Assembly: GCA_965649765.1 (NCBI GenBank) | Contig: OZ287757.1 | Span: forward strand, 3,410,001-3,474,000 | From: Bispira polyomma | Lineage: Eukaryota | Reading direction: 5' to 3' | Length of the DNA: 64,000 nucleotides | Shown here: piece after piece, positions 1 through 64,000 of the stretch | Layout of the letters: each line of letters begins with the position of its first letter | How positions within the stretch are numbered: the stretch's first letter is position 1 | Notes under the pieces: model-generated | The model's database searches: none | What the model was told of the DNA's origin: nothing | Seen by the model: only the letters and a program-made list of their open reading frames with translations | Translations under genes and position numbers: made by a program

Positions 1-821
1 TCATCTTGGTATCCACGTGGAGAAAATATGGTAGTGAACTTGCTGAAAGTGCAGAAAACCTTGACTAACTGCCCTGTTTGGTTTTCTGTGGCAGTTGGAA
101 TGTTACACAAAATCTATTCAAAGCATAATTAAAACCAGACTAATACACTTGTGTCTGTGGGTCTTGGCAGTGTATATGTAACAACTTTTGCCTCACACAT
201 CTAATGTGACATCTTCTGTCACAGTTTTGAACCATATTCCCAGCATTTATTTGAATTAAAAACTGGGCAGTAGACCTGCTGAAGGTTGATGTTGAGCAGT
301 GTATACATCTTGAGAGCAACTTACTTCTACTGATATTGGTTCTAGTACTTTGTCTAAAGAATTTTTTACTCAGTGTGACAGAGTAAAATTATCCGTTATC
401 GCCAACAGAGTCAATTTTTACAAGGAAATTGATTTAAACTTTGGGAACACTGGTTCGTTTAATCTGGATTTAAGGATAAATGGGGTTAGATAAGAAGATT
501 ATATTGTGTACTAAATGTATAATATTAATATGCAAGTATGTTCAAAGGGTTGTGGGGGCCATAGTCTGGTATTATTAGAAATATTGGACTCCAGAAACTT
601 TACATTATTATATTTACTTCATATCATAAATAAAAGCAGGATTCTTAATAATTTACAATTTTTTTTACAAAATCGACCATGTCTGATTTCTGCTACCACG
701 ATACCTCTTACCCAACATCTTATTATAGCCACCCTCATAATTTACATGCTAATAACCTAATCTTTACCCCTATCAAATTCATGCATGCACAACATCAAGT
801 TAGTAGCAGTTATTTACAAAC

Positions 822-1010
822 CTCTGCACTAAATCGTTCCTCTCTTGCGTCATGTAAGTCAACTGTTTCCCCAAATTTTTGCACTGATCTTTATGATAAG
901 TCACTTCTTTATCCCTTTCCCTGATGTCTGATTGCAAGGAGGCAATTTCTTTATTTTGCCTGTTAATCTGATCCTTTAAATGCTCCTCAGATTCAGAGGG
1001 ATTAGGCTTA
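822..1010 (-). CDS. Coiled-coil internal exon (189 nt, phase 2-2) of a probable second MIEAP-like paralogue; rest of gene not resolved
   Basis: Acceptor ttttaccacag, donor AG|gtttgt (same donor as exon 19116..19241); open frame KPNPSESEEHLKDQINRQNKEIASLQSDIRERDKE...NDLVQR with heptad character. Confidence 0.6.
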
Positions 1011-1889
1011 CTGTGGTAAAAATACAGTATGTTAAACGTGAGCACCATATAAGTAGATTAGATTTTTATTGAAGTTAAAGAAAATTCTGTGGAATAAATT
1101 TTCTCTATTGGTTACTTTATATATTTATTGGAAGTTAAATAAAAATATAAGTCTTCACTTTTAAAATATCAAAGCTCATAATTTAATTTGACATCCCTGA
1201 TCACGCATTTGAATTGCAAATGGACTATGATTTTAAAAACTGTGTCAATGACGTTGTGCTTTAAAAGCTGCCCGGCATCAATTAGGCGTGTTACAAGTCT
1301 ATTATATAATCAATTCTTAAATGCATACAGGGGCCATGATTACAGTGGTGAAAGGTGAGCTTGTTGGCAATATACCACAGAAGTATGTGATCACATAGTT
1401 ATCATAATTTACACAGTACTAACTGACCCACAGAAAGAGATTATAAGAGGATGATTATAATTAACTATGCTATGATGTCTCGAATTTAACACTTTTGACC
1501 CAAGAGAAAACTATCACTAGATACTGAATGCAATTTTTCAGGAATAGGTTACAAAGAGCTGGAGTTACTAAAAGACACACAACAGACTTTGTGGGTGCGA
1601 TAGTATTTATGAAAAGCTTCGGCTGTAGAAACACTGAATCTCACATTATTATGTTGATTTACACATCATATTTAAAAATAGGAGCACCCTTTTTCAAAAT
1701 TCATACATTTATACAAAGTCCACTTTGCACTGTACATTTAAAATTGTAGTTGTCAATACGGCCACTGTTATAATTAACGTGTTTATGACATGCATCTCCC
1801 CCCCCCCCCCCACACACACATACACACATCAAATACATGTACGCACAATAGCAATTAAGTAGCGGTTATTTCCAAACTGCTTTTCTAAC

Positions 1890-2009
1890 CTTTGGTACTG
1901 ATGTTTGAGACGTCTTATTTCTTTGTCTTTTTCTTCCATGGTTGAATTTAAGGATGCTATTTGTACCTCTTGAAAGTTAATTTTATCCCTCAATTCCTCC
2001 TCCAGTTTC
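1890..2009 (-). CDS. Duplicated coiled-coil exon, paralogous to 822..1010 (donor position uncertain)
   Basis: Same upstream intron sequence (atggtgctcac...tttaccacag); peptide KLEEELRDKINFQEVQIASLNSTMEEKDKEIRRLKHQYQR aligns to the 822..1010 exon; flanks also similar (atcaaagctcataatt at ~1168 and ~2135). Confidence 0.5.
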
Positions 2010-3154
2010 CTGTGGTAAATATATAACATATTCAATGTGAGCACCATACAAGTCGTTAATTATTTATATTTTTTGCAAAAGGTGTCTTCGTTTCTGTCTG
2101 GGTCAATACAAGTATAAATTTCCAGTACAAGGTAATCAAAGCTCATAATTAAACTCCCAATTGCATACAGTGGCTAATATTCGAATGTACGACTATAAAG
2201 GCGAGGTTGTTTCCAGTTGTATTATAGGAGACTATATGAAACAGATTGTCAAACTATCACACTATCACATCTTGAATTCAACCCTTTCAACCCTAACCTA
2301 AATCTATCACTAATAACTAAAGGATTGTTTTTGGTAATAGGTCACAGATAGCTAGAATCACTAAAACAGACACCATAGACTACTTCCGGCATTGAATAAA
2401 AGCCTCATGTAACAATTTTGGTTTGTGAGGAACTGAAACAACAAAAAATAATAATTTTGAGGTGTTCACTGCATGCCGACAGATGGCTTCTGGGAGTAAT
2501 AACTACTGTCACCTGCTATTCAACAACCAAAGCTCAAAAGCATTAGCAAAACTTTATATTTTGTCTGGGCTAGAAAACAGTCAAAATATACGTGTATGCT
2601 AATGTGAAAGTACGGAATGCAATTTTAATTTTTCCCTATGTTTTGTGTATTTAATATTTTTATTTAAGTACAATTTGCGACATGGCACGTGCAGTGTGTC
2701 AATGTGGAAATTGGGCTGGAGTGAGAAAATGTTGTACCTGAAGGCCCATGCAAAATCTACAGCTTTCACAATCGCTGCTCCCATGTTGAGCTTATATCAC
2801 TAGCAACACTGTCCGGAGAAAACTTAAAACCTATTTCTTCAAATTCAGTCACTCCACCTAGATTATACACCCCCCCCCCCCCCAACCTCCCTTATGTGCG
2901 TTTTGTGGACTTTTTGATTGCTTAATTTTTTTGTCGATCTAGCAGATGCCTCGTATATAATACTATGCACTTAATATAATACTATGCAAAGATGTGCAAC
3001 GTAATATGCAAAGATGTACCTGTGTTACAAATAACATGCACAGTTATCCTATGAACAAGTGTGTACATCTATAGTGTGTAATTCAGCACATCCACTATTA
3101 TTGTTTTAAATTGGTCTTTTTATTATATACTGATATGAAATGAAATAGTACATT

Positions 3155-3431
3155 TGTTATAGCGCACTTTATAGGAGATAGGGTCCTTTCAAATGCACTT
3201 CCTCATGGCCAGCCACTATGGGTGCCGAGATACTTGAGGATGACCATTTATCAACGTCCCCAAGGATCTTTAATCTGCCACTGAAGATAGTACTTAGTAC
3301 ACTAGGCAAAGTTGTGTTCACATCTTGCCCAAGGATGTTATCCCACCAAATGAAACTAGCGGCTGGTACCAGGACTTGAACCGGGGACCTTCTGATCATC
3401 AGACCAACACCCTAACCACTAGACTACGGGG
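3155..3431 (-). mobile_element. tRNA-derived SINE
   Basis: Minus strand begins cccgtagtctagtggttagg (A box) ... ggttcaagtcc (B box), then tccttgggcaag, and ends near gcgctataa; head-only relative at ~13645..13748. Confidence 0.7.
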
Positions 3432-6400
3432 GATATAAAATGACCTTTTAATATTATATGTGCACACTGGCAGGTTAATTTTAAATTTTCACGTGATTAA
3501 TTATGTCACAAATAGATACATACAATGATGTTGTTCCAAACTTAAGCCGGCATCAAATATAGCTGACCTAACCCTTCCAAGACGTTTTCTTAAATTTATT
3601 CCTTACAAAAATACAAATCAGCATTTGGTGTGTTCATGTGTCAATACAAAAATATAATATATATGTGCTTTGGTTTGAGCTGAAACAAAGCATTAAATTA
3701 TAAGTACAACAAATTATATTATTTTGTTTGCAGAAATTACTGCTTTTTAACAGTGGGGTTTACTCTATAGATACAATGAAATCCTTTCCATTGATACTAT
3801 GATTGTATATGTTAGTGCTTTTTACAAGTTACAACAAATGTTGACATTTTGAAGTGGGGAAAAGCCGAGATTTGTTTAAGTGATTTTAGTATATCCAGCT
3901 TCCTTGTTACAGAGTCTGGTCGAAACAAAAAGAATGGATAGGGTTGCAGCAAAAATTCATTTAAGTATTAAACACAGATCTTGAAGGTGAATGACTACTA
4001 AATATTTTCAAATGCATTCTAAAAGCTTATTCTCCAAGATAAATGTTTAGAACCTTTTTGTTGGAGAGTCTTTCTGTAATGTTCGGCCATTTTGGATTTT
4101 TTACAGGAAATCACCTGGTTCTGTATTTTTCAATATATCTAAAAAACAATAGTTCAGACCAGTTTTAATCTAAACTGAAACTCTTCGTATGATTGATGCT
4201 TATTTTGATATATGATTTTCTGACCAGCTCTTTCCCAGACTTGTGTACAGCTCAAAATGCTACAAAGGCAACATATAATAAAATTAATAGTGGCCTGACT
4301 CTAAGTTAGCTAGTACTTCAACACTTGTTCTTTTATCGCCAAAAACTTGCATTTATTTATCCTGACAAGACAAATACGAGCTAAAGATTTATGTATCTGA
4401 TACAGTAAGTATTCAGGTATGCATGTGTACATTATTCCGACTAATGAAACCAATATTATTCAAAAACTTTGAAAATACCTACCTTCCATTACTTTTTTTG
4501 GCCATGATGATTTTCAGATATGTCCAACTATATATATCCTCTATTTTACAGTTATACTATTTGAGATAACAAAGAAATATTCAGTACTTTTGCTTTATAA
4601 CCACACAAACAACAATATTCTTTTTAGTCGTATGTCTCGTGCTATTGATATCTAAATACTGGTGTTTCTGTGACTCATGGGAGGCGTATCCGATGTATCA
4701 ATAATAGTAAACCATGCTGAAAACGAAAGTGAAACTACATAGGGGCAGACGTATTTCCTGATAATGGATACTTCCTCGCATATCATCGTCGTTTAGGAAC
4801 GTTATTTAGTGTACATATCGCATTCTAATAAATACTTGTTCTGATACTCGTTTTGTCAATAATAATTCAATAAAACTTCTTCTCAAATTAATTTTCACCA
4901 ATATAATATGTATATCATTGTTCAAGGCCTTTGTATGTGATGCCATTGTGTGTCTTCTGTTTAACCTATATAATGTCTTTAATTCACTAGTCATTGTTTA
5001 TTACAGCAGTGCGTAGCCATTTACAGTATTACAATGTATGTATAATGTCTGTGTAAATGTAAATGTAAAGACAGAATTAAAATAATAAACAATAATAAAA
5101 ATAAGGGAAATGGTTTAAATTGATATCTATCAATTACAAATTACAATAGCTTTCATAACCCATATATATTCTCTCATTTTCAATTGGTACTCTATTCATA
5201 TCATATACAGTAATGTTTTACAATTCACATAATAAACATGTATGCAACACTAACTACTGTCAATAACATACATACATACATATTTTACACAGAAGAAGCA
5301 GTTATATCCTATAGAACATGCGTATATGTCAGGGTTGGCAGTTTCTTGACGACTCTGGTTCAAATCTATGGTAAACCCTACCACGAAAAAATCAATGTCA
5401 AAAGTTGCCAAAATGTTCCTGTTAACTGCAGAAAGTTAACCTTACAACAATAGATATCAAGTGCAGCCACAAATCTTGAGTTGTAAAAGGCCACAAATGT
5501 AAACTGCAGTATATAGTGTCAAAAATATTTAATCCGAAATATATTTAAAACACTGTAAATGGTGAAGAGGTTCTACTTCAAGGAATTTGTGGTAATGTAT
5601 TTTTATTTCCATAACTGAATTATCTTTTGTATCACAAATATGTCAAAATACAACAATTATTATTATATTAACTTCACTTTTGTTTTAGTAATAAACCTAA
5701 ACAATGTATTCCTAATCACCTCTGTCTGCAGTCATAATCATTTGAAAATCTTGTTTAACTGAAAATGCCATTTATATGTGCAAACTATAACTGTCACTTT
5801 AGAAAAGCCCTTAAGACTCAATGGTTCTTTTAATAATGAGTATTGTAATGTTGAAATGTGCAACTAAAGTAAACTTTAAACACATATCTAATACTTTTTT
5901 TAAGTATTTAGAGTCATTCTGTCCAGTTATATCAAAAGGTATTTTGCAGTTCTGTCTACTGTGATAGACATGTGAAATATTGTCCTATGATTTAAAAAGA
6001 AAGGGGATGTTATGTCTGGGAGGGGTTTTGTCAGGGGGGTTTATGTCAATGAGGGGATTTGTTAGTTGGTTGGGGGGAGGGGGGGTGGGGGATGTCCTAC
6101 ATTTCTTGATGTTGCACATGTATTTGTGGAAGAGGGGAGAGGTTGGCTGATGTCATGGGCTATAATTTAAATTACATTTTAAAATAATTCTTTATTTAAG
6201 AAAATTCTTAAAAAATTACTCAAAAATAAAGAAGGATCAATATCAACTGGAATAGTGTTATGTTCAATTTTGGTACTAATATCATGTGACTATTACAAAA
6301 CTTAATCTTGATAACACATAAAATCTTATTTTTGCAACATATATTCTCAAATCACAGGGTAATATTTTGGTAATAATCAGTCAAAAATATTTGTGTACTT

Positions 6401-6754
6401 CCAGTGTGCTATTTTGAAATAGCAAAAACAAAGCAATAACCTTTTACCTTTCAGTGGCGAAAAACCTATCCAATTAAAAGGTTTATGAGATAAATTATCA
6501 AAATAAAACATTATGCGTGAATATATTTCTAAAGAAAATAATCTAAAATACATCTTCATATAATTGAATCAATTTGTTAGGTAAATTTCTATCATGTGTT
6601 TGGCCATTTTAAAACGCAAGATATAAATTTTCCACAGAATTGTTTTTGTTTATTTTATTTTGATTCACTTTTGAACATAAATATCCCAAGTATGTGTAAC
6701 TTAAAGCGCATCCATATTATCCTGGTTGTTTGTAGTTGAAAAAAACAACAAGTC

Positions 6755-7380
6755 ATATTTTTGTGGATACAGTGGTTTACCCTTCCGAAATCTCCAACCA
6801 ATCTGTAGGAAATCCTGAGATGGGAATCTTCCGATATGGTCATTTTTGACCTTGGGCCTCTTCTTCAAGGACAAACACGGATGGCCAAACTTAAAAGTAC
6901 CTATATCTCGCTTATTATGGATCCCAGAGGTTTGGAGTCCCAAACCAACCTATAGAAAATCATGGGCTGGGAATCTTTTGCTATGCTCAGATTTGACCTT
7001 AGGCCTCTCTTTCGAGGTCAAATGGGAATGACCAAACTTAAAAGTGGCTATATCTCGCTTATAATTGGTCCTAGAGGTTTGGAATGTGAAACCAATCAGT
7101 AGGAAATAAAGGCCTGGGAATTTTTTAATGTGGTTCAATTTGACTTTGGGCCCCTCGTTCAAGGTCAGTCTTGATGAAACTTAAAAGTGCCTATATTTCT
7201 CTTATTATTGGTTGTAGAAGTTTGGGATGTGAAACCAACCTGTGAAAATTATGAGCTGGTAATCTTTTGCTGTGGTCAGATTTGACTTTGGACCCCTCGG
7301 GCAAGGTCGAAGGCCAGACTTTAAAGTGCCTATCTCATACTTATTATTGGATCCACAGGTTTGCAATGTGAGACTCACTT
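6755..7380. repeat. Tandem array of ~146-bp units (about 4 copies), probably internal to a non-autonomous DNA transposon
   Basis: tttgacctt/tttgacttt recurs at ~6846, 6992, 7139, 7281, each followed by aacttaaaagtg...tatatctc...ttattgg...aaaccaa. Confidence 0.75.
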
Positions 7381-10300
7381 GTGCCATTTTAGGGAGATTT
7401 CACATCGTGAACACTGTGCCAGAGTTGTGGTGGGCTGTCGTTTCTTACCTCTCCCGATGTTAAATTTGTAACACTATAACACACTATCACTTATAAAATC
7501 CGTTTATCACCCTCCACGTATATGATGAAACACAATGTGTATAATATAACATCATGTAAAATGATCACGTAAATAATAAAACACTAAGACTGGTATAAAC
7601 ACTAAAACTGGTATAAAAAACACTCTTATTTCCCGCCAATGTTTCATATATTTACAAATGGCGGTGTATTTTCCAAGATTTCAGTAGTTGCTTGTCCAAC
7701 TTTTAATTTTCTGATGCCCACATAATGGAAAGGGCGGCAAAACATCTGAGTGAACTTGGCCTGCTATTGGCTTTAGCTAAGTACTGTGATAGGCTACTGC
7801 CCCAGCAAACAAATTGTTTATAAACAATACTGTATGATGTCAAATTTCCGCGACTGATAAGCCATGCTTGCTGCAATGACTGTTAATAGGAAATCATAGG
7901 CTTCTAGCTTAGGTGCTACCTGGAGTGCGTTGTCTTTCTGGTGGATACAAATTTGCATCTGTTCTCAAATGTGCTAGGTCTAGTTGATTTTGACACAGAG
8001 TGCACATACACTTAATCAATACAATGCGAAAAGGGTGGTTATGCAATGTGTTAAAAAAACTGTAGTTAAATAAATAACATTAAAAATGAAAACTAAGTAT
8101 TTAGTTATTTATTATCAACAAAAAACACTCACTTTATAAAACTTTCACAAAAATTTTACAAATTGTTTAAATATTTAAATAAAATAGTGTGAATATTTTA
8201 CCAGTAATACTGGAGAAATCTTAGGAAGTGTGGTTGTTTTAAAAATAAAAAAAATCTTTGCTTAGAATAAAGTTATATTCTTTGAAAATAGGTTTTAGCT
8301 AAGAATAAAGAATTTTTCTATGCTTAGAATAATTCTTTAAAAAACAAAAAAAATTCTTATTTTTTGTAAAGAAACTTTGTATATAGGGCCCCTGGTTTTT
8401 AAGGAACTCGTAAATTTTGTAATTTTCCTCAGATAATTGTATATTCATACACTTCTACCTGACGAATCCCAACATCTTTTTGGCTTTTTTATAGCATTGT
8501 AGCCTGTGCAAGGCATATCTATCATGCACCAAAAATAATTAAAGCAACAAAGGTCTAATTAAAATATACGAAATACAATTAATCTGAAAAAAGTACCATG
8601 ATATGTTAAGATACATTTCTTGATTTATATAAATCCAAAACAAAATTGCCGATGTATGATACCCTCATAACATCTACACCAATAGTTTACCTGCAATAAC
8701 ATACAATTGCTAAGTAACAACGAATACAAGAATAACATGGATAGCTTAGCTATGTATGGCTACACCTTACCTTTTCATTACGTATTGCACAAATATTTAC
8801 CTATAAGAGATAATGTTGTTCTGATCATACACAATTTACATTACCTTGTGCACATTACAAACTTTGCTAGTCATTTTTAATTGCGGGTACTTTGGTGGTT
8901 GGTGAGCGGAGGAGGAGTTGGCAAAAGAAACATTGATTCATACAATGTATTATGCTCGCATAAACAACACTGATTTTTTTAGCCATCCCATCTCCAAACC
9001 CATCAACTTTTACCTTGTCCATCTCATTGTTTACCATGATAAAAGAAGAATGACATCAACCTACTGCTCCCCGCCCCCTTCCTCCAAGTCTTACTTTGTT
9101 TAATCCGACCTATCGACCCGATTTCAACCCTTTTTTATCTGTAATGTATCATTCACATTGTCCAAAGTTCTTGCCACATTTATCCCAGTTTACTCCTGAT
9201 AATTAGAACTTGGTCGATCAGGAGAGACTGGAGGAAAATGTTCATTTGCTTATTATTCACCAGATCATGCCCAGGACATGCCTTTTTTAAGCCCAGTTTA
9301 TGCCCAGTTTTATCCTGGTATGCCCATTGATGGGCATAACTAAGATATAGCTTTGGAAAAATCTAAAGGTGTAGACAGCACTATCTACCATCTACTTATA
9401 TAATTTTTACTTCATTTTCGGTAGAAATGACTGTTTGGTACTAAGAATATGTCCCTCCTCTTAAAATCTTTCTTTTTATTTTTTTGTTTGTTTAATACGA
9501 TCGGTATTATGGCCTACTAATTACCTAATTACTGATATTTCATTGGTAAAATGCACATGTCTAGGAACATACAAGTGAATCAGTGAGTTTGGGGATATAT
9601 TTGTGATATATATGTACATGTTTGTGCATTTCAGACAATTGGTAAAGACTTCAAACAAAAGATGTACGAACAATGTCTTAAAGCAATAGCTAGCCAGTGA
9701 AAGGCGATTAGGATTGGTAACGAAGAATTTTATTATTGTACTGTCATCAATGGTATGTCGTGAATCAGGAATATTAATGCCATGTAAGGCCTGTAAAAGA
9801 CTACTATCATCTTAGCTAGGGTTTCTTGGATTTTAATAAATCGGTCGACGTCAGTGACTGCTGAAAGAAAGCCGAGACTAATTCTATTTTTATCTCATGC
9901 AAATATCTATCCATCAATCACCATTAGCATCTGCCGAAGTGGCCCCCTGGGCCACTGTTAACTTGTTTATCAGGCACAACCTGATGTTATTTTGATTCTC
10001 AAAAGGGCACTGCTATCTTTGAAATAATATGTAATGACTTCATGGATTGATTGAAAGCAATCAACCAGGCCAAACTGAGGGGTGTCTATATTGGCGATAT
10101 TAGCGTTAGTGTATTTCACACTGTGTGCATGTGTCTTTTTTAAAAGACTACTGTTAGAGAAATCCCCATAGAAATCTTTAAAACTCTCCTCTTCTATAAC
10201 CAGGCAAAAAGGTAATATGTGCTACAGTTCACTAGTGGTGGGATAGAAGGTCAAAGTAGAGGTCGAAGGGAAAAGTGAAGACAAAATAGTAAAAATTGGA

Positions 10301-11415
10301 GGAATTTATTTTCTGTACATGTTAGTAATATATGTTGTGAAATGTAAACAATTAGTTATTTAAAATATTTATAATTTTAAAACGTCTGTACATACGTAGA
10401 GAACATAGTGACAAAGTCACAAAAGCGCAAAAATATCATAACATATCAATCTAAGCAATATGCATACCACAATATACAGGACTGCAATGTCACTGTATGT
10501 GACTACCAACAAGAAAACTGTAGTATGGACAGTGTTAACAATAATGTATGATCCATCGATTAATAGATGAAGTGTACATTTTTATTACAACAAAATAGCA
10601 CCATATAAAAATCTGATAAGTTTGATTAATAAGTTCGATAAAAACATATTCCAATTAATACTCAGGATAATCCTGGTAACAAACAGGGCCAGTCAAAAAC
10701 CTAAACCTCATTGACAGAGGTAATAATTGACGATTAGAAGCAGTTCTACAAATTAACAACCATTATCAATAGTATTACAATTTAAGTGTGGTGTTCAAAA
10801 AACTAACCAAAATCAAATAATAACAATGACTCGATGTTGGTGTGATGAACTATATATAGGGTTCAGTTTAATCAGGAAATTAGTTATAACACAATACCAT
10901 CACCATTATTCATACAGTATTCACCATATATCATTCAATAACATATATATATATATATATAGTTATCCTTTATCAATTGTAAATATAAAACATAACCATA
11001 ATGTGACCCTGTGGTGGACCACATCAGCAATGACCACACAAATCAACCGAAAAAAGTACAACCTCCAAGCTGCCAGCTGCTGCGCATTCGCCTTCAACAA
11101 AAAATTCCAAAAATGGGGACCTGGGTGAAACGAGAGTTATGAGAGTAGTGTCTTGTATCTTGCATATTTTGCTCAAGCCAATGCTATAAAATATTACCTT
11201 AAACAATACTTTTACAAACCCAATTTCCATATAATCCTAATAACAGTAAAGTTTATTTACAGACATAATTTACTGCATATTTATATGAGACAAACTTAAA
11301 AAATGTAAGCAATCGTTTCAAATTTATTTTTTGATCTTCTTTGCATTATTCAAGGTTCATTTTGCATATTGTTTTATTCATGCTTTACCAATAAGTAACA
11401 CGAAAACTTCAGCCT

Positions 11416-12428
11416 GATACATTAAATTATTGAAGCAACAGCTGATGCCCACTGTACCAAAACAGGGCTGTGAAAGTTAAAAACAGGGAATTTGTGTTTG
11501 CTTTGTGTATAGAATAATACAATACTAAGGATATATTTGTGGATATAAGGTAATTGCATTCCACTCAGCACTATGCAATAGTATTATTTAAAAGTAATGA
11601 CGGAAATAGCCAGAGCTTTTCCATAATCATACATACGAAAATAAGGCAGACATCTGCAGTCAGTTCAGAAATGTTTAAATGCCAGTTAAAATTAGGAATG
11701 AACAAGCCCACAAAATCATACAAAAAACCTTAATATATGTATCTTACCTTAATATATCAAAACCACAAAAAAACTTGCACTATTAGAGCCTAAACTGTTT
11801 ATTTGTCCTATATTGTAGACCACAGCTCCCTACCACTTCCAAGATTAGCTTATCGACACATTAGAGAGCTTTAAAGAGCTCTATTTGCATTATAAAATAG
11901 CGATGCGTAGGTTCCAGCAAAGTTACATCATTGCTATAAAAAACTAATACATAAACCCATTATGATTAAGTATTTTTTCTTGCTCAATAGAAGTTTAGAT
12001 CGTGTAAAATATTTATGTTAATTAGAAGCATTTATATAGTGTTAAATTTGTGCAAATTTTAGCTGATGTAAAAGTGCATATCATATAAAATCGAAGCTAA
12101 GGTTATATAAGTCTGTTTGACTGTGAAAAGACTTAACATGGGACAGGGTATACACAAAATATACAAAAAAATATATAAATCATAATAACAATGTCTGAAC
12201 TTTTAAACATATGTAAAATTTACATATAAAATCATATACAATATCACTATAACACCCCTAAATATTTTCAGTAGCTATTCATATATTACAATTATAACAT
12301 TAACTAGTCAGTGCCAACAGTTACAACATTTAAAGATTGTGGACAAACATGACCAATCATAAATTCATTGGAGAAAACAACCAAACACAAAAAAACTGTT
12401 TTATGGTTTGGTTTGGGAGAACACTTAA
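11416..12428 (+). repeat. ~1 kb dispersed repeat, copy 1 (copy 2 at 37812..38836)
   Basis: Collinear similarity from aattattgaag to tttgggagaacactta in both places, same orientation, visibly diverged. Confidence 0.8.
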
Positions 12429-14210
12429 ACACCAACAAAAAAATTAAATTTCCAATCATTTGCAATATCATTATAACTTAAAAAAAAACAGAAAAAAAAC
12501 AGATCTGTTTTTGTCATGGTTTAGGAATACAATTAAAACCTATTTCTTCAAACCTTCCGCAGTTAGTTCCCTCCCTGTACACCCCTATATCCTGCCTTCA
12601 TAGCTTTTGGATTGCTCGACTAGTTAATTATTTATGTTATTGCACTTAAGGAGATATATCGTATCAATAAAGCACATTATCCAAATTACAATACAATCTT
12701 TCGCCACAATGTACATCAGTATTCGCCTACTGATGATGACAAATTGGCTATGTTTAAATGTTTATATGTGAAAAAATCAAACGAGTTGACTACTTTTGGA
12801 AAAGTCAAATTAGTTTTACAATGTAAACATCTCATATTCTTAAATGCAAGAATGTATTGGTTGATAGGTTTTCTGGATGTTGTTGTTAGTACAGTTACTG
12901 TAAACTAACAAAATAAACTACTTATAAAGTGCAGACGCTAAAACAATAGGTATCATCAGATAGATGTTATACTTATTAACCGGAAAGACATGTAGAAATT
13001 GAATGAATCTGTAATTCTACTTCACATATATATTCATGTTCACCAAGATGCAATTCAAAAATGATATTTGACAATGTATATACCTTAGTTAAATATTGTT
13101 ATAAAATACAATTTCTACTAATATAGCATTTATAGTATAAATGAATCACCCTTTTAACTGAAGTAATTGTAATCAGATTTATACTGAGCACTAAAAAATC
13201 TAGTTTCATCTGGTACTCAAAGTACTAATTAACTCTTTCCCGACTGCAACTGTGAACTGCCTCGGTTACTGTCATTCCCCTTACTGAAAGGAGAGACTTG
13301 AAGTTGACCAGTTATAAACGCCCCGAAGGATATTTAGCCTGCCACTGGGGATAGGACCCAGTGACAGAGGACCACTATTAAAAACTTAGTCAAATTTAAA
13401 CGTTCGACATTTAGTGTCAACCGCTAACCTATATGACTGACGGTAAACGTCATGTTGGTAAACGAAAACAATAATAAAAGTGACTATCTTAAATCACATG
13501 AAAAAGTCCAAATATCTATTAGTTGAAGTTAAGAATTTTGCTGTGCTTTTGGTTAGTTATAATCAATTTTCTGATGATCTTTACCGATCGACGTCTATGG
13601 GTCAATAGACCGAGGAATGCTTAGACGTTTGTCAATTTGTCCACTCGCTAGTACACATCCCACTAATGAACCTAGCAGCCCTTACTGGGAATAGAACCCT
13701 TTACCTTTTGATCATTAGACCAACTCCCTAACCACTAAGCCACAGGTGACCACAAGAGCAGAATCTTTATAATCCAAATTTGTAATATCTAAATATTTGA
13801 CTTCATGAGTTAATTTCTAAATTTGCCAAAATTATGTTTTCCTATAAGAGGATAACCTCAATTTTCTGAACTTTTCTTATTCAAATATACAATTTGATGA
13901 AGACACTTTCACTCTTCCAAATGCAGATTTTACAATGGTGTTATCATCTTAAAATGCCTCTGCTATTTCATACACATTCTATTTTCTCAATAAAATATTC
14001 CAATTTGTTTAAATAATATATGTTCTTCTGTAGTTTCTACACATACAGCCCTTGTTACTTGAATCAAAGACACCACTGGTGGTGAATTGTATATTAACGT
14101 GTCACGGATAGAATATAAAACCATCCAGTTTTTTTATTTGGTATAAAAACTCTTCAATTTAACCAAGTAAATGTGACATGTTCACTGTTGACGAACTCAT
14201 CATATACCCT

Positions 14211-17200
14211 TCATATAAATACAGTTCCTTTGACCATCACACTTTTGCCATGGTACAAAGAAGGGAATACATACATTTGAACTACTGCACCCACTGCGTC
14301 TGGCTGAGCAGAACCGTAGTGAACATTCTGAGTTTTACCACCATCCCAAGATTTTCCAATACCTAGAGAATAATAATAATAATGTTGTTTTAAATTGTGT
14401 TATTTAACTAACTTTACTATATTGTCTCTAAAACACTGTTCACTTTCTTTTCAAAATATCGATATTATCTTAAATATCTATACACCATTAGACAATATTA
14501 GTGAAGCATTACTGTGTGATATTAGTCGATGAATTGTTTAATTATGTCAAGGTGACATGAATACAATCACATATAAATTACAAATATTAAATGGGTATTT
14601 AGGCAGTGATACTGTCAGTACTAGTACCATATGTATTTGATACAGTGAACTATTATCAGAGGATAACCTACTCTCTTAAAAATAGAAGAACTCAAGGCAC
14701 ATTCTGATATATGATGACCAACCATTAAATGGGCACAATAATTGGGATCTTTTGTCACTAATGTACTCAAGCTCATGTCTTCTATTTGAGCACTGGTGTT
14801 GGTTGGCCGTACTTGTAAAAATTATGTTTTAAATCGGTGACACTTCACTAGCTTTAATTAGGAATACAACAAACACTTACCAGTGCAATCATATTCCATT
14901 GGAGGTCTTTGGACAATCATCTTCCAAGCCAATATTGATGATTCGGTGATGAAGGTATCTAATATATTCTGTTCAGAAAGGTGATCAAACCATTTCTAAA
15001 GTAAAGAGTTCAGTGACATTATTAGTGTCCAAATAACTAAAATGTAGCAAGTACAAAATGTGGCAAGTACAAGTTTAGTTGTAAGGTATTGATATTTAAC
15101 AATACTTATTGGTGGACAGAGTTTAGAATCTTTTCTGACGAGATCAGCCAAATACTAAGAATAAATTACATTGGGATGAGTTTTTTAAATATCTATTTTC
15201 TGATACTTTTTCATCTCCATTTCATGCCTTATTATTCCCATAGTATTTTCGATATTTTTGTAAACTAATTTTGAACTTCAGATAAAACTTTCACCAGGAA
15301 CTAAAGCAAATTTTGGGAATAGCAGTTATGATTTCAGGGAACTAAACAAAAATAGTTTTGGGGTGTTGAGTGCTTGTCGACAGACGTAGGTTCTGGCAGC
15401 AAGAAATGCTATTGGCCTTTATTTATTTATTATATGTGCACAAATATTGCTTAGCATGGTCAAAAATAATAATCATATTGTAGGAATAACTATAGGCGAT
15501 ACTGTATATAAGATAATACAATTTGATGATGACACAACTATAATACTGAATGTTATATCTGGTTCTCGATTTTGGCAGCATTAAATATTTTAGAAATATA
15601 TGGATCATTCTCTAGACTAAAGGTTAACACAAACAAAACTAATTTGGATGGAGAAGAAAATATTTTCAAAGGACAAATTCGAAGTAGGAAACAGAATTTG
15701 TTTGTTAGGAATAACATTTTCAGTTGATCTGGGCAAAATTCTTTTTAAAAAGTAGAAAGCAAAATAAAACAGTCATTAAACTACTGGACAATGTACTATT
15801 TACACATATTGGTAAAATAACAGTGATAAACACTTTAATGCTACCCAAGTCATCTCTTTATTCCATACCCAACGCTGATACTAAGTTTATTCAAGAAATA
15901 AATACCATATTTTACAAATTTATCTGGGATGACAAACTAGATAAAGTTAGTCGAAAGCAATTGTAATAAGGGTATTTGGTAGGAGATGTAAAAATAATAA
16001 ATGCTAACTGTTTTATCACAGGGTTTAAAGTATCTGTCATTTATATTTGAACAAAGATGCCCGCTGTATACAGTTGGCAGAGATTAGTATTGGCTCAGTC
16101 GATAACATATTTTTACCTTGGGGACTGAGTGGTTCATACTAAGAGCTCATATAATTACCAGCAAGTTTTGGAAAGTTGTTCTGATAGACTGTAACAGAGA
16201 GTATCAAGTTTACTAAACCTCAAGGTGTTTCTTTAGCGTGTTTTAAAGTTATAATGGTGCAAATGGGGTAAAAAATATAGGATTGAGAAGAAAAAAAAAG
16301 GTTTTAAATAGGGTCCCAGTTTTAAGTATTACCCTATTTGGGAGTAACATTTAAATAGGTCAATGATTATGTGATCAGATGAGTTCAGATTTGTTCCCCA
16401 TTTCTGACAGAATACTTACTCTATTTGATTCCTGCAGCCTTGATGTTACTGCACTCGCAATTTGGCCCATGCAAACAGATCCTGATAGCATTCTGAAGAG
16501 ATCTGCTACCTGGTTTTTAACAACACCAGAGAATGGGTCTGCAATGTCCCCTGGTATCTGAACAGAATATGAAATTATAATGATGTTACAATTTACATGT
16601 AGTTTAATTTTCTACATTATTACATATTGCAACCATTTCTGTTATTCTTGACATGCAAGTGAACCCAAAATGCTGCAAACCAAATGGCAGCCAAAATTGA
16701 AAAATAAAAAAAAAACTGTCAGATTCCTGACAGACTCAAAATGAGGTCGAAAGTTTTGTATCTTGCACCATTTATGAAAAAACAGACATTTCTGGAAAAT
16801 ACGCGGAAATACAAGATGACTGCCAAAGTCGTAAAAATTCTGGAAAGTTAGCATAGACCCTGAACAATATACCCTGTTGGCCAAAATCTCTCTATTTCCA
16901 AAATAACAGACATTTCCGGATTAGACGAGAAAATTTAATATAGCCACCATAATCGTAAATTTCCCCAAAATTTCATAGACACTGAAAAAATGCTGAACGG
17001 GCCGAAAATAAGTTTGAAATTGCTCTATATCGCACTGTGTATGAGATGCCTCAAGATGAGAAAATTCAAGATGGTGCCAAAATTGTAAAATTTCTGAAAA
17101 TGTGTCACAGACCCAGAACAAAAATAACCTGACGGCAAAAATTAGGTTAGAATCGCCTTATTTCGCACCATTTCTGATATGACTTTTCATTGTCATTGGC

Positions 17201-20200
17201 AAAGAAAACAAAATATCATAATCTAAAACTTAAAAATTTAAGAAAAATGTGATGAAGAAATTTTAATGTACATATTGCAAGGTATATTTATTCAAAACTA
17301 CAGACTGATCTTTTCAGTGGTACTGAAAAAGAAGATTGTAAAAGAAAGTGCTATTTGGACAGGAAAGATAAGAAATTTTTTAAAAGACCTAAGTAATACC
17401 CTGATCCAGATGCCATGAGCACATTTTTATGCTCGGGCCCCAAGGTGCCCAGAAAAAAATCAAGAAGTCTGTATGTAGCCTATGTATTTTATGAGCCGTC
17501 GACGCGGACACAGACCTATGGGAATAAGTCAGTGATTTCACCATAAAAGTGACAAATAACTTCCACAGGAAATACAGTGTTCACCCACCTTATTTTGTGC
17601 CATTACTTCTGCATTTCCAGTGAGTTTAGACAAAGTTTCAAAAACATTTTCTCTGCATTCTACATACAGTCCTTTCACTTCCTCATATGAGATCTAGAAA
17701 ATAGTAAAGCAAAGCATCAAGATATAAATGTGCTTAATGGGGTGAGATGAGTTATTGTGTAGCTAACTCCTGTAGCACCTGTGAATATGTCAAAGAGTAA
17801 GTATAGTATTTCAGGTCAATAATTTCAAGATACTTTAAGTAGCTATAATTATTGAATCATTTATATAGGGAACTATTGATATACATAATCATCCAAGGCA
17901 TTCATTTGCAAACGGAATCGTCCCATAACATAGCACAGGTCATCATTAGTAGGTAATAGCGTGGTGACATTGGTTTTCATACCTTTAAAATATCACAAAG
18001 TAATTTCAGTTTTTCTACTTCATCCATTTCCTGTGCTTTACAGTCCAGTGCTTCTTTGGCCTCTGTCCAGACATCGGCCATAAACTGGTGATAATCATCA
18101 GCTACTGTCATCGGTCTATGTTTGATACTGATGTTTTCAATGTTGCTCTCATCGGAACTTACTTTGGCACCCATTTCTTTAGACAATCTGCAGAAATTAT
18201 GCATACTGTATTAAACTTGAAAGATGCACACAAATACATTGTCCCTCAAATTAACCACTTATATTTTAATTTTTTATATTTTTAAATATACAAAATCACT
18301 ACTTTTGTGAATATACTTTGTGTACATTTCAATAACCCTTGTAATGCTTGTAGTTGATATAACCAAGGCTTAGACTGTATTTCCTTTGAAACTTTGACAC
18401 AGTATAAATAGGAGAGTTTTGTCACCGAGTTTAACAATAGATCAAATATCATCAGCCAAGCGATGCCAATTTAAATAACCACATTATATTGCTAAGGTGA
18501 TCTAAATATAATCATCCCCCCAAAAAACAGCTGACATAATAGTGAAAGTTGATTGTGCTTAAACTCAAAAATATATATTCATGTTTTTGTGTTAAGCTTT
18601 ATTGACCTAATCGATTAAATGTGCATGTTAAGGTTATTTACCTAATAAATCTAGTATAACCTTTAGTATCAAAAAACGATTGTTTAGATACTGAGAGGTT
18701 CAAAAACCAATTATAAAAATAATTCAACCAAATTAATAAAATACAAAAGACATACAATAGCATCATAGTGTAACAAATCATAGTGCATTATCTACAGAAT
18801 ATCTGGATTTTCAAACATAGGTCAAAGCAATTTACATGCTGACCAGCATTTCATACAATTTTGTCATACAAGTATTTTATCATATTATATAATATTGGCA
18901 TATGGTGATATTGAAATCTCTCCATAAATAGAACTTACAAAAGAAAGTGCTTTTATTACAGAAAATATGACAGATGAACATTTTTTAGGGTTGAACTTTG
19001 TCCAAATAATCAAATATTTCGCTGACCATTTTAGATTATGGAAGTTGTACTGTACTAAGTTTTAAGTGTACTTGACATTTTAAACCAAGAGCTGCCTCGC
19101 TATCTTTACACAAACCTCAGCAAGTATTTTTCTTTCTCTTCCAGTGCACTGTCCAATTGTTTTTCTAGACTTTTTATTATGTCACACTGTTTCTTTGAAG
19201 TAGCATTTGCATGAACGAGCTGCTGCTCCTGTTCATTTAGTCTAAGTTAACAGAATACAAATTTAAAAAATCGTTGGAAATTTGCAACTTTCACTGTTTT
19301 CAAAATCAAATATAAATTTCAATTTACTTTAACTTTTCTAAAAATTCTAAAATTGTGACTTTCACTGTTTTTAAAATCAAATATACATTTCTATTTAATT
19401 TTAACCTATTTTCTAGTATAATAAAACGAATTTAGTACACTAAATGCAATTAACAAGTAATAGGTTGTAGATAGTGTTCATTAATTCATTTTCTATCAAT
19501 GCTAAAAACTCTTTCGCCAGTCTGAATGTTCAAACATGAGAAACGGTCCATTATGACTATAAATCACTGGATAAAGGAATATATTAAGTGGAATATGAAT
19601 CTGAATAAAAATACGTCTTACATTAAGTCTGACAAAAGTGTTTATAAAGACAAAGACTTAATCAGAAAATTTGTAATTTCTCTGAAACCGTTGGCATATA
19701 ATGTGGAGTATATCCTGGTGGTGTAAAAAATAACTGTTTTGGAGATATTGCAACAGATACACAATATAATATTTCTGTTACAATTGCTGACAGTCGGCCA
19801 TTTAGAATGATTGCTCAATTTTCTGTCATGTCATGATTGAAATAAAACAATTAAGAGGCAGGCACTGAGAGAACAAATCATGCATTTACATCGTGACTAT
19901 CCACTTAGGAATTATTATGGAAACTATGCACTTACAAGAGTATTGTTCTGATTTCCAGCTTGAGTGACAACCTCTAGCAAAGGTCACACATTGACACTAA
20001 ACTTTAAGGGTGTGTCAGAAATATATCAATCAATTTTAACTTGTGACAAACTACTTGGTACATATTTGGAAGAATATATTTAAATTCAAAGCCTGTATTC
20101 CAATATCTAGGTTTTGTAGTGATAACAGACTCACCTCTCACCTGTGCAGTGATCGGATTAAAAGACGGCCCTGCCATGTATGTGGGAAAGTGGCAGTATC

Positions 20201-23200
20201 CTGTTCTGATTTTTTTATAACTCCTTTATTAGTTGTGTTATGACACAAGACATGTTGAAAATAACGTTGAACACAAACACTAAACTGACTTTCTCTGACA
20301 AACTTTTAGATTTATTGTGATTTTAATGATGCTTTCAATAAAGGACAGTTTTTTTTCGTGGGCCAAGTATTGATGTAGCTGTTCAATTTAAAAATGACCT
20401 GACAACGGATAACAAATATCATCAACAAGGCCTAATTATCTAGATGTCATCCATATAAAGGTCAAACATATGTATAACCAACCTTGATGCATAATGTGTT
20501 CTATCATCTAAAGCTTTTGCCAATTCTGCCTGCAAAATGACGGCATGATCATCTTTCTCTTTCAACTGACCATATGCATATGTCAGTTTTTGCTGAAGTT
20601 CTTCTAATCTAAATGTACAGACTTAAAAATTTATCCCTTAAAAGATTGAGTCACAGGGTAAAGGAATATATTGTGAGAAAATATCTGAATACACATATGT
20701 CTTACATTAAGTTTGACATTATGTCTATTTTAGACAGAAAATAAATCTGAAACATTGTATGCAGAAGCTACTAAATGTATTTGTACCAAGCTGCAACTAG
20801 AAATTGGGTTAGTAACATAAAAACAATGCATCCATGAAAGACCAGTGTGAAGTGTCGAAGAAATAATTATTGCACTAATCAACATTCCTGTAAAATCCAA
20901 AATTCCTGATAGCAATCAAAATGAAAAAACAAAGATGGTCGTCAAATTCAAAATCTTTTTGAAAAGTTGCTGTACACATATAGCTACTGAAAGCCATTTA
21001 ATGGCTGCAGACATGGAAGACATACTTTGTTACCTCTACATCACCTACCCCCTTCCATTTATGTCAGATACTATTTTCCTAAATGTTTTGAGCATATTTA
21101 TCCATCATAATTTCTACAACAAAGATAAAACTAAGATGATAACATCACACGGCATTGCATTTAAATTCATACTTGTATTATTATACTCATAATTTATACT
21201 CATATATATCAACCTTTGTTTGGCATTCAAAATTCCAATTAACCTTTTCTGGATTGCTAATGGGAATGGGAGCCAATGACGGAAGACACAATGATTTAAG
21301 TGGTAATCCGAGAAACTATGTATCCAAATAATTTGTATTCCTAAACTGGTGTGTTTACTAGGTCAGAGCAGCAGATATAGATAAAATTATGTACTTTGTT
21401 GATGGTTATATTAATGTTACGAAATCCATTATCAGTATATTTTATTATATAAACAGACCTTTCTTGGATGTCTTTCTTCTGGTGTGTAGATTGCTCCAAT
21501 TCTTTCTCAAGATTATTTATCTTGTCCTGTGATTCTTCTAAATGGCTGCCTGCTGGTGGACAGTGTTGATCGTTTATTCTAGAGAGCATATGGAGACTTG
21601 ATATTTTTACAGCACCATCGCAATATAATTAAATAATACACATAAAATATCGCATGATAATATTATCTAAGGATATTGTATTTCTTGATTTTGATTGATA
21701 CATATATATAATCATGTTTTATAAAGCAGTAAAGGTCACGTATCTTTAACGATTAATGCTTAATAGTGTTGAAATTACATTTTAAGGCATTATGTTGTGT
21801 ATAAAAAGCAAACCTGCATCTGCAGGACCAAACACAATTTTTTCGACCCTAAAAAAAATGTTCCCAGAAATTGAAAAAATATGAAAAAAAGTATTATCGG
21901 TAATAGGTTACACATAGCTGGAGTTCCTAAAACGCATACCACTTCCTGCATTCACAAACAGGCTTGCATATATTTTTCAAAATGGGGCAATTTTCTGAAA
22001 GGAAGCAGTTTCTTACATTTACAGTAATTAAAATATTTGGCCAATGTCGGCCGGGAAATGTTGGCTGAAAGGGAGCTTAGACTAACCCAACTCAAAATAT
22101 GATGTAACTAACCCATCTCAATATATAATGTAACTAACCAAACTTAATATATGATGTAACTAACCCAACTCAATATATGATGTAACTAACACAACTCAAT
22201 AAATGATGTAACTAACCCAACTTAATATATGATTTAAATAACCCAACTTAATATATGATGTAACTAACCCAACTTAATATATAATGTAACTAACCCAACT
22301 CAATATATGATGTAACTAACCCAACTTAATATATGATGTAACTAACCCAACTTAATATATGATATAAATAACCCAACTCAATATATAATGTAACTAACAC
22401 AACTCAATAAATGATGTAACTAACCCAACTTAATCTATGATGTAACTAACTCAAATCAATATATGATGTAACTAACTCAACCTAATATGTAATTAACCTA
22501 ACTCAAAATATGATGCAACTAACCCAACTTAATAAATAATGTAACTAATTCAACTCAATATATGATGTAACTAACCCAACTTAATATGTAATTAACCCAA
22601 CTCAATATATGATGTAATTAACCCAATTTAATATGTAATTAACTCAACTCAATATATGAAGTAACTAACCCAAATCAATATTTGATGTAACTAACCCAAC
22701 TCAATATATAATGTAACTAACCCAACTTAATATATGATCTAACTAACCTAACTTAATATATAATGTAACTAATTAAACTTAATATATGATGTAACTAACC
22801 CAACATAATATGTAATGTAACTTACCCAACTTAATATATGATGTAACTAACCCAACTCAATATATGATGTACGTAACCCAACTCAATATATTTGTTAATT
22901 AACAGAACTCAATATATGATATAACAAGACAAGAGGAGAATGGCCTGGCGGCCATATCATGATAATGCCACTACAAAGCAAGTTACTGACGAGTCTGGAA
23001 ATAGTGAACCAGTCACTAGTCAGCGATCGAAATGGATTTCGAGAACCATCTACTGTGGGTACCCAGTTTGGTAAAAAGGCAAAATTCAAAGTAAAATCTG
23101 AAACATATGTATAGACAACCGAATCACCTTAAAAAAATGTTTTGATAATTTATGTTTCACATAAGTATTTTGTATCCCCACACACATTTTTTAGCGCTAC

Positions 23201-26200
23201 ACTGGTACACTTAGTTCAATTATAATTGTTACCAAGCAAAAAAAATATATTTCCTGCCATCAAAAACCATCCATTGAATCTAAAATTTACTCCTGTATCT
23301 AAAATTCACCACCCCTATGATTTAAGCCAAATAAATAAAAACTGGCGAAAAATAACTGGTAAGGAAGGCAAATTATTCATAAAAATATTAGTTTAAGCAA
23401 ATATTTACCCCAATTCTACCCAAAACACAACATTTTCTAGGTTGCAAATTTCAGATTGTGGCAAATTTTATATTCCTTACAGCCACAGCCACCCATTAAC
23501 CAAAGTATGTATATATAGGTTATATATCTTCCCAAACCTAATGTTTGTCTTGTATATTATATATTCCTTTCGAAACCATTTCAAATGGGCTGTAATGGAA
23601 CCTTTAATCAAATCTGAGGATCCCAATATTTAAAAGCTAAATACCTTCTATACTGCATATATTCACACCAAATTAATTTTGGACCAACTAGAGACCAAAA
23701 AGTGTATATATACCAAATTCAAGAGCATAACTCCCTACAGATTCAGAGATTACCCTGTTGACACGTTGTAACCATGTGTAACCAAGGTTCTTCCACTATA
23801 ATTGGATTTCGAGAACCATCTACTGTGGGTACCCAGTTTGGTAAACCAAAGGCAAAATTCAAAGTAAAATCTGAAACATATGATATTGTTTAAACCTCGA
23901 AAGTATTACTAAATATAACTCACTGGGCCATTTTTGGTAAATTCCCTGTTGCAGGTGAACAAAGGTCTGAATTTGAAATTGTTATGGTAGTTCCACGAGC
24001 TGAAATTACATAAAATATAACATTACCGTAAATGGCGTGCATCTTGTAACTATTCACTTAAATATAGTTTCATGATTCAAAGTATCAATAAGCATTTGTA
24101 TCTCTATTTCTCTGTGATTTACTTGAACTGAAACTAAATTACCTAAAGTGAAATGTTTATTGATCAGAGACCCTCTCTTATCCAAGTGAGTTGGACATAA
24201 ATCCTGATGATGTAAGAGTTGAGAAGCGGTATTTGCTAAGAAAAAATATCCTAGTGTATATGTATGCATTAATTACTTCTAGGGATTTCCGATTTAACTA
24301 AACTGTTGAGTGACCGCCTTTTGATCGGCAGGTCCATGGATGTAAACCTGCCAGAGGTATTAGCTTCGATTTTAATATTACAATCCTCAACCACCAGGTA
24401 AAATATTATAAGGGTTGAGGTTTAAAAACAGTTCAGCGCCCATATTCACTAAAGTTCTTATACTTAGAATAATTCTTATACTTAGAATAAGAATCATTCT
24501 TATACTTAGAATAAGAATCATTCTTATACTTAGAAAATTTTCCATTTTAATAATTTTGTTATTCCTATTCTTAGATTAAGAAATTTCTTAACTAAAAATT
24601 GTAAAAAGCAATACATAAGAATGCCAGGGGCCGTATTCACTAAAGTTTTTATACTTAGAATAAGACTTTTTCATGTTCACTAAAGTTGTCATACTTAGAA
24701 TAATTCTTATACTGAGAATTATGCTTAGAAAAATTCTTATACTTAGAATTTTTGCTTATTCTTAGAAAGTTTTCTAAGAATGAGCTTTGATTCTAAGAAT
24801 GGGAAAGACCTTACTTAAGTTAAGAAAAAAACATGGCATTCTTTATGTAAGAATAGCTAAGAAAATTCTTATTCTAACTATAAGAATAAAAAATTCTTAG
24901 AATAGAAAATTTTTTAAGCATAAGAATGATTCTTATTCTAAGTATAAGAATGATTCATATTCTAAGTATAAATATGATTCTAATTCTAAGTATGACAACT
25001 TTAGTGCATATGGCCCTATGTCTTTTTCTTAACTTAAGTAAGGTCTTGACCATTCTTAGAATTAAAGCTCATTCTTAGAAAATTTTCTAAGAATAAGTAA
25101 AAATTCTAAGTATAAGAACTTTAGTGAATACCAAAACTTCTTATTCTAAGTATAAGAACTTTAGTGAATACAGACCCAGGTATTACCCACCCAGGATAAG
25201 CCGGGTTAACCTGTACTGGGGAATACTTGGTAATACTTTCAAAAGTGAGCAATACTCTAAAAGGCTGGGTAATACTGCGAAAGGTTGGTCATACTAAAAA
25301 GAAACCTTGAATAATAATGTATATTTTTTTTTAAATATTTATTTACATAAGTCGATGAGAAAGATGTTTTTTCCCGACAAGTTATAACTGTTCAACAATT
25401 TATGGAAACTAATGAAGGGTTAAAATTCTGCTTTTATATAATTGTTGTTAAAAGATTAAAGGCCACAGTACTGAAGTAGGAATGTCTCTAATGTGAGATG
25501 GTGTAATCCCACATAAAATATGATATGAAAATTATCCTGTAACAGAAAGTATTTGCCACTTAGCTCAGGTAAGTCTAAGGTTTCACTATAATAAGTTGTT
25601 ATGGTGGGCTGACGCCCGTGCGACAGCCCCCCTCAGTTCTGGTGGCAGGTCACTGGGAGGCTAATTAAGCCACCTGGGGTCACGGGGGCAAGTATAAAAG
25701 GGATTGCCGCCAACAGGCGCCATCATTAGTGAAAAACAGTTCTTAGATACAAGTGTTTTTACAATTGGGGTTTTTACTACCCAGGGCTTTTACTACCCAG
25801 ATATTGTTTTACATTTTAGTTGAATGTGTAGTCATGCCTAAGGAATACCCGTGTAGTGTATGTTCTGGTCGGCACGGACGTCCAGTTGGGAAGAAATGTA
25901 AATTTAATCCGTTGGACAGCGTCGCTGATGAGGTGGCTGCCGTTGATCCTGCTGTGCCTGCTGTTTCTGATTCCGTATCTAGTTTGATACTTCAACAACT
26001 GGTTGTAATGAATGAGAAGATGGACAGCATGGATCAACGAGTACAAGCTACTGAGGCGGCGCTGTGTAAACCCAGCGCCCAGGCATGTAACACAGTTTCT
26101 AAACCTGTATCTAATGTCCCTAGTGTTAGTGAACCAGTGATTGAGGCCGTTGTGCCCTCCCTAGATTACCTGCGTTCAAATTCCAGCTTACAAAGTCAGG

Positions 26201-29200
26201 TAGACCAGCGGTTGCTGCAACTGCAACAACTCCACGATTTAACGGGAGGTAAACTGAAATCCCAAAGAGGTGGCGCGGAAGCGCCCGTTAAACGTCATGT
26301 TGATTGGCCACAAAATTTTGTCTTGTCTGGTGTAAAAAAGGTTAGGCCCACTTACGATGACCTTACTTTGGTACAGTTCGTTTCCGGCTTTGTTCGCTGT
26401 ACGCAAGAGCAAAAAGACTCCTCGGTCCGCGAGGCTATGTTGGAATATCTGGCATGCCTGATGGATGACGCCCATGATTTTTCGTGGGACGCCGCCAAAG
26501 CCGCTCACGCCATTTTATTGACCAACATGGAAATGGACCGATTGAACTGGACAGATGTCGAAAAGGTCGACCGGATACGCCGCGCTCATGCACAGCGTCA
26601 TGTAACGTCCTCAGCTAGTGGGTCTGGCCTTTCTAAAAGCAATATTGGCAGTAGGGGTAAAACCTCGGTGAAAACAGTGGGAGTAAACTGTCGATTCTTT
26701 CAGGAAGGCACGTGCAAATTTGATGCCAGCCATCGCACTTCTGGACAGTGGTTCAAACACTGCTGTGAGAGCTGTGGTGGCCCGCATCAAACCAAATTGT
26801 GCTTCAAAAAATCGGCCGCAAAAAACTAAGGGGCCACTGCAGTAGTGCAGTGGCTGCTAAGAAACTTGTACGTGAAACCTGCTCCAGAGTTGTATATAAT
26901 TCTACTTTTAGGGATTTTAAACTGTTTGATCATGTGTGTTGTAAAGATAATATGTATACTGGACCCCGACTTAACAGGTCATACCGGGACGTGTTGCAAC
27001 AGGGCCTTGTGGTTCCTGGTATCGAGATTGGTGAAAACCGGGAAATGGGGACAGTTAACCCTATGTCTGTTAATAAAGCCCCACAAGGTAGTGTGTTCCA
27101 TAATACCGCATTACACAAGTTGTCGGGAGGGAGGCATTCACCCGTGGAAGTGTTAAATACACCCGCTGACAGGCGACGTGAGAAAACAATTCACCAAAAG
27201 GTGTTAAGAAAAACACCTTTGGGTGGTGTGAAAACTTCTGTGAATAGGCGGGTCGGTAACCATGCAAACCGGGTGTTACAAAATCAACCAATTGTGTCCA
27301 AAACAAGTAAACTAAGTGATGGCCAAGGCGGGCCTAGACGGTTGGGTTCTCTGAGTGTGAAAACAATTGGCGCGGGTACCACTTCCAGTAATGCTAACAA
27401 TAGTGGGTTTCGCCTTCCCCTGCATAACCGGTTTAGTGGCCTAGACATTCCTGATGTAGAATTTCCTGAATCTGTTGACACGTTGGGTAAGGTCGATTTC
27501 ACACCTATTCCACTTCTTGACTCGAGTGACACGTTGGGTAGGGTCGATTGCACACCTATTCTACCACCTGACAAGAGATCTAACCCGTGTGATGACAAGT
27601 ATGTACTGGACCTCTCAGGAGGCCTTGATAAGAGACAGCGCTTAAATGCAGCTAAAGATAATGTGACCTACAAGTTGTGGGATATACAGAATAGTGGGAA
27701 GTATGGGTTCATACCAACTAGTTCCTGGGGTAACCCAGTGATTGATAGCTCCAATAACCAATTGATCACAGATGTGTTTACACTACATAAGGCCCTTAAA
27801 TTGGATGGGAGACCAAATTATAAGGGTTTACAAGTCCCCATACATACCCAACTGACGGTCCCTGCCTGGGAAAAGTATTTAGCTAATTATTGGGATTGGG
27901 AACTCCCCTTACTGATAAAATTCGGATTTCCTCTTGACTGTAATGAAGAACATGACTTCAAGTCTGACTTGAACAATCATGCTTCAGCCAAGCAATATCC
28001 TGAGCATGTGAATCATTACCTGAAAGAAGAATGTTCTATGGGTGCTATGTATGGACCTTTCGTCCATCCCCCAATTGATGATGTGCACACATCTCCATTT
28101 ATGACTAGAGACAAATCAAGCTCGGTTAACCGACGAGTTATAATAGATCTCAGTTGGCCCATCGGTCATTCGGTTAATGCAGCTGTGTCATCAAATTCGT
28201 ATTTGGACAAGGAATTTGTACTTACTTACCCTTCTATAGATGACATAACCCAACAAGTGTTGCAAAACGGTAGGGGCTCCTTGCTATTTAAAGCGGATAT
28301 TAGTCGCGCATTCCGTCATGTGACCATAGACCCCAGAGACATCAATCGTCTGGGCTTATACTGGGACGGCTACTATCTCGACGGCTCGTTGCCCTTTGGC
28401 TACCGACACGGTTCGGTGATTTTTCAGAGAATTTCTGACAGTATAAGGTATATCATGGAAGGTGAAGGTCATAAAATCACCAACTATATCGACGATCTCT
28501 TATGTTCTGCTGTTCCCTCGAAAATCTATGAAACGTACCACCGACTGCAGGCCCTTTTGGCCGAGTTGGGTTTGACTCTTAGCAAGAAGAAGCTGGTTCC
28601 TCCAGCCACCCGGGTAACCTGCCTAGGCATAGTTATAGAAACAGTTCGGTTCACTACATCCATACCAGAGGACAAACTAGCTCAGGTTCAAAAAATATGT
28701 GCCAGTTGGAGTGATAAAAAGCAGTGTACTAAGCGGCAGCTCCAATGTTTATTGGGTTCTTTGCTGTATATTTCCAAATGCGTGAAGTACTCACGATTTT
28801 TTCTGAATCGGATGTTGCAACTCCTCCGAAGCAATCACCACGAAACAAGTATCAAAATTAACCCTGACTTCAAAAAGGACCTTAACTGGTTCATTCAGTT
28901 TCTCCATAAGTACAATGGGGTGACATTTTTTCATCATGCCCCCATCACTGACATTGTAGAGTTGGATGCCTGCCTAACAGGCATGGGAGGAGTGTATGGC
29001 AAACAAGTATATTACCTTCCCATTCCTGCTGCTATGCACAAACATAATATTGCTTCATTGGAGATGCTCAACATTCATGTGGCTTTGAAGTTGTGGGGCA
29101 AATACTGGCAGGGACGTAGACTGTTAATTAAATGTGATAACCAGGCTGTTGTGAGTGTCCTTACGCATGGTAGAACTAGAGATAGCGAATTAGCCCTGTA

Positions 29201-32200
29201 CTCGCGGAACATATTCATGCTGGCTAGCCAGCTCGATGTAGACATACAGGTCGTCCATATTCTAGGAAATAACAATACCACCGCTGACCTCTTGTCTCGT
29301 TGGACAAATTCAAGTAAGGATAATGTTCTCTTACAGGAGCTGGTGGGCGATGTCCAATGGTGTGCCGTGACAGAGGACCACTTACTGCTCAATCACCACA
29401 TTTAGATATTCCTTGTCCGGTTGCATGCTATTATGTTCATCAGCCTTTACAAATGTTACTTTGTCTGCTTGTGTTGTGTTATAGCTAGAACTCCCCTGCA
29501 GCAGTTATTATATCAAAATGCAACGAAGAAGCTTCACTTGGCCTTCTGCAGGTCCACAGACAGATCTTATACTGCGATGTATAGGGTGTACCAAGCTTAT
29601 GCATCCTTCTCGGATCTGCCTTGTGACCAGGTGACAGCTATTGATCTTCTTGCTTTTTTAGAATTTTTACACTTTAACTCTGTAAAACCTGCCCATATGG
29701 CTAATTATTTATCTGCTATTAAAACTAAGAGTATTGTATACAATGTGCCCATTCTTGCCTTCAGTGACCCTCGCTTGGCTTACTATCAAAAGTCTGTCCA
29801 ATTGGCTGCCCCCTTAAATGTTCAGCTCAAAAAGATTATAGACATACCTCTTCTGACGAGTATTGTCAATGTCTCCAACACCACTTACATGGGTCCTATC
29901 TTTACAGCTGTGTATTTGGTCAGCTACTTTTCCTTCCTCAGGTTATCTAATTTAGTACCCCATTCCTGTCTTCAGTTTTCTGCTTTGAGACATCTATCCA
30001 GGGCTGATGTCATGTTTCACAGGGACAAAGCTGTCCTTTTGGTAAAATGGTCCAAAACGATGCAGAGCAATAATCAGATTAGACTTATTACTATCCCACG
30101 CTTGCTGGGTTCTCCTCTTTGCCCTGTGGGGTCACTGCAGGCAATTATGGCTCTTACTCCGTCTGAACCTAATTCACCCTTATTTCAATTGAAAGACAAA
30201 TCTCACTGGGTTCCGCTTACGGACACCCGTGTCCGCAGGCATTTCAAAACGATACTTGCCAGGCTCCAGTTGCAGGATTCTGGCCTCACACTGCACGCTT
30301 TCCGACGTTCGGGTGCCACTTTTGCCTTTAACCATAACGTCAGCATTCAGAACATCCAAAAACATGGCACTTGGACGTCGGATTGCGTGTGGAGGTATGT
30401 TACCGACTCAGTGGATGCGGGACAGCAGGTATCGGACACATTTCGCCTTCATCTTGCTACTTCTTCTTCCTAGTTCCTACGTGCTGGGTTTGGGTGTTTC
30501 TACTCAAAATTTAGTCTATATTTCATATTCTAGATAATTATGTAATTTTTGCTTTACATGTAGTCACATACTAGTCATGTATAGTGTCATATAGAATTTA
30601 AATTACTATTTCACTTGCTACTCATTTCATGTTACAACTATAAAGTTAACTTCACAGAGTAGTGTTTTATTTCCTAGTAATTGTATGCTACAACTAGTAA
30701 TTCAACTTCATGAAATAACTGTTTCATTAAAAGGTAATACAATCTGTAATTAACTGAAAAATTACAACTTAACTCTTCTTCTATACATTTTAGGGTCACC
30801 TCAATTTGTAATTCCCTTATGGGTTAAAAATTTAGTATACTAACCTGTATTTAAGGTGATCTTTAGCCCCCCTTTTGTAGTATAAATTTGAAGATCATCT
30901 CCTTTTTAAGTACCCTACGGGCTTTGTCATTTCACTTATTTAAACTGTCTTGGGGTGACCTTATCTTGTTCTTTGAGGTTATGTAAAATATTTTATTACT
31001 TTCACTCAAATTAGTATGACTTAAAGTTACAAATTACCGTGACCTTAAGTCACGTTGTATATAGTAGTTTAACATAGACTAACAATAAAATATTTTACCG
31101 CATTCTGCTTACTTACTATCTTGCTTTCTTGACCTCTGACCCTTTGGCCTGTCACGCGGGAAATGTGGTGGGCTGACGCCCGTGCGACAGCCCCCCTCAG
31201 TTCTGGTGGCAGGTCACTGGGAGGCTAATTAAGCCACCTGGGGTCACGGGGGCAAGTATAAAAGGGATTGCCGCCAACAGGCGCCATCATTAGTGAAAAA
31301 CAGTTCTTAGATACAAGTGTTTTTACAACCCACCCTGTACCCTCCCATTTAACAGTTTGTTATAGTTGTAGAATGTCGGTGAAGTACAGTTCCATGGATC
31401 TCAGCGACGTCTGGACCCTTATGGTGTAGCTAGCTGCTTGTGCTCCGGTGGTTCTGATCCTCAATCATTGTGTTAAGTAGGGGGCTATATTACTTAGCCA
31501 TGTAGGACATATGGAAAGAGCTAGATAAGGATCTCTGTAAATAACCCAGTCTAATGGTTTACCACTGGATAAGGCCTAAGGTTAAGCGCGCATGGACCTG
31601 GATTTTAACAGAAACGAACATTTACGTAAAGGGTCTTACTGCTATGCGACTTTTAGCTAAGCACAGACTTTTCTTTTATATAACGGATTTTACTTTTATA
31701 CTTTTACCTTTACGTATGTCTTGCAGACTAACTTATAGCATTCTGTGTACTGACTTTTCTTTTATGTAACGGATTTTACTTTTATACTTTTACCTTTACG
31801 TATGTCTTCCAGACTAACTTATAGCATTCTGTGTACTTACCTGCGTGTAAGTCTTCTTTTAACTATCCTTTATGTGTGTTACAATTTTATATATATAATG
31901 GGTGTTTCTACTCAAAATTTAGTCTATATTTCATATTCTAGATAATTATGTAATTTTTGCTTTACATGTAGTCACATGCTAGTCATGTATAGTGTCATAT
32001 AGAATTTAAATTACTATTTCACTTGCTACTCATTTCATGTTACAACTATAAAGTTAACTTCACAGAGTAGTGTTTTATTTCCTAGTAATTGTATGCTACA
32101 ACTAGTAATTCAACTTCATGAAATAACTGTTTCATTAAAAGGTAATACAATCTGTAATTAACTGAAAAATTACAACTTAACTCTTCTTCTATACATTTTA

Positions 32201-33667
32201 GGGTCACCTCAATTTGTAATTCCCTTATGGGTTAAAAATTTAGTATACTAACCTGTATTTAAGGTGATCTTTAGCCCCCCTTTTGTAGTATAAATTTGAA
32301 GATCATCTCCTTTTTAAGTACCCTACGGGCTTTGTCATTTCACTTATTTAAACTGTCTTGGGGTGACCTTATCTTGTTCTTTGAGGTTATGTAAAATATT
32401 TTATTACTTTCACTCAAATTAGTATGACTTAAAGTTACAAATTACCGTGACCTTAAGTCACGTTGTATATAGTAGTTTAACATAGACTAACAATAAAATA
32501 TTTTACCGCATTCTGCTTACTTACTATCTTGCTTTCTTGACCTCTGACCCTTTGGCCTGTCACGCGGGAAATGTATGTCACATGTTGTTTGTTTACTGGT
32601 CTCTTGATTGTGACATATTTCGCTTGGGGTCAATATGGTTAGGTCGCAAGAACAGAGATGTCACCCGCCAATAGGCCTACTCGATGTCGAGCCCACACGA
32701 CACTTGAAACTCATGAGGCATGAGGATGCTTATTTTATTGTGATTACTGTGCTTTTTTTTCTCCATCAAAATCCGTTAACAAAAGGCTCAGATGTTTATG
32801 TTTATTTAACTTCCTCTTTTACTATGATTAATACATCACAGCAACGTCATAATGACGTCAGTTTTGTAGCTACGTCACAACTTACACAAAAGGGGATAAC
32901 AATGGGTACCCATCTATAAACTTTAATATATGAGCTATTTTTTAACAGATTTGATGAAAAAACAACAGCACAGTAATTACAATAAAATAGGCTTTCTCCT
33001 GCCATTTTCCAAGTCACTATACCACAAATTTTTAGTGTATATCGGATGAAAGGAAGCACAACGTCGGCCTATGTCGGATTGGATCGATCAGACACCTTTA
33101 AATGTGCTGAAAGGAAGCTTAGGCTTATATTTCTGGCACAAAAATAAATATGTACTTACCACTATCAATTTCACCTGGTTTCTTGAGTGCTCCCAATTTA
33201 GACTTCCCACCTGTATCCTGATTTTTTTCCTGTTCATTGTTTTCCTGCGTAGTTTCTGACATTTCCCCACAAGGAGCATTGCTTCCATTTTTATATCCCT
33301 CCACTGGTGGAGTATGCCCAAAGGTATCCAGATCTTTCTGGAGACCCTGTTGTATAATAGGAGCCATTTGTAGGAAAGTCTGCATATCTGACTTTATCTT
33401 GTTACCAAGGCCTGATTCAGATTCTGCAGAGTAACTTAAAGACACATCAGAGACAAACTCCTTCATATAGTAAATCTCATCTATATCAGTTTTTTCATGT
33501 TTCATGTCAGATTCAAGCAGTTGTTTTAGCTGTTTGCAGTGTGCTGTAAAATCTTTAGCCCCTTTATAACAATCAGTGTGGTCCTCAGCACTTCGGTATT
33601 CTAGTGGTAAAACCAGAAGGTTCTTACAAACTGTCTCTGTCTGCTCCTTGCTTAATCCAAAAGCCAT
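14211..33667 (-). CDS. Coiled-coil protein with MIEAP/SPATA18-like C-terminal domain, 10 coding exons, ~556 aa
   Basis: join 33667-33160, 23999-23924, 21578-21459, 20608-20483, 19241-19116, 18187-17983, 17693-17589, 16557-16420, 14995-14881, 14362-14211; all GT-AG, phases match, total 1671 nt with one terminal TGA. Motifs RLSKEMG..NIENIS..HRP...Y..F...W.EAKEAL, LAWKMIVQRPPM and YVFPSLYHGKSVMVKGTV resemble the MIEAP C-terminal domain (recognised from memory, not searched). AATAAA at 14138-14133. Confidence 0.8.
15600..16200 (+). mobile_element. Degenerate L1/Tx1-clade LINE ORF2 fragment (post-RT region), intronic
   Basis: GKITVINTLMLPK...IPN...IQEINTIFYKFIWDDKLDKVSR matches the GKITVIK..LPK...FIW..KPDKIKR pattern of Tx1/L1 ORF2; stops and frameshifts around it; boundaries approximate. 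Confidence 0.7.
16630..17460. repeat. Probable non-autonomous repeat with degenerate internal subrepeats
   Basis: Recurrent aa(g)atggc/gcc-aaaatt and tcgcacc/atttct motifs; boundaries approximate. Confidence 0.4.
22081..22920. repeat. Minisatellite, 26-bp unit (taactaacccaact[c/t]aatatatgatg), about 32 copies with some shorter variants
   Basis: Directly visible head-to-tail units with no unique spacers. Confidence 0.95.
23033..23882 (+). repeat. Pair of ~78-bp near-identical direct repeats (23033..23109 and 23803..23882)
   Basis: tggatttcgagaaccatctactgtgggtacccagtttggtaaa...atctgaaacatatg occurs twice, differing by a 3-nt indel. Confidence 0.9.
24436..25176. mobile_element. Palindromic AT-rich MITE (nested or compound), PIF/Harbinger-like
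   Basis: Ends cgcccatattcactaaagttctt / aagaactttagtgaatacagacc flanked by cag on both sides; inner ends gggccgtattcac (~24628) and gtgcatatggccc (~25016); many tcttatacttagaat subrepeats in both orientations. Related ends at ~8390, ~48474, ~52417. Confidence 0.7.
25602..25764 (+). repeat. Element 1 repeat A1
   Basis: Identical by eye to 31166..31328. Confidence 0.95.
25693..25727 (+). promoter_or_regulatory. TATA box plus initiator inside A1 (copied in A2 at 31257..31291)
   Basis: TATAAAAG at 25693; TCATT initiator-like motif with its A at 25725, 32 nt downstream. Confidence 0.65.
25834..26829 (+). CDS. gag: Gag-like ORF1 of element 1 (331 aa from first ATG)
   Basis: N-terminal C-x2-C-x3-H-x7-C motif, coiled coil, RPTYDDLT..QFVSGF core shared with element 2, C-terminal Cys/His cluster CRFFQEGTC...H...HCCESCGGPH....C. 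Confidence 0.85.
   Translation: MPKEYPCSVCSGRHGRPVGKKCKFNPLDSVADEVAAVDPAVPAVSDSVSSLILQQLVVMNEKMDSMDQRVQATEAALCKPSAQACNTVSKPVSNVPSVSEPVIEAVVPSLDYLRSNSSLQSQVDQRLLQLQQLHDLTGGKLKSQRGGAEAPVKRHVDWPQNFVLSGVKKVRPTYDDLTLVQFVSGFVRCTQEQKDSSVREAMLEYLACLMDDAHDFSWDAAKAAHAILLTNMEMDRLNWTDVEKVDRIRRAHAQRHVTSSASGSGLSKSNIGSRGKTSVKTVGVNCRFFQEGTCKFDASHRTSGQWFKHCCESCGGPHQTKLCFKKSAAKN
26799..29405 (+). CDS. pol: Pol ORF of element 1: reverse transcriptase plus DIRS/Ngaro-type RNase H
   Basis: RT motifs FKADISRAF, LPFG, YIDD, CLG; RNase H motifs LDAC, LEMLN, KCDNQA, ADLLSR. Confidence 0.95.
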   Translation: MLQKIGRKKLRGHCSSAVAAKKLVRETCSRVVYNSTFRDFKLFDHVCCKDNMYTGPRLNRSYRDVLQQGLVVPGIEIGENREMGTVNPMSVNKAPQGSVFHNTALHKLSGGRHSPVEVLNTPADRRREKTIHQKVLRKTPLGGVKTSVNRRVGNHANRVLQNQPIVSKTSKLSDGQGGPRRLGSLSVKTIGAGTTSSNANNSGFRLPLHNRFSGLDIPDVEFPESVDTLGKVDFTPIPLLDSSDTLGRVDCTPILPPDKRSNPCDDKYVLDLSGGLDKRQRLNAAKDNVTYKLWDIQNSGKYGFIPTSSWGNPVIDSSNNQLITDVFTLHKALKLDGRPNYKGLQVPIHTQLTVPAWEKYLANYWDWELPLLIKFGFPLDCNEEHDFKSDLNNHASAKQYPEHVNHYLKEECSMGAMYGPFVHPPIDDVHTSPFMTRDKSSSVNRRVIIDLSWPIGHSVNAAVSSNSYLDKEFVLTYPSIDDITQQVLQNGRGSLLFKADISRAFRHVTIDPRDINRLGLYWDGYYLDGSLPFGYRHGSVIFQRISDSIRYIMEGEGHKITNYIDDLLCSAVPSKIYETYHRLQALLAELGLTLSKKKLVPPATRVTCLGIVIETVRFTTSIPEDKLAQVQKICASWSDKKQCTKRQLQCLLGSLLYISKCVKYSRFFLNRMLQLLRSNHHETSIKINPDFKKDLNWFIQFLHKYNGVTFFHHAPITDIVELDACLTGMGGVYGKQVYYLPIPAAMHKHNIASLEMLNIHVALKLWGKYWQGRRLLIKCDNQAVVSVLTHGRTRDSELALYSRNIFMLASQLDVDIQVVHILGNNNTTADLLSRWTNSSKDNVLLQELVGDVQWCAVTEDHLLLNHHI
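26820..26855 (+). promoter_or_regulatory. -1 programmed ribosomal frameshift signal (gag-pol)
   Basis: A_AAA_AAC in the gag frame directly before TAA, 6-nt spacer, perfect 9-bp hairpin gccactgca-gtag-tgcagtggc; pol is in the -1 frame. Confidence 0.8.
29485..30473 (+). CDS. Tyrosine recombinase of element 1 (frame open from 29421; probable splice acceptor at 29484)
   Basis: Catalytic set LRLSN (R), WSKT (K), HAFRRSGAT (HxxR), HGTW, VWRY (Y); LCPV motif. Confidence 0.95.
30491..31166 (+). repeat. Element 1 repeat B1 (AATAAA at 31084)
   Basis: Matches 31899..32574; one mismatch noticed (A30570/G31978). Confidence 0.95.
31166..31328 (+). repeat. Element 1 repeat A2
   Basis: Copy of A1, abutting B1 with a 1-nt overlap. 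Confidence 0.95.
31329..31898 (+). other. Element 1 unique non-coding spacer; candidate structured RNA; contains an 86-bp tandem duplication (31666..31837)
   Basis: Lies between A2 and B2; hairpins ggcta/tagcc and ccagt/actgg; homologous motif at 63401..63510. Confidence 0.6.
31899..32574 (+). repeat. Element 1 repeat B2 (AATAAA at 32492)
   Basis: Copy of B1. Confidence 0.95.
32715..33124 (-). mobile_element. Truncated copy of the MITE at 34784..35470, opposite orientation
   Basis: Reverse-complement match of the core (acgtcataatgacgtca...gctacgtcacaac); ends tgctgaaaggaagcttaggc followed by tta. Confidence 0.75.
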
Positions 33668-34783
33668 TTTGACAAAATGTATTTTTGGGGGGCCTACAAA
33701 TTGTACTAAATATCCACAAATTACACCTTATCAAAGTAAAGAAGAAGACAGAGATACTTTATGAATAATTCATGCAGTTTTATATGTAGTATTGTGGTTG
33801 TTTCACTTTCGTTTTACTATATGTGTTTTTTAATGCAATGTAGAATGTATGTAAAATTTCAAACTATTATATCAACCTGTTAGATCCTCTTATGATGCTG
33901 TATTAGTCATCCACAAACAATCGTCTCTCTACAGTTTACACTAAAAGATAATCAGTCTACTCCATTATCCTTTAAAACACCAACGAAATAACACTCTTTG
34001 CAAGTACTTGTTTTGGCAGTCTGGCAAACGAATTACAGTACATCCTTGTTTATGAGGATATGTCCCGTAGTATACAAACCTATAGTGAAAGTGAAAGTTA
34101 AAACAAATATCCATTATAATGTAAGTATGCACCTATATTGACAATTATAGTATGTCGGGCGCATGTAATTGTTGAAGTATGCTAGAATGTTTATAACCTA
34201 TCTTATCTATCAGTAGTCCTAACAAGGTATTGATCACTCAGCTAGTATGTATATCTAATCAACAGTGATCAGAATAGGGAACAATATCGCTGATACAACA
34301 CACCTTCATACATAAATGTAGTATTAGAATAGTTTTAGCTGCTATAATATGAGAAAATAAAGGAGCCCATAAATACAAGCCTTTTATATCAGAACAAACA
34401 AAATAAGTTAAGTACTTCGTCCATCAAAGTGTACACATCATCCGTAAACGGCATCTGTAAATGTCACTGATCCAAGATCATGTATTTTACATAACCACGT
34501 AGTTAGTTTTGAGGCATAACTTTGGTATTTGTGAATTTGTGAATTTTTTTCATAAATCTTTTGCAATTTTCTTTAGTACCAGAAGCCACAAAGTTGAAAC
34601 TAAATAAGTTTATATTGTACATAAGTAACTGAAGTGTTCTTAATGTTAGTGTTTTACAAAAGCTGTTGCTGGTGTGTAACAATCACATAGTTGCTGCCCT
34701 AAATTGCCTCACCGAAATTCAAGTCCAAAGTACACTTTCATTAAATATTTTCAAAAGATACTCCTACTCTATGAAATAGCTTA

Positions 34784-35470
34784 GCCTACGCTTCCTTTCA
34801 GCATATTCCGACGTCGGCCGATTTGTGTGTGTCCGACGTCGGCGGACGTCGACCGATGTAACGCTTCCTTTCATCAGATATATACCCAATATTCGTCGGA
34901 TGTTGGCTTTAAAAATGGCATAAGAAAGCTTATTTTATTGTGATTACTGTGCTTCTTTTTTGACAAAAATTCGTTAAGAAATGGCTCAGATATTAAAGTT
35001 AAAAGAGGGGTACCCATTTTTACTTGCTAATGTGTGAGTTGTGACGTAGCTGCAAAATTGACGTCATTATGACGTCACGGTGACGTATTATTTACTGCAG
35101 AAGGGAAGTTACATGGGGTACCCATCTATAACCTCAAATATCTGAGCCGTTTCTTAACGGATTTTGGTGGGGAAAAAGGCACAGTAATCACAATGAAATA
35201 ACCTATCTCATGCCATTTTCAATGTCACCATCTGACGAATATTGAGTATATATAAGATGAATACTATACCTATGATAGTATTTTTGAAGACATTTTTGTT
35301 TCAAAATCGGACAGTCTTCCCGATTTTTTCCCTCCCTGAGAGATAAAATATGTTGGCCAAACAGACGTCGGCCGACGTCTGATCCGATCTGATGCAAATC
35401 TGCTGAAAGGAAGCACTTGGTGGTATTGTATAATGAGGGGAAAAGCGTAGGAAGCGTAGGAAGCGTAGGC
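34784..35470 (+). mobile_element. MITE with long imperfect TIRs and TTA target duplication (PIF/Harbinger-like)
   Basis: tta|gcctacgcttcctttcagca ... tgctgaaaggaagc...gcgtaggc|tta. Confidence 0.8.
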
Positions 35471-37811
35471 TTACCTCAACACATTAGGACATAGCCATTC
35501 CTGCATTCTGTTCGGTGTCGTTTCAAGACCCTATTTGTTTAGACAACTTGTCTCTGTCATTCATAATTTTTTATATTTAAATTTATTTATTTATTCATAC
35601 ACAAAGTATAATATTACAAACACAGAATACATAAATGTTTTCACAACCAGGAACAAGGAACAATGTTATTATAGTTTCGCAATTACATTAAATTTTATAC
35701 AAATCTTTATGATGTACACAAACATTCTAACATATAATTAATCTCAGTATAATTAAATTTAGTATGATTTATCTCTTTAATCATAATAATAGACAATAAT
35801 AGATAATAAGATCTCTAATATTTCCACATATATTTCATCATCTGTGTTAATCTGAGAGTGAACATGTTTGTCACTTACATTTTTAAATTTTTGATGTGCT
35901 TTAAGAGCACATGTATAGCTACAATTGAGTTCCTTTGAAATTACATAAATATTTTTTTCCACATTGGAATGACTTCAACAAACACCCAGTCTACCAGCAA
36001 GTTTTACCAATTGTTATCACTGGTCAAAATTGTATGTTTAAATTTGTTGAATCTTTTATACAACCGCACATTAATTGGGACATCATTGTATACTAAATGT
36101 ATCTCTATCGTTTTTACTTTTGCATTTGAACCAATTATGTCATTATATGATTTAATGATTTTTTTCTATTTTTAGGGATTGGTATAACTGTTGATACAAG
36201 TAGGTCGCCAGGTGAAAAACAATGCTTTAACATAGAGATGTACAGTAAAATAGGATATACATATAATTTATGACAACCATGAATAATGACTTTATTTTGG
36301 CTCTCGTGCTTTTTATTAATACTAATATGCCCACATATAACACGGGAATACGTGTGATTTGGTTATCTTAAATATTTAATCACCATATATTAATATTTTA
36401 TATTAACATGCGTAATTTAATGTAAAAAAAAAGATGTAGAATTCTTCAGAAAAATTACTTTTTTTGTGCTTGTGTGTGTGTGTGTGTGTTTATTTCTCTG
36501 TGAGTCATATCAGTACACATAATAGCGTAGATTATAATACAAAAAATAAGCTGACGGTATATCTGACCAAAATAGTTCAAACGTTGGTTTAATGACTTTT
36601 CTTCTCTTTCTAAGTGAAATACAGCCTATAGTAGTTAAAACATTTTAGTGTTACCCATTGTATCTCCATAATTAAGTGTGAACTGTATTACTGTATCATA
36701 TATATGATGGCATTGTGATTGTTGACACCTATAGTCACTTAGTACGTTCTGAATCAACAAAATAATATTATCCTCTCATAAAAACCCCAGGATACTCATC
36801 TATTTACTTTACGGTCAAAAATATAAATTGTATCATATAGTACAAGGAAACAAACATTGACAAGCATATTAGTGATTGTCATAATTATTCTATCTATCAT
36901 TTTGATGGAAACAATTCAAAGGGGCACACTAATTCATCCTGTTGACTTACCTCTAAGTCCCAGTGAGTTCCGGCAAGTTTGGACACTCTATTCCTTTGCA
37001 TTGCTAGTAAAAAAATAAAGCAGTAAAGTCAAATAACCTGTTGTTTTTTTCTTATTTAGTATATCTAATATATCATTCCAGATATAAACCTATGTTCATA
37101 AATAATTAGTTTCCTTAAAATTGGTCACTTACATTTCGAATATCAGTTTGTCTTCTTCATCCAGTTCTGGTGCTTTATGGTGCAGCACTTGTTTGACTTC
37201 TAGACATCAGTCATACACTGGTGGTAATCATTACCAACTGTCATTGGATTATGTTTGAGACTAATGTTTTCAAGTTTACCAAAATATTACTTATTCTACA
37301 AGTATATTTAATTGTTTCACTAGTTTTCGTGCTACTACTAGTTTTCGTATTTTTTCTTTGAACTTTTTATTTTTGATCTTTATATATTCAAAAACAAATC
37401 TTTTGTTTCAGTCTAATGTTCGGGCCAAATTATGCGTTATTAAAGGTAATATCAAGGTTTATTTTGCATATTTTTTATTGACATTTTACTGATAACTAAC
37501 ACAAAAACTGCATTATATTATCTTAAAGTGTCTATTTAGATTATTGAAGTTTTACACTTCAAACATAACAAATTGCAATAAGCTAAGTCTGTTAAGTATG
37601 CAGTGATTTCATTTGTCGAGAAGACTTGTGCACGTGTACTGTACTTGTTGGATATTTTGTTGCTGTCTTCAAAGGGTGAAGGCAATTATTGATGTATTAT
37701 ATTATGGATGGCAGTAAAATTACCTTTGTTGTGCGTCAGCACTATATCTGGACGCATGTTTTTTGGTGTGAATGGTGTTGGGCATGCATTTTGTATTTCT
37801 TACAAGACACT

Positions 37812-38836
37812 CATACATCGAATTATTGAAGAAACGGTTGATGACCACCATAACAAAACAAGGCTGTGAAGGTTGGGAACAAGGAGCTTGTGTTTGCTTT
37901 GTATGTAGAAAAAGACAATAATAAGGTATGCATTATAGGATCTATTTGTAGATTTAAGGTAACTAAATTCCACTCAGCATTATGCAATAATATCGTTGAC
38001 GTTTGTCTAACAAGGAAATTAGGGGAAGTTCCCAATAATCATACATACAAAAACGAGGTAGACATCCGCAGTCAGTGAACAAATGTTCAAGCGCCTGTCA
38101 AAATTAGGAATGGACACACCCACAAAATCATACAAAAACCCTAATATCTGTATCCTATCTTAATCTATCAAAATAAAAAAAAATCATGCACAACTAGAGC
38201 CCAAACTGTATATTTGTCCTACAGGTCCCTACCACTAACAAGATTAGCTTGTCGAAACGTTAGAGAGCCTCAGAGAGCTCCAGTTCCGTAATAAAACAGC
38301 AATGCGTAACTTCCGCAAAATTATGTCATTGCTGTAAAAAATAGTGAATTATGTGTGACAACATTCATTGTGATTCACCATTATTTTTCTCAATCAAAAC
38401 TGAGATGCTTGTATAATATTTATGTTGATTAGAAGCATTTATATTGTGTTAAACTGGTGCAAAGTTTTACTGATGTAAAAGTGTGGATCACATAAAGTGG
38501 AAGCTAAGGCTATATAAGTCTGTTTGATAATGGTGAAACACTAAACATGGCACAGGGTCTACACGAAATATACAAAAATATACAGAAATACTAACAATGT
38601 CTGAACATTTAAACATATTTAAAATTTATATATAAAATTATGTACATTATTACTGTAACACCGCTACATATTTTTAGATGCCATTCATATGACAATTATA
38701 ACATCAAATAGTCACTGCCAACAGTTAAAACATTAAAGGTTTATGGACAAACGTGATCAATTATAAATTCATAGGAGAAAACAACTAAACAGAAACACAG
38801 TTCTGTTTGTTGTCTTGATTTGGGAGAACACTTAGA
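37812..38836 (+). repeat. ~1 kb dispersed repeat, copy 2
   Basis: See 11416..12428; homology stops where the element 3 remnant begins. Confidence 0.8.
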
Positions 38837-38839
38837 CTT

Positions 38840-41800
38840 TGTGCAAGGTGCTTACATAAGGGCGTTATGATTGTTAGTCTATTTCGCACTATAAATTTAG
38901 AATAAAATGAAGAAATATAAAAAACCCTAGTGCTGACCCCTTTTGAACAGAAGATGCAGCACTGGGGTTGGAGTAGCTGTGATATACAAATAGTTTGAAA
39001 TAGGCAGTACTGTAATGTATAACATTTTCGCGGCTGACTAACCATGCTACTTTGTGACAGTGACGAAGACAGCCGAGTCAAATGATAGTGAGTTTTGAGG
39101 TCAAGGTCATAAGATGCAGCCTGACCTTGTACTGGTGTGAAGGTGAATATTAATTTGAGAAGTAATGAGTCTTATGCAGTTTGGGATATTTATTTATAAA
39201 TCTTTAGCTTATATATACAACTATACAGAGAATTTTATATTAGAACTGAAATTTAAAATGCCAAAGCCAAACTAAAATTTAGAAGAAACAATAGAAGGGA
39301 TGATAGAAGGAGTAGGAGAGGTTTTTTGCAGGTAAGTTCATACTGTATCTGACTTCCAGCACCCATGTTTTTAGATGTGCTGGAGTTTTATGCTAGAATT
39401 GAAGGCTAAGGAGGCGCTAGAGCGCCTGAAACAATTGAAAGAATGACCATCACTGGGTATTTATCTGTGTCAGAATAACTTTTAAGGAACATCTTAACTT
39501 GTCAGTTAAGCAGAGGCCTTGTTTGAAAGATTTGCTAACAAATGATCTATGGAATTTTGAAAAAGAGATTTGGCAGCCATAACAGGACACAGCCAAGGGC
39601 TGCTGAGTAATGGTAGTTGTATAATATCAAATAAAATCCTAGCCTGGTTTGTCTTGGACCATTTTACTATTAAGTGGATACCAAGAGGAGCAAATAAGAT
39701 ATCTGACCTTGTGACATGTCTAGTGGGGTCAACGGGGGTACCTGAAGAGGGTGTGAGATTTAATGTACAGAAGGCTGTTTTAAAAGATTTAGGATGCTCA
39801 CAGGTTGGAGAAATTTGTAGTAGCTAATTTAAGTCCAAAACCCCCTTCAGTGTATATTTGTAGTTGATTTCTAGAGATCTAGTGTAAAGAGGTAATCTAG
39901 GGTCATAGAGACCTGTGTTTTGTATGTTCAAAACGTTGGTGTTGTGACTTAATGCTAAAAGATAATTTGTGATAACTTTGTGAGAGATTCCTGATTGGGT
40001 CAGGAACTTAAAGAAAGCTATAATACTGTTAAAACTAAAAGTTTGTTTTAAGTCGTCATTGGCTGTGAAATATAGAAGCAATTGAATCTGATTGTCATAC
40101 TGTTTCTGTGTTCTTGGTTTGTGATTCTGTTCTATACGTCTAAAAGCGACTTTTACCAGTGAAGTGGCTTGTATGGAATTGTCTGAAATTATATATAACT
40201 TTCAAGGGTAAATAAGTCAAGTGGAATGGCATACATAATGAAGTTGTCTGTAATAAGGTTTTTGACATAATCAGCATAATGTACTGATTCATACTATCGA
40301 GATCAAGCATCTGTGATTACATTATCTTTGCCTAGAATATGACTGATAATTTAGTATTTTTTGCCAAATGTTTCGAAGGCATAGACCTGGATATTCATCT
40401 CTGGTCCTAGAAGACTACACAACAGCTACCACAGCCATGTTGTCAGACTGAATCTTATTTATTTTATTCTTCCATTCATGACCCCAGGGTTTTAATGCTA
40501 TTAAAATGTTGACCATTTCGAAATGCACAATGAAAAAATTGTGAGTCATGATAAAAAGAACAGCAACCTTATCTGAGATGCCACCTATGTCCGATAAGCA
40601 GGTGTTAACCTGTAGTAAAATGTCAATATCTTTGTTTAAATAAATGTACTTGGAAGTACCATTGAACTGCTTTAGAAAAAGCAGAACCCACTGTAAGTCT
40701 TTATGAAGTTCGCTGATTAAGATGATAGCATTCCGACTCGTGGATTTACAAAGTTCAAGCAAGAGCATCCTGTCTATAAAAATCCGAGATGGTTTAATAC
40801 AGCGATGTATGTACAGTAGATTACCAAGCAATGGCTGGTAATTTTGTTTCCCAACTTTCCCTTAGAATTTAAAATCAACACAAGTATTATGAATCAAATT
40901 TAGCTTGTCTTTGTCTATACTGAGGGTTTTTCGTCAATGTCGAAAACAATGCCCATACATACAACTCATTTGCTGGGTGGTACTAGTTTACTGGGGTTAA
41001 TAGGAAGACCTAAGTCTGTCAGTATTTGCTGTAGAGTTTCAAAAGCTAAGGTGGCCTTATCTTTATGTTCTATGAATATGAAGTCATTGATGTAGTTCAT
41101 AACTGTATAACCTTTTTGTTTCATTATGAAGGTAATACAGTCAGAGGTCACCATAAAAGCAGCAGTCCCGTAAGTAAGTCCAAAAGTAAAACTTTAATCA
41201 AGGAAGCATTGCTTTTTCCAGATATAACCCAGTTTCAAACAGTCATAAGGGTCTATTCTGAGATTACGAAACGTGTGTGCTACAAAATATTTGTCAACAG
41301 CTTCTGAAAAACTTCTAGTTGAGTATCGGTTCTTAACATTTGGGACTGATAATCTATCTCTATCATAAAGTGAAATTGGAAAGCCAAATTCAATGTATTG
41401 TAAGATGATATTGTCAGGGTAGTCTGTGAACTATTTCTTCAAATTTTCGTCTTTGAGATTATTCTTAAGAGGTATCCTGACTTGTTTATAATTGGAAACT
41501 TTTCTTAACAATTTCTTAACAATTTCTCAGCAAGTTTGTGATAAGAATTAATGTGTTTTTTTGCCTTTCTGGGCCTACGAATTTGAAGTAATTCTGTCTA
41601 TGACACCATAAGTTTTATTACTAAAAATAGTGAGGGCCTCATGTCTGACATTGTCAATACTGGTGTCTGATGATTCAACTGTCAAAATAGCATTGATCAT
41701 GATGTCTTTATTATGCACTAGTGTAGGTTTTTAAATCATAAAGTTTTCATTATGTACTAATAAAGGTTTTTGAATCATAACATTGTCATTATGCACTAAT

Positions 41801-41950
41801 ATAGTTTTCTGATTGATATGATCTTTAATAGGTTAGTGTACCTGATGATTATTGTTTGAATTGTTCTGTTGTTGAAAATTATGTTTGCAGACCTTGTCAA
41901 TGATATCTGTATAGTAAAAGGTTTTGTCCAATTTTGGAATGTGTATGTGC
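38840..41950 (-). mobile_element. Decayed Ngaro-like element 3 (partial RT, RNase H, YR and B/A2-like tail; gag not found)
   Basis: DYPDNIILQYIEFGFP (~41400), MNYINDF, LLYIHRCIKPSRIF, HFEMVNILIALK.WG, SDNMAVV, YR FRRSSASLAF...HGCWKS (~39350-39440); many stops and frameshifts; ends approximate. Confidence 0.85.
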
Positions 41951-41999
41951 AACATTATGCTCTGGAGTACTTTTTGACTGAGTTTTTACATACATTACA

Positions 42000-43368
42000 A
42001 TAAAACCCCAATGTTTACCTGCAATATATGCAGTTATAATTTTAATTAGATATTAATAATACGTATTACTACCAAGAACCTGAATAATAAAATTATAACA
42101 AAAAACTTTACTGACAGTCACTTGATACTGTAAAGCTGACCTGAAGTACATAATTACACAAAGTTTCTTAAAATTACATACATTACATTAGAATCTATCC
42201 CCATTGTAAAACTGAAATACATGCAGTCACAATTTTAAATATATTTTAAATGCAACTTACCAGTGAGCCCAATGCTGTCTCCCTGTCTGGCCATCAGCCG
42301 AGACTTCTTGGCCCTGTTCTTGAAGTCACAGAGCGACTGGTCATAGAAGAGGGGCTGTGCTGCAAAAAACTCCACCAACTGCTCCTCCTGCTCTTCTGAA
42401 AGTTGGTCGGTTACCTTTGCCTTCTTGCTAATCATAATCATAATCATCCTCCTCCTCATCATCATCCATGCCTGTATGGGGAGGGTCAGGATCCACATTC
42501 CGTTAGTTAGGCCCACACTCCCTGAGGTGATTGCTGCTGTGGCCAGACTGGTTTCAGTGCCTGGAGTGATGATAACACCTAAAGTGGCTCCTCCCTCAGT
42601 TGTGCCTGTGCCTAAAGCACCCTCTGGTAGAGTGGTGCCAGTACCCTCAGCTGTGATATTGGCTTGAGGAATATTTATCACAACACAGGCAACTCAGTTT
42701 TTTTCCTTAAACATGTGTTTCTGAGAAAGAATAAGTTCCTTGGTGTCTCCCTTCTTCTTCCCCTTCCCATTGCCCTTCTTTATAATAACTTTAGGAGGCA
42801 TTATTATTTATGACTTAAAGTTTTTTAGCACTTGAACAACTAAAATCAGTAATATCCAGTAGTAGAAATGTCCTTATACATGAAATACCTCATTTAAACT
42901 GCTCACCCAATAGCAGAATACACAACCACTTAGGGATAAGTTGTTGTCTTGCTGAGATCAACGAATATTGCTTTTTAGATCGTCAACCCATCTTCAGACT
43001 GGTCGGAGACAGATTTAAGACAGATTTGCCAATTTAGAATATCAGAGACCAGCTAAAGACAAACAAAACCCTATAAAGAGTTGTGGCACTGAGGTGGCAG
43101 GCTCTAAGGAACCTATCGCAGATCAGTGAGAGATAAAATAAAGACCCGTAGCAACCATTAGGATCATAGAGAAGAATCACTTGTAACCCAGGTAACCTCT
43201 CTAGAGCAGAACCTATTCAAGATCAACTAGAATCAAGCGGAACCCCCAGCAGCCTCCCCGGATCGAACGCGACAGAGTTTAAAGATTACAAAAGACTTTC
43301 AGCAACCTATCTCATTTTTCAGCTCGCAGCAGCTCTTTAAAGTGTCGGGAGGGCTGTGTGAATGGGCT
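42000..43368 (-). mobile_element. Truncated PIF/Harbinger transposon end carrying a disrupted MADF/Myb-SANT-like gene
   Basis: Terminus taagcccattcacac on the minus strand at 43368; ATG 42801; domain LSEEQEEQLVEFFAAQPLFYDQSLCDFKNRAKK ending at a gtaagt donor (42260); acidic tract is out of frame. Left boundary approximate. Confidence 0.65.
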
Positions 43369-45203
43369 TAAGTCAGGAGCCATTTTCACAAAAAAGGTCT
43401 TAGTCTTATCTTAATTAGTCTTCAGCTTAACATTTATTTCTCAAACACTTAAAACTGTCTTCTATTAGTCGTAGTGTTAAGTTCAAAGTTAACACTGATC
43501 AAAAATATTGTTTACTATCAGTTTACTATCATTGGGAATAAGATCAAAAAGTGTATTTTATCCTCATCCACCGTGGATGAAGTCATTATGATTCCACGCT
43601 ATGAACAGGGCAAGTGTTGTCTGTGAAAATACAACCTTTTTCTCAGCACCATTGTCCATTTAAAAAGTCATACTGTCCTTATGTAATGCTTGAAACAAAT
43701 GGATTGGAAGAAAGTCTAGGGTATATATTGCTAGAAGCCTGTGGAAACGAAAGTGAAACTACATCCACCCAGTAAGTGCCTAGATTTTGTTATGATAAAT
43801 AGTATGAACTGTAACCTCAACATTTTGTATTCAAGCGGATTATTTTGGTTCACTGGGATAATTCCAATGGCTTTGTATGTGTGATTCTACAAGAGTATAT
43901 TGTGAATATGTCATTATACGTGGACAACCATTGTAATTGTCTATTTCCACAATACTGTTTAGATAAAACATATCCCAGATTTCAACATCAGGTTTTGATC
44001 TTGATTAAGGATTGAAGTAAATGCAATAAAATTACAATTATTAGTTTATTATTAAATTAAGCCTGAGCAGTTACACTTATTAATGCTGGAACTTTCAGCT
44101 GGAAAACAAGTTAACATATATTGAAGACAATCCACTTGAATTAATTTTCATTATTGGCCAATATTTAATTAATATATCAAGACCAATTGAAAGTTTCTAT
44201 GTAAGTTAATTTTTATCTTACTAGCTTCCACTAGCTAAACTTACCAGTGATAACTTCAACTGAGATAAGGCATGTCTTATATATCCATTATATATTACAT
44301 TGATGGGTATTTTAAATGGCTTAGCCAAGTCGAACAATTTGGTTTCAAAGTGTATGTTATATCAGACAAATATATTAACCACAAATATAAGGCAAATTTA
44401 AATTAATTACTGCCAAAATGGTTCATGTAAGACCCGTCATACGATATGGCAGCACCCAGCTGATCTTCAGGCTAGAGGTATCAGCCCCAAAAAAACCTCC
44501 ATTGTCCATTCTTTTGTTTTTCACAAAAGTTTGAAAGCTAAATTTAAGACTATTTGTATGTTTTGAACGTGTATTAAACATAATAACACAAGAATGACTA
44601 TAATGTGTAGGTTGGGGATCGTATAAGTAAGAATCATGATGGCATAAAACAGTCTAGCAGTACTGCTAGATTTAACCATCCATGATAAAGACAGGAAGTG
44701 TAGATCGAACGCTAAAGCCACCAGTGTGCAATTATTAGCTGTACCTTGTAATGGAATCGACCAACTGTTTTACAGAATATGTGTTCAGAAGATGGAACAG
44801 CCAAAAAATTTCAAAAGGAAGTCATACATACAGATAGAATGAGTTCACAATGAGCTGATAAAATATATTTTTAATTGCTAGAAGATACACTATCATACCT
44901 GGAGCTTGTACTTTAGACTTAAAAATGACCTACTGGCATTAAACTTAAAGATGGCCTACTTGCATTATTTTGCCATAAGACTAATCATTGACAAAGTACA
45001 CAGTCTCAGACTGTATTTCCATATTTGAACATAACAGAATTTGCGATACATGCTCCTCATGTTACAATACATGTATAAATAAAAATGCTGTGGTAATAAA
45101 CACGATACAACTTATACACTGATCAGTTCCTTTTAAAAAAATATACTTGTAACAACATCACAATCACATTTATTACAACTCAATTTGGTTTCCATTTGAA
45201 AGT

Positions 45204-48200
45204 TCATCCCGGGATACCGTATGGAATTTTCTTTGGCCTTGACAATCGCGGTCTGACAGTTTTAGAGATTGGTGTAACAGTAGTAGAGTTTAAATTATCC
45301 TGTCCAGGTAAAACTGCTTGAACTATTGTTGTCATTGCTCCATTTGCAGTCAAATTCTCGTTTTTTACCATTTCAGTTACCCCTGGATCTATTCTCGTCT
45401 CTGACAAAAGTGAACTTGGAACATCTGTAGCTGTGTTAAAGCCTGTCATTATTCTTTCATCTAAAATGTAAATGATAGCACAGCATGTGATATTTATTAA
45501 TTGGGATATTTAACGTCCACTCTAGTACTAGTTTTATGTTATATTGGGATGGGTAGTTGGAAACGTTGGAGGAAACATTGTATACAGTTGATCAAGGTTC
45601 TGCACTAAAACAAGCTGCCCACAGTAAAGAACTACCATCTTTTTCACAGACATCAGCGAGAGTCAAACCCATGCCAGCTGACCCTACAGGTGAGAGACCA
45701 GTGATTGCAAAGTGCAATGATGGCTAAGCACTACGGCACCATGGCCCCCAGCACAGCATGTGTTAAATGGGAAAACGTCCTAGTAATAATCATAGTGTAG
45801 TTTAGTGCTGCTAATATACCTTACCTCCACAAGTACAGGTAACCTTCTCCAGTAACTGACAGTGCCACAGTGGCCTAGTGGTTATAAGTGTCTGCTTTAT
45901 AATTACTGGCCTCTCACCTCTGGGGAGCGAATCCCACAAAATCCTTCTTCATGTAAGAAAGGTAAAAATATGTTCCATTTCCAGCAACTGACATAAGCCA
46001 ATCTGAAGAACAGAGGCCTTGGGATAACTCAAGGTTAGTTAGTCTGTACATTAGAGAAGCCAATAGCCAATGGCTGTTCCACTGGCAAGATAGATCGAGA
46101 GCAGCCCTGATTTTGGGCACCCCGGACTTAATCCTGTAGCTTTCCCGATCAATCATGATGATCCGGACAGTCCGGATCAAAATCCATGTGATATTGGGAT
46201 CAAATAACGCCATCGTGAACTTTTGGAACATGTTCAGATAATGGGCCGATTGCGCTCGGATAATCAGGAGTAGCAAAGAGGAACCCTAAGACCACCCCAG
46301 TTGATATCATTGTCACCCCAATTAGTTTTGGTGTATTTCCCCCCCCCCATCTCCCTAAAACAACAAATTGGAATATTCATTGGCCTTGACCAACTGGGGT
46401 GGCTTTCCAGTCAATCATTTTGACACCCCGATTGATCACCACGGTTGTAAAGATCAACTGGGGTGGCTTTTCAGATTGTTAGGATCAACCAGGGTGGCTT
46501 GCCCGATAGTTTGGACTAGCCGGACTGAATGCGGGACAATCGTGATGACCCCAGAATAATCCTAACAATCGGGGAAGCCACATTCGTGTTTATGACCTTT
46601 CATACCCAAAACCCTAGACAAACAGAGAATTATCTGATTCCGTAAAACAAGGTATCAGCCAGGGTGATCTTTACAATCAGAATGGCCATTACGAGTAATC
46701 TTTTCGATTGGAATGGCTATTACGGATGGCTATTTACAATTGAAAAGGTCACCCCAGGTGATGTATAAGATTTAAGACCTGGGCCCCTGTCATCGTTGAA
46801 TCGCTTTGTCCCTAAAGATCACCCGGGGTGACCGCCGGATTATCGGAGGAATTTTTGAATATTTTAAGTATTTTCGGTCCTGGATCATAATCAGCCTATC
46901 ACAGCAAGATTCAGCAGGGTGCCACCTGGTTCATTAAAATCGGGGCTACTCCAGATCAATCTTGACAATGGAACAGCTACATAATTAGGGAGTTGCAGTG
47001 GTGATCCAAAGTTCTCTGGTTCGACTTTTGGTAGGGGGTTGATCTGATGAGAGGAAGGTTTCTGGTTTGACTCTTATTTGCGGATATCATCATTGTGCTA
47101 AATGTGAACACGCAATTGCATGCCTATTACAACCAAGACTATGTTGTAGGAGTATCAGAGCCTTAGATAATTATATATTAAAATGGCGCTATATAAATAC
47201 TGAATAATAATGTAGGGATACACCATAAACCAAACAAATTCTAAATCAATCACAGGCCTATGTATTATATACGTGGTGTTCGTTCAGTACTGTATTTTCA
47301 CCTGCAGTACTAGCTGTTGTTGAAAAAAAAATTACATAAAAATGATTAACTGCAATAGGAAACTGGAAGTATATCCATTAGTGTTCACAGCACCCATTCC
47401 TGTTTATATCCCAGTTAGGCATTATGCAGATAAACTCCTAAGCTTTACAATATATAATCAAAATTTGTGTTATACTCAAAAATCATGCATTTGCAAAATC
47501 AACATGTATTTCACTTTCACTGGTTTACAAGGGCCTAATTTAACTGTCCTTGACAGAATATTAATTAAAGCCACCCAGGCATCAGTGACTATCATTTTCC
47601 TAGATAAAGAGGGAGTGGTTTGAGGATTATTAAAGTTTTCAGGTTATTGAGTCTTAAGGTTCTTCAACCTGCCAATGGGGACAGGACACGATGGCAGATA
47701 ATTGATATATTTTACAGCTCCTCAAATTTTGCAAGTTACAGAAGCTCATCACATGTAGCCAGTGTTTCATGAGTATACGCTATTTGTTTTTCAGTAGTGA
47801 CATCCTTTGTATAGAATGCTTTGCCCAGTGGTTTATTTGTGGAGAAGTGAAAGTTTGTCAATTCAGAGTCATCTAGCATAGCATATTTGGCTGTTGCCTC
47901 AAAATAGCCACTATGATTGATGTACTCACTAAATCCTAGGTAAGTGTGAAAGAGACAGGAAAACAGCAGCTTATAAATGAACTTATTCCAGTTCTATCAA
48001 CGTCTCCAATGTTCTTTTAGCTTGTCACTGGGGATATAATGAGAACCCATACCATTGTACATGTTCATTACAATGCTGCAGGAAAACAACTACAAAAATA
48101 TGACTATTTGATAATGATATGTCTGGAATAAATTCAATTGTTGTAAATGCATGTTATTATGACCTAACTATAACATCACTTCACCTTCTGGTAAATCTGC

Positions 48201-50117
48201 TGATGACGTTGTAGTCCCAGTACTTATGATGATAGGCTCCCCATCTGCAGACCCAACCAATGCAGTGATCTGGGTTGTGTCAAAGTTCTGGTGTATCTGA
48301 TCAGCTGCAGGTAAGCTTATTGTATCCTGAAGATGTACATTTGGGCCCCTTCCTGAAAATGATACACAAAAATAATGCTATTTTTTGCTCCAAATCTTAG
48401 GCCTAAATCCAGCACAAAGGTATACTAGATTTAAGACTAAGGCTTGACTAAGTAAGTTAGTGAATACAGGCCCAGCTAAATCCCAGAGTCCAAACCTGAT
48501 TTTCTGCCCTTTTATCAGATTCCTTTAAAAATTGGAGCTGTTCAATACCCCATCCCTCCACCACATTTCATGTAAATCGATACAGTCGTTTTTGGGGTCA
48601 GTAATCTCAATAACAAACGAACAAAGCAAGATACACTATTGAAAGTATAACCTTCTCGGTGGAGGCAACTATACATTGATGATATTATAATTACTTGATT
48701 TACGGAAAACCTAAATATAGGCAGGAATGGTGTGCAAAATACTTTCTTACAAATGACCTAATTCTAGACCATTCCCAGTTCATCGAATTAAAATAGTTCT
48801 TAAATGTCATTTTATGCTGTAAGTAAAACTTCTTCAAAGAAACTGAAGCTCAACTCAAATGCCATATTGTAATCACTCTACATCAGGCCTAACCTTTACT
48901 TGTGACCATGCATTCAGTTTAGTCAGATGAATGACGAAAGTAACTTAAATTTGAGTTGAGTAGTAGTTGTAGTCTATTTACCTCTTGTCAACTGGTTTAG
49001 AATCAGTTCTAATGAATAGCTACCTGAGAAATTAACTTAAATATGAGTTTAGTAGGTTTGTAGTCTCTCTAACACTTTTCAACTATTTTTACATTCAGTC
49101 CGGATTTGCATTATGGGACTAGCTTTAAATCAAGGAAATAATATGTGTTTGTGAATAGACAACAATATGCTATGGGCTATAAACCCTAAACCATCCTTAT
49201 GGGAGGGTACTTAGTGGGGTGGTCATTACAAACACACCTCCCATCTCTGTAGGTGTGGGTTCAAATATCTGCCCTGACATGTTTGTGGGGAAATTGCACA
49301 AAGCATAAAACATTGACCAACTGTCTCTGATTTTCTCCACCAGTGAACCACCCATTGTATTGTAACACAAGATGCGTCGAAACAACACTAAACTGCAACC
49401 ACACACTAAACTGAACATCAACAGTTCCTACCTGCAATGCAGTAGTGATAAATCAGTCCAGCTACTAATGCACCACACACCAAACCCATACAGAAGGCTA
49501 TGATAGAAACAGCCTTGCATGTTCTGAACCAATGGAACTGATTTCTACGGTAACTAAGGGCATCCTTGTTGCTGATGAGATATCGATACTTGTTTTGTAC
49601 TGCCTCGTTTCCCCTATAACATCTCATGTCCACAGTTACCGACTCACTTGGTGAAGAACTTGCAGTAGATTTAATAGACAATGGTCTTTGGCTGTTATTT
49701 GTAAAATCGGTTCCGGTTTCACTTTCATTTTCATTGAAAGGACTATCATTGTCTTGATCTACTGAATCAAACACTTGATCTTCTTTGCTATGCTGATGAT
49801 GTTTCCCTGAATTTGCCCTATCCAAAGAAGTACGATTTTGAAGAGAGTGTTCTGATTTCCGTTTTTTGTCTGCAGTTGGCTCTTCTACATAACAGTTTTC
49901 TACTGATGATGACCTGCTTCGACCTATTGTATCTGGTCGGTGTTGCTTTTGGGATTTGGTGCTGTCTTGTTTCTCAAAGGTGTAGTGTTCTTCTTGATGC
50001 AGTGGAGTGCATACTTTGTCCAAATTGAAATATAATAGATAGTTTAGATTTCATGTGTGGTTCTGAATCCTAAATGTACATTTACATATATTTATTCTGT
50101 GTGTTTACTGGCGAGGG

Positions 50118-50180
<63 letters not shown>

Positions 50181-52623
50181 TTCATCACACTTAATTAATG
50201 GACTTAAAATAATTGAATGTTATTTAGAAAGAGTGGTGTTGTAAACTGCTATTTGGCAGACATTATCACAACAGAATTAAGCATCACATAAAACCTGCCA
50301 ATATACATGTATATGCAAGTACATATGTTGTATGTTAAATTTGTAGATATAGCATATATGTTGTGGTCAAAAAGTAAACATTAAAGTTAACTTTTATGTC
50401 ACAGAAGTGTGTTTCTTAAATATAAATAGTTATGCCATATGGTTGTCTCAAAACAGCATTCTTTATGTTTGTGTTTGCAATTTGTATTGTTCCTTTTTTA
50501 ATTATTCTATCAATTATTGTCAAAAGTCTCTTAATAAAAAAGAAAATGTTGCAGTATATGTACGCATTAAGAACTTCCGGAGAACTTCCGAAGTCTTCCA
50601 ATTAGCTCAACTGTGAAGCGTCTGCCTTGTGAGTAGTAGTAGGTCCACAGATCGAACCTGCCAGAGGTACAACTTTCATTCCAACATGACATTTGAAAAG
50701 ATCCCAAATACTCAAGTACATTTACCACATATCTATTTCTACTCATACTGTAATAATACCATGCTGAGTGTACCTGTTGAACGGTTGATGTCCAGTCTTG
50801 GCGGTGGGGCAGGAGCTTTGACATGTTTTTGTTCCTTTTTTTTCTTGGAATTATGTTTCTTCTTGTCCTTTGGATCCACTTTCGGAGGCAGGGTTGGTTT
50901 ATCTCTGGATTTGAAAGGCGAATTTAGACCGACTGTAAAATATATACATCCACAGTATATGGTTAATAATCCCCATCAAGGAGAAATACTTGGAAATAGT
51001 CGGACATGAGACGAAGGATTTATCTGTCTTTCGCATGCCATGGTAAGGCAAAATTTGTGAACATGACCAAAACATTTGTCTTGTATCGCCAACTGTGAAA
51101 TGTTCTGGCAGCAAGCTGGAGTTTTTGAATTTGGATATTTAACGTCCACTCTAGGTGGAAACGCTAGAGGAAACACTGCATACAGTTGATCAAGGTTCTG
51201 CACTGAAACCAGCGGCCCACGTTAAGGTGAGAGACCAGTGATTGTGAAGGGCAATGCTTGCTAACCACTAGGCCACCGCGGCCCCTAGCAAGCTGGACGT
51301 AAAGGATGGTATATATAGGGCTACCAGTGGTACAAGACAATTTGTCTCTTGCAACCTTTCCATACTATCATAGTGTGTGAAACCCACATGTTGAAACTCT
51401 TTAGAACATTCAACAGTCACATATACATGACAACAAATTCTGTTATATTGGGAGTCAATGTGAAAAGATGTGAGGTTAATTTCTTAAACATGTTAAAAAG
51501 AGTGTGCAGGATATTGAAGCAAATATCAAGTCATTTCTAACAACTTTATTACTGCATATTTGGGTGCCACTGAAATATCTATAATAGCAGTAATACAAAT
51601 AAAATGGCCAAGACAAATTTATTGACCAAAAACTGCCCCAAAACCGTTGTCATCAAATTTAGTTTATTGGTGGTGGAAAGAAAACAAGGGTTGTTGGTCA
51701 AGATTTCTGAACTGCAACTCACTGGCACAAAACACAAAGGTAAATATAACTGCTGTTTTCCTAACCCCTGGACACCCTCATAGAGGATTCATATGAACGT
51801 GTTATATATTAAGGGAAGGCAGACCAATAATTTACACACAACTTGTTTATTCTACACCAAACATGCAACTAGTTTATATATAAAAGTAATAGACTTATAA
51901 TACATACAGTTCATGCAAGGCATAGAGTCTACTCTCTCTCATCACCATGGTTACACGAGAATATTTAGAGTTTGCAAAAATGTTAGCTGTCAACAAGAAT
52001 TAGCCTGACATGGAACACCTGGTAGACGATATATTAGGTATCATAATGTACCCATGTAGGTTATTAACTGTCCTAGATCATTGCATATATATTTAATGGC
52101 AAATGTTATTATAGAAATACAATCTAATAGAAGATATATAGATAGGTACAGATATATATGAAAACACCAGCAAATCACCAGCAATCACTAAGTTTACCGT
52201 CAATGTTTACATTTCTACACCAAGGGCTTTATTCACAAAAGGACTCAAAAGGATTCAACAGTCTACCATTAAGAGAAAATTGAACATCAAGCAAATATCT
52301 GTTCTTACTATCATTGGGACAAAAACGAAAATGTTAAACTTTTCTACTAAAATCATACACCCAAATCGTAAGCTTAAGACTAACTTAAGACTGGGATCTT
52401 TTGTAAATATTGCCCCAGATAGCTCTACAGGTAAAATGTAGATGACTCACCAACCTGATTTGATGCTCTCCTTCCGAAGAGGCGGTAGTTTTGGTGGCTT
52501 GCTCTTGAGTTTAGACATGTCGGAAGCCCTCCGGAGCAGTACTTTCTTCACATTGTCATTAGCAACTGCATCAGAGCAAGAATGAAGTCTCTCTGGAACT
52601 GGCGGCCCATTGAATGAGCTCAT
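45204..52623 (-). CDS. Uncharacterised type II single-pass membrane protein, 5-6 coding exons (~444-505 aa)
   Basis: join 52623-52455, 50932-50774, 50013-49432, 48352-48185, (47935-47753, weak donor), 45460-45204; all phase-1 junctions, frame open; TM segment AVSIIAFCMGLVCGALVAGLIYHYCIA; Pro/Lys-rich N-terminus, Thr/Ser-rich C-terminus. The 50013 acceptor and 52455 donor were chosen for phase. Confidence 0.65.
45500..45749 (-). mobile_element. tRNA-derived SINE (second copy at ~51132..51285)
   Basis: Both copies share atttaacgtccactctag, gatcaaggttctgcact, ggtgagagaccagtgattg; the 51.3 kb copy starts ggggccgcggtggcctagtggttag on the minus strand. Confidence 0.7.
46072..46978. mobile_element. 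Non-autonomous TIR element (~43-bp imperfect TIRs)
   Basis: Left ggctgttccactggcaagatagatcgagagcagccctgatttt matches the reverse complement of right aaaatcggggctactccagatcaatcttgacaatggaacagct; TSD unclear. Confidence 0.75.
50120..50175. repeat. (TA)n microsatellite
   Basis: Directly visible. Confidence 0.95.
50601..50670 (+). mobile_element. tRNA-like SINE head (relative at ~24292..24359)
   Basis: A box tagctcaactgtgaagcg, B-box-like gatcgaacc; both copies end aacctgccagaggta. Confidence 0.5.
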
Positions 52624-54295
52624 GTCTTACAGCTATAAATGGTTATCATATATGTATACGTTCCTGGTTTTATAGCAATTTTAAGTTTAAGCCAAATGTA
52701 GCATCCACTTAGAACTGCAGCCCTAAAACAAACAATTTCCCCAAACTGCTCCTAATGTGTATGTATGCTGAGACAATGGTTTGCACAGTAATTCACCATG
52801 CGAGTACCCTATTTAAATATCAACCGACACATAACATAATTATTTTAGGCCAATCTTCGTGATCAGTGATTATCATGACAACATATTCAATATGCATGTT
52901 AAAATGCGTGTGATTATACCAAAAGAAGACTGGTCAAACCCACGCAGATAGCTAGATAGTATATTTATTATAGTGATTTGTACCTTACACAAATCAATAA
53001 ATAACTGCATCCAGAAATACACGTTCTTTATATGTCACAGTTTACAAGTATAGGTGTTAATACACTTTTAACACATTCAGACTAACAAATTAAGTAAGTT
53101 TTTCTGTTAATAATTACACAATATCAACTTATGTCTTGCTGCTGATGCAAATTAATTGCTGCGAACAATAAGTGTACTTGCCTCAATGTAGTGACCACAG
53201 GGACGTCTGAGCGTGTGTCTGATGCTTAAAAACACTGTTGGTGATGAAGAATATTATAGATGATACGTTATACATAGCATACTTAGTTCAAAGATAGTTC
53301 AAAGTCATTTGAAATTAAATTAATATCTAAAATGAAATTGGTTCTGTTTGAAGTGACACATGTGTCACTCTCAATCTGATTAATTAATTCTCATATTGTT
53401 TCCTTTTATCAACTGGTTTTTGTTCAACCTGAATCATAATTATGATCTTTTAACAAAAAACACCCTATATTTTCAATTAAATCCTTTGTTTTAGATTACA
53501 CCCTGTATATTCTTGTATTCTATTTTATTATTTTCTTTTTTTATTCATTAAAATTACAGAATGGCAGGCATTATAAGTGATATACTACATGTCTTTATTG
53601 CATACAGAAATTGCAACTGTGTGTTATCAAAGATATTTTGTTAATTTTTCCCACTAAATTATTTAGTAGATTTCAGTTTTTTACTTTTATTTCATACAGG
53701 AATTATTCTAAGTTTGATGTATTAAGTACAGTAACATTAACCAGTGAGACTTTTCAACAGATCTGCAATATTCAACGTTAAAATAAGTTTTGAAGCAAAA
53801 TATATCAGGCCAAGGGTCAAGTACAGCTTGCCAAGTACTATCAGTAACTACAACTACAAGTACAACAATTCAGAACACAAGTACAAATAAATTTTCTTCC
53901 AGTACAAGTACTTTGTATGTTTTCGTGTTATTGTAAGTATTTATATTTCTTTATTCGTACACTGCAGTGTGCATAGCAAGTCCCCTTTAGGCGACTGCTA
54001 GTTCAGTCCACCATCCCTCTTATTATACTCTACCTTAGCGAATGCCCCTAGCGAATGCTACAGTATTATCCACTTCTCTTTCTATCCATAGCTACTAGCG
54101 AATCAAAGCACAGATCACCTGTGACCCTTCACTAGCTATCCTCCATATTGTATTTATTATTTCACCTGTGAACAGGACTTTGTGGAAAATTCAATTTTAA
54201 AAACGATATTTTACATGATAACATTTATTTACGTGATTTTATTTGTTCTTAATACATTGTTATATCTTACGTGCATACACTGAAGTGGTTTCAAT

Positions 54296-55732
54296 ATGGG
54301 TAGGACAAAAAAGACACCCATTCAAAGTGTTAAGAAGAAATCAACGAGGATGGCCACAGCTACTAGCAAGGTGTCAAAAGGGGGAGGCGGTACACAGGTA
54401 AAAAATATTGCTTCCAGTCTTCATGATCAGACAGAGTTATTGCATAATACTGATCTCTATTCCGCTACTTCCCTTTCTGATTCACAATTGCTTACAAACA
54501 TAGACAGGCTCCAACTTAATCAAGATGTGCAGTCTACTCTCGGCCTTTATTCTCAGGCTGTGCCAGAGCAGCAGCCAGAAACTCAAAATATGTCCGAAAT
54601 GCTATCCATTTTGCGGAAGCTGGAATCGTCAAACGCTAGCATCTCTAGGCGCTTTCAACTCGTTGAAAACAATCAAGGCAATGTCACGCCAGTAAACTCT
54701 CCTTGTCACACGATGAGGGATGGAACTGTCATCCAGCAAAAACCACATGTGGCTTATTCTTTGCCTCTTCCCCCTCCCAGATATAATGGGGTCGAGCAAA
54801 CGCAGGGGGTGCAGCAGACGGCATTACCTACAGGGCAGCAAGTTCCGGTTCCAGGCATGCAGCAAGCTCAATCGTCCGGTGTGCAACACGCGCCACTATC
54901 CGGCATACAACAAGTTCAGCTACCCGGGATGCAGCAGGCGTCATCATAGGGGATGCAACAAATGCCACTACCTGGGGTACAACAAGTTCCATTACCGGCT
55001 CAAACCACGGTTAATCAAACTTACAACAGGGATGGTATTATTCCAAGTTTAGACGCTCCTAGATCATTCCCACATGTGCAGGCAGCGGTTACCAGGCAGC
55101 TGGCCGACTACGAGGCGCTGGCGCAGAGAGGGCTTGCTCAGGGTAAGCATACTGTAAGACAAAAGTCTGGTCACTTTAACACAACAGACATCACTTTGGC
55201 TGACCCTCAGTTAAGATGGTCCAACGAGGGCTGGGGGGGATCAGCTAGGCGGTGACCGGGATTTGATGATCTCACATTGCCCCAGTGGGTGGCGGGCCAA
55301 CTGGTCAACTCTCTTCAGGTAACAGATTCGGACACCATGAAGTCAATGGTAAACCAAGTTGTATATGCTTTGCGTGATGCGGCCACAGTAACCTGGCCAG
55401 TAGTCAGGACAGCCTGGGCCCTCAGCATGCATGAGGTCGAAGAGGGCAGGCTGTCCTGGCATGACACCACACAATGGGCACTTAACTGCATAAGCGCCTC
55501 GCAGATGGCAATGGTTAATAACCACAGCAGTAACGGGCCGACAACTGACAGCAAGTCAATCTGCAAGTTGTTCAACAACGGAAAATGCACACACAAAGCT
55601 GACCACGGCACATATCGCCAGGTGTGTTGGTATTGCAGTATAACCCTTGGGAAAGACGCATCACATCCAGAGTTTAAGTGCTTCAAAGCAAATGTAAGCA
55701 AACAACCAGACAAACAGGTTAACAATAGTTAG
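54296..55732 (+). pseudogene. gag: gag of element 2, two in-frame stops (54947, 55253)
   Basis: Track ORFs 54296, 54953 and 55277 share one frame; PGFDDLTLPQWVAGQL core; C-terminal CKLFNNGKC...H....VCWYC...HPEFKC. Confidence 0.85.
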
Positions 55733-58710
55733 GGACACGGTTCACAACCAGATGGACGAACAATTTTAGTTAGTGATAAGGGCAGTTCAGTAGAAGTTGT
55801 AAAACCACGTAGTAACTTAATGGACGTACTTGACAACATAAGTAAAGATTCTGAAAATGTAGATATAAATGTAAAAGTCAATGTTGATAATTCTGTATTT
55901 AGTAACTGTAACGAAACTGTATATAGTAAAGTTGTATCAGAACAATTGGTGGCAACCTATAACGAGATGCAGTCTAGTATTAATCATGTACACAAATTAA
56001 ATCAGTTTCAGAATACCTTCAATGTCAGGCAATGGGATGTAGCACCAAATCAGGTGCAGATCAATAAGTCAGTAAGTGAATGTCTTAATAACTTTGCAGG
56101 CACAGATCTGACAGGTGGGTGGTGTGGCCAAGAGAGCAATCAGCCCAGCCACATTTCTTGCACTAATTTACTTGTGATAAATAGTAGCAGTCACAACAGT
56201 AATATTTCTCAGTTGAAGGAAGGGGAATTCATAGTAAAAATTTCTGTCACTAATTGGCAAACATATTGTGAGGGAATTCAAACTCAGGCCCCCATTGTAC
56301 ATGTTAGGAGCACAGATGAACATATTAACGGTTACTTTCATATGTACTTTGATGTGACTGCTGCTATTCATGTCTATATGGGGGTTGAAATTCCACCCAA
56401 CAGAGAGCTTCAAATTATTGATGTTTTTCAAAGTAATGTGTTAGTCAAAATTGTTTCTGTGGATACCACTACTCCCACCGAGGTGGAATTTCATCACCAC
56501 AGTGTGATAAAGCAAGCAGCAGATACTTTCTATTACTATAGTAGAGACAAGGCTTGTATGAGGCAATTAGGATATAATTATACTGAGTACATGAATTGGT
56601 TAGTGGATGCTCTTATTGACGAGGCAGATGATAAGATTAGTCAATTCAGCAGTAGTTTGGATGACGCAGCAGACGTCAACGTAAGTTCAAATGGGACTGG
56701 CACCAGTCTCAGTTGCGATAAAATATACAAAACTTCGTTGAACAACAACTTCGCTAATATGGTACAGAGTGTACATGACAGCAATACCACTGACATTAAC
56801 ATTAAGGACGTGAATGACCCGCATAAAAGCTTTGGTTTTATGGCACTTTCCTCAACTGAGTTTACTTTTGTGGGTCCAGACAGACCACCTAAGGATATTA
56901 AGACGGTAGAAGACATGCTGGAGGTGGCATCTGTGATCAGGGACACCTCAGTACCAAATTATAGGCAGGCTCGCATACCTATAGTCTCTGGCTTAAACAT
57001 AAAAGCATGGGAGTTTACTTTTGTGGGTCCAGACAGACCACCTAAGGATATTAAGACGGTAGAAGACATGCTGGAGGTGGCATCTGTGATCAGGGACACC
57101 TCAGTACCAAATTATAGGCAGGCTCGCATACCTATAGTCTCTGGCTTAAACATAAAAGCATGGGAGGTCGTTTTCAGAGATTACCCTGACAAACTACTTT
57201 GTGAATACATTAAGTTCGGTTTTCCTCTCTCTTTCACCGACCCCAGTAAGTTAAGTAACAATTGCGTGGTTAACCACTACTCTGACTTGCAGTACACACA
57301 GAGTGTAGGAGAATATCTAGTTAAAGAAGGTAGTAAGAGTGCCATGTTGGGCCCAGTTTCAGAGGTTAAATCCTCTCATTACCATTGTTCTCCGTTATTG
57401 ACTCGCCCAAAGGACATAGATAGTCGCAGGGTTATCTTAAGCCTTTCATACCCTTTGGGTTGCTCAGTTAATGAGAACGTTGACAAGACTCTTTTTGACG
57501 GCATAAGGTTTCTGTTAAAATTTCCTACTATAGACAATATTACTGACGCAAGAAATCAAACAAGTGACCCTGTCTTATTTAAAGTGGACGTCATGTGCGC
57601 GTTTCGCAATTTGCATGTGGACCCAGTCGACGCACTGAAATTGGGCATCACGATTAACGGTGAGAATTACTTAGATCCGGCAGTTGCGTTCGGCTGGGTC
57701 CACGGTAGTGCAGCTTTCCAGCATTGTTCTGACACAATTGCGTCTCACATGCGTCAGCATGGCTTCAACATGTTTTGTTACATAGACGGCTACACTTGCG
57801 TCTCTACTAGGGCAGAAGCACAGAAAGGTTTGGATTTATTTGACCCAGTTACTTAACTCTCTGGGATTGCCTATGAATGCAAGCAAACGCACTCCACCCA
57901 GCACCAATATCACGTGCCTGGGCATTGACATCAATATTACTACAGGAACTATCAGCATTCAGCAAGAGAAAATTGCGGAAATTTTAGAAATTTGTTGTGA
58001 CGTTTATAACAGAAGCACTATTACCAGAAGTAGATTTCAATCACTATTAGGCAAATTATTGTACGTGCATAAGTGTGTTAGACCGGCTCATAGTTTTATT
58101 AACAGGCTTCTGAACGCCTTCAGGAATAATGACAATAAGCGTAAATTTTTTATCACTCAGGACATGCGAGACGACCTGGCATAGTTTAAAAAATTCTCAC
58201 AGATTTAATGGCATCACCTACATTGACCCGCTCATAATACCCAACTTTAACAAACTGCACCTGGATGCGTGTCTTACAGGTTTGGGCGGAGTTTGGAAAG
58301 ACGAGGTGTATGCTACCCCCAATTTTAATGTTTACAACAAAGAGTTGACTATTGTTCACTTGGAGATGTTAAACATTATACTTGCATTAAGAGTTTGGGC
58401 ACTTAAATGGGCACACCAACATATTTCATTTCACTGCGACAACATGGCCGTGGTTCTGGTTGTGAACACACAGAAAACGAAGGATTCTTTTTTAGCAGCG
58501 TGTCTAAGGAATATCTGGCTCATTGCTGCCACATATGATATCACAATTAATATACAACACATTCCAGGTAAACATAATATCATTGCAGATGCACTTTCCA
58601 GAATATACTCAGCAAAACCTCCCAGTGCAGAGCTACTTCATAAATTATATACCCAGTACAAATGGAACGAACTACCTGTAAAATTTTTTGACCTGGAATT
58701 ATTTATATAA
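55733..58710 (+). pseudogene. pol: pol (RT/RNase H) of element 2, frameshifted
   Basis: FKVDV..AFR, VAFG, YIDG (second catalytic Asp lost), LDAC, HLEMLN, HCDNMA, ADALSR; frameshifts near 57845 and 58190; 153-bp tandem duplication. Confidence 0.9.
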
Positions 58711-58716
58711 TTTTAG

Positions 58717-59681
58717 GTTCCGCCAGGGCCACTCATCCGCTAATTCAATCTGCCTGCACCAGAATAGACACAGCACTACGTCCGAAGACGGCTACAGCTT
58801 ATAGCAGCCAGTTTAAAACTTTCTTAGCTTTTCTACATGTGGCAGGCATACAACACATAAATGTTTCGGCTTTTTTGGTGTTTCTTGTTCTAAATAGCCT
58901 TTCTCCCTCAGTGATTGGTAATTACCTCTCATCTTTAAAGTTCATGGCCAATAAGCTGCACTGGGATCTGGCCCCCTTTTGTCATAACTCCATTTCTTTA
59001 TTCACCAGGAGTATTACAATCAATTCCTCATTTGACCCAGACCTAAGGGGCTATTTCACATAGAACAACTCACACTCATATCCCAAGCATGTTACATACT
59101 TCAGGATCCTGTGTTATTCAGGGCCATTTTCCTATTAGCCTTTTTCGAATTTTCTCAGGTTGTCAAATATAGGTCCTCACTCCAGGGCTTCTTTCGACCC
59201 CTCTAGGCATTTCCTTAGACAGGATGTCATCTTTGCTTCACCTGGAGCTCACATAATTCTAAAATGGGCTAAGAACCTTCAGAACAGAACTGATACACAC
59301 GTTATACAGATTCCCTTGTTGCAGAACAAAATATTATGTCCCGTTAGGGCCTTACAAGAACTTATTTTGGCAATACCTCTTCCTCCTGCTGCACCACATT
59401 TTGCAGCCTGTCTACCATCATTCCATCCAATAGTTGATATACATGTAAGGTTTTCACTCCAGAAAGTTCTCACACATTTAGGCATACCATACAGCTCACA
59501 CGGCTTTCACACTTTTAGAAGGTCGGGGGCCTCCTTTACATTCAACAAGAATGTGTCTTTGCAAAACATTATGTCGCATGGGCTTTGGAGGTCCTCGGCT
59601 GTGTGGGCCTATTTACAGAAAACTTCACAGGCTGCTTCAATTGTCCCTCATACTTTTGCCTCTGCCATTCCCCCTCCTTAG
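58717..59681 (+). pseudogene. Tyrosine recombinase of element 2, frameshifted
   Basis: RLSN, LKWAK, LCPV, HTFRRSGAS, HGLW, VWAY; frame breaks between ~59050 and 59160. Confidence 0.9.
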
Positions 59682-62600
59682 TTGGGCTTAACTTTATTTT
59701 ACCTCTCAACATGTATATAAACACTAACTTGTAGATAATAAAATCTCAAATGAAATCTTTTACTGCCTTCAACAATTTCACCTTAAACTTGCAAATTAAC
59801 TTACCACCAGTGGACTGTGCATAGCAAGTCCCCTTTAGGCGACTGCTAGTTCAGTCCACCATCCCTCTTATTATACTCTACCTTAAGACCCCCTAGCGAA
59901 TGCTACAGTATTATTCACTTCTCTTTCTATCCATAGCTACTAGCGAATCAAAGCACAGATCACCTGTGACCCTTAGCTTCACTAGCTATCCTCCATATTG
60001 TATTTATTATTTCACCTGTGAACAGGACTTTGTGGAAAATTCAACCCTCCACCTCCCCTTTACCACAGCACTTATCATTTATTCTAGCTTAAGGTTTCTG
60101 TTTAAATCCAAGGCTGCTATTTAATGGGGCGACAGAGTGGGTGCAAGCTCTGGATCCCGAGCCGTGTGATAGGGGGTCCGGGCTTCTTATTCCCTCCCCT
60201 AAGCAAACCACTGGGGTGCCAGGGTAGAATAAGGGGCTCTGAGAGCCGGTACCTGTCCCTCTGCTAGGCGATTAGGTGTCCAAGGCCCGGGGTCCTGTCC
60301 CCTCACCTGCTGTCTACCTGATTTAAACTTACATTTGTAGCTTTGACGCATGTTTTAAAAATTTTCTTGGCTTGATTGGATGGGTTGACATTAGACTCAC
60401 TTGGACATTACTTGTGGACAACATACATAGGTTTACACTGGAAATTACCCTGAGTAGGATTTTCCAAATGACCGATTTGACCTAATGTTAGAGTTCTAAA
60501 CCACAGGGGTGTGAACCCAACGTATTAGGTGTGTACATCTCAGGTACAAGATGCCTAATTCATGGCTCAAGATTGGCGTGATTGCACAAGGTAGTATGTA
60601 GTAAAATAAAACGGCAATATAGCATGTGTGGCTAAGGCCTGTTAAGTTATACCACTGCACGTATGCATTTATTTTACGTTTGTAGTATGCATTTTATTTA
60701 TGTTTTAGTTTATTAATGTAACGAGAAGTTTGGAAATTAAATACTCTACTGGTTCACCAGTTGTGACTAGATCTGTATCATTGGCCAGCTGTGCTGGTTC
60801 ATGGCATTGTAGGGTATATTATTCCTGTTGAGGGAAATGTTATGTTTCTAACACAAAGTTTAGTATGATCAAGGGTTCTATACTAGTCTTTAAATTTGTT
60901 TTGTTTATGGCTAGTCCTATTTTGTCGGTACCATTGAGGCTATTCCTCTGGTCAGTGTTAGCCTGTGTGGGGCTTAAAATTTTATGTTATAAAAATTTTA
61001 AGTTTATTTTACCTCTCAACATGTATATAAATACTAACTTGTAGATAATAAAATCTCAAATGAAATCTTTTATTACCTTCAACAATTTCACCTTAAACTT
61101 GCAAATTAACTTACCACCGGTGGACTGATGTACATTTCTGAACATACAAAGGAACACTAATGGAGAACATTAAGAAATAAAATATTTGCAAATTATGAAG
61201 AAAGACAAAACTTTATATACAGACAGGTTACCTATAGTTCAGTTGTAATGTATCTTACAAATAAATTAACAGATATGTAAAACATTAATATAGAGATTAT
61301 TTCTAGAAATTAGACTGCACATAGTTGATCTGACATTTAATTTCATTTACTTCAATTAAAATATGATTGTCTGGGAGCCCTCAATAAAACATCACCAATA
61401 TGTCAAGCTTTAATATCCTGATCATTGGTTTAACTAATATGTGTAGCAGTTCATCGCCCATTTCTTGAAATATAAAAAAAAGTATGACATTGTTTGAGTG
61501 GGAGAAAAATTATATAAACCAATGACATACAATTAAATGTACACCAAAGGTTACAAGTATAGATGGACTTTTACACAGTATTATTTCCGAATAATATATT
61601 TACATTAGAGAAGGTCCAGGTCTGTATAAAGATCACAGAGCACAGTGTTTTAATTCTAGTCATGTTTGGCATCATATCATGTTATTATTTTCATTATTTT
61701 AAGCTGTCCACACAACTCGCTCGCAAAGTATTTAATGAGATAATCCTATTATTGTCAGCTGCTAATTATGTCATTAGTTTATTTGCACAAGAGGTTATTT
61801 TTGTTGTAACGCCACATCATAATCAGTATTCAAAACAATAATCCGATAGGAGAAAAGGTTCCGGATTGGAGTTCAATCCTGATCAGCAGACAAATGTTAA
61901 GGCGGAAAAGCGAGTTTGTGTGGTGACATGGGGCAGCAGTCTCAGTCCAGTCGCGAGCTTAACTTTTTAATATATATAGCCAAACAAAGGCTACTAAAAT
62001 ACCTACCTGTTTTATCATTTAAAATAAACAAACAAAATCAATGGCTTAAATATATAAGGCAGGGATGAGAATGACTACAAGGCATTGAGGGCTTCTTTTT
62101 ACTTCCAAATTAGGAACTGAATTAACAACACTAACTGAATTTACCCATCCTCTTCCACCCTATATAAAATATTATTCCATGTATTCAACAGAAGTTATGT
62201 GTCACAAAGTGAGTTCATAAGGTTTATTCTTTAAGCTAGTTCTGCCTGGGGTCGTTATGGATTTTGGATTCTTAGTTTTTAATTCTGGTCTATGGTGTTC
62301 TGTATGAAGTCATTGTGGGTTTACTATGGTTTTGATCAGTATGGGGTGTGTGTTTATGCGTCACTGCACACAGCATTATAGTGTGGAATTAGTATCTTGG
62401 GTTTTAGTTTGTTGGAAGCCACACTTTTGGCAGTACATGTTTTGAAGCTCCAGTCTGTTGTTTGCAGGAAACTTCCAGCATTGAAGGTATTAGTTTAAGA
62501 TTGTTTCAATTCACACTAAAATTATATCCTAGTTATTACATCTATTCATATCACTGGTGATTGATAAACATTACATACTGTTACATATAATTACACAATA

Positions 62601-63159
62601 AATACATAGTTCATATAGTTTAACTTGTGTTGTATTTGCATAATGGTTGTGTGGTGTTATGCTTCATTTCTAAGTGCTGTTTGATTATTTTCAGCTGGTT
62701 TTAATGTGGGGAACTTGGTTTCCATGTTGTGATGATGCTGTTCTAATGGTGGTGTGGTTTTGATTATATGGATCATTAATACTGAGCATTTTCATCTCGC
62801 TGGAGATATGGTTGAATGATCATCTCGCTGGAGATATTACTGTGTTTGGGTTCCTGACATGTTGACATTACAAGCTGGACATTAAATTACAGTGAATTTA
62901 AACATTACACTAAACACTGAACTGTTACATTTTATTGATAAATATATTTCTTTGTGTGTTTTGTTTTATGTGTATGTATATATATATGGTGTGGTAGTGT
63001 GTATGTGTGAATGAGGGATGTGTTTATGTTTTGATACATGCATATATATATATTTCATGATCACTCTATTTTAAAGCGTATTAGCTGGTGTTCTGACATT
63101 TTGAATTTAATAACGTTCCATAAATTCAGAGTGTGTATCATTTACCGTACGAGCCTCAT

Positions 63160-63520
63160 TCCGGCCCTGTGACATTATGTGGTTTTAGAATTTTTGTGGG
63201 TCGTAAAATGTGCAGAGCAACTGAGAAATCTGGTCACTAGTAGTGGGACGCATGGGAGATGGTAACTATTGGCAGAGTACTCAAGCAAGGACTATGATGC
63301 ATGTGCACAAAACTATTCAAGATGCATGATTATCTGATAACATGTTTATATATAAATGCTTTGCTTAAATAGTTAAAGTATCTCTTTAGGTAAGAAATTA
63401 GTTAACAATATGGGGCTGTATTATTTAGCCACGTAAGGAAATGTTACATGAGCTAGCAAGAGATATAAGTAATGATCAGCCAGTGAGATCTCCAGCATTA
63501 TACTGTAGGTCAGTTCGCTC
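63160..63520 (+). other. Orphan segment homologous to the element 1 spacer (possible remnant or non-autonomous Ngaro derivative)
   Basis: ggggctgtattatttagccacgtaagga...gagctag..aag.gat....gtaa......ccagt aligns to 31481..31550; weaker similarity from ~63160. Confidence 0.55.
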
Positions 63521-64000
63521 CGAGTAATAACACCCAACATACTTCACAAAATTTTATTCCATGTTTTTATGTAACATGCATTTTATTTATATTGGGGTTT
63601 ATATACCTATTTACCTACATACATATTTACATATATTGGCCATTAATGTCTTTAAATATTGTATATGCTATACCAATACATGATTTGTGCTTACAGAATA
63701 TAGATACATATAGTTTAGCAAAAAGGACAATAACTTAATTGTAATTCATTGACCGTGTGTGTGTGTGAAATCTACATATAACAGGTAACCTTAACGTTTC
63801 AGGTAATTATAAATCATTTCTAAATTTGAACAAATTATAAATATCTACGGGGTACTCACTTTTAACTTCAACTCAAACTCAACCTAAATACCTAAGCCTG
63901 GCTTCCTTAAGGTTATGTTAAACTAAAGATAGTTAAGGTGACCTTAACCATCAATTTAAGGGTGTGTCAATAAACGTAGAATGTAGGGGTGCAAATAAAT

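Follow-up and report, generated by a model that had tools for sequence, protein, structure and literature searches.

The gag/pol junction of a tyrosine recombinase (YR) retrotransposon of Bispira polyomma carries a slippery heptamer, A_AAA_AAC, followed after a short spacer by a hairpin, and comparison with related copies confirms this cassette, as judged from sequence, as a real and strongly conserved canonical −1 frameshift signal. Canonical −1 ribosomal frameshifting very probably makes the Gag-Pol protein of the element. The −1 frameshift mechanism itself is textbook, and A_AAA_AAC is the heptamer used by HTLV, astrovirus and MMTV. The features discussed below, all from the window (the whole 64,000-nucleotide stretch of DNA analysed), are collected in the table. 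Publications are cited by their PMC accessions.

Table. Positions of annotated and predicted features in the window.
Feature	Positions	Strand	Basis or remarks
Split direct repeat A1, 5' element end	25602..25764	+	163 nt, 100% identical to 31166-31328
gag-like ORF, 331 aa, C-terminal Cys/His finger, Lys-Asn-stop end	25834..26829	+	ORF list; 120 homologues in other assemblies; weak zf_CCCH_4 match, E 0.069
Predicted 5' splice donor G/GTAAAC, phase 1, after gag codon 138	26249..26254	+	Inferred from sequence
Slippery heptamer A_AAA_AAC, gag frame	26820..26826	+	Sequence; 40/40 close copies; 37/41 clade-A families
pol, −1 frame: long linker, reverse transcriptase, RNase H; first ATG 26952	26820..29405	+	RVT_1 E 7e-8, RVT_3, RT_RNaseH
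Spacer, 6 nt, contains gag stop TAA (26827-26829)	26827..26832	+	Sequence
Hairpin, 9 bp, 4-nt loop (GCCACTGCA / GTAG / TGCAGTGGC); predicted frameshift stimulator	26833..26854	+	Sequence, folding
Predicted polypyrimidine tract and 3' splice acceptor TAG/C, phase 1	29470..29484	+	Inferred from sequence
Tyrosine recombinase exon, 328 codons open past acceptor	29485..30473	+	Phage_integrase E 0.0028, below curated Pfam cut-off
Split direct repeat B1	30491..31166	+	Aligns to 31899-32574 over 676 nt
Split direct repeat A2	31166..31328	+	Repeat comparison with A1
Split direct repeat B2, 3' element end	31899..32574	+	Repeat comparison with B1
Second YR element (clade B): in-frame UAG-G at gag/pol junction with conserved CAACCAG..CGAAC; predicted readthrough signal	55730..55761	+	Comparison of clade-B families

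The region 26818-26854 reads GCA AAA AAC TAA GGG GCCACTGCA GTAG TGCAGTGGC. A sequence-only reading of the window had placed here a heptamer, a 6-nt spacer and a 9-bp stem with a 4-nt loop, all of which the letters bear out, and had described pol as open in the −1 frame across the site, which is likewise correct (ORF 26769-29405, opening 17 codons 5' of the site). It had also stated that pol lacks an ATG for about 50 codons; the late start stands but the distance does not, the first in-frame ATG lying 44 codons past the first slip codon. The retroviral design invoked in that reading, X_XXY_YYZ plus a spacer of 5-9 nt plus a structure, is present, with the heptamer in the gag frame, and corresponds to the spacer and stem-loop arrangement described in PMC7618472. 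For mammalian ribosomes, A_AAA_AAC ranks with the heptamers that most promote shifting (PMC5009743).

In the mechanism we propose, a ribosome whose P site holds AAA and whose A site holds AAC would meet the hairpin at its entry channel, and the hairpin would stimulate a tandem slippage of tRNA-Lys and tRNA-Asn, from AAA AAC to AAA AAA, giving the transframe peptide ...A-K-K-L-R-G-H-C. Most ribosomes would stop and release Gag, while a minority would slip back by one base and synthesize the reverse transcriptase (RT) together with RNase H as a Gag-Pol fusion, perhaps a few per cent of the time if viral stem-loops, put at 5-10% in PMC7618472, are a guide. The frameshift may thus have a role in setting the ratio of Gag to Gag-Pol.

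The identification of the host element as a YR retrotransposon, also made in the sequence-only reading, holds up on its split direct repeats, its RT and RNase H domains and a weak match to Phage_integrase. The layout is A1-ORFs-B1-A2-B2, the order by which Ngaro elements are defined (PMC8547959, PMC9210276, PMC4157794), with the ORFs in the order gag, RT/RNase H and tyrosine recombinase. The pol ORF ends shortly after RNase H, and no methyltransferase family was found in the three ORFs at E ≤ 0.1 (Pfam, where a blank is a weak test). By layout and domains, rather than by a tree including named references, the element appears to match the Ngaro-like elements of the order DIRS, which share the arrangement A1-gag-RT/RH-YR-B1-A2-B2 and the absence of a detected methyltransferase (PMC9210276, PMC4157794, PMC3783388, PMC3266345, PMC8547959). 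The family is young, many copies being 99-100% identical over 501 nt (40 scored of 353 candidates), and pN/pS against four sisters is 0.18-0.39 in the RT/RNase H region. The linker between the slip site and RT (26880-27900) comprises about 300 poorly conserved amino acids with pN/pS of 0.55-0.77, and neither a Pfam domain nor a protease match was detected in it.

Taken singly, the window copy offers modest evidence for the structure, as its folding z is weak in fixed windows (60 nt, z −2.07, 6/200 shuffles; 121 nt, z −1.35, 19/200). The isolated 22-nt hairpin, whose bounds were chosen on the stem itself, reaches −16.2 kcal/mol with z −5.0 and none of 200 shuffles as stable. An Rfam scan of 26600-27100 returned no match at E ≤ 5.

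To place the site among its relatives, four divergent homologues of Gag and the second YR element of the window served as queries against the genome (1.035 Gb, 75 contigs), and 50 fetched stretches were added. The resulting 260 loci (241 distinct) are top matches, not a random sample, and group into 63 families when the sequence upstream of the site is clustered at 85% nucleotide identity, each represented by the copy with the longest −1 frame; as the families are related, counts of them are not counts of independent events. Forty-one families belong to what we call clade A, which includes the first element, and 22 to clade B, and an RT tree of 41 rows (own-genome copies only, five short matches omitted) separates the two clades with 100/100 support.

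Conservation in sister copies had been put forward as a check of the signal, and heptamer and stem are indeed kept in all 40 close copies (92-100% identical, window included), where changes are confined to the loop and the type of stop. Across clade A, A_AAA_AAC occurs in the gag frame in 37 of 41 families; the four misses are single decayed or rearranged copies; in one no gag end can be recognised, and in the other three the heptamer is altered. Relatives that kept the overlap of gag and pol after losing heptamer and stem were also looked for, and none came to light: the 22 families without the cassette, all of clade B, have no such overlap, their pol lying in frame behind a UAG. A genome-wide search for heptamer-N8-CACTGC-N6-GCAGTG gave 1188 exact matches and its reversed control none, which argues strongly against a chance origin. 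A chance motif in an A-rich gag end might draw on the weak z of the single copy in wider windows, but these matches and the 37 families refute it, and we give it practically no credence.

A more serious alternative is that Pol is translated from an mRNA of its own, arising by splicing or from an internal promoter, or that ribosomes reinitiate at an ATG further downstream; the heptamer would then merely encode a Lys-Asn end that Gag requires, and the hairpin would serve some other purpose, for instance in packaging or in reverse transcription. We consider this improbable. Among 1281 stem sites preceded by any coding of Lys-Asn (reversed control 0), the exact heptamer is found in 1188 and another coding in just 93, so that synonymous versions are nearly absent. 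Of 46 Lys-Asn pairs at other places in the last 150 codons of gag, only 2 are written AAA AAC, and in these gags, away from the site, AAA accounts for 335 of 505 Lys codons, AAC for 87 of 260 Asn codons and A for 453 of 1947 third bases. The base preceding the run is A whatever the amino acid encoded there. Gag stops 0, 1 or 6-7 codons past the heptamer (TAA in 20 families, TAG in 10 and TGA in 7), and the heptamer is retained even where gag extends 6-7 codons further. As the stop varies in position while the spacing of heptamer and stem stays fixed, it is this distance, not the end of the protein, that is under constraint.

The pol frame also speaks against an independent start. The −1 frame opens just 5' of the heptamer, upstream of which it is open for a median of only 1-49 codons in 35 of 36 families. 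Past the site, of 164 copies, 130 are open for at least 100 codons in the −1 frame, 10 in frame 0 and 4 in +1. Among the 17 families in which at least 400 codons are open in the best copy, the first pol ATG is scattered between codons 12 and 341 downstream, and pol is without a conserved start codon of its own. The stretch before the first ATG holds 4-7 differences only, and its pN/pS is uninformative.

Outside this genome, 120 Gag homologues were found in other assemblies (best identity 62%, compared as proteins only). Fifty-five of them have a complete finger; 31 of these end in KN, 17 in KN followed by E or D, two have KN further in and five are without it. Six broken homologues contain a peptide that appears to be the stem read in another frame. 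Among related loci in metagenome contigs (600 pattern matches) and viral contigs (71), no relative was confirmed.

The stem gives mixed signs of conservation as a structure. The 23 aligned short-loop families all have a 6-nt spacer. Of their stem cells 88.7% pair, as against 80.0 in shuffled alignments (0/500), and changes on both sides are seen in 20 cells, as against 9.2 (0/500). Outer pairs of the stem covary; the covarying pairs number four, a count not above that of the shuffles (102/500). Pair 26:45 is C-G in 11 families, G-C in another 11 and G-U in one, although this swap may represent one or a few changes. Nine long-loop families have a common CTGY/GCAG core at the same distance (the spacer of this class being about 8 nt) with 94.4% of cells paired, and covariation in this class is not beyond shuffles (117/500). 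Folding z is ≤ −2 in 31 of 37 clade-A representatives. Five core pairs of the stem never vary and the sixth breaks in one row only. Such invariance says nothing for structure, but it points to an additional constraint on the sequence of the core, one that protein coding would hardly explain, since the core lies 3' of the gag stop and includes third positions of pol codons. An invariant core would also suit a hairpin with another job, as assumed when Pol is derived from its own mRNA; the codon choice and frame data cited above nevertheless favour the frameshift. A conserved pseudoknot through the 4-nt loop can be excluded, as 17 different loops occur across the families.

Several departures from the common pattern were seen. 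One family (L101, L236 and L237) has the heptamer with a different, weaker stem that starts about 8 nt on, and the splice donor and acceptor described below were not found at their usual sites in it. In a long-loop family (L131-L142) the length of the C run in the 5' stem arm varies, which puts pol out of frame in several copies. In three sequencing runs, 11-12 contigs each match the window through the stem end (26853) and then diverge from it, as would follow if the cassette, without the linker, were common to other families.

A stop codon ahead of the heptamer is found in a minority of copies. TAA stands directly 5' of AAA AAC at 83 of the 1188 sites (7%), and of 30 such sites inspected 20 have it in the gag frame, one in another frame and nine in a frame that could not be determined. 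Three loci (L284, L288 and L290) have the early stop and yet an intact gag and a pol open to the end of the locus, and copies of this sort, which retain stem and open pol behind the stop, speak for translation of Pol from its own mRNA. Of 30 copies drawn without bias from one family, 16 have TCA at this codon and 10 have TAA, the two intact copies being among those with TCA; in an older family TAA is present in 18 of 30 copies and none of them all stays open to the locus end. Young copies with TAA are 96-99% identical to their sisters with a sense codon. A recurrent change from TCA to TAA beside the A run, in copies that are dead or mobilised in trans, would fit best, and the RT of DIRS-1 does act in trans (PMC7192593); L284, L288 and L290, with gag intact and pol open, do not sit easily with it. 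The change recurs within L261-L350, be it through a mutation hot spot or through trans-mobilised lineages.

The same hot spot, at which 10 copies out of 30 in one family have TCA turned into TAA, might be taken to indicate that the A6 run is a slippage site for a polymerase or reverse transcriptase, with some transcripts or cDNAs gaining an A that brings pol into the frame of gag; slippage of RT has been reported at the HIV shift site (PMC5737442). This we find hardly credible. None of the 21 frame-determined T-A7-C copies is an in-frame gag-pol fusion, and the conserved final C and a hairpin at ribosome-entry distance would fit slippage by ribosomes, not by a polymerase.

Clade B appears to have solved the same problem differently. 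Its representative in the window, at about 54045-61127, has split direct repeats but is decayed by stops and frameshifts; its gag and pol lie in one frame, pol behind a TAG at 55730-55732. An exact tandem duplication of 153 nt occupies 56858-57163 inside this pol. TAG-G is kept in 18 of the 22 clade-B families and in 58 of 65 copies with the motif; in the other four families one or two old copies show a sense codon that is one base away. A search with the clade-B pattern found 114 TAG-G sites (control 0) as against five sites with TAA-G or TGA-G (control 11). All four loci open from the junction to RT have it in frame 0, as do five of 11 long loci overall, the rest being broken. On this comparison, clade B probably makes Pol by type III readthrough of the UAG. 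The arrangement resembles that of gammaretroviruses, with UAG followed by G between in-frame gag and pol (PMC3542737), and departs from it in its conserved short primary motif CAACCAG..CGAAC and in the absence of a consistent pseudoknot or stable hairpin by folding, the predicted junction folds being weak and inconsistent (−2.7 to −12.9 kcal/mol over 60 nt). TAG-G is unlikely to be a splice acceptor: no CAG version occurs in the 22 families, the sequence upstream is rich in A and C rather than in pyrimidines, and the phase does not match the donor in gag.

The recombinase ORF would be reached by another route. A phase-1 donor G/GTA is present in gag in 42 of the 44 families with an anchor for the comparison (19 of 63 lack one) and a phase-1 acceptor ahead of YR in 23 of 26, and the phase-matched pair is conserved in both clades. 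The recombinase is thus likely to be produced from a spliced mRNA in which gag codon 138 is joined to the YR exon and the frameshift region is removed, yielding a predicted Gag(N)-YR fusion. The predicted joint was not seen in contigs of three sequencing runs of unspecified kind, which is neutral for splicing. In the window copy pol and YR are separated by a single TAG, but its readthrough can be rejected, ten sisters (L031-L040) carrying YR in the other two frames. A likely use of splicing for YR lends some plausibility to a separate mRNA for Pol as well, although frameshifting still accounts better for the heptamer.

A bolder interpretation, which we regard as unlikely when taken as a whole with its control by a protein, is that these Ngaro elements possess a full retroviral toolkit, with −1 frameshifting in clade A, UAG readthrough on a new, structure-poor cis element in clade B, splicing out of pol for the recombinase in both, and a CACTGC/GCAGTG core serving as the binding site of a protein, possibly the Gag zinc finger. 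If it were true, a core bound by Gag would amount to feedback-regulated, protein-stimulated frameshifting in a transposon.

The clade-A cassette is much like the viral stem-loop signals of HTLV-II gag/pro, human astrovirus 1a/1b and HIV-1 gag/pol (PMC7618472), all with X_XXY_YYZ, a 5-9 nt spacer, a simple stem-loop and an enzyme ORF in the −1 frame. It differs from them in being known from sequence, in its host, a tyrosine recombinase retrotransposon without LTRs, integrase or a detected protease, and in a stem core that is invariant across families with RT only about 50% identical to that of the window element. A gag/pol overlap with a classical heptamer is also found at the −1 sites of animal LTR retrotransposons, with pol in −1 in 28 of 51 surveyed elements; this survey deals with LTR elements, and the excerpted text mentions neither "DIRS" nor "recombinase" (PMC5009743). 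Published accounts of Ngaro and DIRS elements speak of ORF overlaps or of a "frameshifted" YR ORF and, in the parts excerpted, of no slippery site, stimulator or readthrough signal (PMC9210276, PMC4157794, PMC3783388, PMC3266345, PMC8547959). Searches of full-text literature, whose scope did not extend to the founding Ngaro paper and a 2015 review, likewise retrieved no description of a slippery site or readthrough signal in DIRS or Ngaro elements. Retrovirus-style control of the Gag to Gag-Pol ratio would thus reach a retrotransposon order in which, within that scope, no such signal was found described. How the start-less, overlapping ORFs of YR retrotransposons are expressed is unsettled in the literature as excerpted, and exact, mutable 35-nt signals for pol are now offered. 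Clades A and B provide a natural pair of lineages that would have switched recoding modes at one junction, and in annotation Pol is best modelled as a fusion with Gag.

Other repeats occur in the same stretch of DNA. Just 5' of the first retrotransposon lies a MITE-like element with inverted repeats, made up of short repeats of the TTCTTATACTTAGAA type (24434-25184), and further upstream a tandem array with a 26-nt period (21937-23053). On the 3' side, long inverted repeats (about 80% complementary) at 32717-35261 flank a minus-strand ORF of 200 codons (33125-33727) without a Pfam match, a unit that is possibly a decayed DNA transposon. A pair of dispersed repeats of about 1 kb, 79-87% identical, is found at 11414-12391 and 37810-38795.

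Follow-up and report, generated by a model that had tools for sequence, protein, structure and literature searches.

Does the tail of a retrotransposon, which repeats the element's promoter and polyadenylation motifs behind all of its genes, make an RNA of its own, and what might such an RNA do? The question is raised by a locus of Bispira polyomma within a 64,000-nt stretch of DNA (the window), where an earlier note had read the segment A2-spacer-B2 as a self-contained second transcription unit yielding a non-coding RNA of ~1.2 kb. The segment is the normal duplicated tail of a Ngaro-type retrotransposon. Its anatomy and the need for read-through are already known; the new part is a conserved block in the spacer.

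Anatomy of element 1 and its duplicated tail

Element 1 (25602-32573) is a young Ngaro-type retrotransposon with the order A1-gag-RT/RH-YR-B1-A2-spacer-B2. Its parts are as follows:

25602..25764, + strand: repeat A1, 163 nt, the element's left end, with TATAAA at 25693
25835..26829, + strand: gag-like ORF, both ends rich in Cys/His, 'gag' being assigned by position
26769..29405, + strand: RT/RNase H frame, matching RVT_1 (E 7e-8), RVT_3 and RT_RNaseH
29406..30473, + strand: tyrosine recombinase (YR) frame, matching Phage_integrase at E 0.0028, below the curated Pfam cut-off
30485..30496, + strand: G-rich tract at the left border of B1, with no counterpart before B2
30491..31165, + strand: repeat B1, 675 nt, with AATAAA at 31084
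31120..31234, + strand: B1-A2 junction, a predicted long hairpin, the same sequence as the joined element ends
31166..31328, + strand: repeat A2, with TATAAA at 31257 and an initiator-like A at 31289
31329..31632, + strand: conserved non-coding block, the first ~300 nt of the spacer, starting with a C-rich tract
31633..31898, + strand: remaining spacer, poorly conserved
31899..32573, + strand: repeat B2, the element's right end, with AATAAA at 32492

The three frames lie on one strand, with the internal repeat pair downstream of YR, and the sequence left of A1 is genomic DNA in relatives. The gag-like ORF has a weak Pfam match to zf_CCCH_4 (E 0.061); no methyltransferase match was found in Pfam at E<=0.1, and the RT/RNase H frame stops soon after RNase H. 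A1 and A2 are 100% identical, and B1 and B2 differ at a single site, 30570. The spacer between A2 and B2 measures 570 nt and carries, in the youngest copies, an 89-nt tandem duplication at 31663-31837. Throughout the family the B end falls at 31165/32573, one base before the end given in the earlier note (31166/32574). The G-rich tract at 30485-30496 is present in most of nine relatives and is a candidate second-strand primer site. Directly after A1, at 25765-25790, most of 10 relatives conserve a G-tract and TACTACC; a C-tract follows A2 instead.

The layout A1-ORFs-B1-A2-B2 defines Ngaro elements (PMC8547959, PMC9210276, PMC4157794, PMC3783388, as far as their available text goes), and element 1 shares with them the split repeats, the internal pair after YR, the gag, RT/RH and YR frames and the lack of a methyltransferase. 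Element 1 is therefore of Ngaro type by layout, domains and the absence of a methyltransferase match, with the proviso, raised in the available text of PMC4157794, that layout features can be homoplasious. It differs in that its spacer, non-coding and 570 nt long, has a conserved block with covariation; in the available text of the same four papers neither a block of this kind nor a tail-less majority is described, and permuted copies are not counted. It also lacks the hydrolase ORF described for amphibian Ngaro elements in the portions available. With PAT-like DIRS elements it shares split direct repeats, and differs in that no methyltransferase was found.

The motif coordinates of the earlier note are all correct (TATAAA at 25693 and 31257; AATAAA at 31084 and 32492, and in element 2 at 59737 and 61047). 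The first base of AATAAA lies ~80 nt before the B end in both elements, and the initiator-like A at 31289 is 32 nt downstream of the TATA start. Such motifs are weak evidence by themselves because the AT-rich window yields them by chance (0.18 TATAAA expected per 163 nt and 0.81 AATAAA per 675 nt), and split direct repeats automatically copy a second TATA box and a second AATAAA. What exceeds chance is their positional conservation among aligned relatives: TATA(A/T)A stands 32-33 nt upstream of the initiator-like A in 23 of 25 (the two misses being one copy without A and one that was mis-anchored), and in 11 of the 13 with a matched junction the distance from AATAAA to the B end is 69-88 nt. 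The conserved positions are explicable by selection on A1 and B2 alone.

As had been proposed, A2 holds the entire conserved core promoter and B1 the entire polyadenylation region, and neither an A1->B1 nor an A2->B2 RNA would span the B|A junction, since within B-A the poly(A) site lies upstream of the start site, leaving a one-unit RNA without the junction. The claim of a core promoter in A stands for element 1, whose A carries the TATA box, and does not carry over to element 2 or a related family, whose A has none. The A2-B2 unit is indeed non-coding, its longest ATG-started frame being 71 aa. In the conserved block the longest stop-free frames are 28-65 aa and the frame varies (12 of 25 rows checked); a hidden spacer ORF was ruled out, with short frames only and none conserved. 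The idea that the junction hairpin masks the poly(A) signal of B1 found no support: the AATAAA of B1 (0.58) is predicted to be as accessible as that of B2 (0.60), and openness differs modestly and in the last 35-65 nt only. LTR elements and retroviruses duplicate their promoter and poly(A) signal, produce solo LTRs by recombination and carry a structured psi/dimer-initiation signal beside the repeat. Element 1 differs from them in that its poly(A) site comes before the start site within B-A and in having no integrase.

Several other repeats occupy the window. An AT-rich, palindromic repeat made up of 24-nt units, its long arms inverted (24434-25184 and 8294-8337), adjoins element 1 on the left, and one family copy, L096, sits in the same repeat type. 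On the right, nested long inverted repeats that are 74-86% complementary (32717-33075 with 34845-35261) are possibly a non-autonomous DNA transposon. The segment 45210-46150, a very high-copy repeat with tRNA-like words and a contig depth thousands of times that of single-copy sequence, is probably a SINE. There are also a 26-nt satellite (21937-23053), a 147-nt tandem repeat (6791-7382) and a dispersed repeat pair of about 80-87% identity (11414-12391 with 37810-38795).

A conserved, foldable block at the start of the spacer

The block at 31329-31632 is 74-81% identical to its counterparts in six distant subfamilies. For YR four-fold sites the identity is 36-46%, and for the remaining spacer 62-67%, against a shuffle baseline of 55%; in all six comparisons the block is more conserved than the four-fold sites. 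Its identity resembles that of A (76-87%) and of the B end (76-83%), and the 5' 548 nt of B are merely 58-67% identical between subfamilies. These comparisons show that the block is under purifying selection. It starts exactly at the end of A2 and is 307-320 nt long in the first ten copies aligned.

An alignment of 25 rows, from which near-duplicates and partial hits were excluded, suggests the following fold:

31371-76/31618-23, 31444-52/31561-69 and 31456-61/31528-33, + strand: predicted helices of the block
31483-87/31495-99, + strand: predicted hairpin; 31541/31560, + strand: predicted pair

Among all column pairs, the two that covary most are Watson-Crick pairs within predicted hairpins. 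The pair 31484/31498, in the small hairpin, is GC in 13 rows and AU in 12, with at least five changes on the tree (E about 0.03), and 31541/31560 is AU in 17 and GC in eight, with two changes (E about 0.17); both E values come from a custom tree-aware null of 40 simulations. Compensatory changes beyond phylogenetic expectation are thus suggested by one pair outright and tentatively by a second, and are weak elsewhere. A six-helix model, built by hand from the very alignment on which it was scored, pairs 92.6% of 812 cells, compared with 28-44% when partners are slid. Two-sided changes occur in 6 of its 33 pairs, and two of five shuffle measures were not exceeded (145/500, 334/500). Few pairs carry weight because most paired positions scarcely vary. 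RNAalifold retained 16 pairs over the 25 rows, and no excess folding energy was found on either strand (single copy z +0.87; mean +0.46 over 13 of the 25 rows).

Of the 25 rows, 19 preserve an 8-nt palindrome at 31428-35 without change, and 23 a complementary hexamer at 31519-24. In the modelled fold the palindrome could pair with 31519-24, as a pseudoknot, or with a second molecule; these pairs show no two-sided change and no covariation in the 25 rows. By variant type the wobbles show no strand preference (14 G-U, 12 A-C), so that folded single-stranded DNA is as possible as RNA. Counted by cells on the + strand they number 65 G-U and 27 A-C, with 25 of the 65 belonging to one invariant pair. 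Pairing of the C-rich tract with G-rich tracts was considered and dropped, being overall no better than shuffles.

Element 2 (53968-61127) is degenerate: it contains stops, and its pol bears a 153-nt duplication. It retains AATAAA and lacks a TATA box in A; its relatives have ~30 extra bases at the start of B1. Its spacer holds a comparable feature:

60157..60297, + strand: analogous conserved foldable block in the spacer of element 2, between A2 (59816-60044) and B2 (60998-61127)

In one comparison within the element 2 clade this block is 76% identical, with 27 of 56 four-fold sites and 59% of the rest of the spacer matching; across 10 rows, both partners have changed in 7 of its 51 predicted pairs. 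No homology to the block of element 1 was detected, including by a search with the element-1 profile.

The earlier proposal that the spacer is functional non-coding sequence rather than filler finds support in the selection on the block and in the covariation. Rfam 15, ribozymes included, gave three matches (E 0.96-5.8), none of them inside the block. Beyond the source genome, four metagenome motif matches were taken as chance, all being without YR or wider similarity. A search of the openly accessible literature found no structured Ngaro spacer described and no transcript mapping for split-repeat elements; the available text of PMC9940879 has nothing on TOC1 transcripts. Within the window, 63409-63471 is a remnant of the spacer block (the portion with the hairpin and AGCTAG) from a third, decayed element (nhmmer E 9e-6; covariance model E 8e-8).

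Full, short and solo copies in the genome

Exact-motif and similarity searches yielded at least 80 loci, all of which were retrieved; the counts are lower bounds. Eight of the 80 were set aside as distant subfamilies, and the 72 family-1 loci kept comprise 22 full copies, 34 tail-less A-ORFs-B copies with a clean end (short copies), 2 solo A-spacer-B copies, 6 copies cut at the 5' side that keep the tail and 8 further fragments. Short and solo copies are the DNA counterparts of the two RNAs envisaged in the earlier note. In a second family, related to element 2 (A 224, B 154) and with coordinates taken from the first 100 listed matches per motif, there are among the matches listed 43 tail-bearing clusters, 9 short copies, 8 solos and 16 single hits; all 17 short and solo candidates there were confirmed (8/8 solos).

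Full and short labels are mixed on a tree built from 54 of the 56 such copies (two short ones, each lacking a segment, were omitted), with 15 label changes against 17.4 when shuffled. In the youngest clade 3 of 13 copies are short, compared with 29 of 41 in the rest of the tree (p 0.004, for a clade split picked after inspection of the tree), and the short fraction by terminal branch length (4/12, 11/16, 10/17, 7/9) shows a weak trend (p 0.09). The short:solo ratio is 34:2 in family 1 (A 163, B 675) and 9:8 among the matches listed in the second family (A 224, B 154; Fisher p 0.0008), a difference that follows repeat length. Reciprocal products of unequal exchange exist as well. One locus (L092), whose pol carries a 633-nt triplication, has its tail in tandem, A-spacer-B twice, and a pair (L282/L283) has a tandem coding unit, A-ORFs-B twice, followed by a tail. 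Since labels are scattered, proportions depend on repeat length and age, and reciprocal tandems occur, the short and solo copies fit homologous recombination after insertion, between B1 and B2 or between A1 and A2. Among the 12 copies on the shortest terminal branches, four already lack the tail, and reverse transcription may thus account for some of the short copies; no fixed B1/B2 markers for tracing the origin of short copies exist in 22 elements. Assembly collapse as the source of tail-less copies is disfavoured, the youngest and most identical copies being least often short.

In family 1 the contig depth of the spacer is ~0.6-0.67 that of YR (X1/X3, 395/590 and 307/510; X2 noisier and lower), a ratio that speaks weakly against such collapse, as contig depth is not copy number. 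The three sequencing runs cover single-copy DNA evenly, at ~14x, ~14x and 50-75x, and behave as DNA. Four loci (L149, L150, L148, L113) have element ends rearranged in inverted orientation, and two of them, L149 and L150, lie 10 kb from each other and consist of duplicate A-gag fragments placed head to head.

The picture of A2->B2 as a self-contained, self-propagating unit found no support in the census: solos are few, are interspersed with full copies and vary in frequency with the length of A. Free-standing A-spacer-B copies occupy 2 of the 72 family-1 loci and number 8 in the second family, among the matches listed. On a tree of 9 solo and 8 full units (two further full units were dropped as incomplete) the labels change 7 times, compared with 5.9 when shuffled, in a small sample. 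The solos thus do not appear to form a self-amplifying lineage. In Cafeteria, solo AB units are attributed to recombination in the available text of PMC8547959. The SIRE of Trypanosoma cruzi, which corresponds to the A2-to-B2 region of VIPER and has no target-site duplication (PMC6681497, PMC12278014), has its origin and mobility stated as an open question in the available text of both papers. SIRE has a middle of ~30 bp and is counted as a repeat family, whereas the middle here is 570-870 nt with a conserved block, and the solos here are few and not self-amplified.

The repeats and insertion sites bear on replication as well. In 22 elements B1 and B2 differ at 0-8 private sites and at no site shared between elements, and no recurring A1/A2 difference was found in 20 elements. 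Because B1 equals B2 while the 5' part of B diverges between subfamilies, we infer that B is copied or corrected from one template along its whole length. At both informative insertion sites (L112, compared with neighbouring satellite copies, and L137, compared with one paralogue; L096 was ambiguous) the flanks join gapless and without target duplication, which rules out a 2-nt duplication and makes the internal junction equal to the joined ends. The predicted fold of that junction has z -3.8, compared with -1.1 for B2 plus flank. Over loci L091-L170, the left flanks have T at -3 in 42 of 63 and A/T at -2 in 63 of 63, and the right flanks A/T at +1 in 59 of 62 as scored; these bases are a target preference without duplication. 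No circularly permuted copy occurs among 45: family 1 contributes 22 full copies to this count, and the second family 23 ABAB clusters, among the matches listed. A symmetric circle would leave half of the insertions permuted, and the intermediate would therefore seem to treat its two junctions differently.

A proposed signal within a read-through RNA

We postulate, with confidence evenly divided, that the folded block acts in cis within a read-through A1->B2 RNA, marking that RNA for packaging or priming. Two RNAs would start in A1: an mRNA that terminates in B1, and a longer transcript that reads through to B2. Of these, the longer one alone would contain the folded block together with the B-A junction, on which the promoter and the element ends would be templated, and it would be the sole replicating RNA. 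Strand transfer from one repeat to the other would restore A1 on the pattern of A2 and B2 on that of B1, and an asymmetric intermediate would leave the recombinase to use the new junction only. An RNA begun in A2 would be a by-product or decoy, and A-ORFs-B and A-spacer-B copies would mostly stem from B1/B2 or A1/A2 recombination after insertion and would be dead ends for replication. DIRS-1 of Dictyostelium resembles this scheme in its incomplete transcript, in ends rebuilt from an internal junction copy that is essential, and in integration by a YR; it differs in its inverted repeats, internal complementary region and methyltransferase, where element 1 has split direct repeats (PMC7192593, available text). 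With regard to replication, the earlier note had named read-through of the B1 signal or cooperation between RNAs: the former agrees with the known layout in its simplest reading, and two-RNA cooperation is required by no result.

Perhaps, though we think it unlikely, the block works in trans, with A2 an active promoter whose ~1.2-kb non-coding RNA would prime the long RNA, dimerise with it or aid its packaging. No base of A1, which works beside arbitrary flanks, is missing from A2, and the block, of near-constant length, lies right behind this complete promoter copy, so placed that it would occupy about +40 to +345 near the 5' end of the short RNA. It also contains a near-invariant 8-nt palindrome of the retroviral dimer-initiation kind. 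Palindromes start RNA dimer formation in retroviruses; there, a downstream promoter copy of the 3' LTR type is often occluded by upstream transcription, which counts against a working A2, as does the A of element 2, without its TATA box. Solo units exist, as the SIRE/VIPER relation in the available text of PMC6681497 illustrates, but those in this genome do not amplify. Moreover, the short RNA lacks the junction, so that read-through would still be needed, and the read-through RNA already has the block. A role in DNA seems to us less probable again: the block might be a fold of single-stranded cDNA, an accessory recombinase site, which would make the two B-A junctions unequal, or a control of read-through or of A2 silencing. 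The strand ambiguity of the wobbles, the lack of excess RNA folding energy, the strong predicted junction hairpin and the asymmetry called for by the absence of permuted copies (0/45, the second family among the matches listed) are all consistent with it, as is the largely linear, single-stranded cDNA of DIRS-1 in the available text of PMC7192593. Against it, a large number of one-sided changes leave a G-U pair on the + strand (65 cells to 27 A-C, 25 of the 65 being one invariant pair), and the block shows, by informal look, no likeness to repeated protein-binding boxes.

The short copies admit a further reading, which we regard as slightly more doubtful still, namely that A-ORFs-B copies are reverse transcripts of B1-terminated RNA, or products of template switching by RT between B copies. 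Their ends would then have been rebuilt from a partner molecule, as the DNA footprint of RNA cooperation. They are numerous (34 of 72 loci), have clean ends and are in some cases nearly identical to the youngest full copies, and retroviral RT deletes direct repeats of 701 nt at high frequency (PMC3187697, available text). The rise of the short fraction with age, its scaling with B length between families and the reciprocal tandem products, as predicted by chromosomal recombination, speak instead for recombination after insertion. It is tempting to go further, and to speculate that a pseudoknotted RNA device behind A2 primes or packages, is delivered as the ~1.2-kb A2 RNA, and makes Ngaro a two-RNA retroelement; this we consider a long shot, and if true, the device would be the missing primer of the DIRS order.

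How priming occurs in the DIRS order and how the genomic RNA is chosen are an open problem (the primer of DIRS-1 is not known, according to the available text of PMC7192593), and the replication model for split-repeat elements is built largely on sequence comparison. The census constrains any such model, which must account for B1/B2 identity along the whole length and for the use of one of two identical junctions. With regard to whether SIRE-like solos are mobile or remnants, those described here look like remnants. A 300-nt block with named predicted helices and a palindrome is, in turn, a direct target for probing and binding tests. We postulate that this block serves the read-through RNA as its mark for packaging or priming, and may thereby help to set apart the one RNA from which the element would replicate.

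Follow-up and report, generated by a model that had tools for sequence, protein, structure and literature searches.

What is the element 1-like sequence near 63 kb of the window (the whole 64,000-nt stretch of DNA analysed here), and what does the motif that it shares with element 1 do? The original prediction regarded it as an orphan copy of a structured RNA motif from the spacer of element 1. Ngaro elements are tyrosine-recombinase (YR) retrotransposons of the order DIRS with the layout A1-[ORFs]-B1A2B2, as set out in excerpts of PMC8547959 and PMC9210276. Element 1 was of the Ngaro type, with gag, RT/RNase H and YR ORFs, the YR located 3' of the RT, and split direct repeats (A1...B1 A2 B2) plus a spacer:

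25602..25764, + strand: A1, with a TATA box and a GCCAT initiator-like motif (100% identity to A2)
25747..30473, + strand: ORFs for gag (weak CCCH finger), RT/RNase H and tyrosine recombinase
30491..31328, + strand: B1 (30491-31166) and A2 (31166-31328)
31329..31898, + strand: A2-B2 spacer, 570 bp, with a C-rich tract at its start and an acceptor-like motif at +34
31444..31569, + strand: folded domain with helix c (31444-52/31561-69), helix d (31456-61/31528-33) and core (31478-31524)
31899..32574, + strand: B2 (99.85% identity to B1)

The CCCH-finger match in gag was weak (E=0.05-0.06, below the cut-off), and the ORFs of element 1 gave no Pfam match to a methyltransferase domain. A possible hairpin spanning both repeats was seen at the B1|A2 junction (31146-31193). 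The window also contained a third YR/RT element, decayed, at 39329-41292 on the minus strand; the adjoining sequence at 37810-38795 was 79-87% similar to 11414-12391.

The similarity of 31472-31568 to the 63 kb region was real. The local alignment scored 66, compared to a mean of 41.8 (sd 3.1, max 50) for 100 dinucleotide shuffles, and a profile of 11 element-1-group sequences matched 63409-63471 (E=2.8e-4). The matching region was about 63401-63480, compared to 63401..63505 in the original prediction, and the similarity covered ~60 nt. As predicted, no coding remnant was found beside the 63 kb copy, and the suggested search past position 64000 recovered a B repeat (63624-64062). The A repeat, reported as missing, was present at 61917-62143, a solo LTR having moved it away from the motif. 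The features of the region were as follows:

61917..62143, + strand: A repeat of the solo unit (72-82% identity to six other loci)
62144..62160, + strand: C-rich tract marking the A2/spacer boundary, decayed CCCACCC-type
62161..62199, + strand: 5' spacer stub, closing with the first TTATG target duplication (62195-62199)
62200..63174, no strand assigned: unrelated solo LTR inside the unit, 975 bp, with TGTCACA...TGTGACA ends
63175..63188, + strand: second TTATG, followed by a decayed 9-mer that resembles a splice acceptor, YAGTTKYAG (63180-63188)
63378..63386, + strand: 5' strand of helix d, pairing with 63458-63466 (9-bp complement, family-specific sequence)
63409..63456, + strand: core, consisting of TA(A/T)GG, hairpin 63414-18/63426-30 with a 7-nt loop, ACGTAAGG, linker and AGCTAG
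63458..63466, + strand: 3' strand of helix d
63624..64000, + strand: B repeat, continuing to 64062 beyond the window end (75% identity to the B of locus L324)

The insertion at 62200-63174 was flanked on either side by TTATG, a 5-bp target duplication. Its right half had 51 matches, several of which were same-strand pairs ~5.8 kb apart; together with the terminal sequences and the duplication, these pairs identify the insertion as a solo LTR. Among 14 loci of the LTR family, 11 matched from 62200 and all ended at 63172-63181. The family is abundant, with copies 88-95% identical, and younger than the spacer family that this LTR splits. A candidate A remnant at 63070-63150 was ruled out, as it proved to be LTR sequence.

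The A repeat had its 5' end at the same base in four of six related loci and was 76% identical to A1 of L324, the coding parent described below. In locus L067, the counterpart of the 61917-62199 piece adjoined that of the part starting at 63175 without interruption. This contiguity, combined with the A repeat and C-rich tract to the left of the LTR, indicates an A-spacer-B unit of ~1.17 kb. The B repeat contained TAAGG-NNN-CCTTA palindromes as well as AATAAA at 63969 and 63994, and its relatives stopped at 64031-64067 or 63938-64011; the L324 B used for comparison sits 3' of the YR gene. The unit thus combined a precise A start and B end with the lack of an upstream B1 or ORFs, as in a solo AB repeat.

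The region 63175-64062 belonged to a dispersed family of 72-90% identity (25 and 58 matches to its two parts), and L067, L033/L068 and L342 had the same A-spacer-B layout as the window unit. When coding remnants were sought in 31 family loci, one clear parent emerged: L324, a decayed A-gag-RT/RH-YR-B element that keeps A1 and one B only. The remaining coding matches came from nested or unrelated elements or amounted to faint traces. In the YR tree, this parent grouped with L279, not with element 1 (97/93, long branch). Rather than being an orphan of the element 1 spacer, the 63 kb sequence has its own A and B and comes from a different and older family. Both reciprocal products were represented in that family, A-spacer-B (window, L067, L033/L068 and L342) and A-gag-pol-YR-B (L324), the two layouts that A1 x A2 and B1 x B2 recombination, respectively, should leave behind. 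We conclude that the 63 kb unit is very probably a solo A-spacer-B of an old Ngaro family, likely produced by A1 x A2 recombination. The copy itself is an ordinary decayed solo unit.

It is improbable that solo units of this kind are non-autonomous elements copied in trans. Their A is promoter-like, they contain the core and the true element end on either side, and four are known in the solo's family. However, they contain no internal B|A junction from which their ends could be rebuilt, and with 72-85% identity they are no closer to one another than to the coding parent. In the young family of element 1, just 2 of 30 loci were solo A-spacer-B, and the solo AB repeats described for Cafeteria Ngaro have already been attributed to recombination (PMC8547959, section 11). 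From the suggestion of a non-autonomous derivative, what stands is an ORF-less derivative, with no sign that the solo unit moves by itself. One copy of the element 1 family (L019/L020) carried an additional tandem A-spacer-B, which is the reciprocal outcome of an unequal recombination event. Another solo unit of the old family contained a repeat-less Ngaro element in reverse orientation (L067:1694-7112), and in L035 and L065:9088-10000 a 55-bp spacer piece of this family formed a tandem array directly upstream of the core.

What, then, is conserved between the spacers? The shared core comprised ~45 nt, not the ~100 nt originally claimed, and consisted of TAAGG, a hairpin with a 5-bp stem and a 7-nt loop, NNN-TAAGG and then AGYKAG. 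The core set contained 165 instances in 45 clusters at 80% identity, of which 40 were kept (minus 3 truncated and 2 doubtful); most copies derive from patterns that demanded the stem. Across the 40 clusters the stem was of the form GGCTG/CAGCC, the register of the first TAAGG varied, the central T of the loop was present in 37, and the second TAAGG, after three bases, was conserved as T38, A40, A36, G39, G38. AGYKAG closed the core in 33 clusters, and the flanks did not align between families.

Genome searches with core patterns returned 22 matches compared to 0 in reversed controls, and 175 compared to 9; resting on patterns, the core counts are lower bounds. Among 40 pattern loci examined, a YR gene and B repeats accompanied the core in 8 and B repeats alone in 3 more, while 3 were look-alikes at an A start. 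A set of 24 spacers contained 55 copies of TAAGG compared to 17 of its reverse complement. Out of 9834 first-look candidates from a search by YR homology, 150 were scored and 40 taken for layout analysis. A valid A1-B1-A2-spacer-B2 arrangement was found at 12 loci (spacers of 725-930 bp), 2 were mis-assigned by the script, and the remaining loci had no detectable repeats. The core was present in 10 of the 12 spacers collected in this way by YR homology alone.

In the YR tree (25 rows, all YR proteins of this genome), the core-bearing families formed one clade (100/100) with element 2 outside, and recombinases of the clade were 37-50% identical to that of element 1. Nested inside were L176, L178 and L180, which have no hairpin, indicating that the hairpin was lost. 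L176 and L180, from a young-looking lineage with repeats 98-99% identical, read TAAGG-3 nt-TAAGG at this position.

Element 2 had been linked to the motif through taaggcct..gttaag, a sequence that was not kept among 11 element 2 relatives. The core model was negative in element 2 and in six loci of its family:

60045..60997, + strand: element 2 spacer, with the C-rich tract, without the core, and with a different conserved fold

At 60455-60690 this spacer had a conserved multi-hairpin fold of its own, whose sequence was unrelated to that of the core and in which sense-strand G.U/G-C exchanges were frequent. Outside the genome, no YR relatives were found in the metagenome and viral contigs searched. 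Thirteen pattern matches in viral contigs were attributed to chance, since most lay within phage genes in antisense orientation and a YR gene was absent nearby; one of the viral-contig matches, L240, reached a model E=7e-4 but had been picked by the same pattern. Eight metagenome pattern matches were rejected for want of a model score (best E=0.15).

Thus, the proposal of a functional RNA motif in Ngaro spacers holds in the sense that a conserved, partly structured motif is found in A2-B2 spacers, more widely than claimed, although not in element 2. We consider it very probable that the core is a selected cis-signal. The motif is real, old and apparently undescribed for this Ngaro clade: it is not mentioned in the excerpts of PMC8547959 and PMC9210276, the words 'spacer' and 'solo' are absent from the main text of PMC4157794, and no Ngaro spacer motif is described in the titles and abstract openings of the matched literature. 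Note that the original Ngaro papers and Repbase may show the spacer. Spacers of the AGTGAG subtype (L149-L187) had a second conserved stem 3' of the core, GGTGC/GCACC around GGACTCTAA, and closed with TTTTAGCTAG ahead of B2. In some other families the A repeat opened much like the core, with TAAGG ahead of a hairpin.

We analyzed whether the core is conserved as a folded RNA. The predicted change of the ggcta/tagcc hairpin (5 bp, 7-nt loop) to ggctg/tagcc was borne out, with a G.U pair in the window copy. Its relatives L035, L037 and L040 have G-C (GGCTG/CAGCC), a full compensatory change relative to the A-U of element 1, and in the stem of L342, from the solo's family, A-U has replaced G-C. 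In 24 copies collected without a stem pattern, this hairpin (e) had 89 Watson-Crick, 6 G.U and 1 A.C among 96 cells; the 6 to 1 ratio of G.U to A.C favored the sense strand with p=0.06. The stem was kept mostly as sequence, with few double changes, a pattern that a DNA inverted repeat would also yield.

Among 10 element-1-group sequences, helix c (31444-52/31561-69) showed two compensatory pairs and an invariant sense-strand G.U, and hairpin e one compensatory pair. RNAalifold on this group recovered helices c and d but preferred other pairing for the hairpin region. For helix d, cognate pairs outperformed non-cognate ones in 15 clusters of the AGCTAG subtype (p=0.0001) and with one pick per family (n=10; p=0.0009 by helix score and 0.0002 by energy; control window p=0.50 and 0.30), the narrow windows of these tests having been set after inspection of the data. 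The strand test for helix d was weak (4 G.U vs 3 A.C, all three A.C from one doubtful helix). No support was obtained for helix d in the AGTGAG subtype (n=25, p=0.21) or for the enclosing helix with wide windows in all 40 clusters (p=0.10), and single-sequence folding of a 241-nt region of element 1 did not outperform shuffled sequences in either orientation (z=0.72, 0.68).

The additional stems of the original prediction fared less well. Neither ccagt/actgg nor ccttat/ataagg showed covariation in the 10 element-1-group sequences, ACTGG being instead part of helix c, and the three extra stems jointly were equalled or exceeded by 423 of 500 shuffles. A tagct/agcta pseudoknot was set aside: it is invariant in the element-1 group, so that the pairing is uninformative, and AGCTAG elsewhere had no partner visible by eye. 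Nor did the data support pairs between the hairpin loop and bases on its 5' or 3' side (p=0.44, 0.61). Hairpin e is real, an enclosing helix is supported in the AGCTAG subtype, and the core probably acts as RNA.

The spacers shared further signals, counted in 23 complete elements that are related and hence not independent. A C-rich tract abutted A2 in 21 of 23, compared to 0.8% of random 26-nt windows, and YAGTTKYAG was present in 21 of 23 spacers, compared to a 6% background. The core pattern was found in 19 of 23. GCCAT lay 22-48 nt ahead of the A end in 20 of 23; AWTAAA lay near the B end in 22, at 66-88 nt ahead of it in 19. The element 2 spacer had the C-rich tract without the 9-mer and the core. 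In the window, the C-rich tracts (31329-31346, 60045-60058 and 62144-62160) began exactly where A2-A1 identity stops, in element 2 as well, and correspond to a purine tract on the other strand. The splice-acceptor-like 9-mer upstream of the core was near-invariant (TAGTTTCAG; element 1 copy at 31363-31371), and reading frames 3' of it were not kept (1-nt indels).

Judging from sequence, the core is most likely a protein-binding signal of the packaging type on the sense RNA; a role for Gag or in packaging specifically is a tentative assignment. Based on their motifs, A may serve as promoter and B may supply the poly(A) signal. An RNA terminating in B1 would have neither the B|A junction nor the spacer. 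Only a read-through RNA would contain both and could template the whole element, and a tag in the spacer would therefore mark the copyable RNA. The hairpin would bring the two UAAGG motifs within 3 nt of one another, and Gag may recognize this core on the sense RNA, such that spacer-containing RNA is chosen for packaging and reverse transcription. Loss of the hairpin with retention of TAAGG-3 nt-TAAGG suggests a binding platform, not a catalytic core. Against a packaging tag, the lineage of element 2 does without the core, and TAAGG is also the half-site of the B palindromes, which suggests a DNA-binding protein. Moreover, A2 could drive a short RNA bearing the same tag, weakening the argument from selectivity. 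We assign a probability of roughly 40% to the whole explanation, a 63 kb solo unit of a split old family with the core as a Gag-bound packaging tag.

The core could alternatively be an RNA-processing signal for host proteins that together with the acceptor-like motif defines a terminal exon, so that the B2 poly(A) signal is used and the identical B1 signal is read through. As B1 and B2 are identical, the spacer alone can tell them apart, and the presence of the 9-mer ahead of the core and of AWTAAA near the B end fits this scheme. hnRNP A1 and Musashi bind UAG-type motifs. We nevertheless regard such a signal as unlikely. The second motif is no splice donor, position +1 being G in 30, A in 6 and T in 4 of 40 clusters; the non-G clusters include a young multi-copy family, at odds with the invariant GT/GC of a 5' splice site. 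In addition, no conserved donor was found upstream in the spacer, and element 2 is without both motifs.

It is quite unlikely that the core functions as DNA, its direct TAAGG repeats and its inverted repeat around 7 bp being arm- or core-type sites of the tyrosine recombinase, or that it folds in single-stranded cDNA. Inverted repeats with 7 bp between them are reminiscent of recombinase core sites, and the TAAGG half-site forms the B palindromes and opens some A repeats. The cDNA of DIRS-1 is single-stranded according to an excerpt of PMC7192593. However, element and solo ends mapped to the B|A junction, none to the core, and the family-specific long-range helices and the sense-strand G.U excess fit RNA better.

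Could the spacer be the start of reverse transcription, with the C-rich tract as primer-binding site (or its complement as a purine tract) and the core recruiting the RT? The exact placement of the tract against A2, also in element 2, is that of the primer-binding site in LTR elements, and the DIRS-1 primer is stated to be unknown in PMC7192593. Nevertheless, we hold this reading to be doubtful: the tract does not begin with TGG and is hence not a site for a tRNA 3' end, and the core lies at a variable distance of 150-700 nt from it. Similarly, there is little probability that the spacer forms a module devoted to replication. In this reading, it would be transcribed both from A2, into a separate non-coding RNA, and within the full-length RNA, and the primer-binding C-rich tract and the UAAGG-hairpin-UAAGG platform would jointly start reverse transcription. 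If true, this would identify the primer system of tyrosine-recombinase retrotransposons.

The motif is very unlikely to be a novel self-cleaving ribozyme that generates an RNA terminus: other retroelements contain ribozymes, and invariant unpaired bases lie on either side of the hairpin within the enclosing helix, but the hairpin is deleted in the L176/L180 lineage, the linkers are 2-18 nt long, no support was obtained for the proposed pseudoknots, and no Rfam family or descriptor matched. The original prediction had assigned no known ribozyme class. Rfam searches of the window and of six core loci gave no match to the motif. Descriptors of hammerhead, twister and HDV-like ribozymes each matched 0 of 24 spacers in sense (0, 2 and 1 in antisense). 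The ENE descriptor, a U-rich internal loop between two stems, matched 1 of 24 compared to 0.6 expected; the core is purine-rich.

The spacer offers three short, deeply conserved and mutable signals, the C-rich tract, the acceptor-like 9-mer and the TAAGG-hairpin-TAAGG core. Variants without the hairpin or without the core occur naturally and, like the near-identical copies of a young family, are suited to testing these signals, which bear on RNA selection and priming in DIRS-order elements.

Among known systems, the core resembles retroviral and LTR-retrotransposon psi signals in its short purine-rich motifs on a helical scaffold and in the putative zinc finger of the Gag. It differs in its location, close to the 3' end whereas psi lies in the 5' leader, and in the type of the finger, CCCH instead of CCHC. 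Small self-cleaving ribozymes and transposon ENE elements are likewise conserved folded RNAs in the non-coding part of retroelements, but the core contains none of their defining motifs. The internal complementary region of DIRS-1, described in an excerpt of PMC7192593, parallels the core as a non-coding cis element located towards the 3' end of its YR retrotransposon; the DIRS-1 region is complementary to the element ends, in contrast to the core, and here the B1-A2 junction fills that part. The solo AB repeats of Cafeteria Ngaro, like solo LTRs and the units described here, are ORF-less, have both element ends and are explained by recombination of 5' and 3' repeats. Unlike these, the present units retain a spacer with its motif, and the reciprocal A-ORFs-B product was found in the family. 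Finally, the elements share with Ngaro the gag, RT/RNase H, YR gene order and the split direct repeats, and differ from the described B1A2B2 arrangement in that a unique spacer of 430-1030 bp with conserved signals parts A2 from B2.
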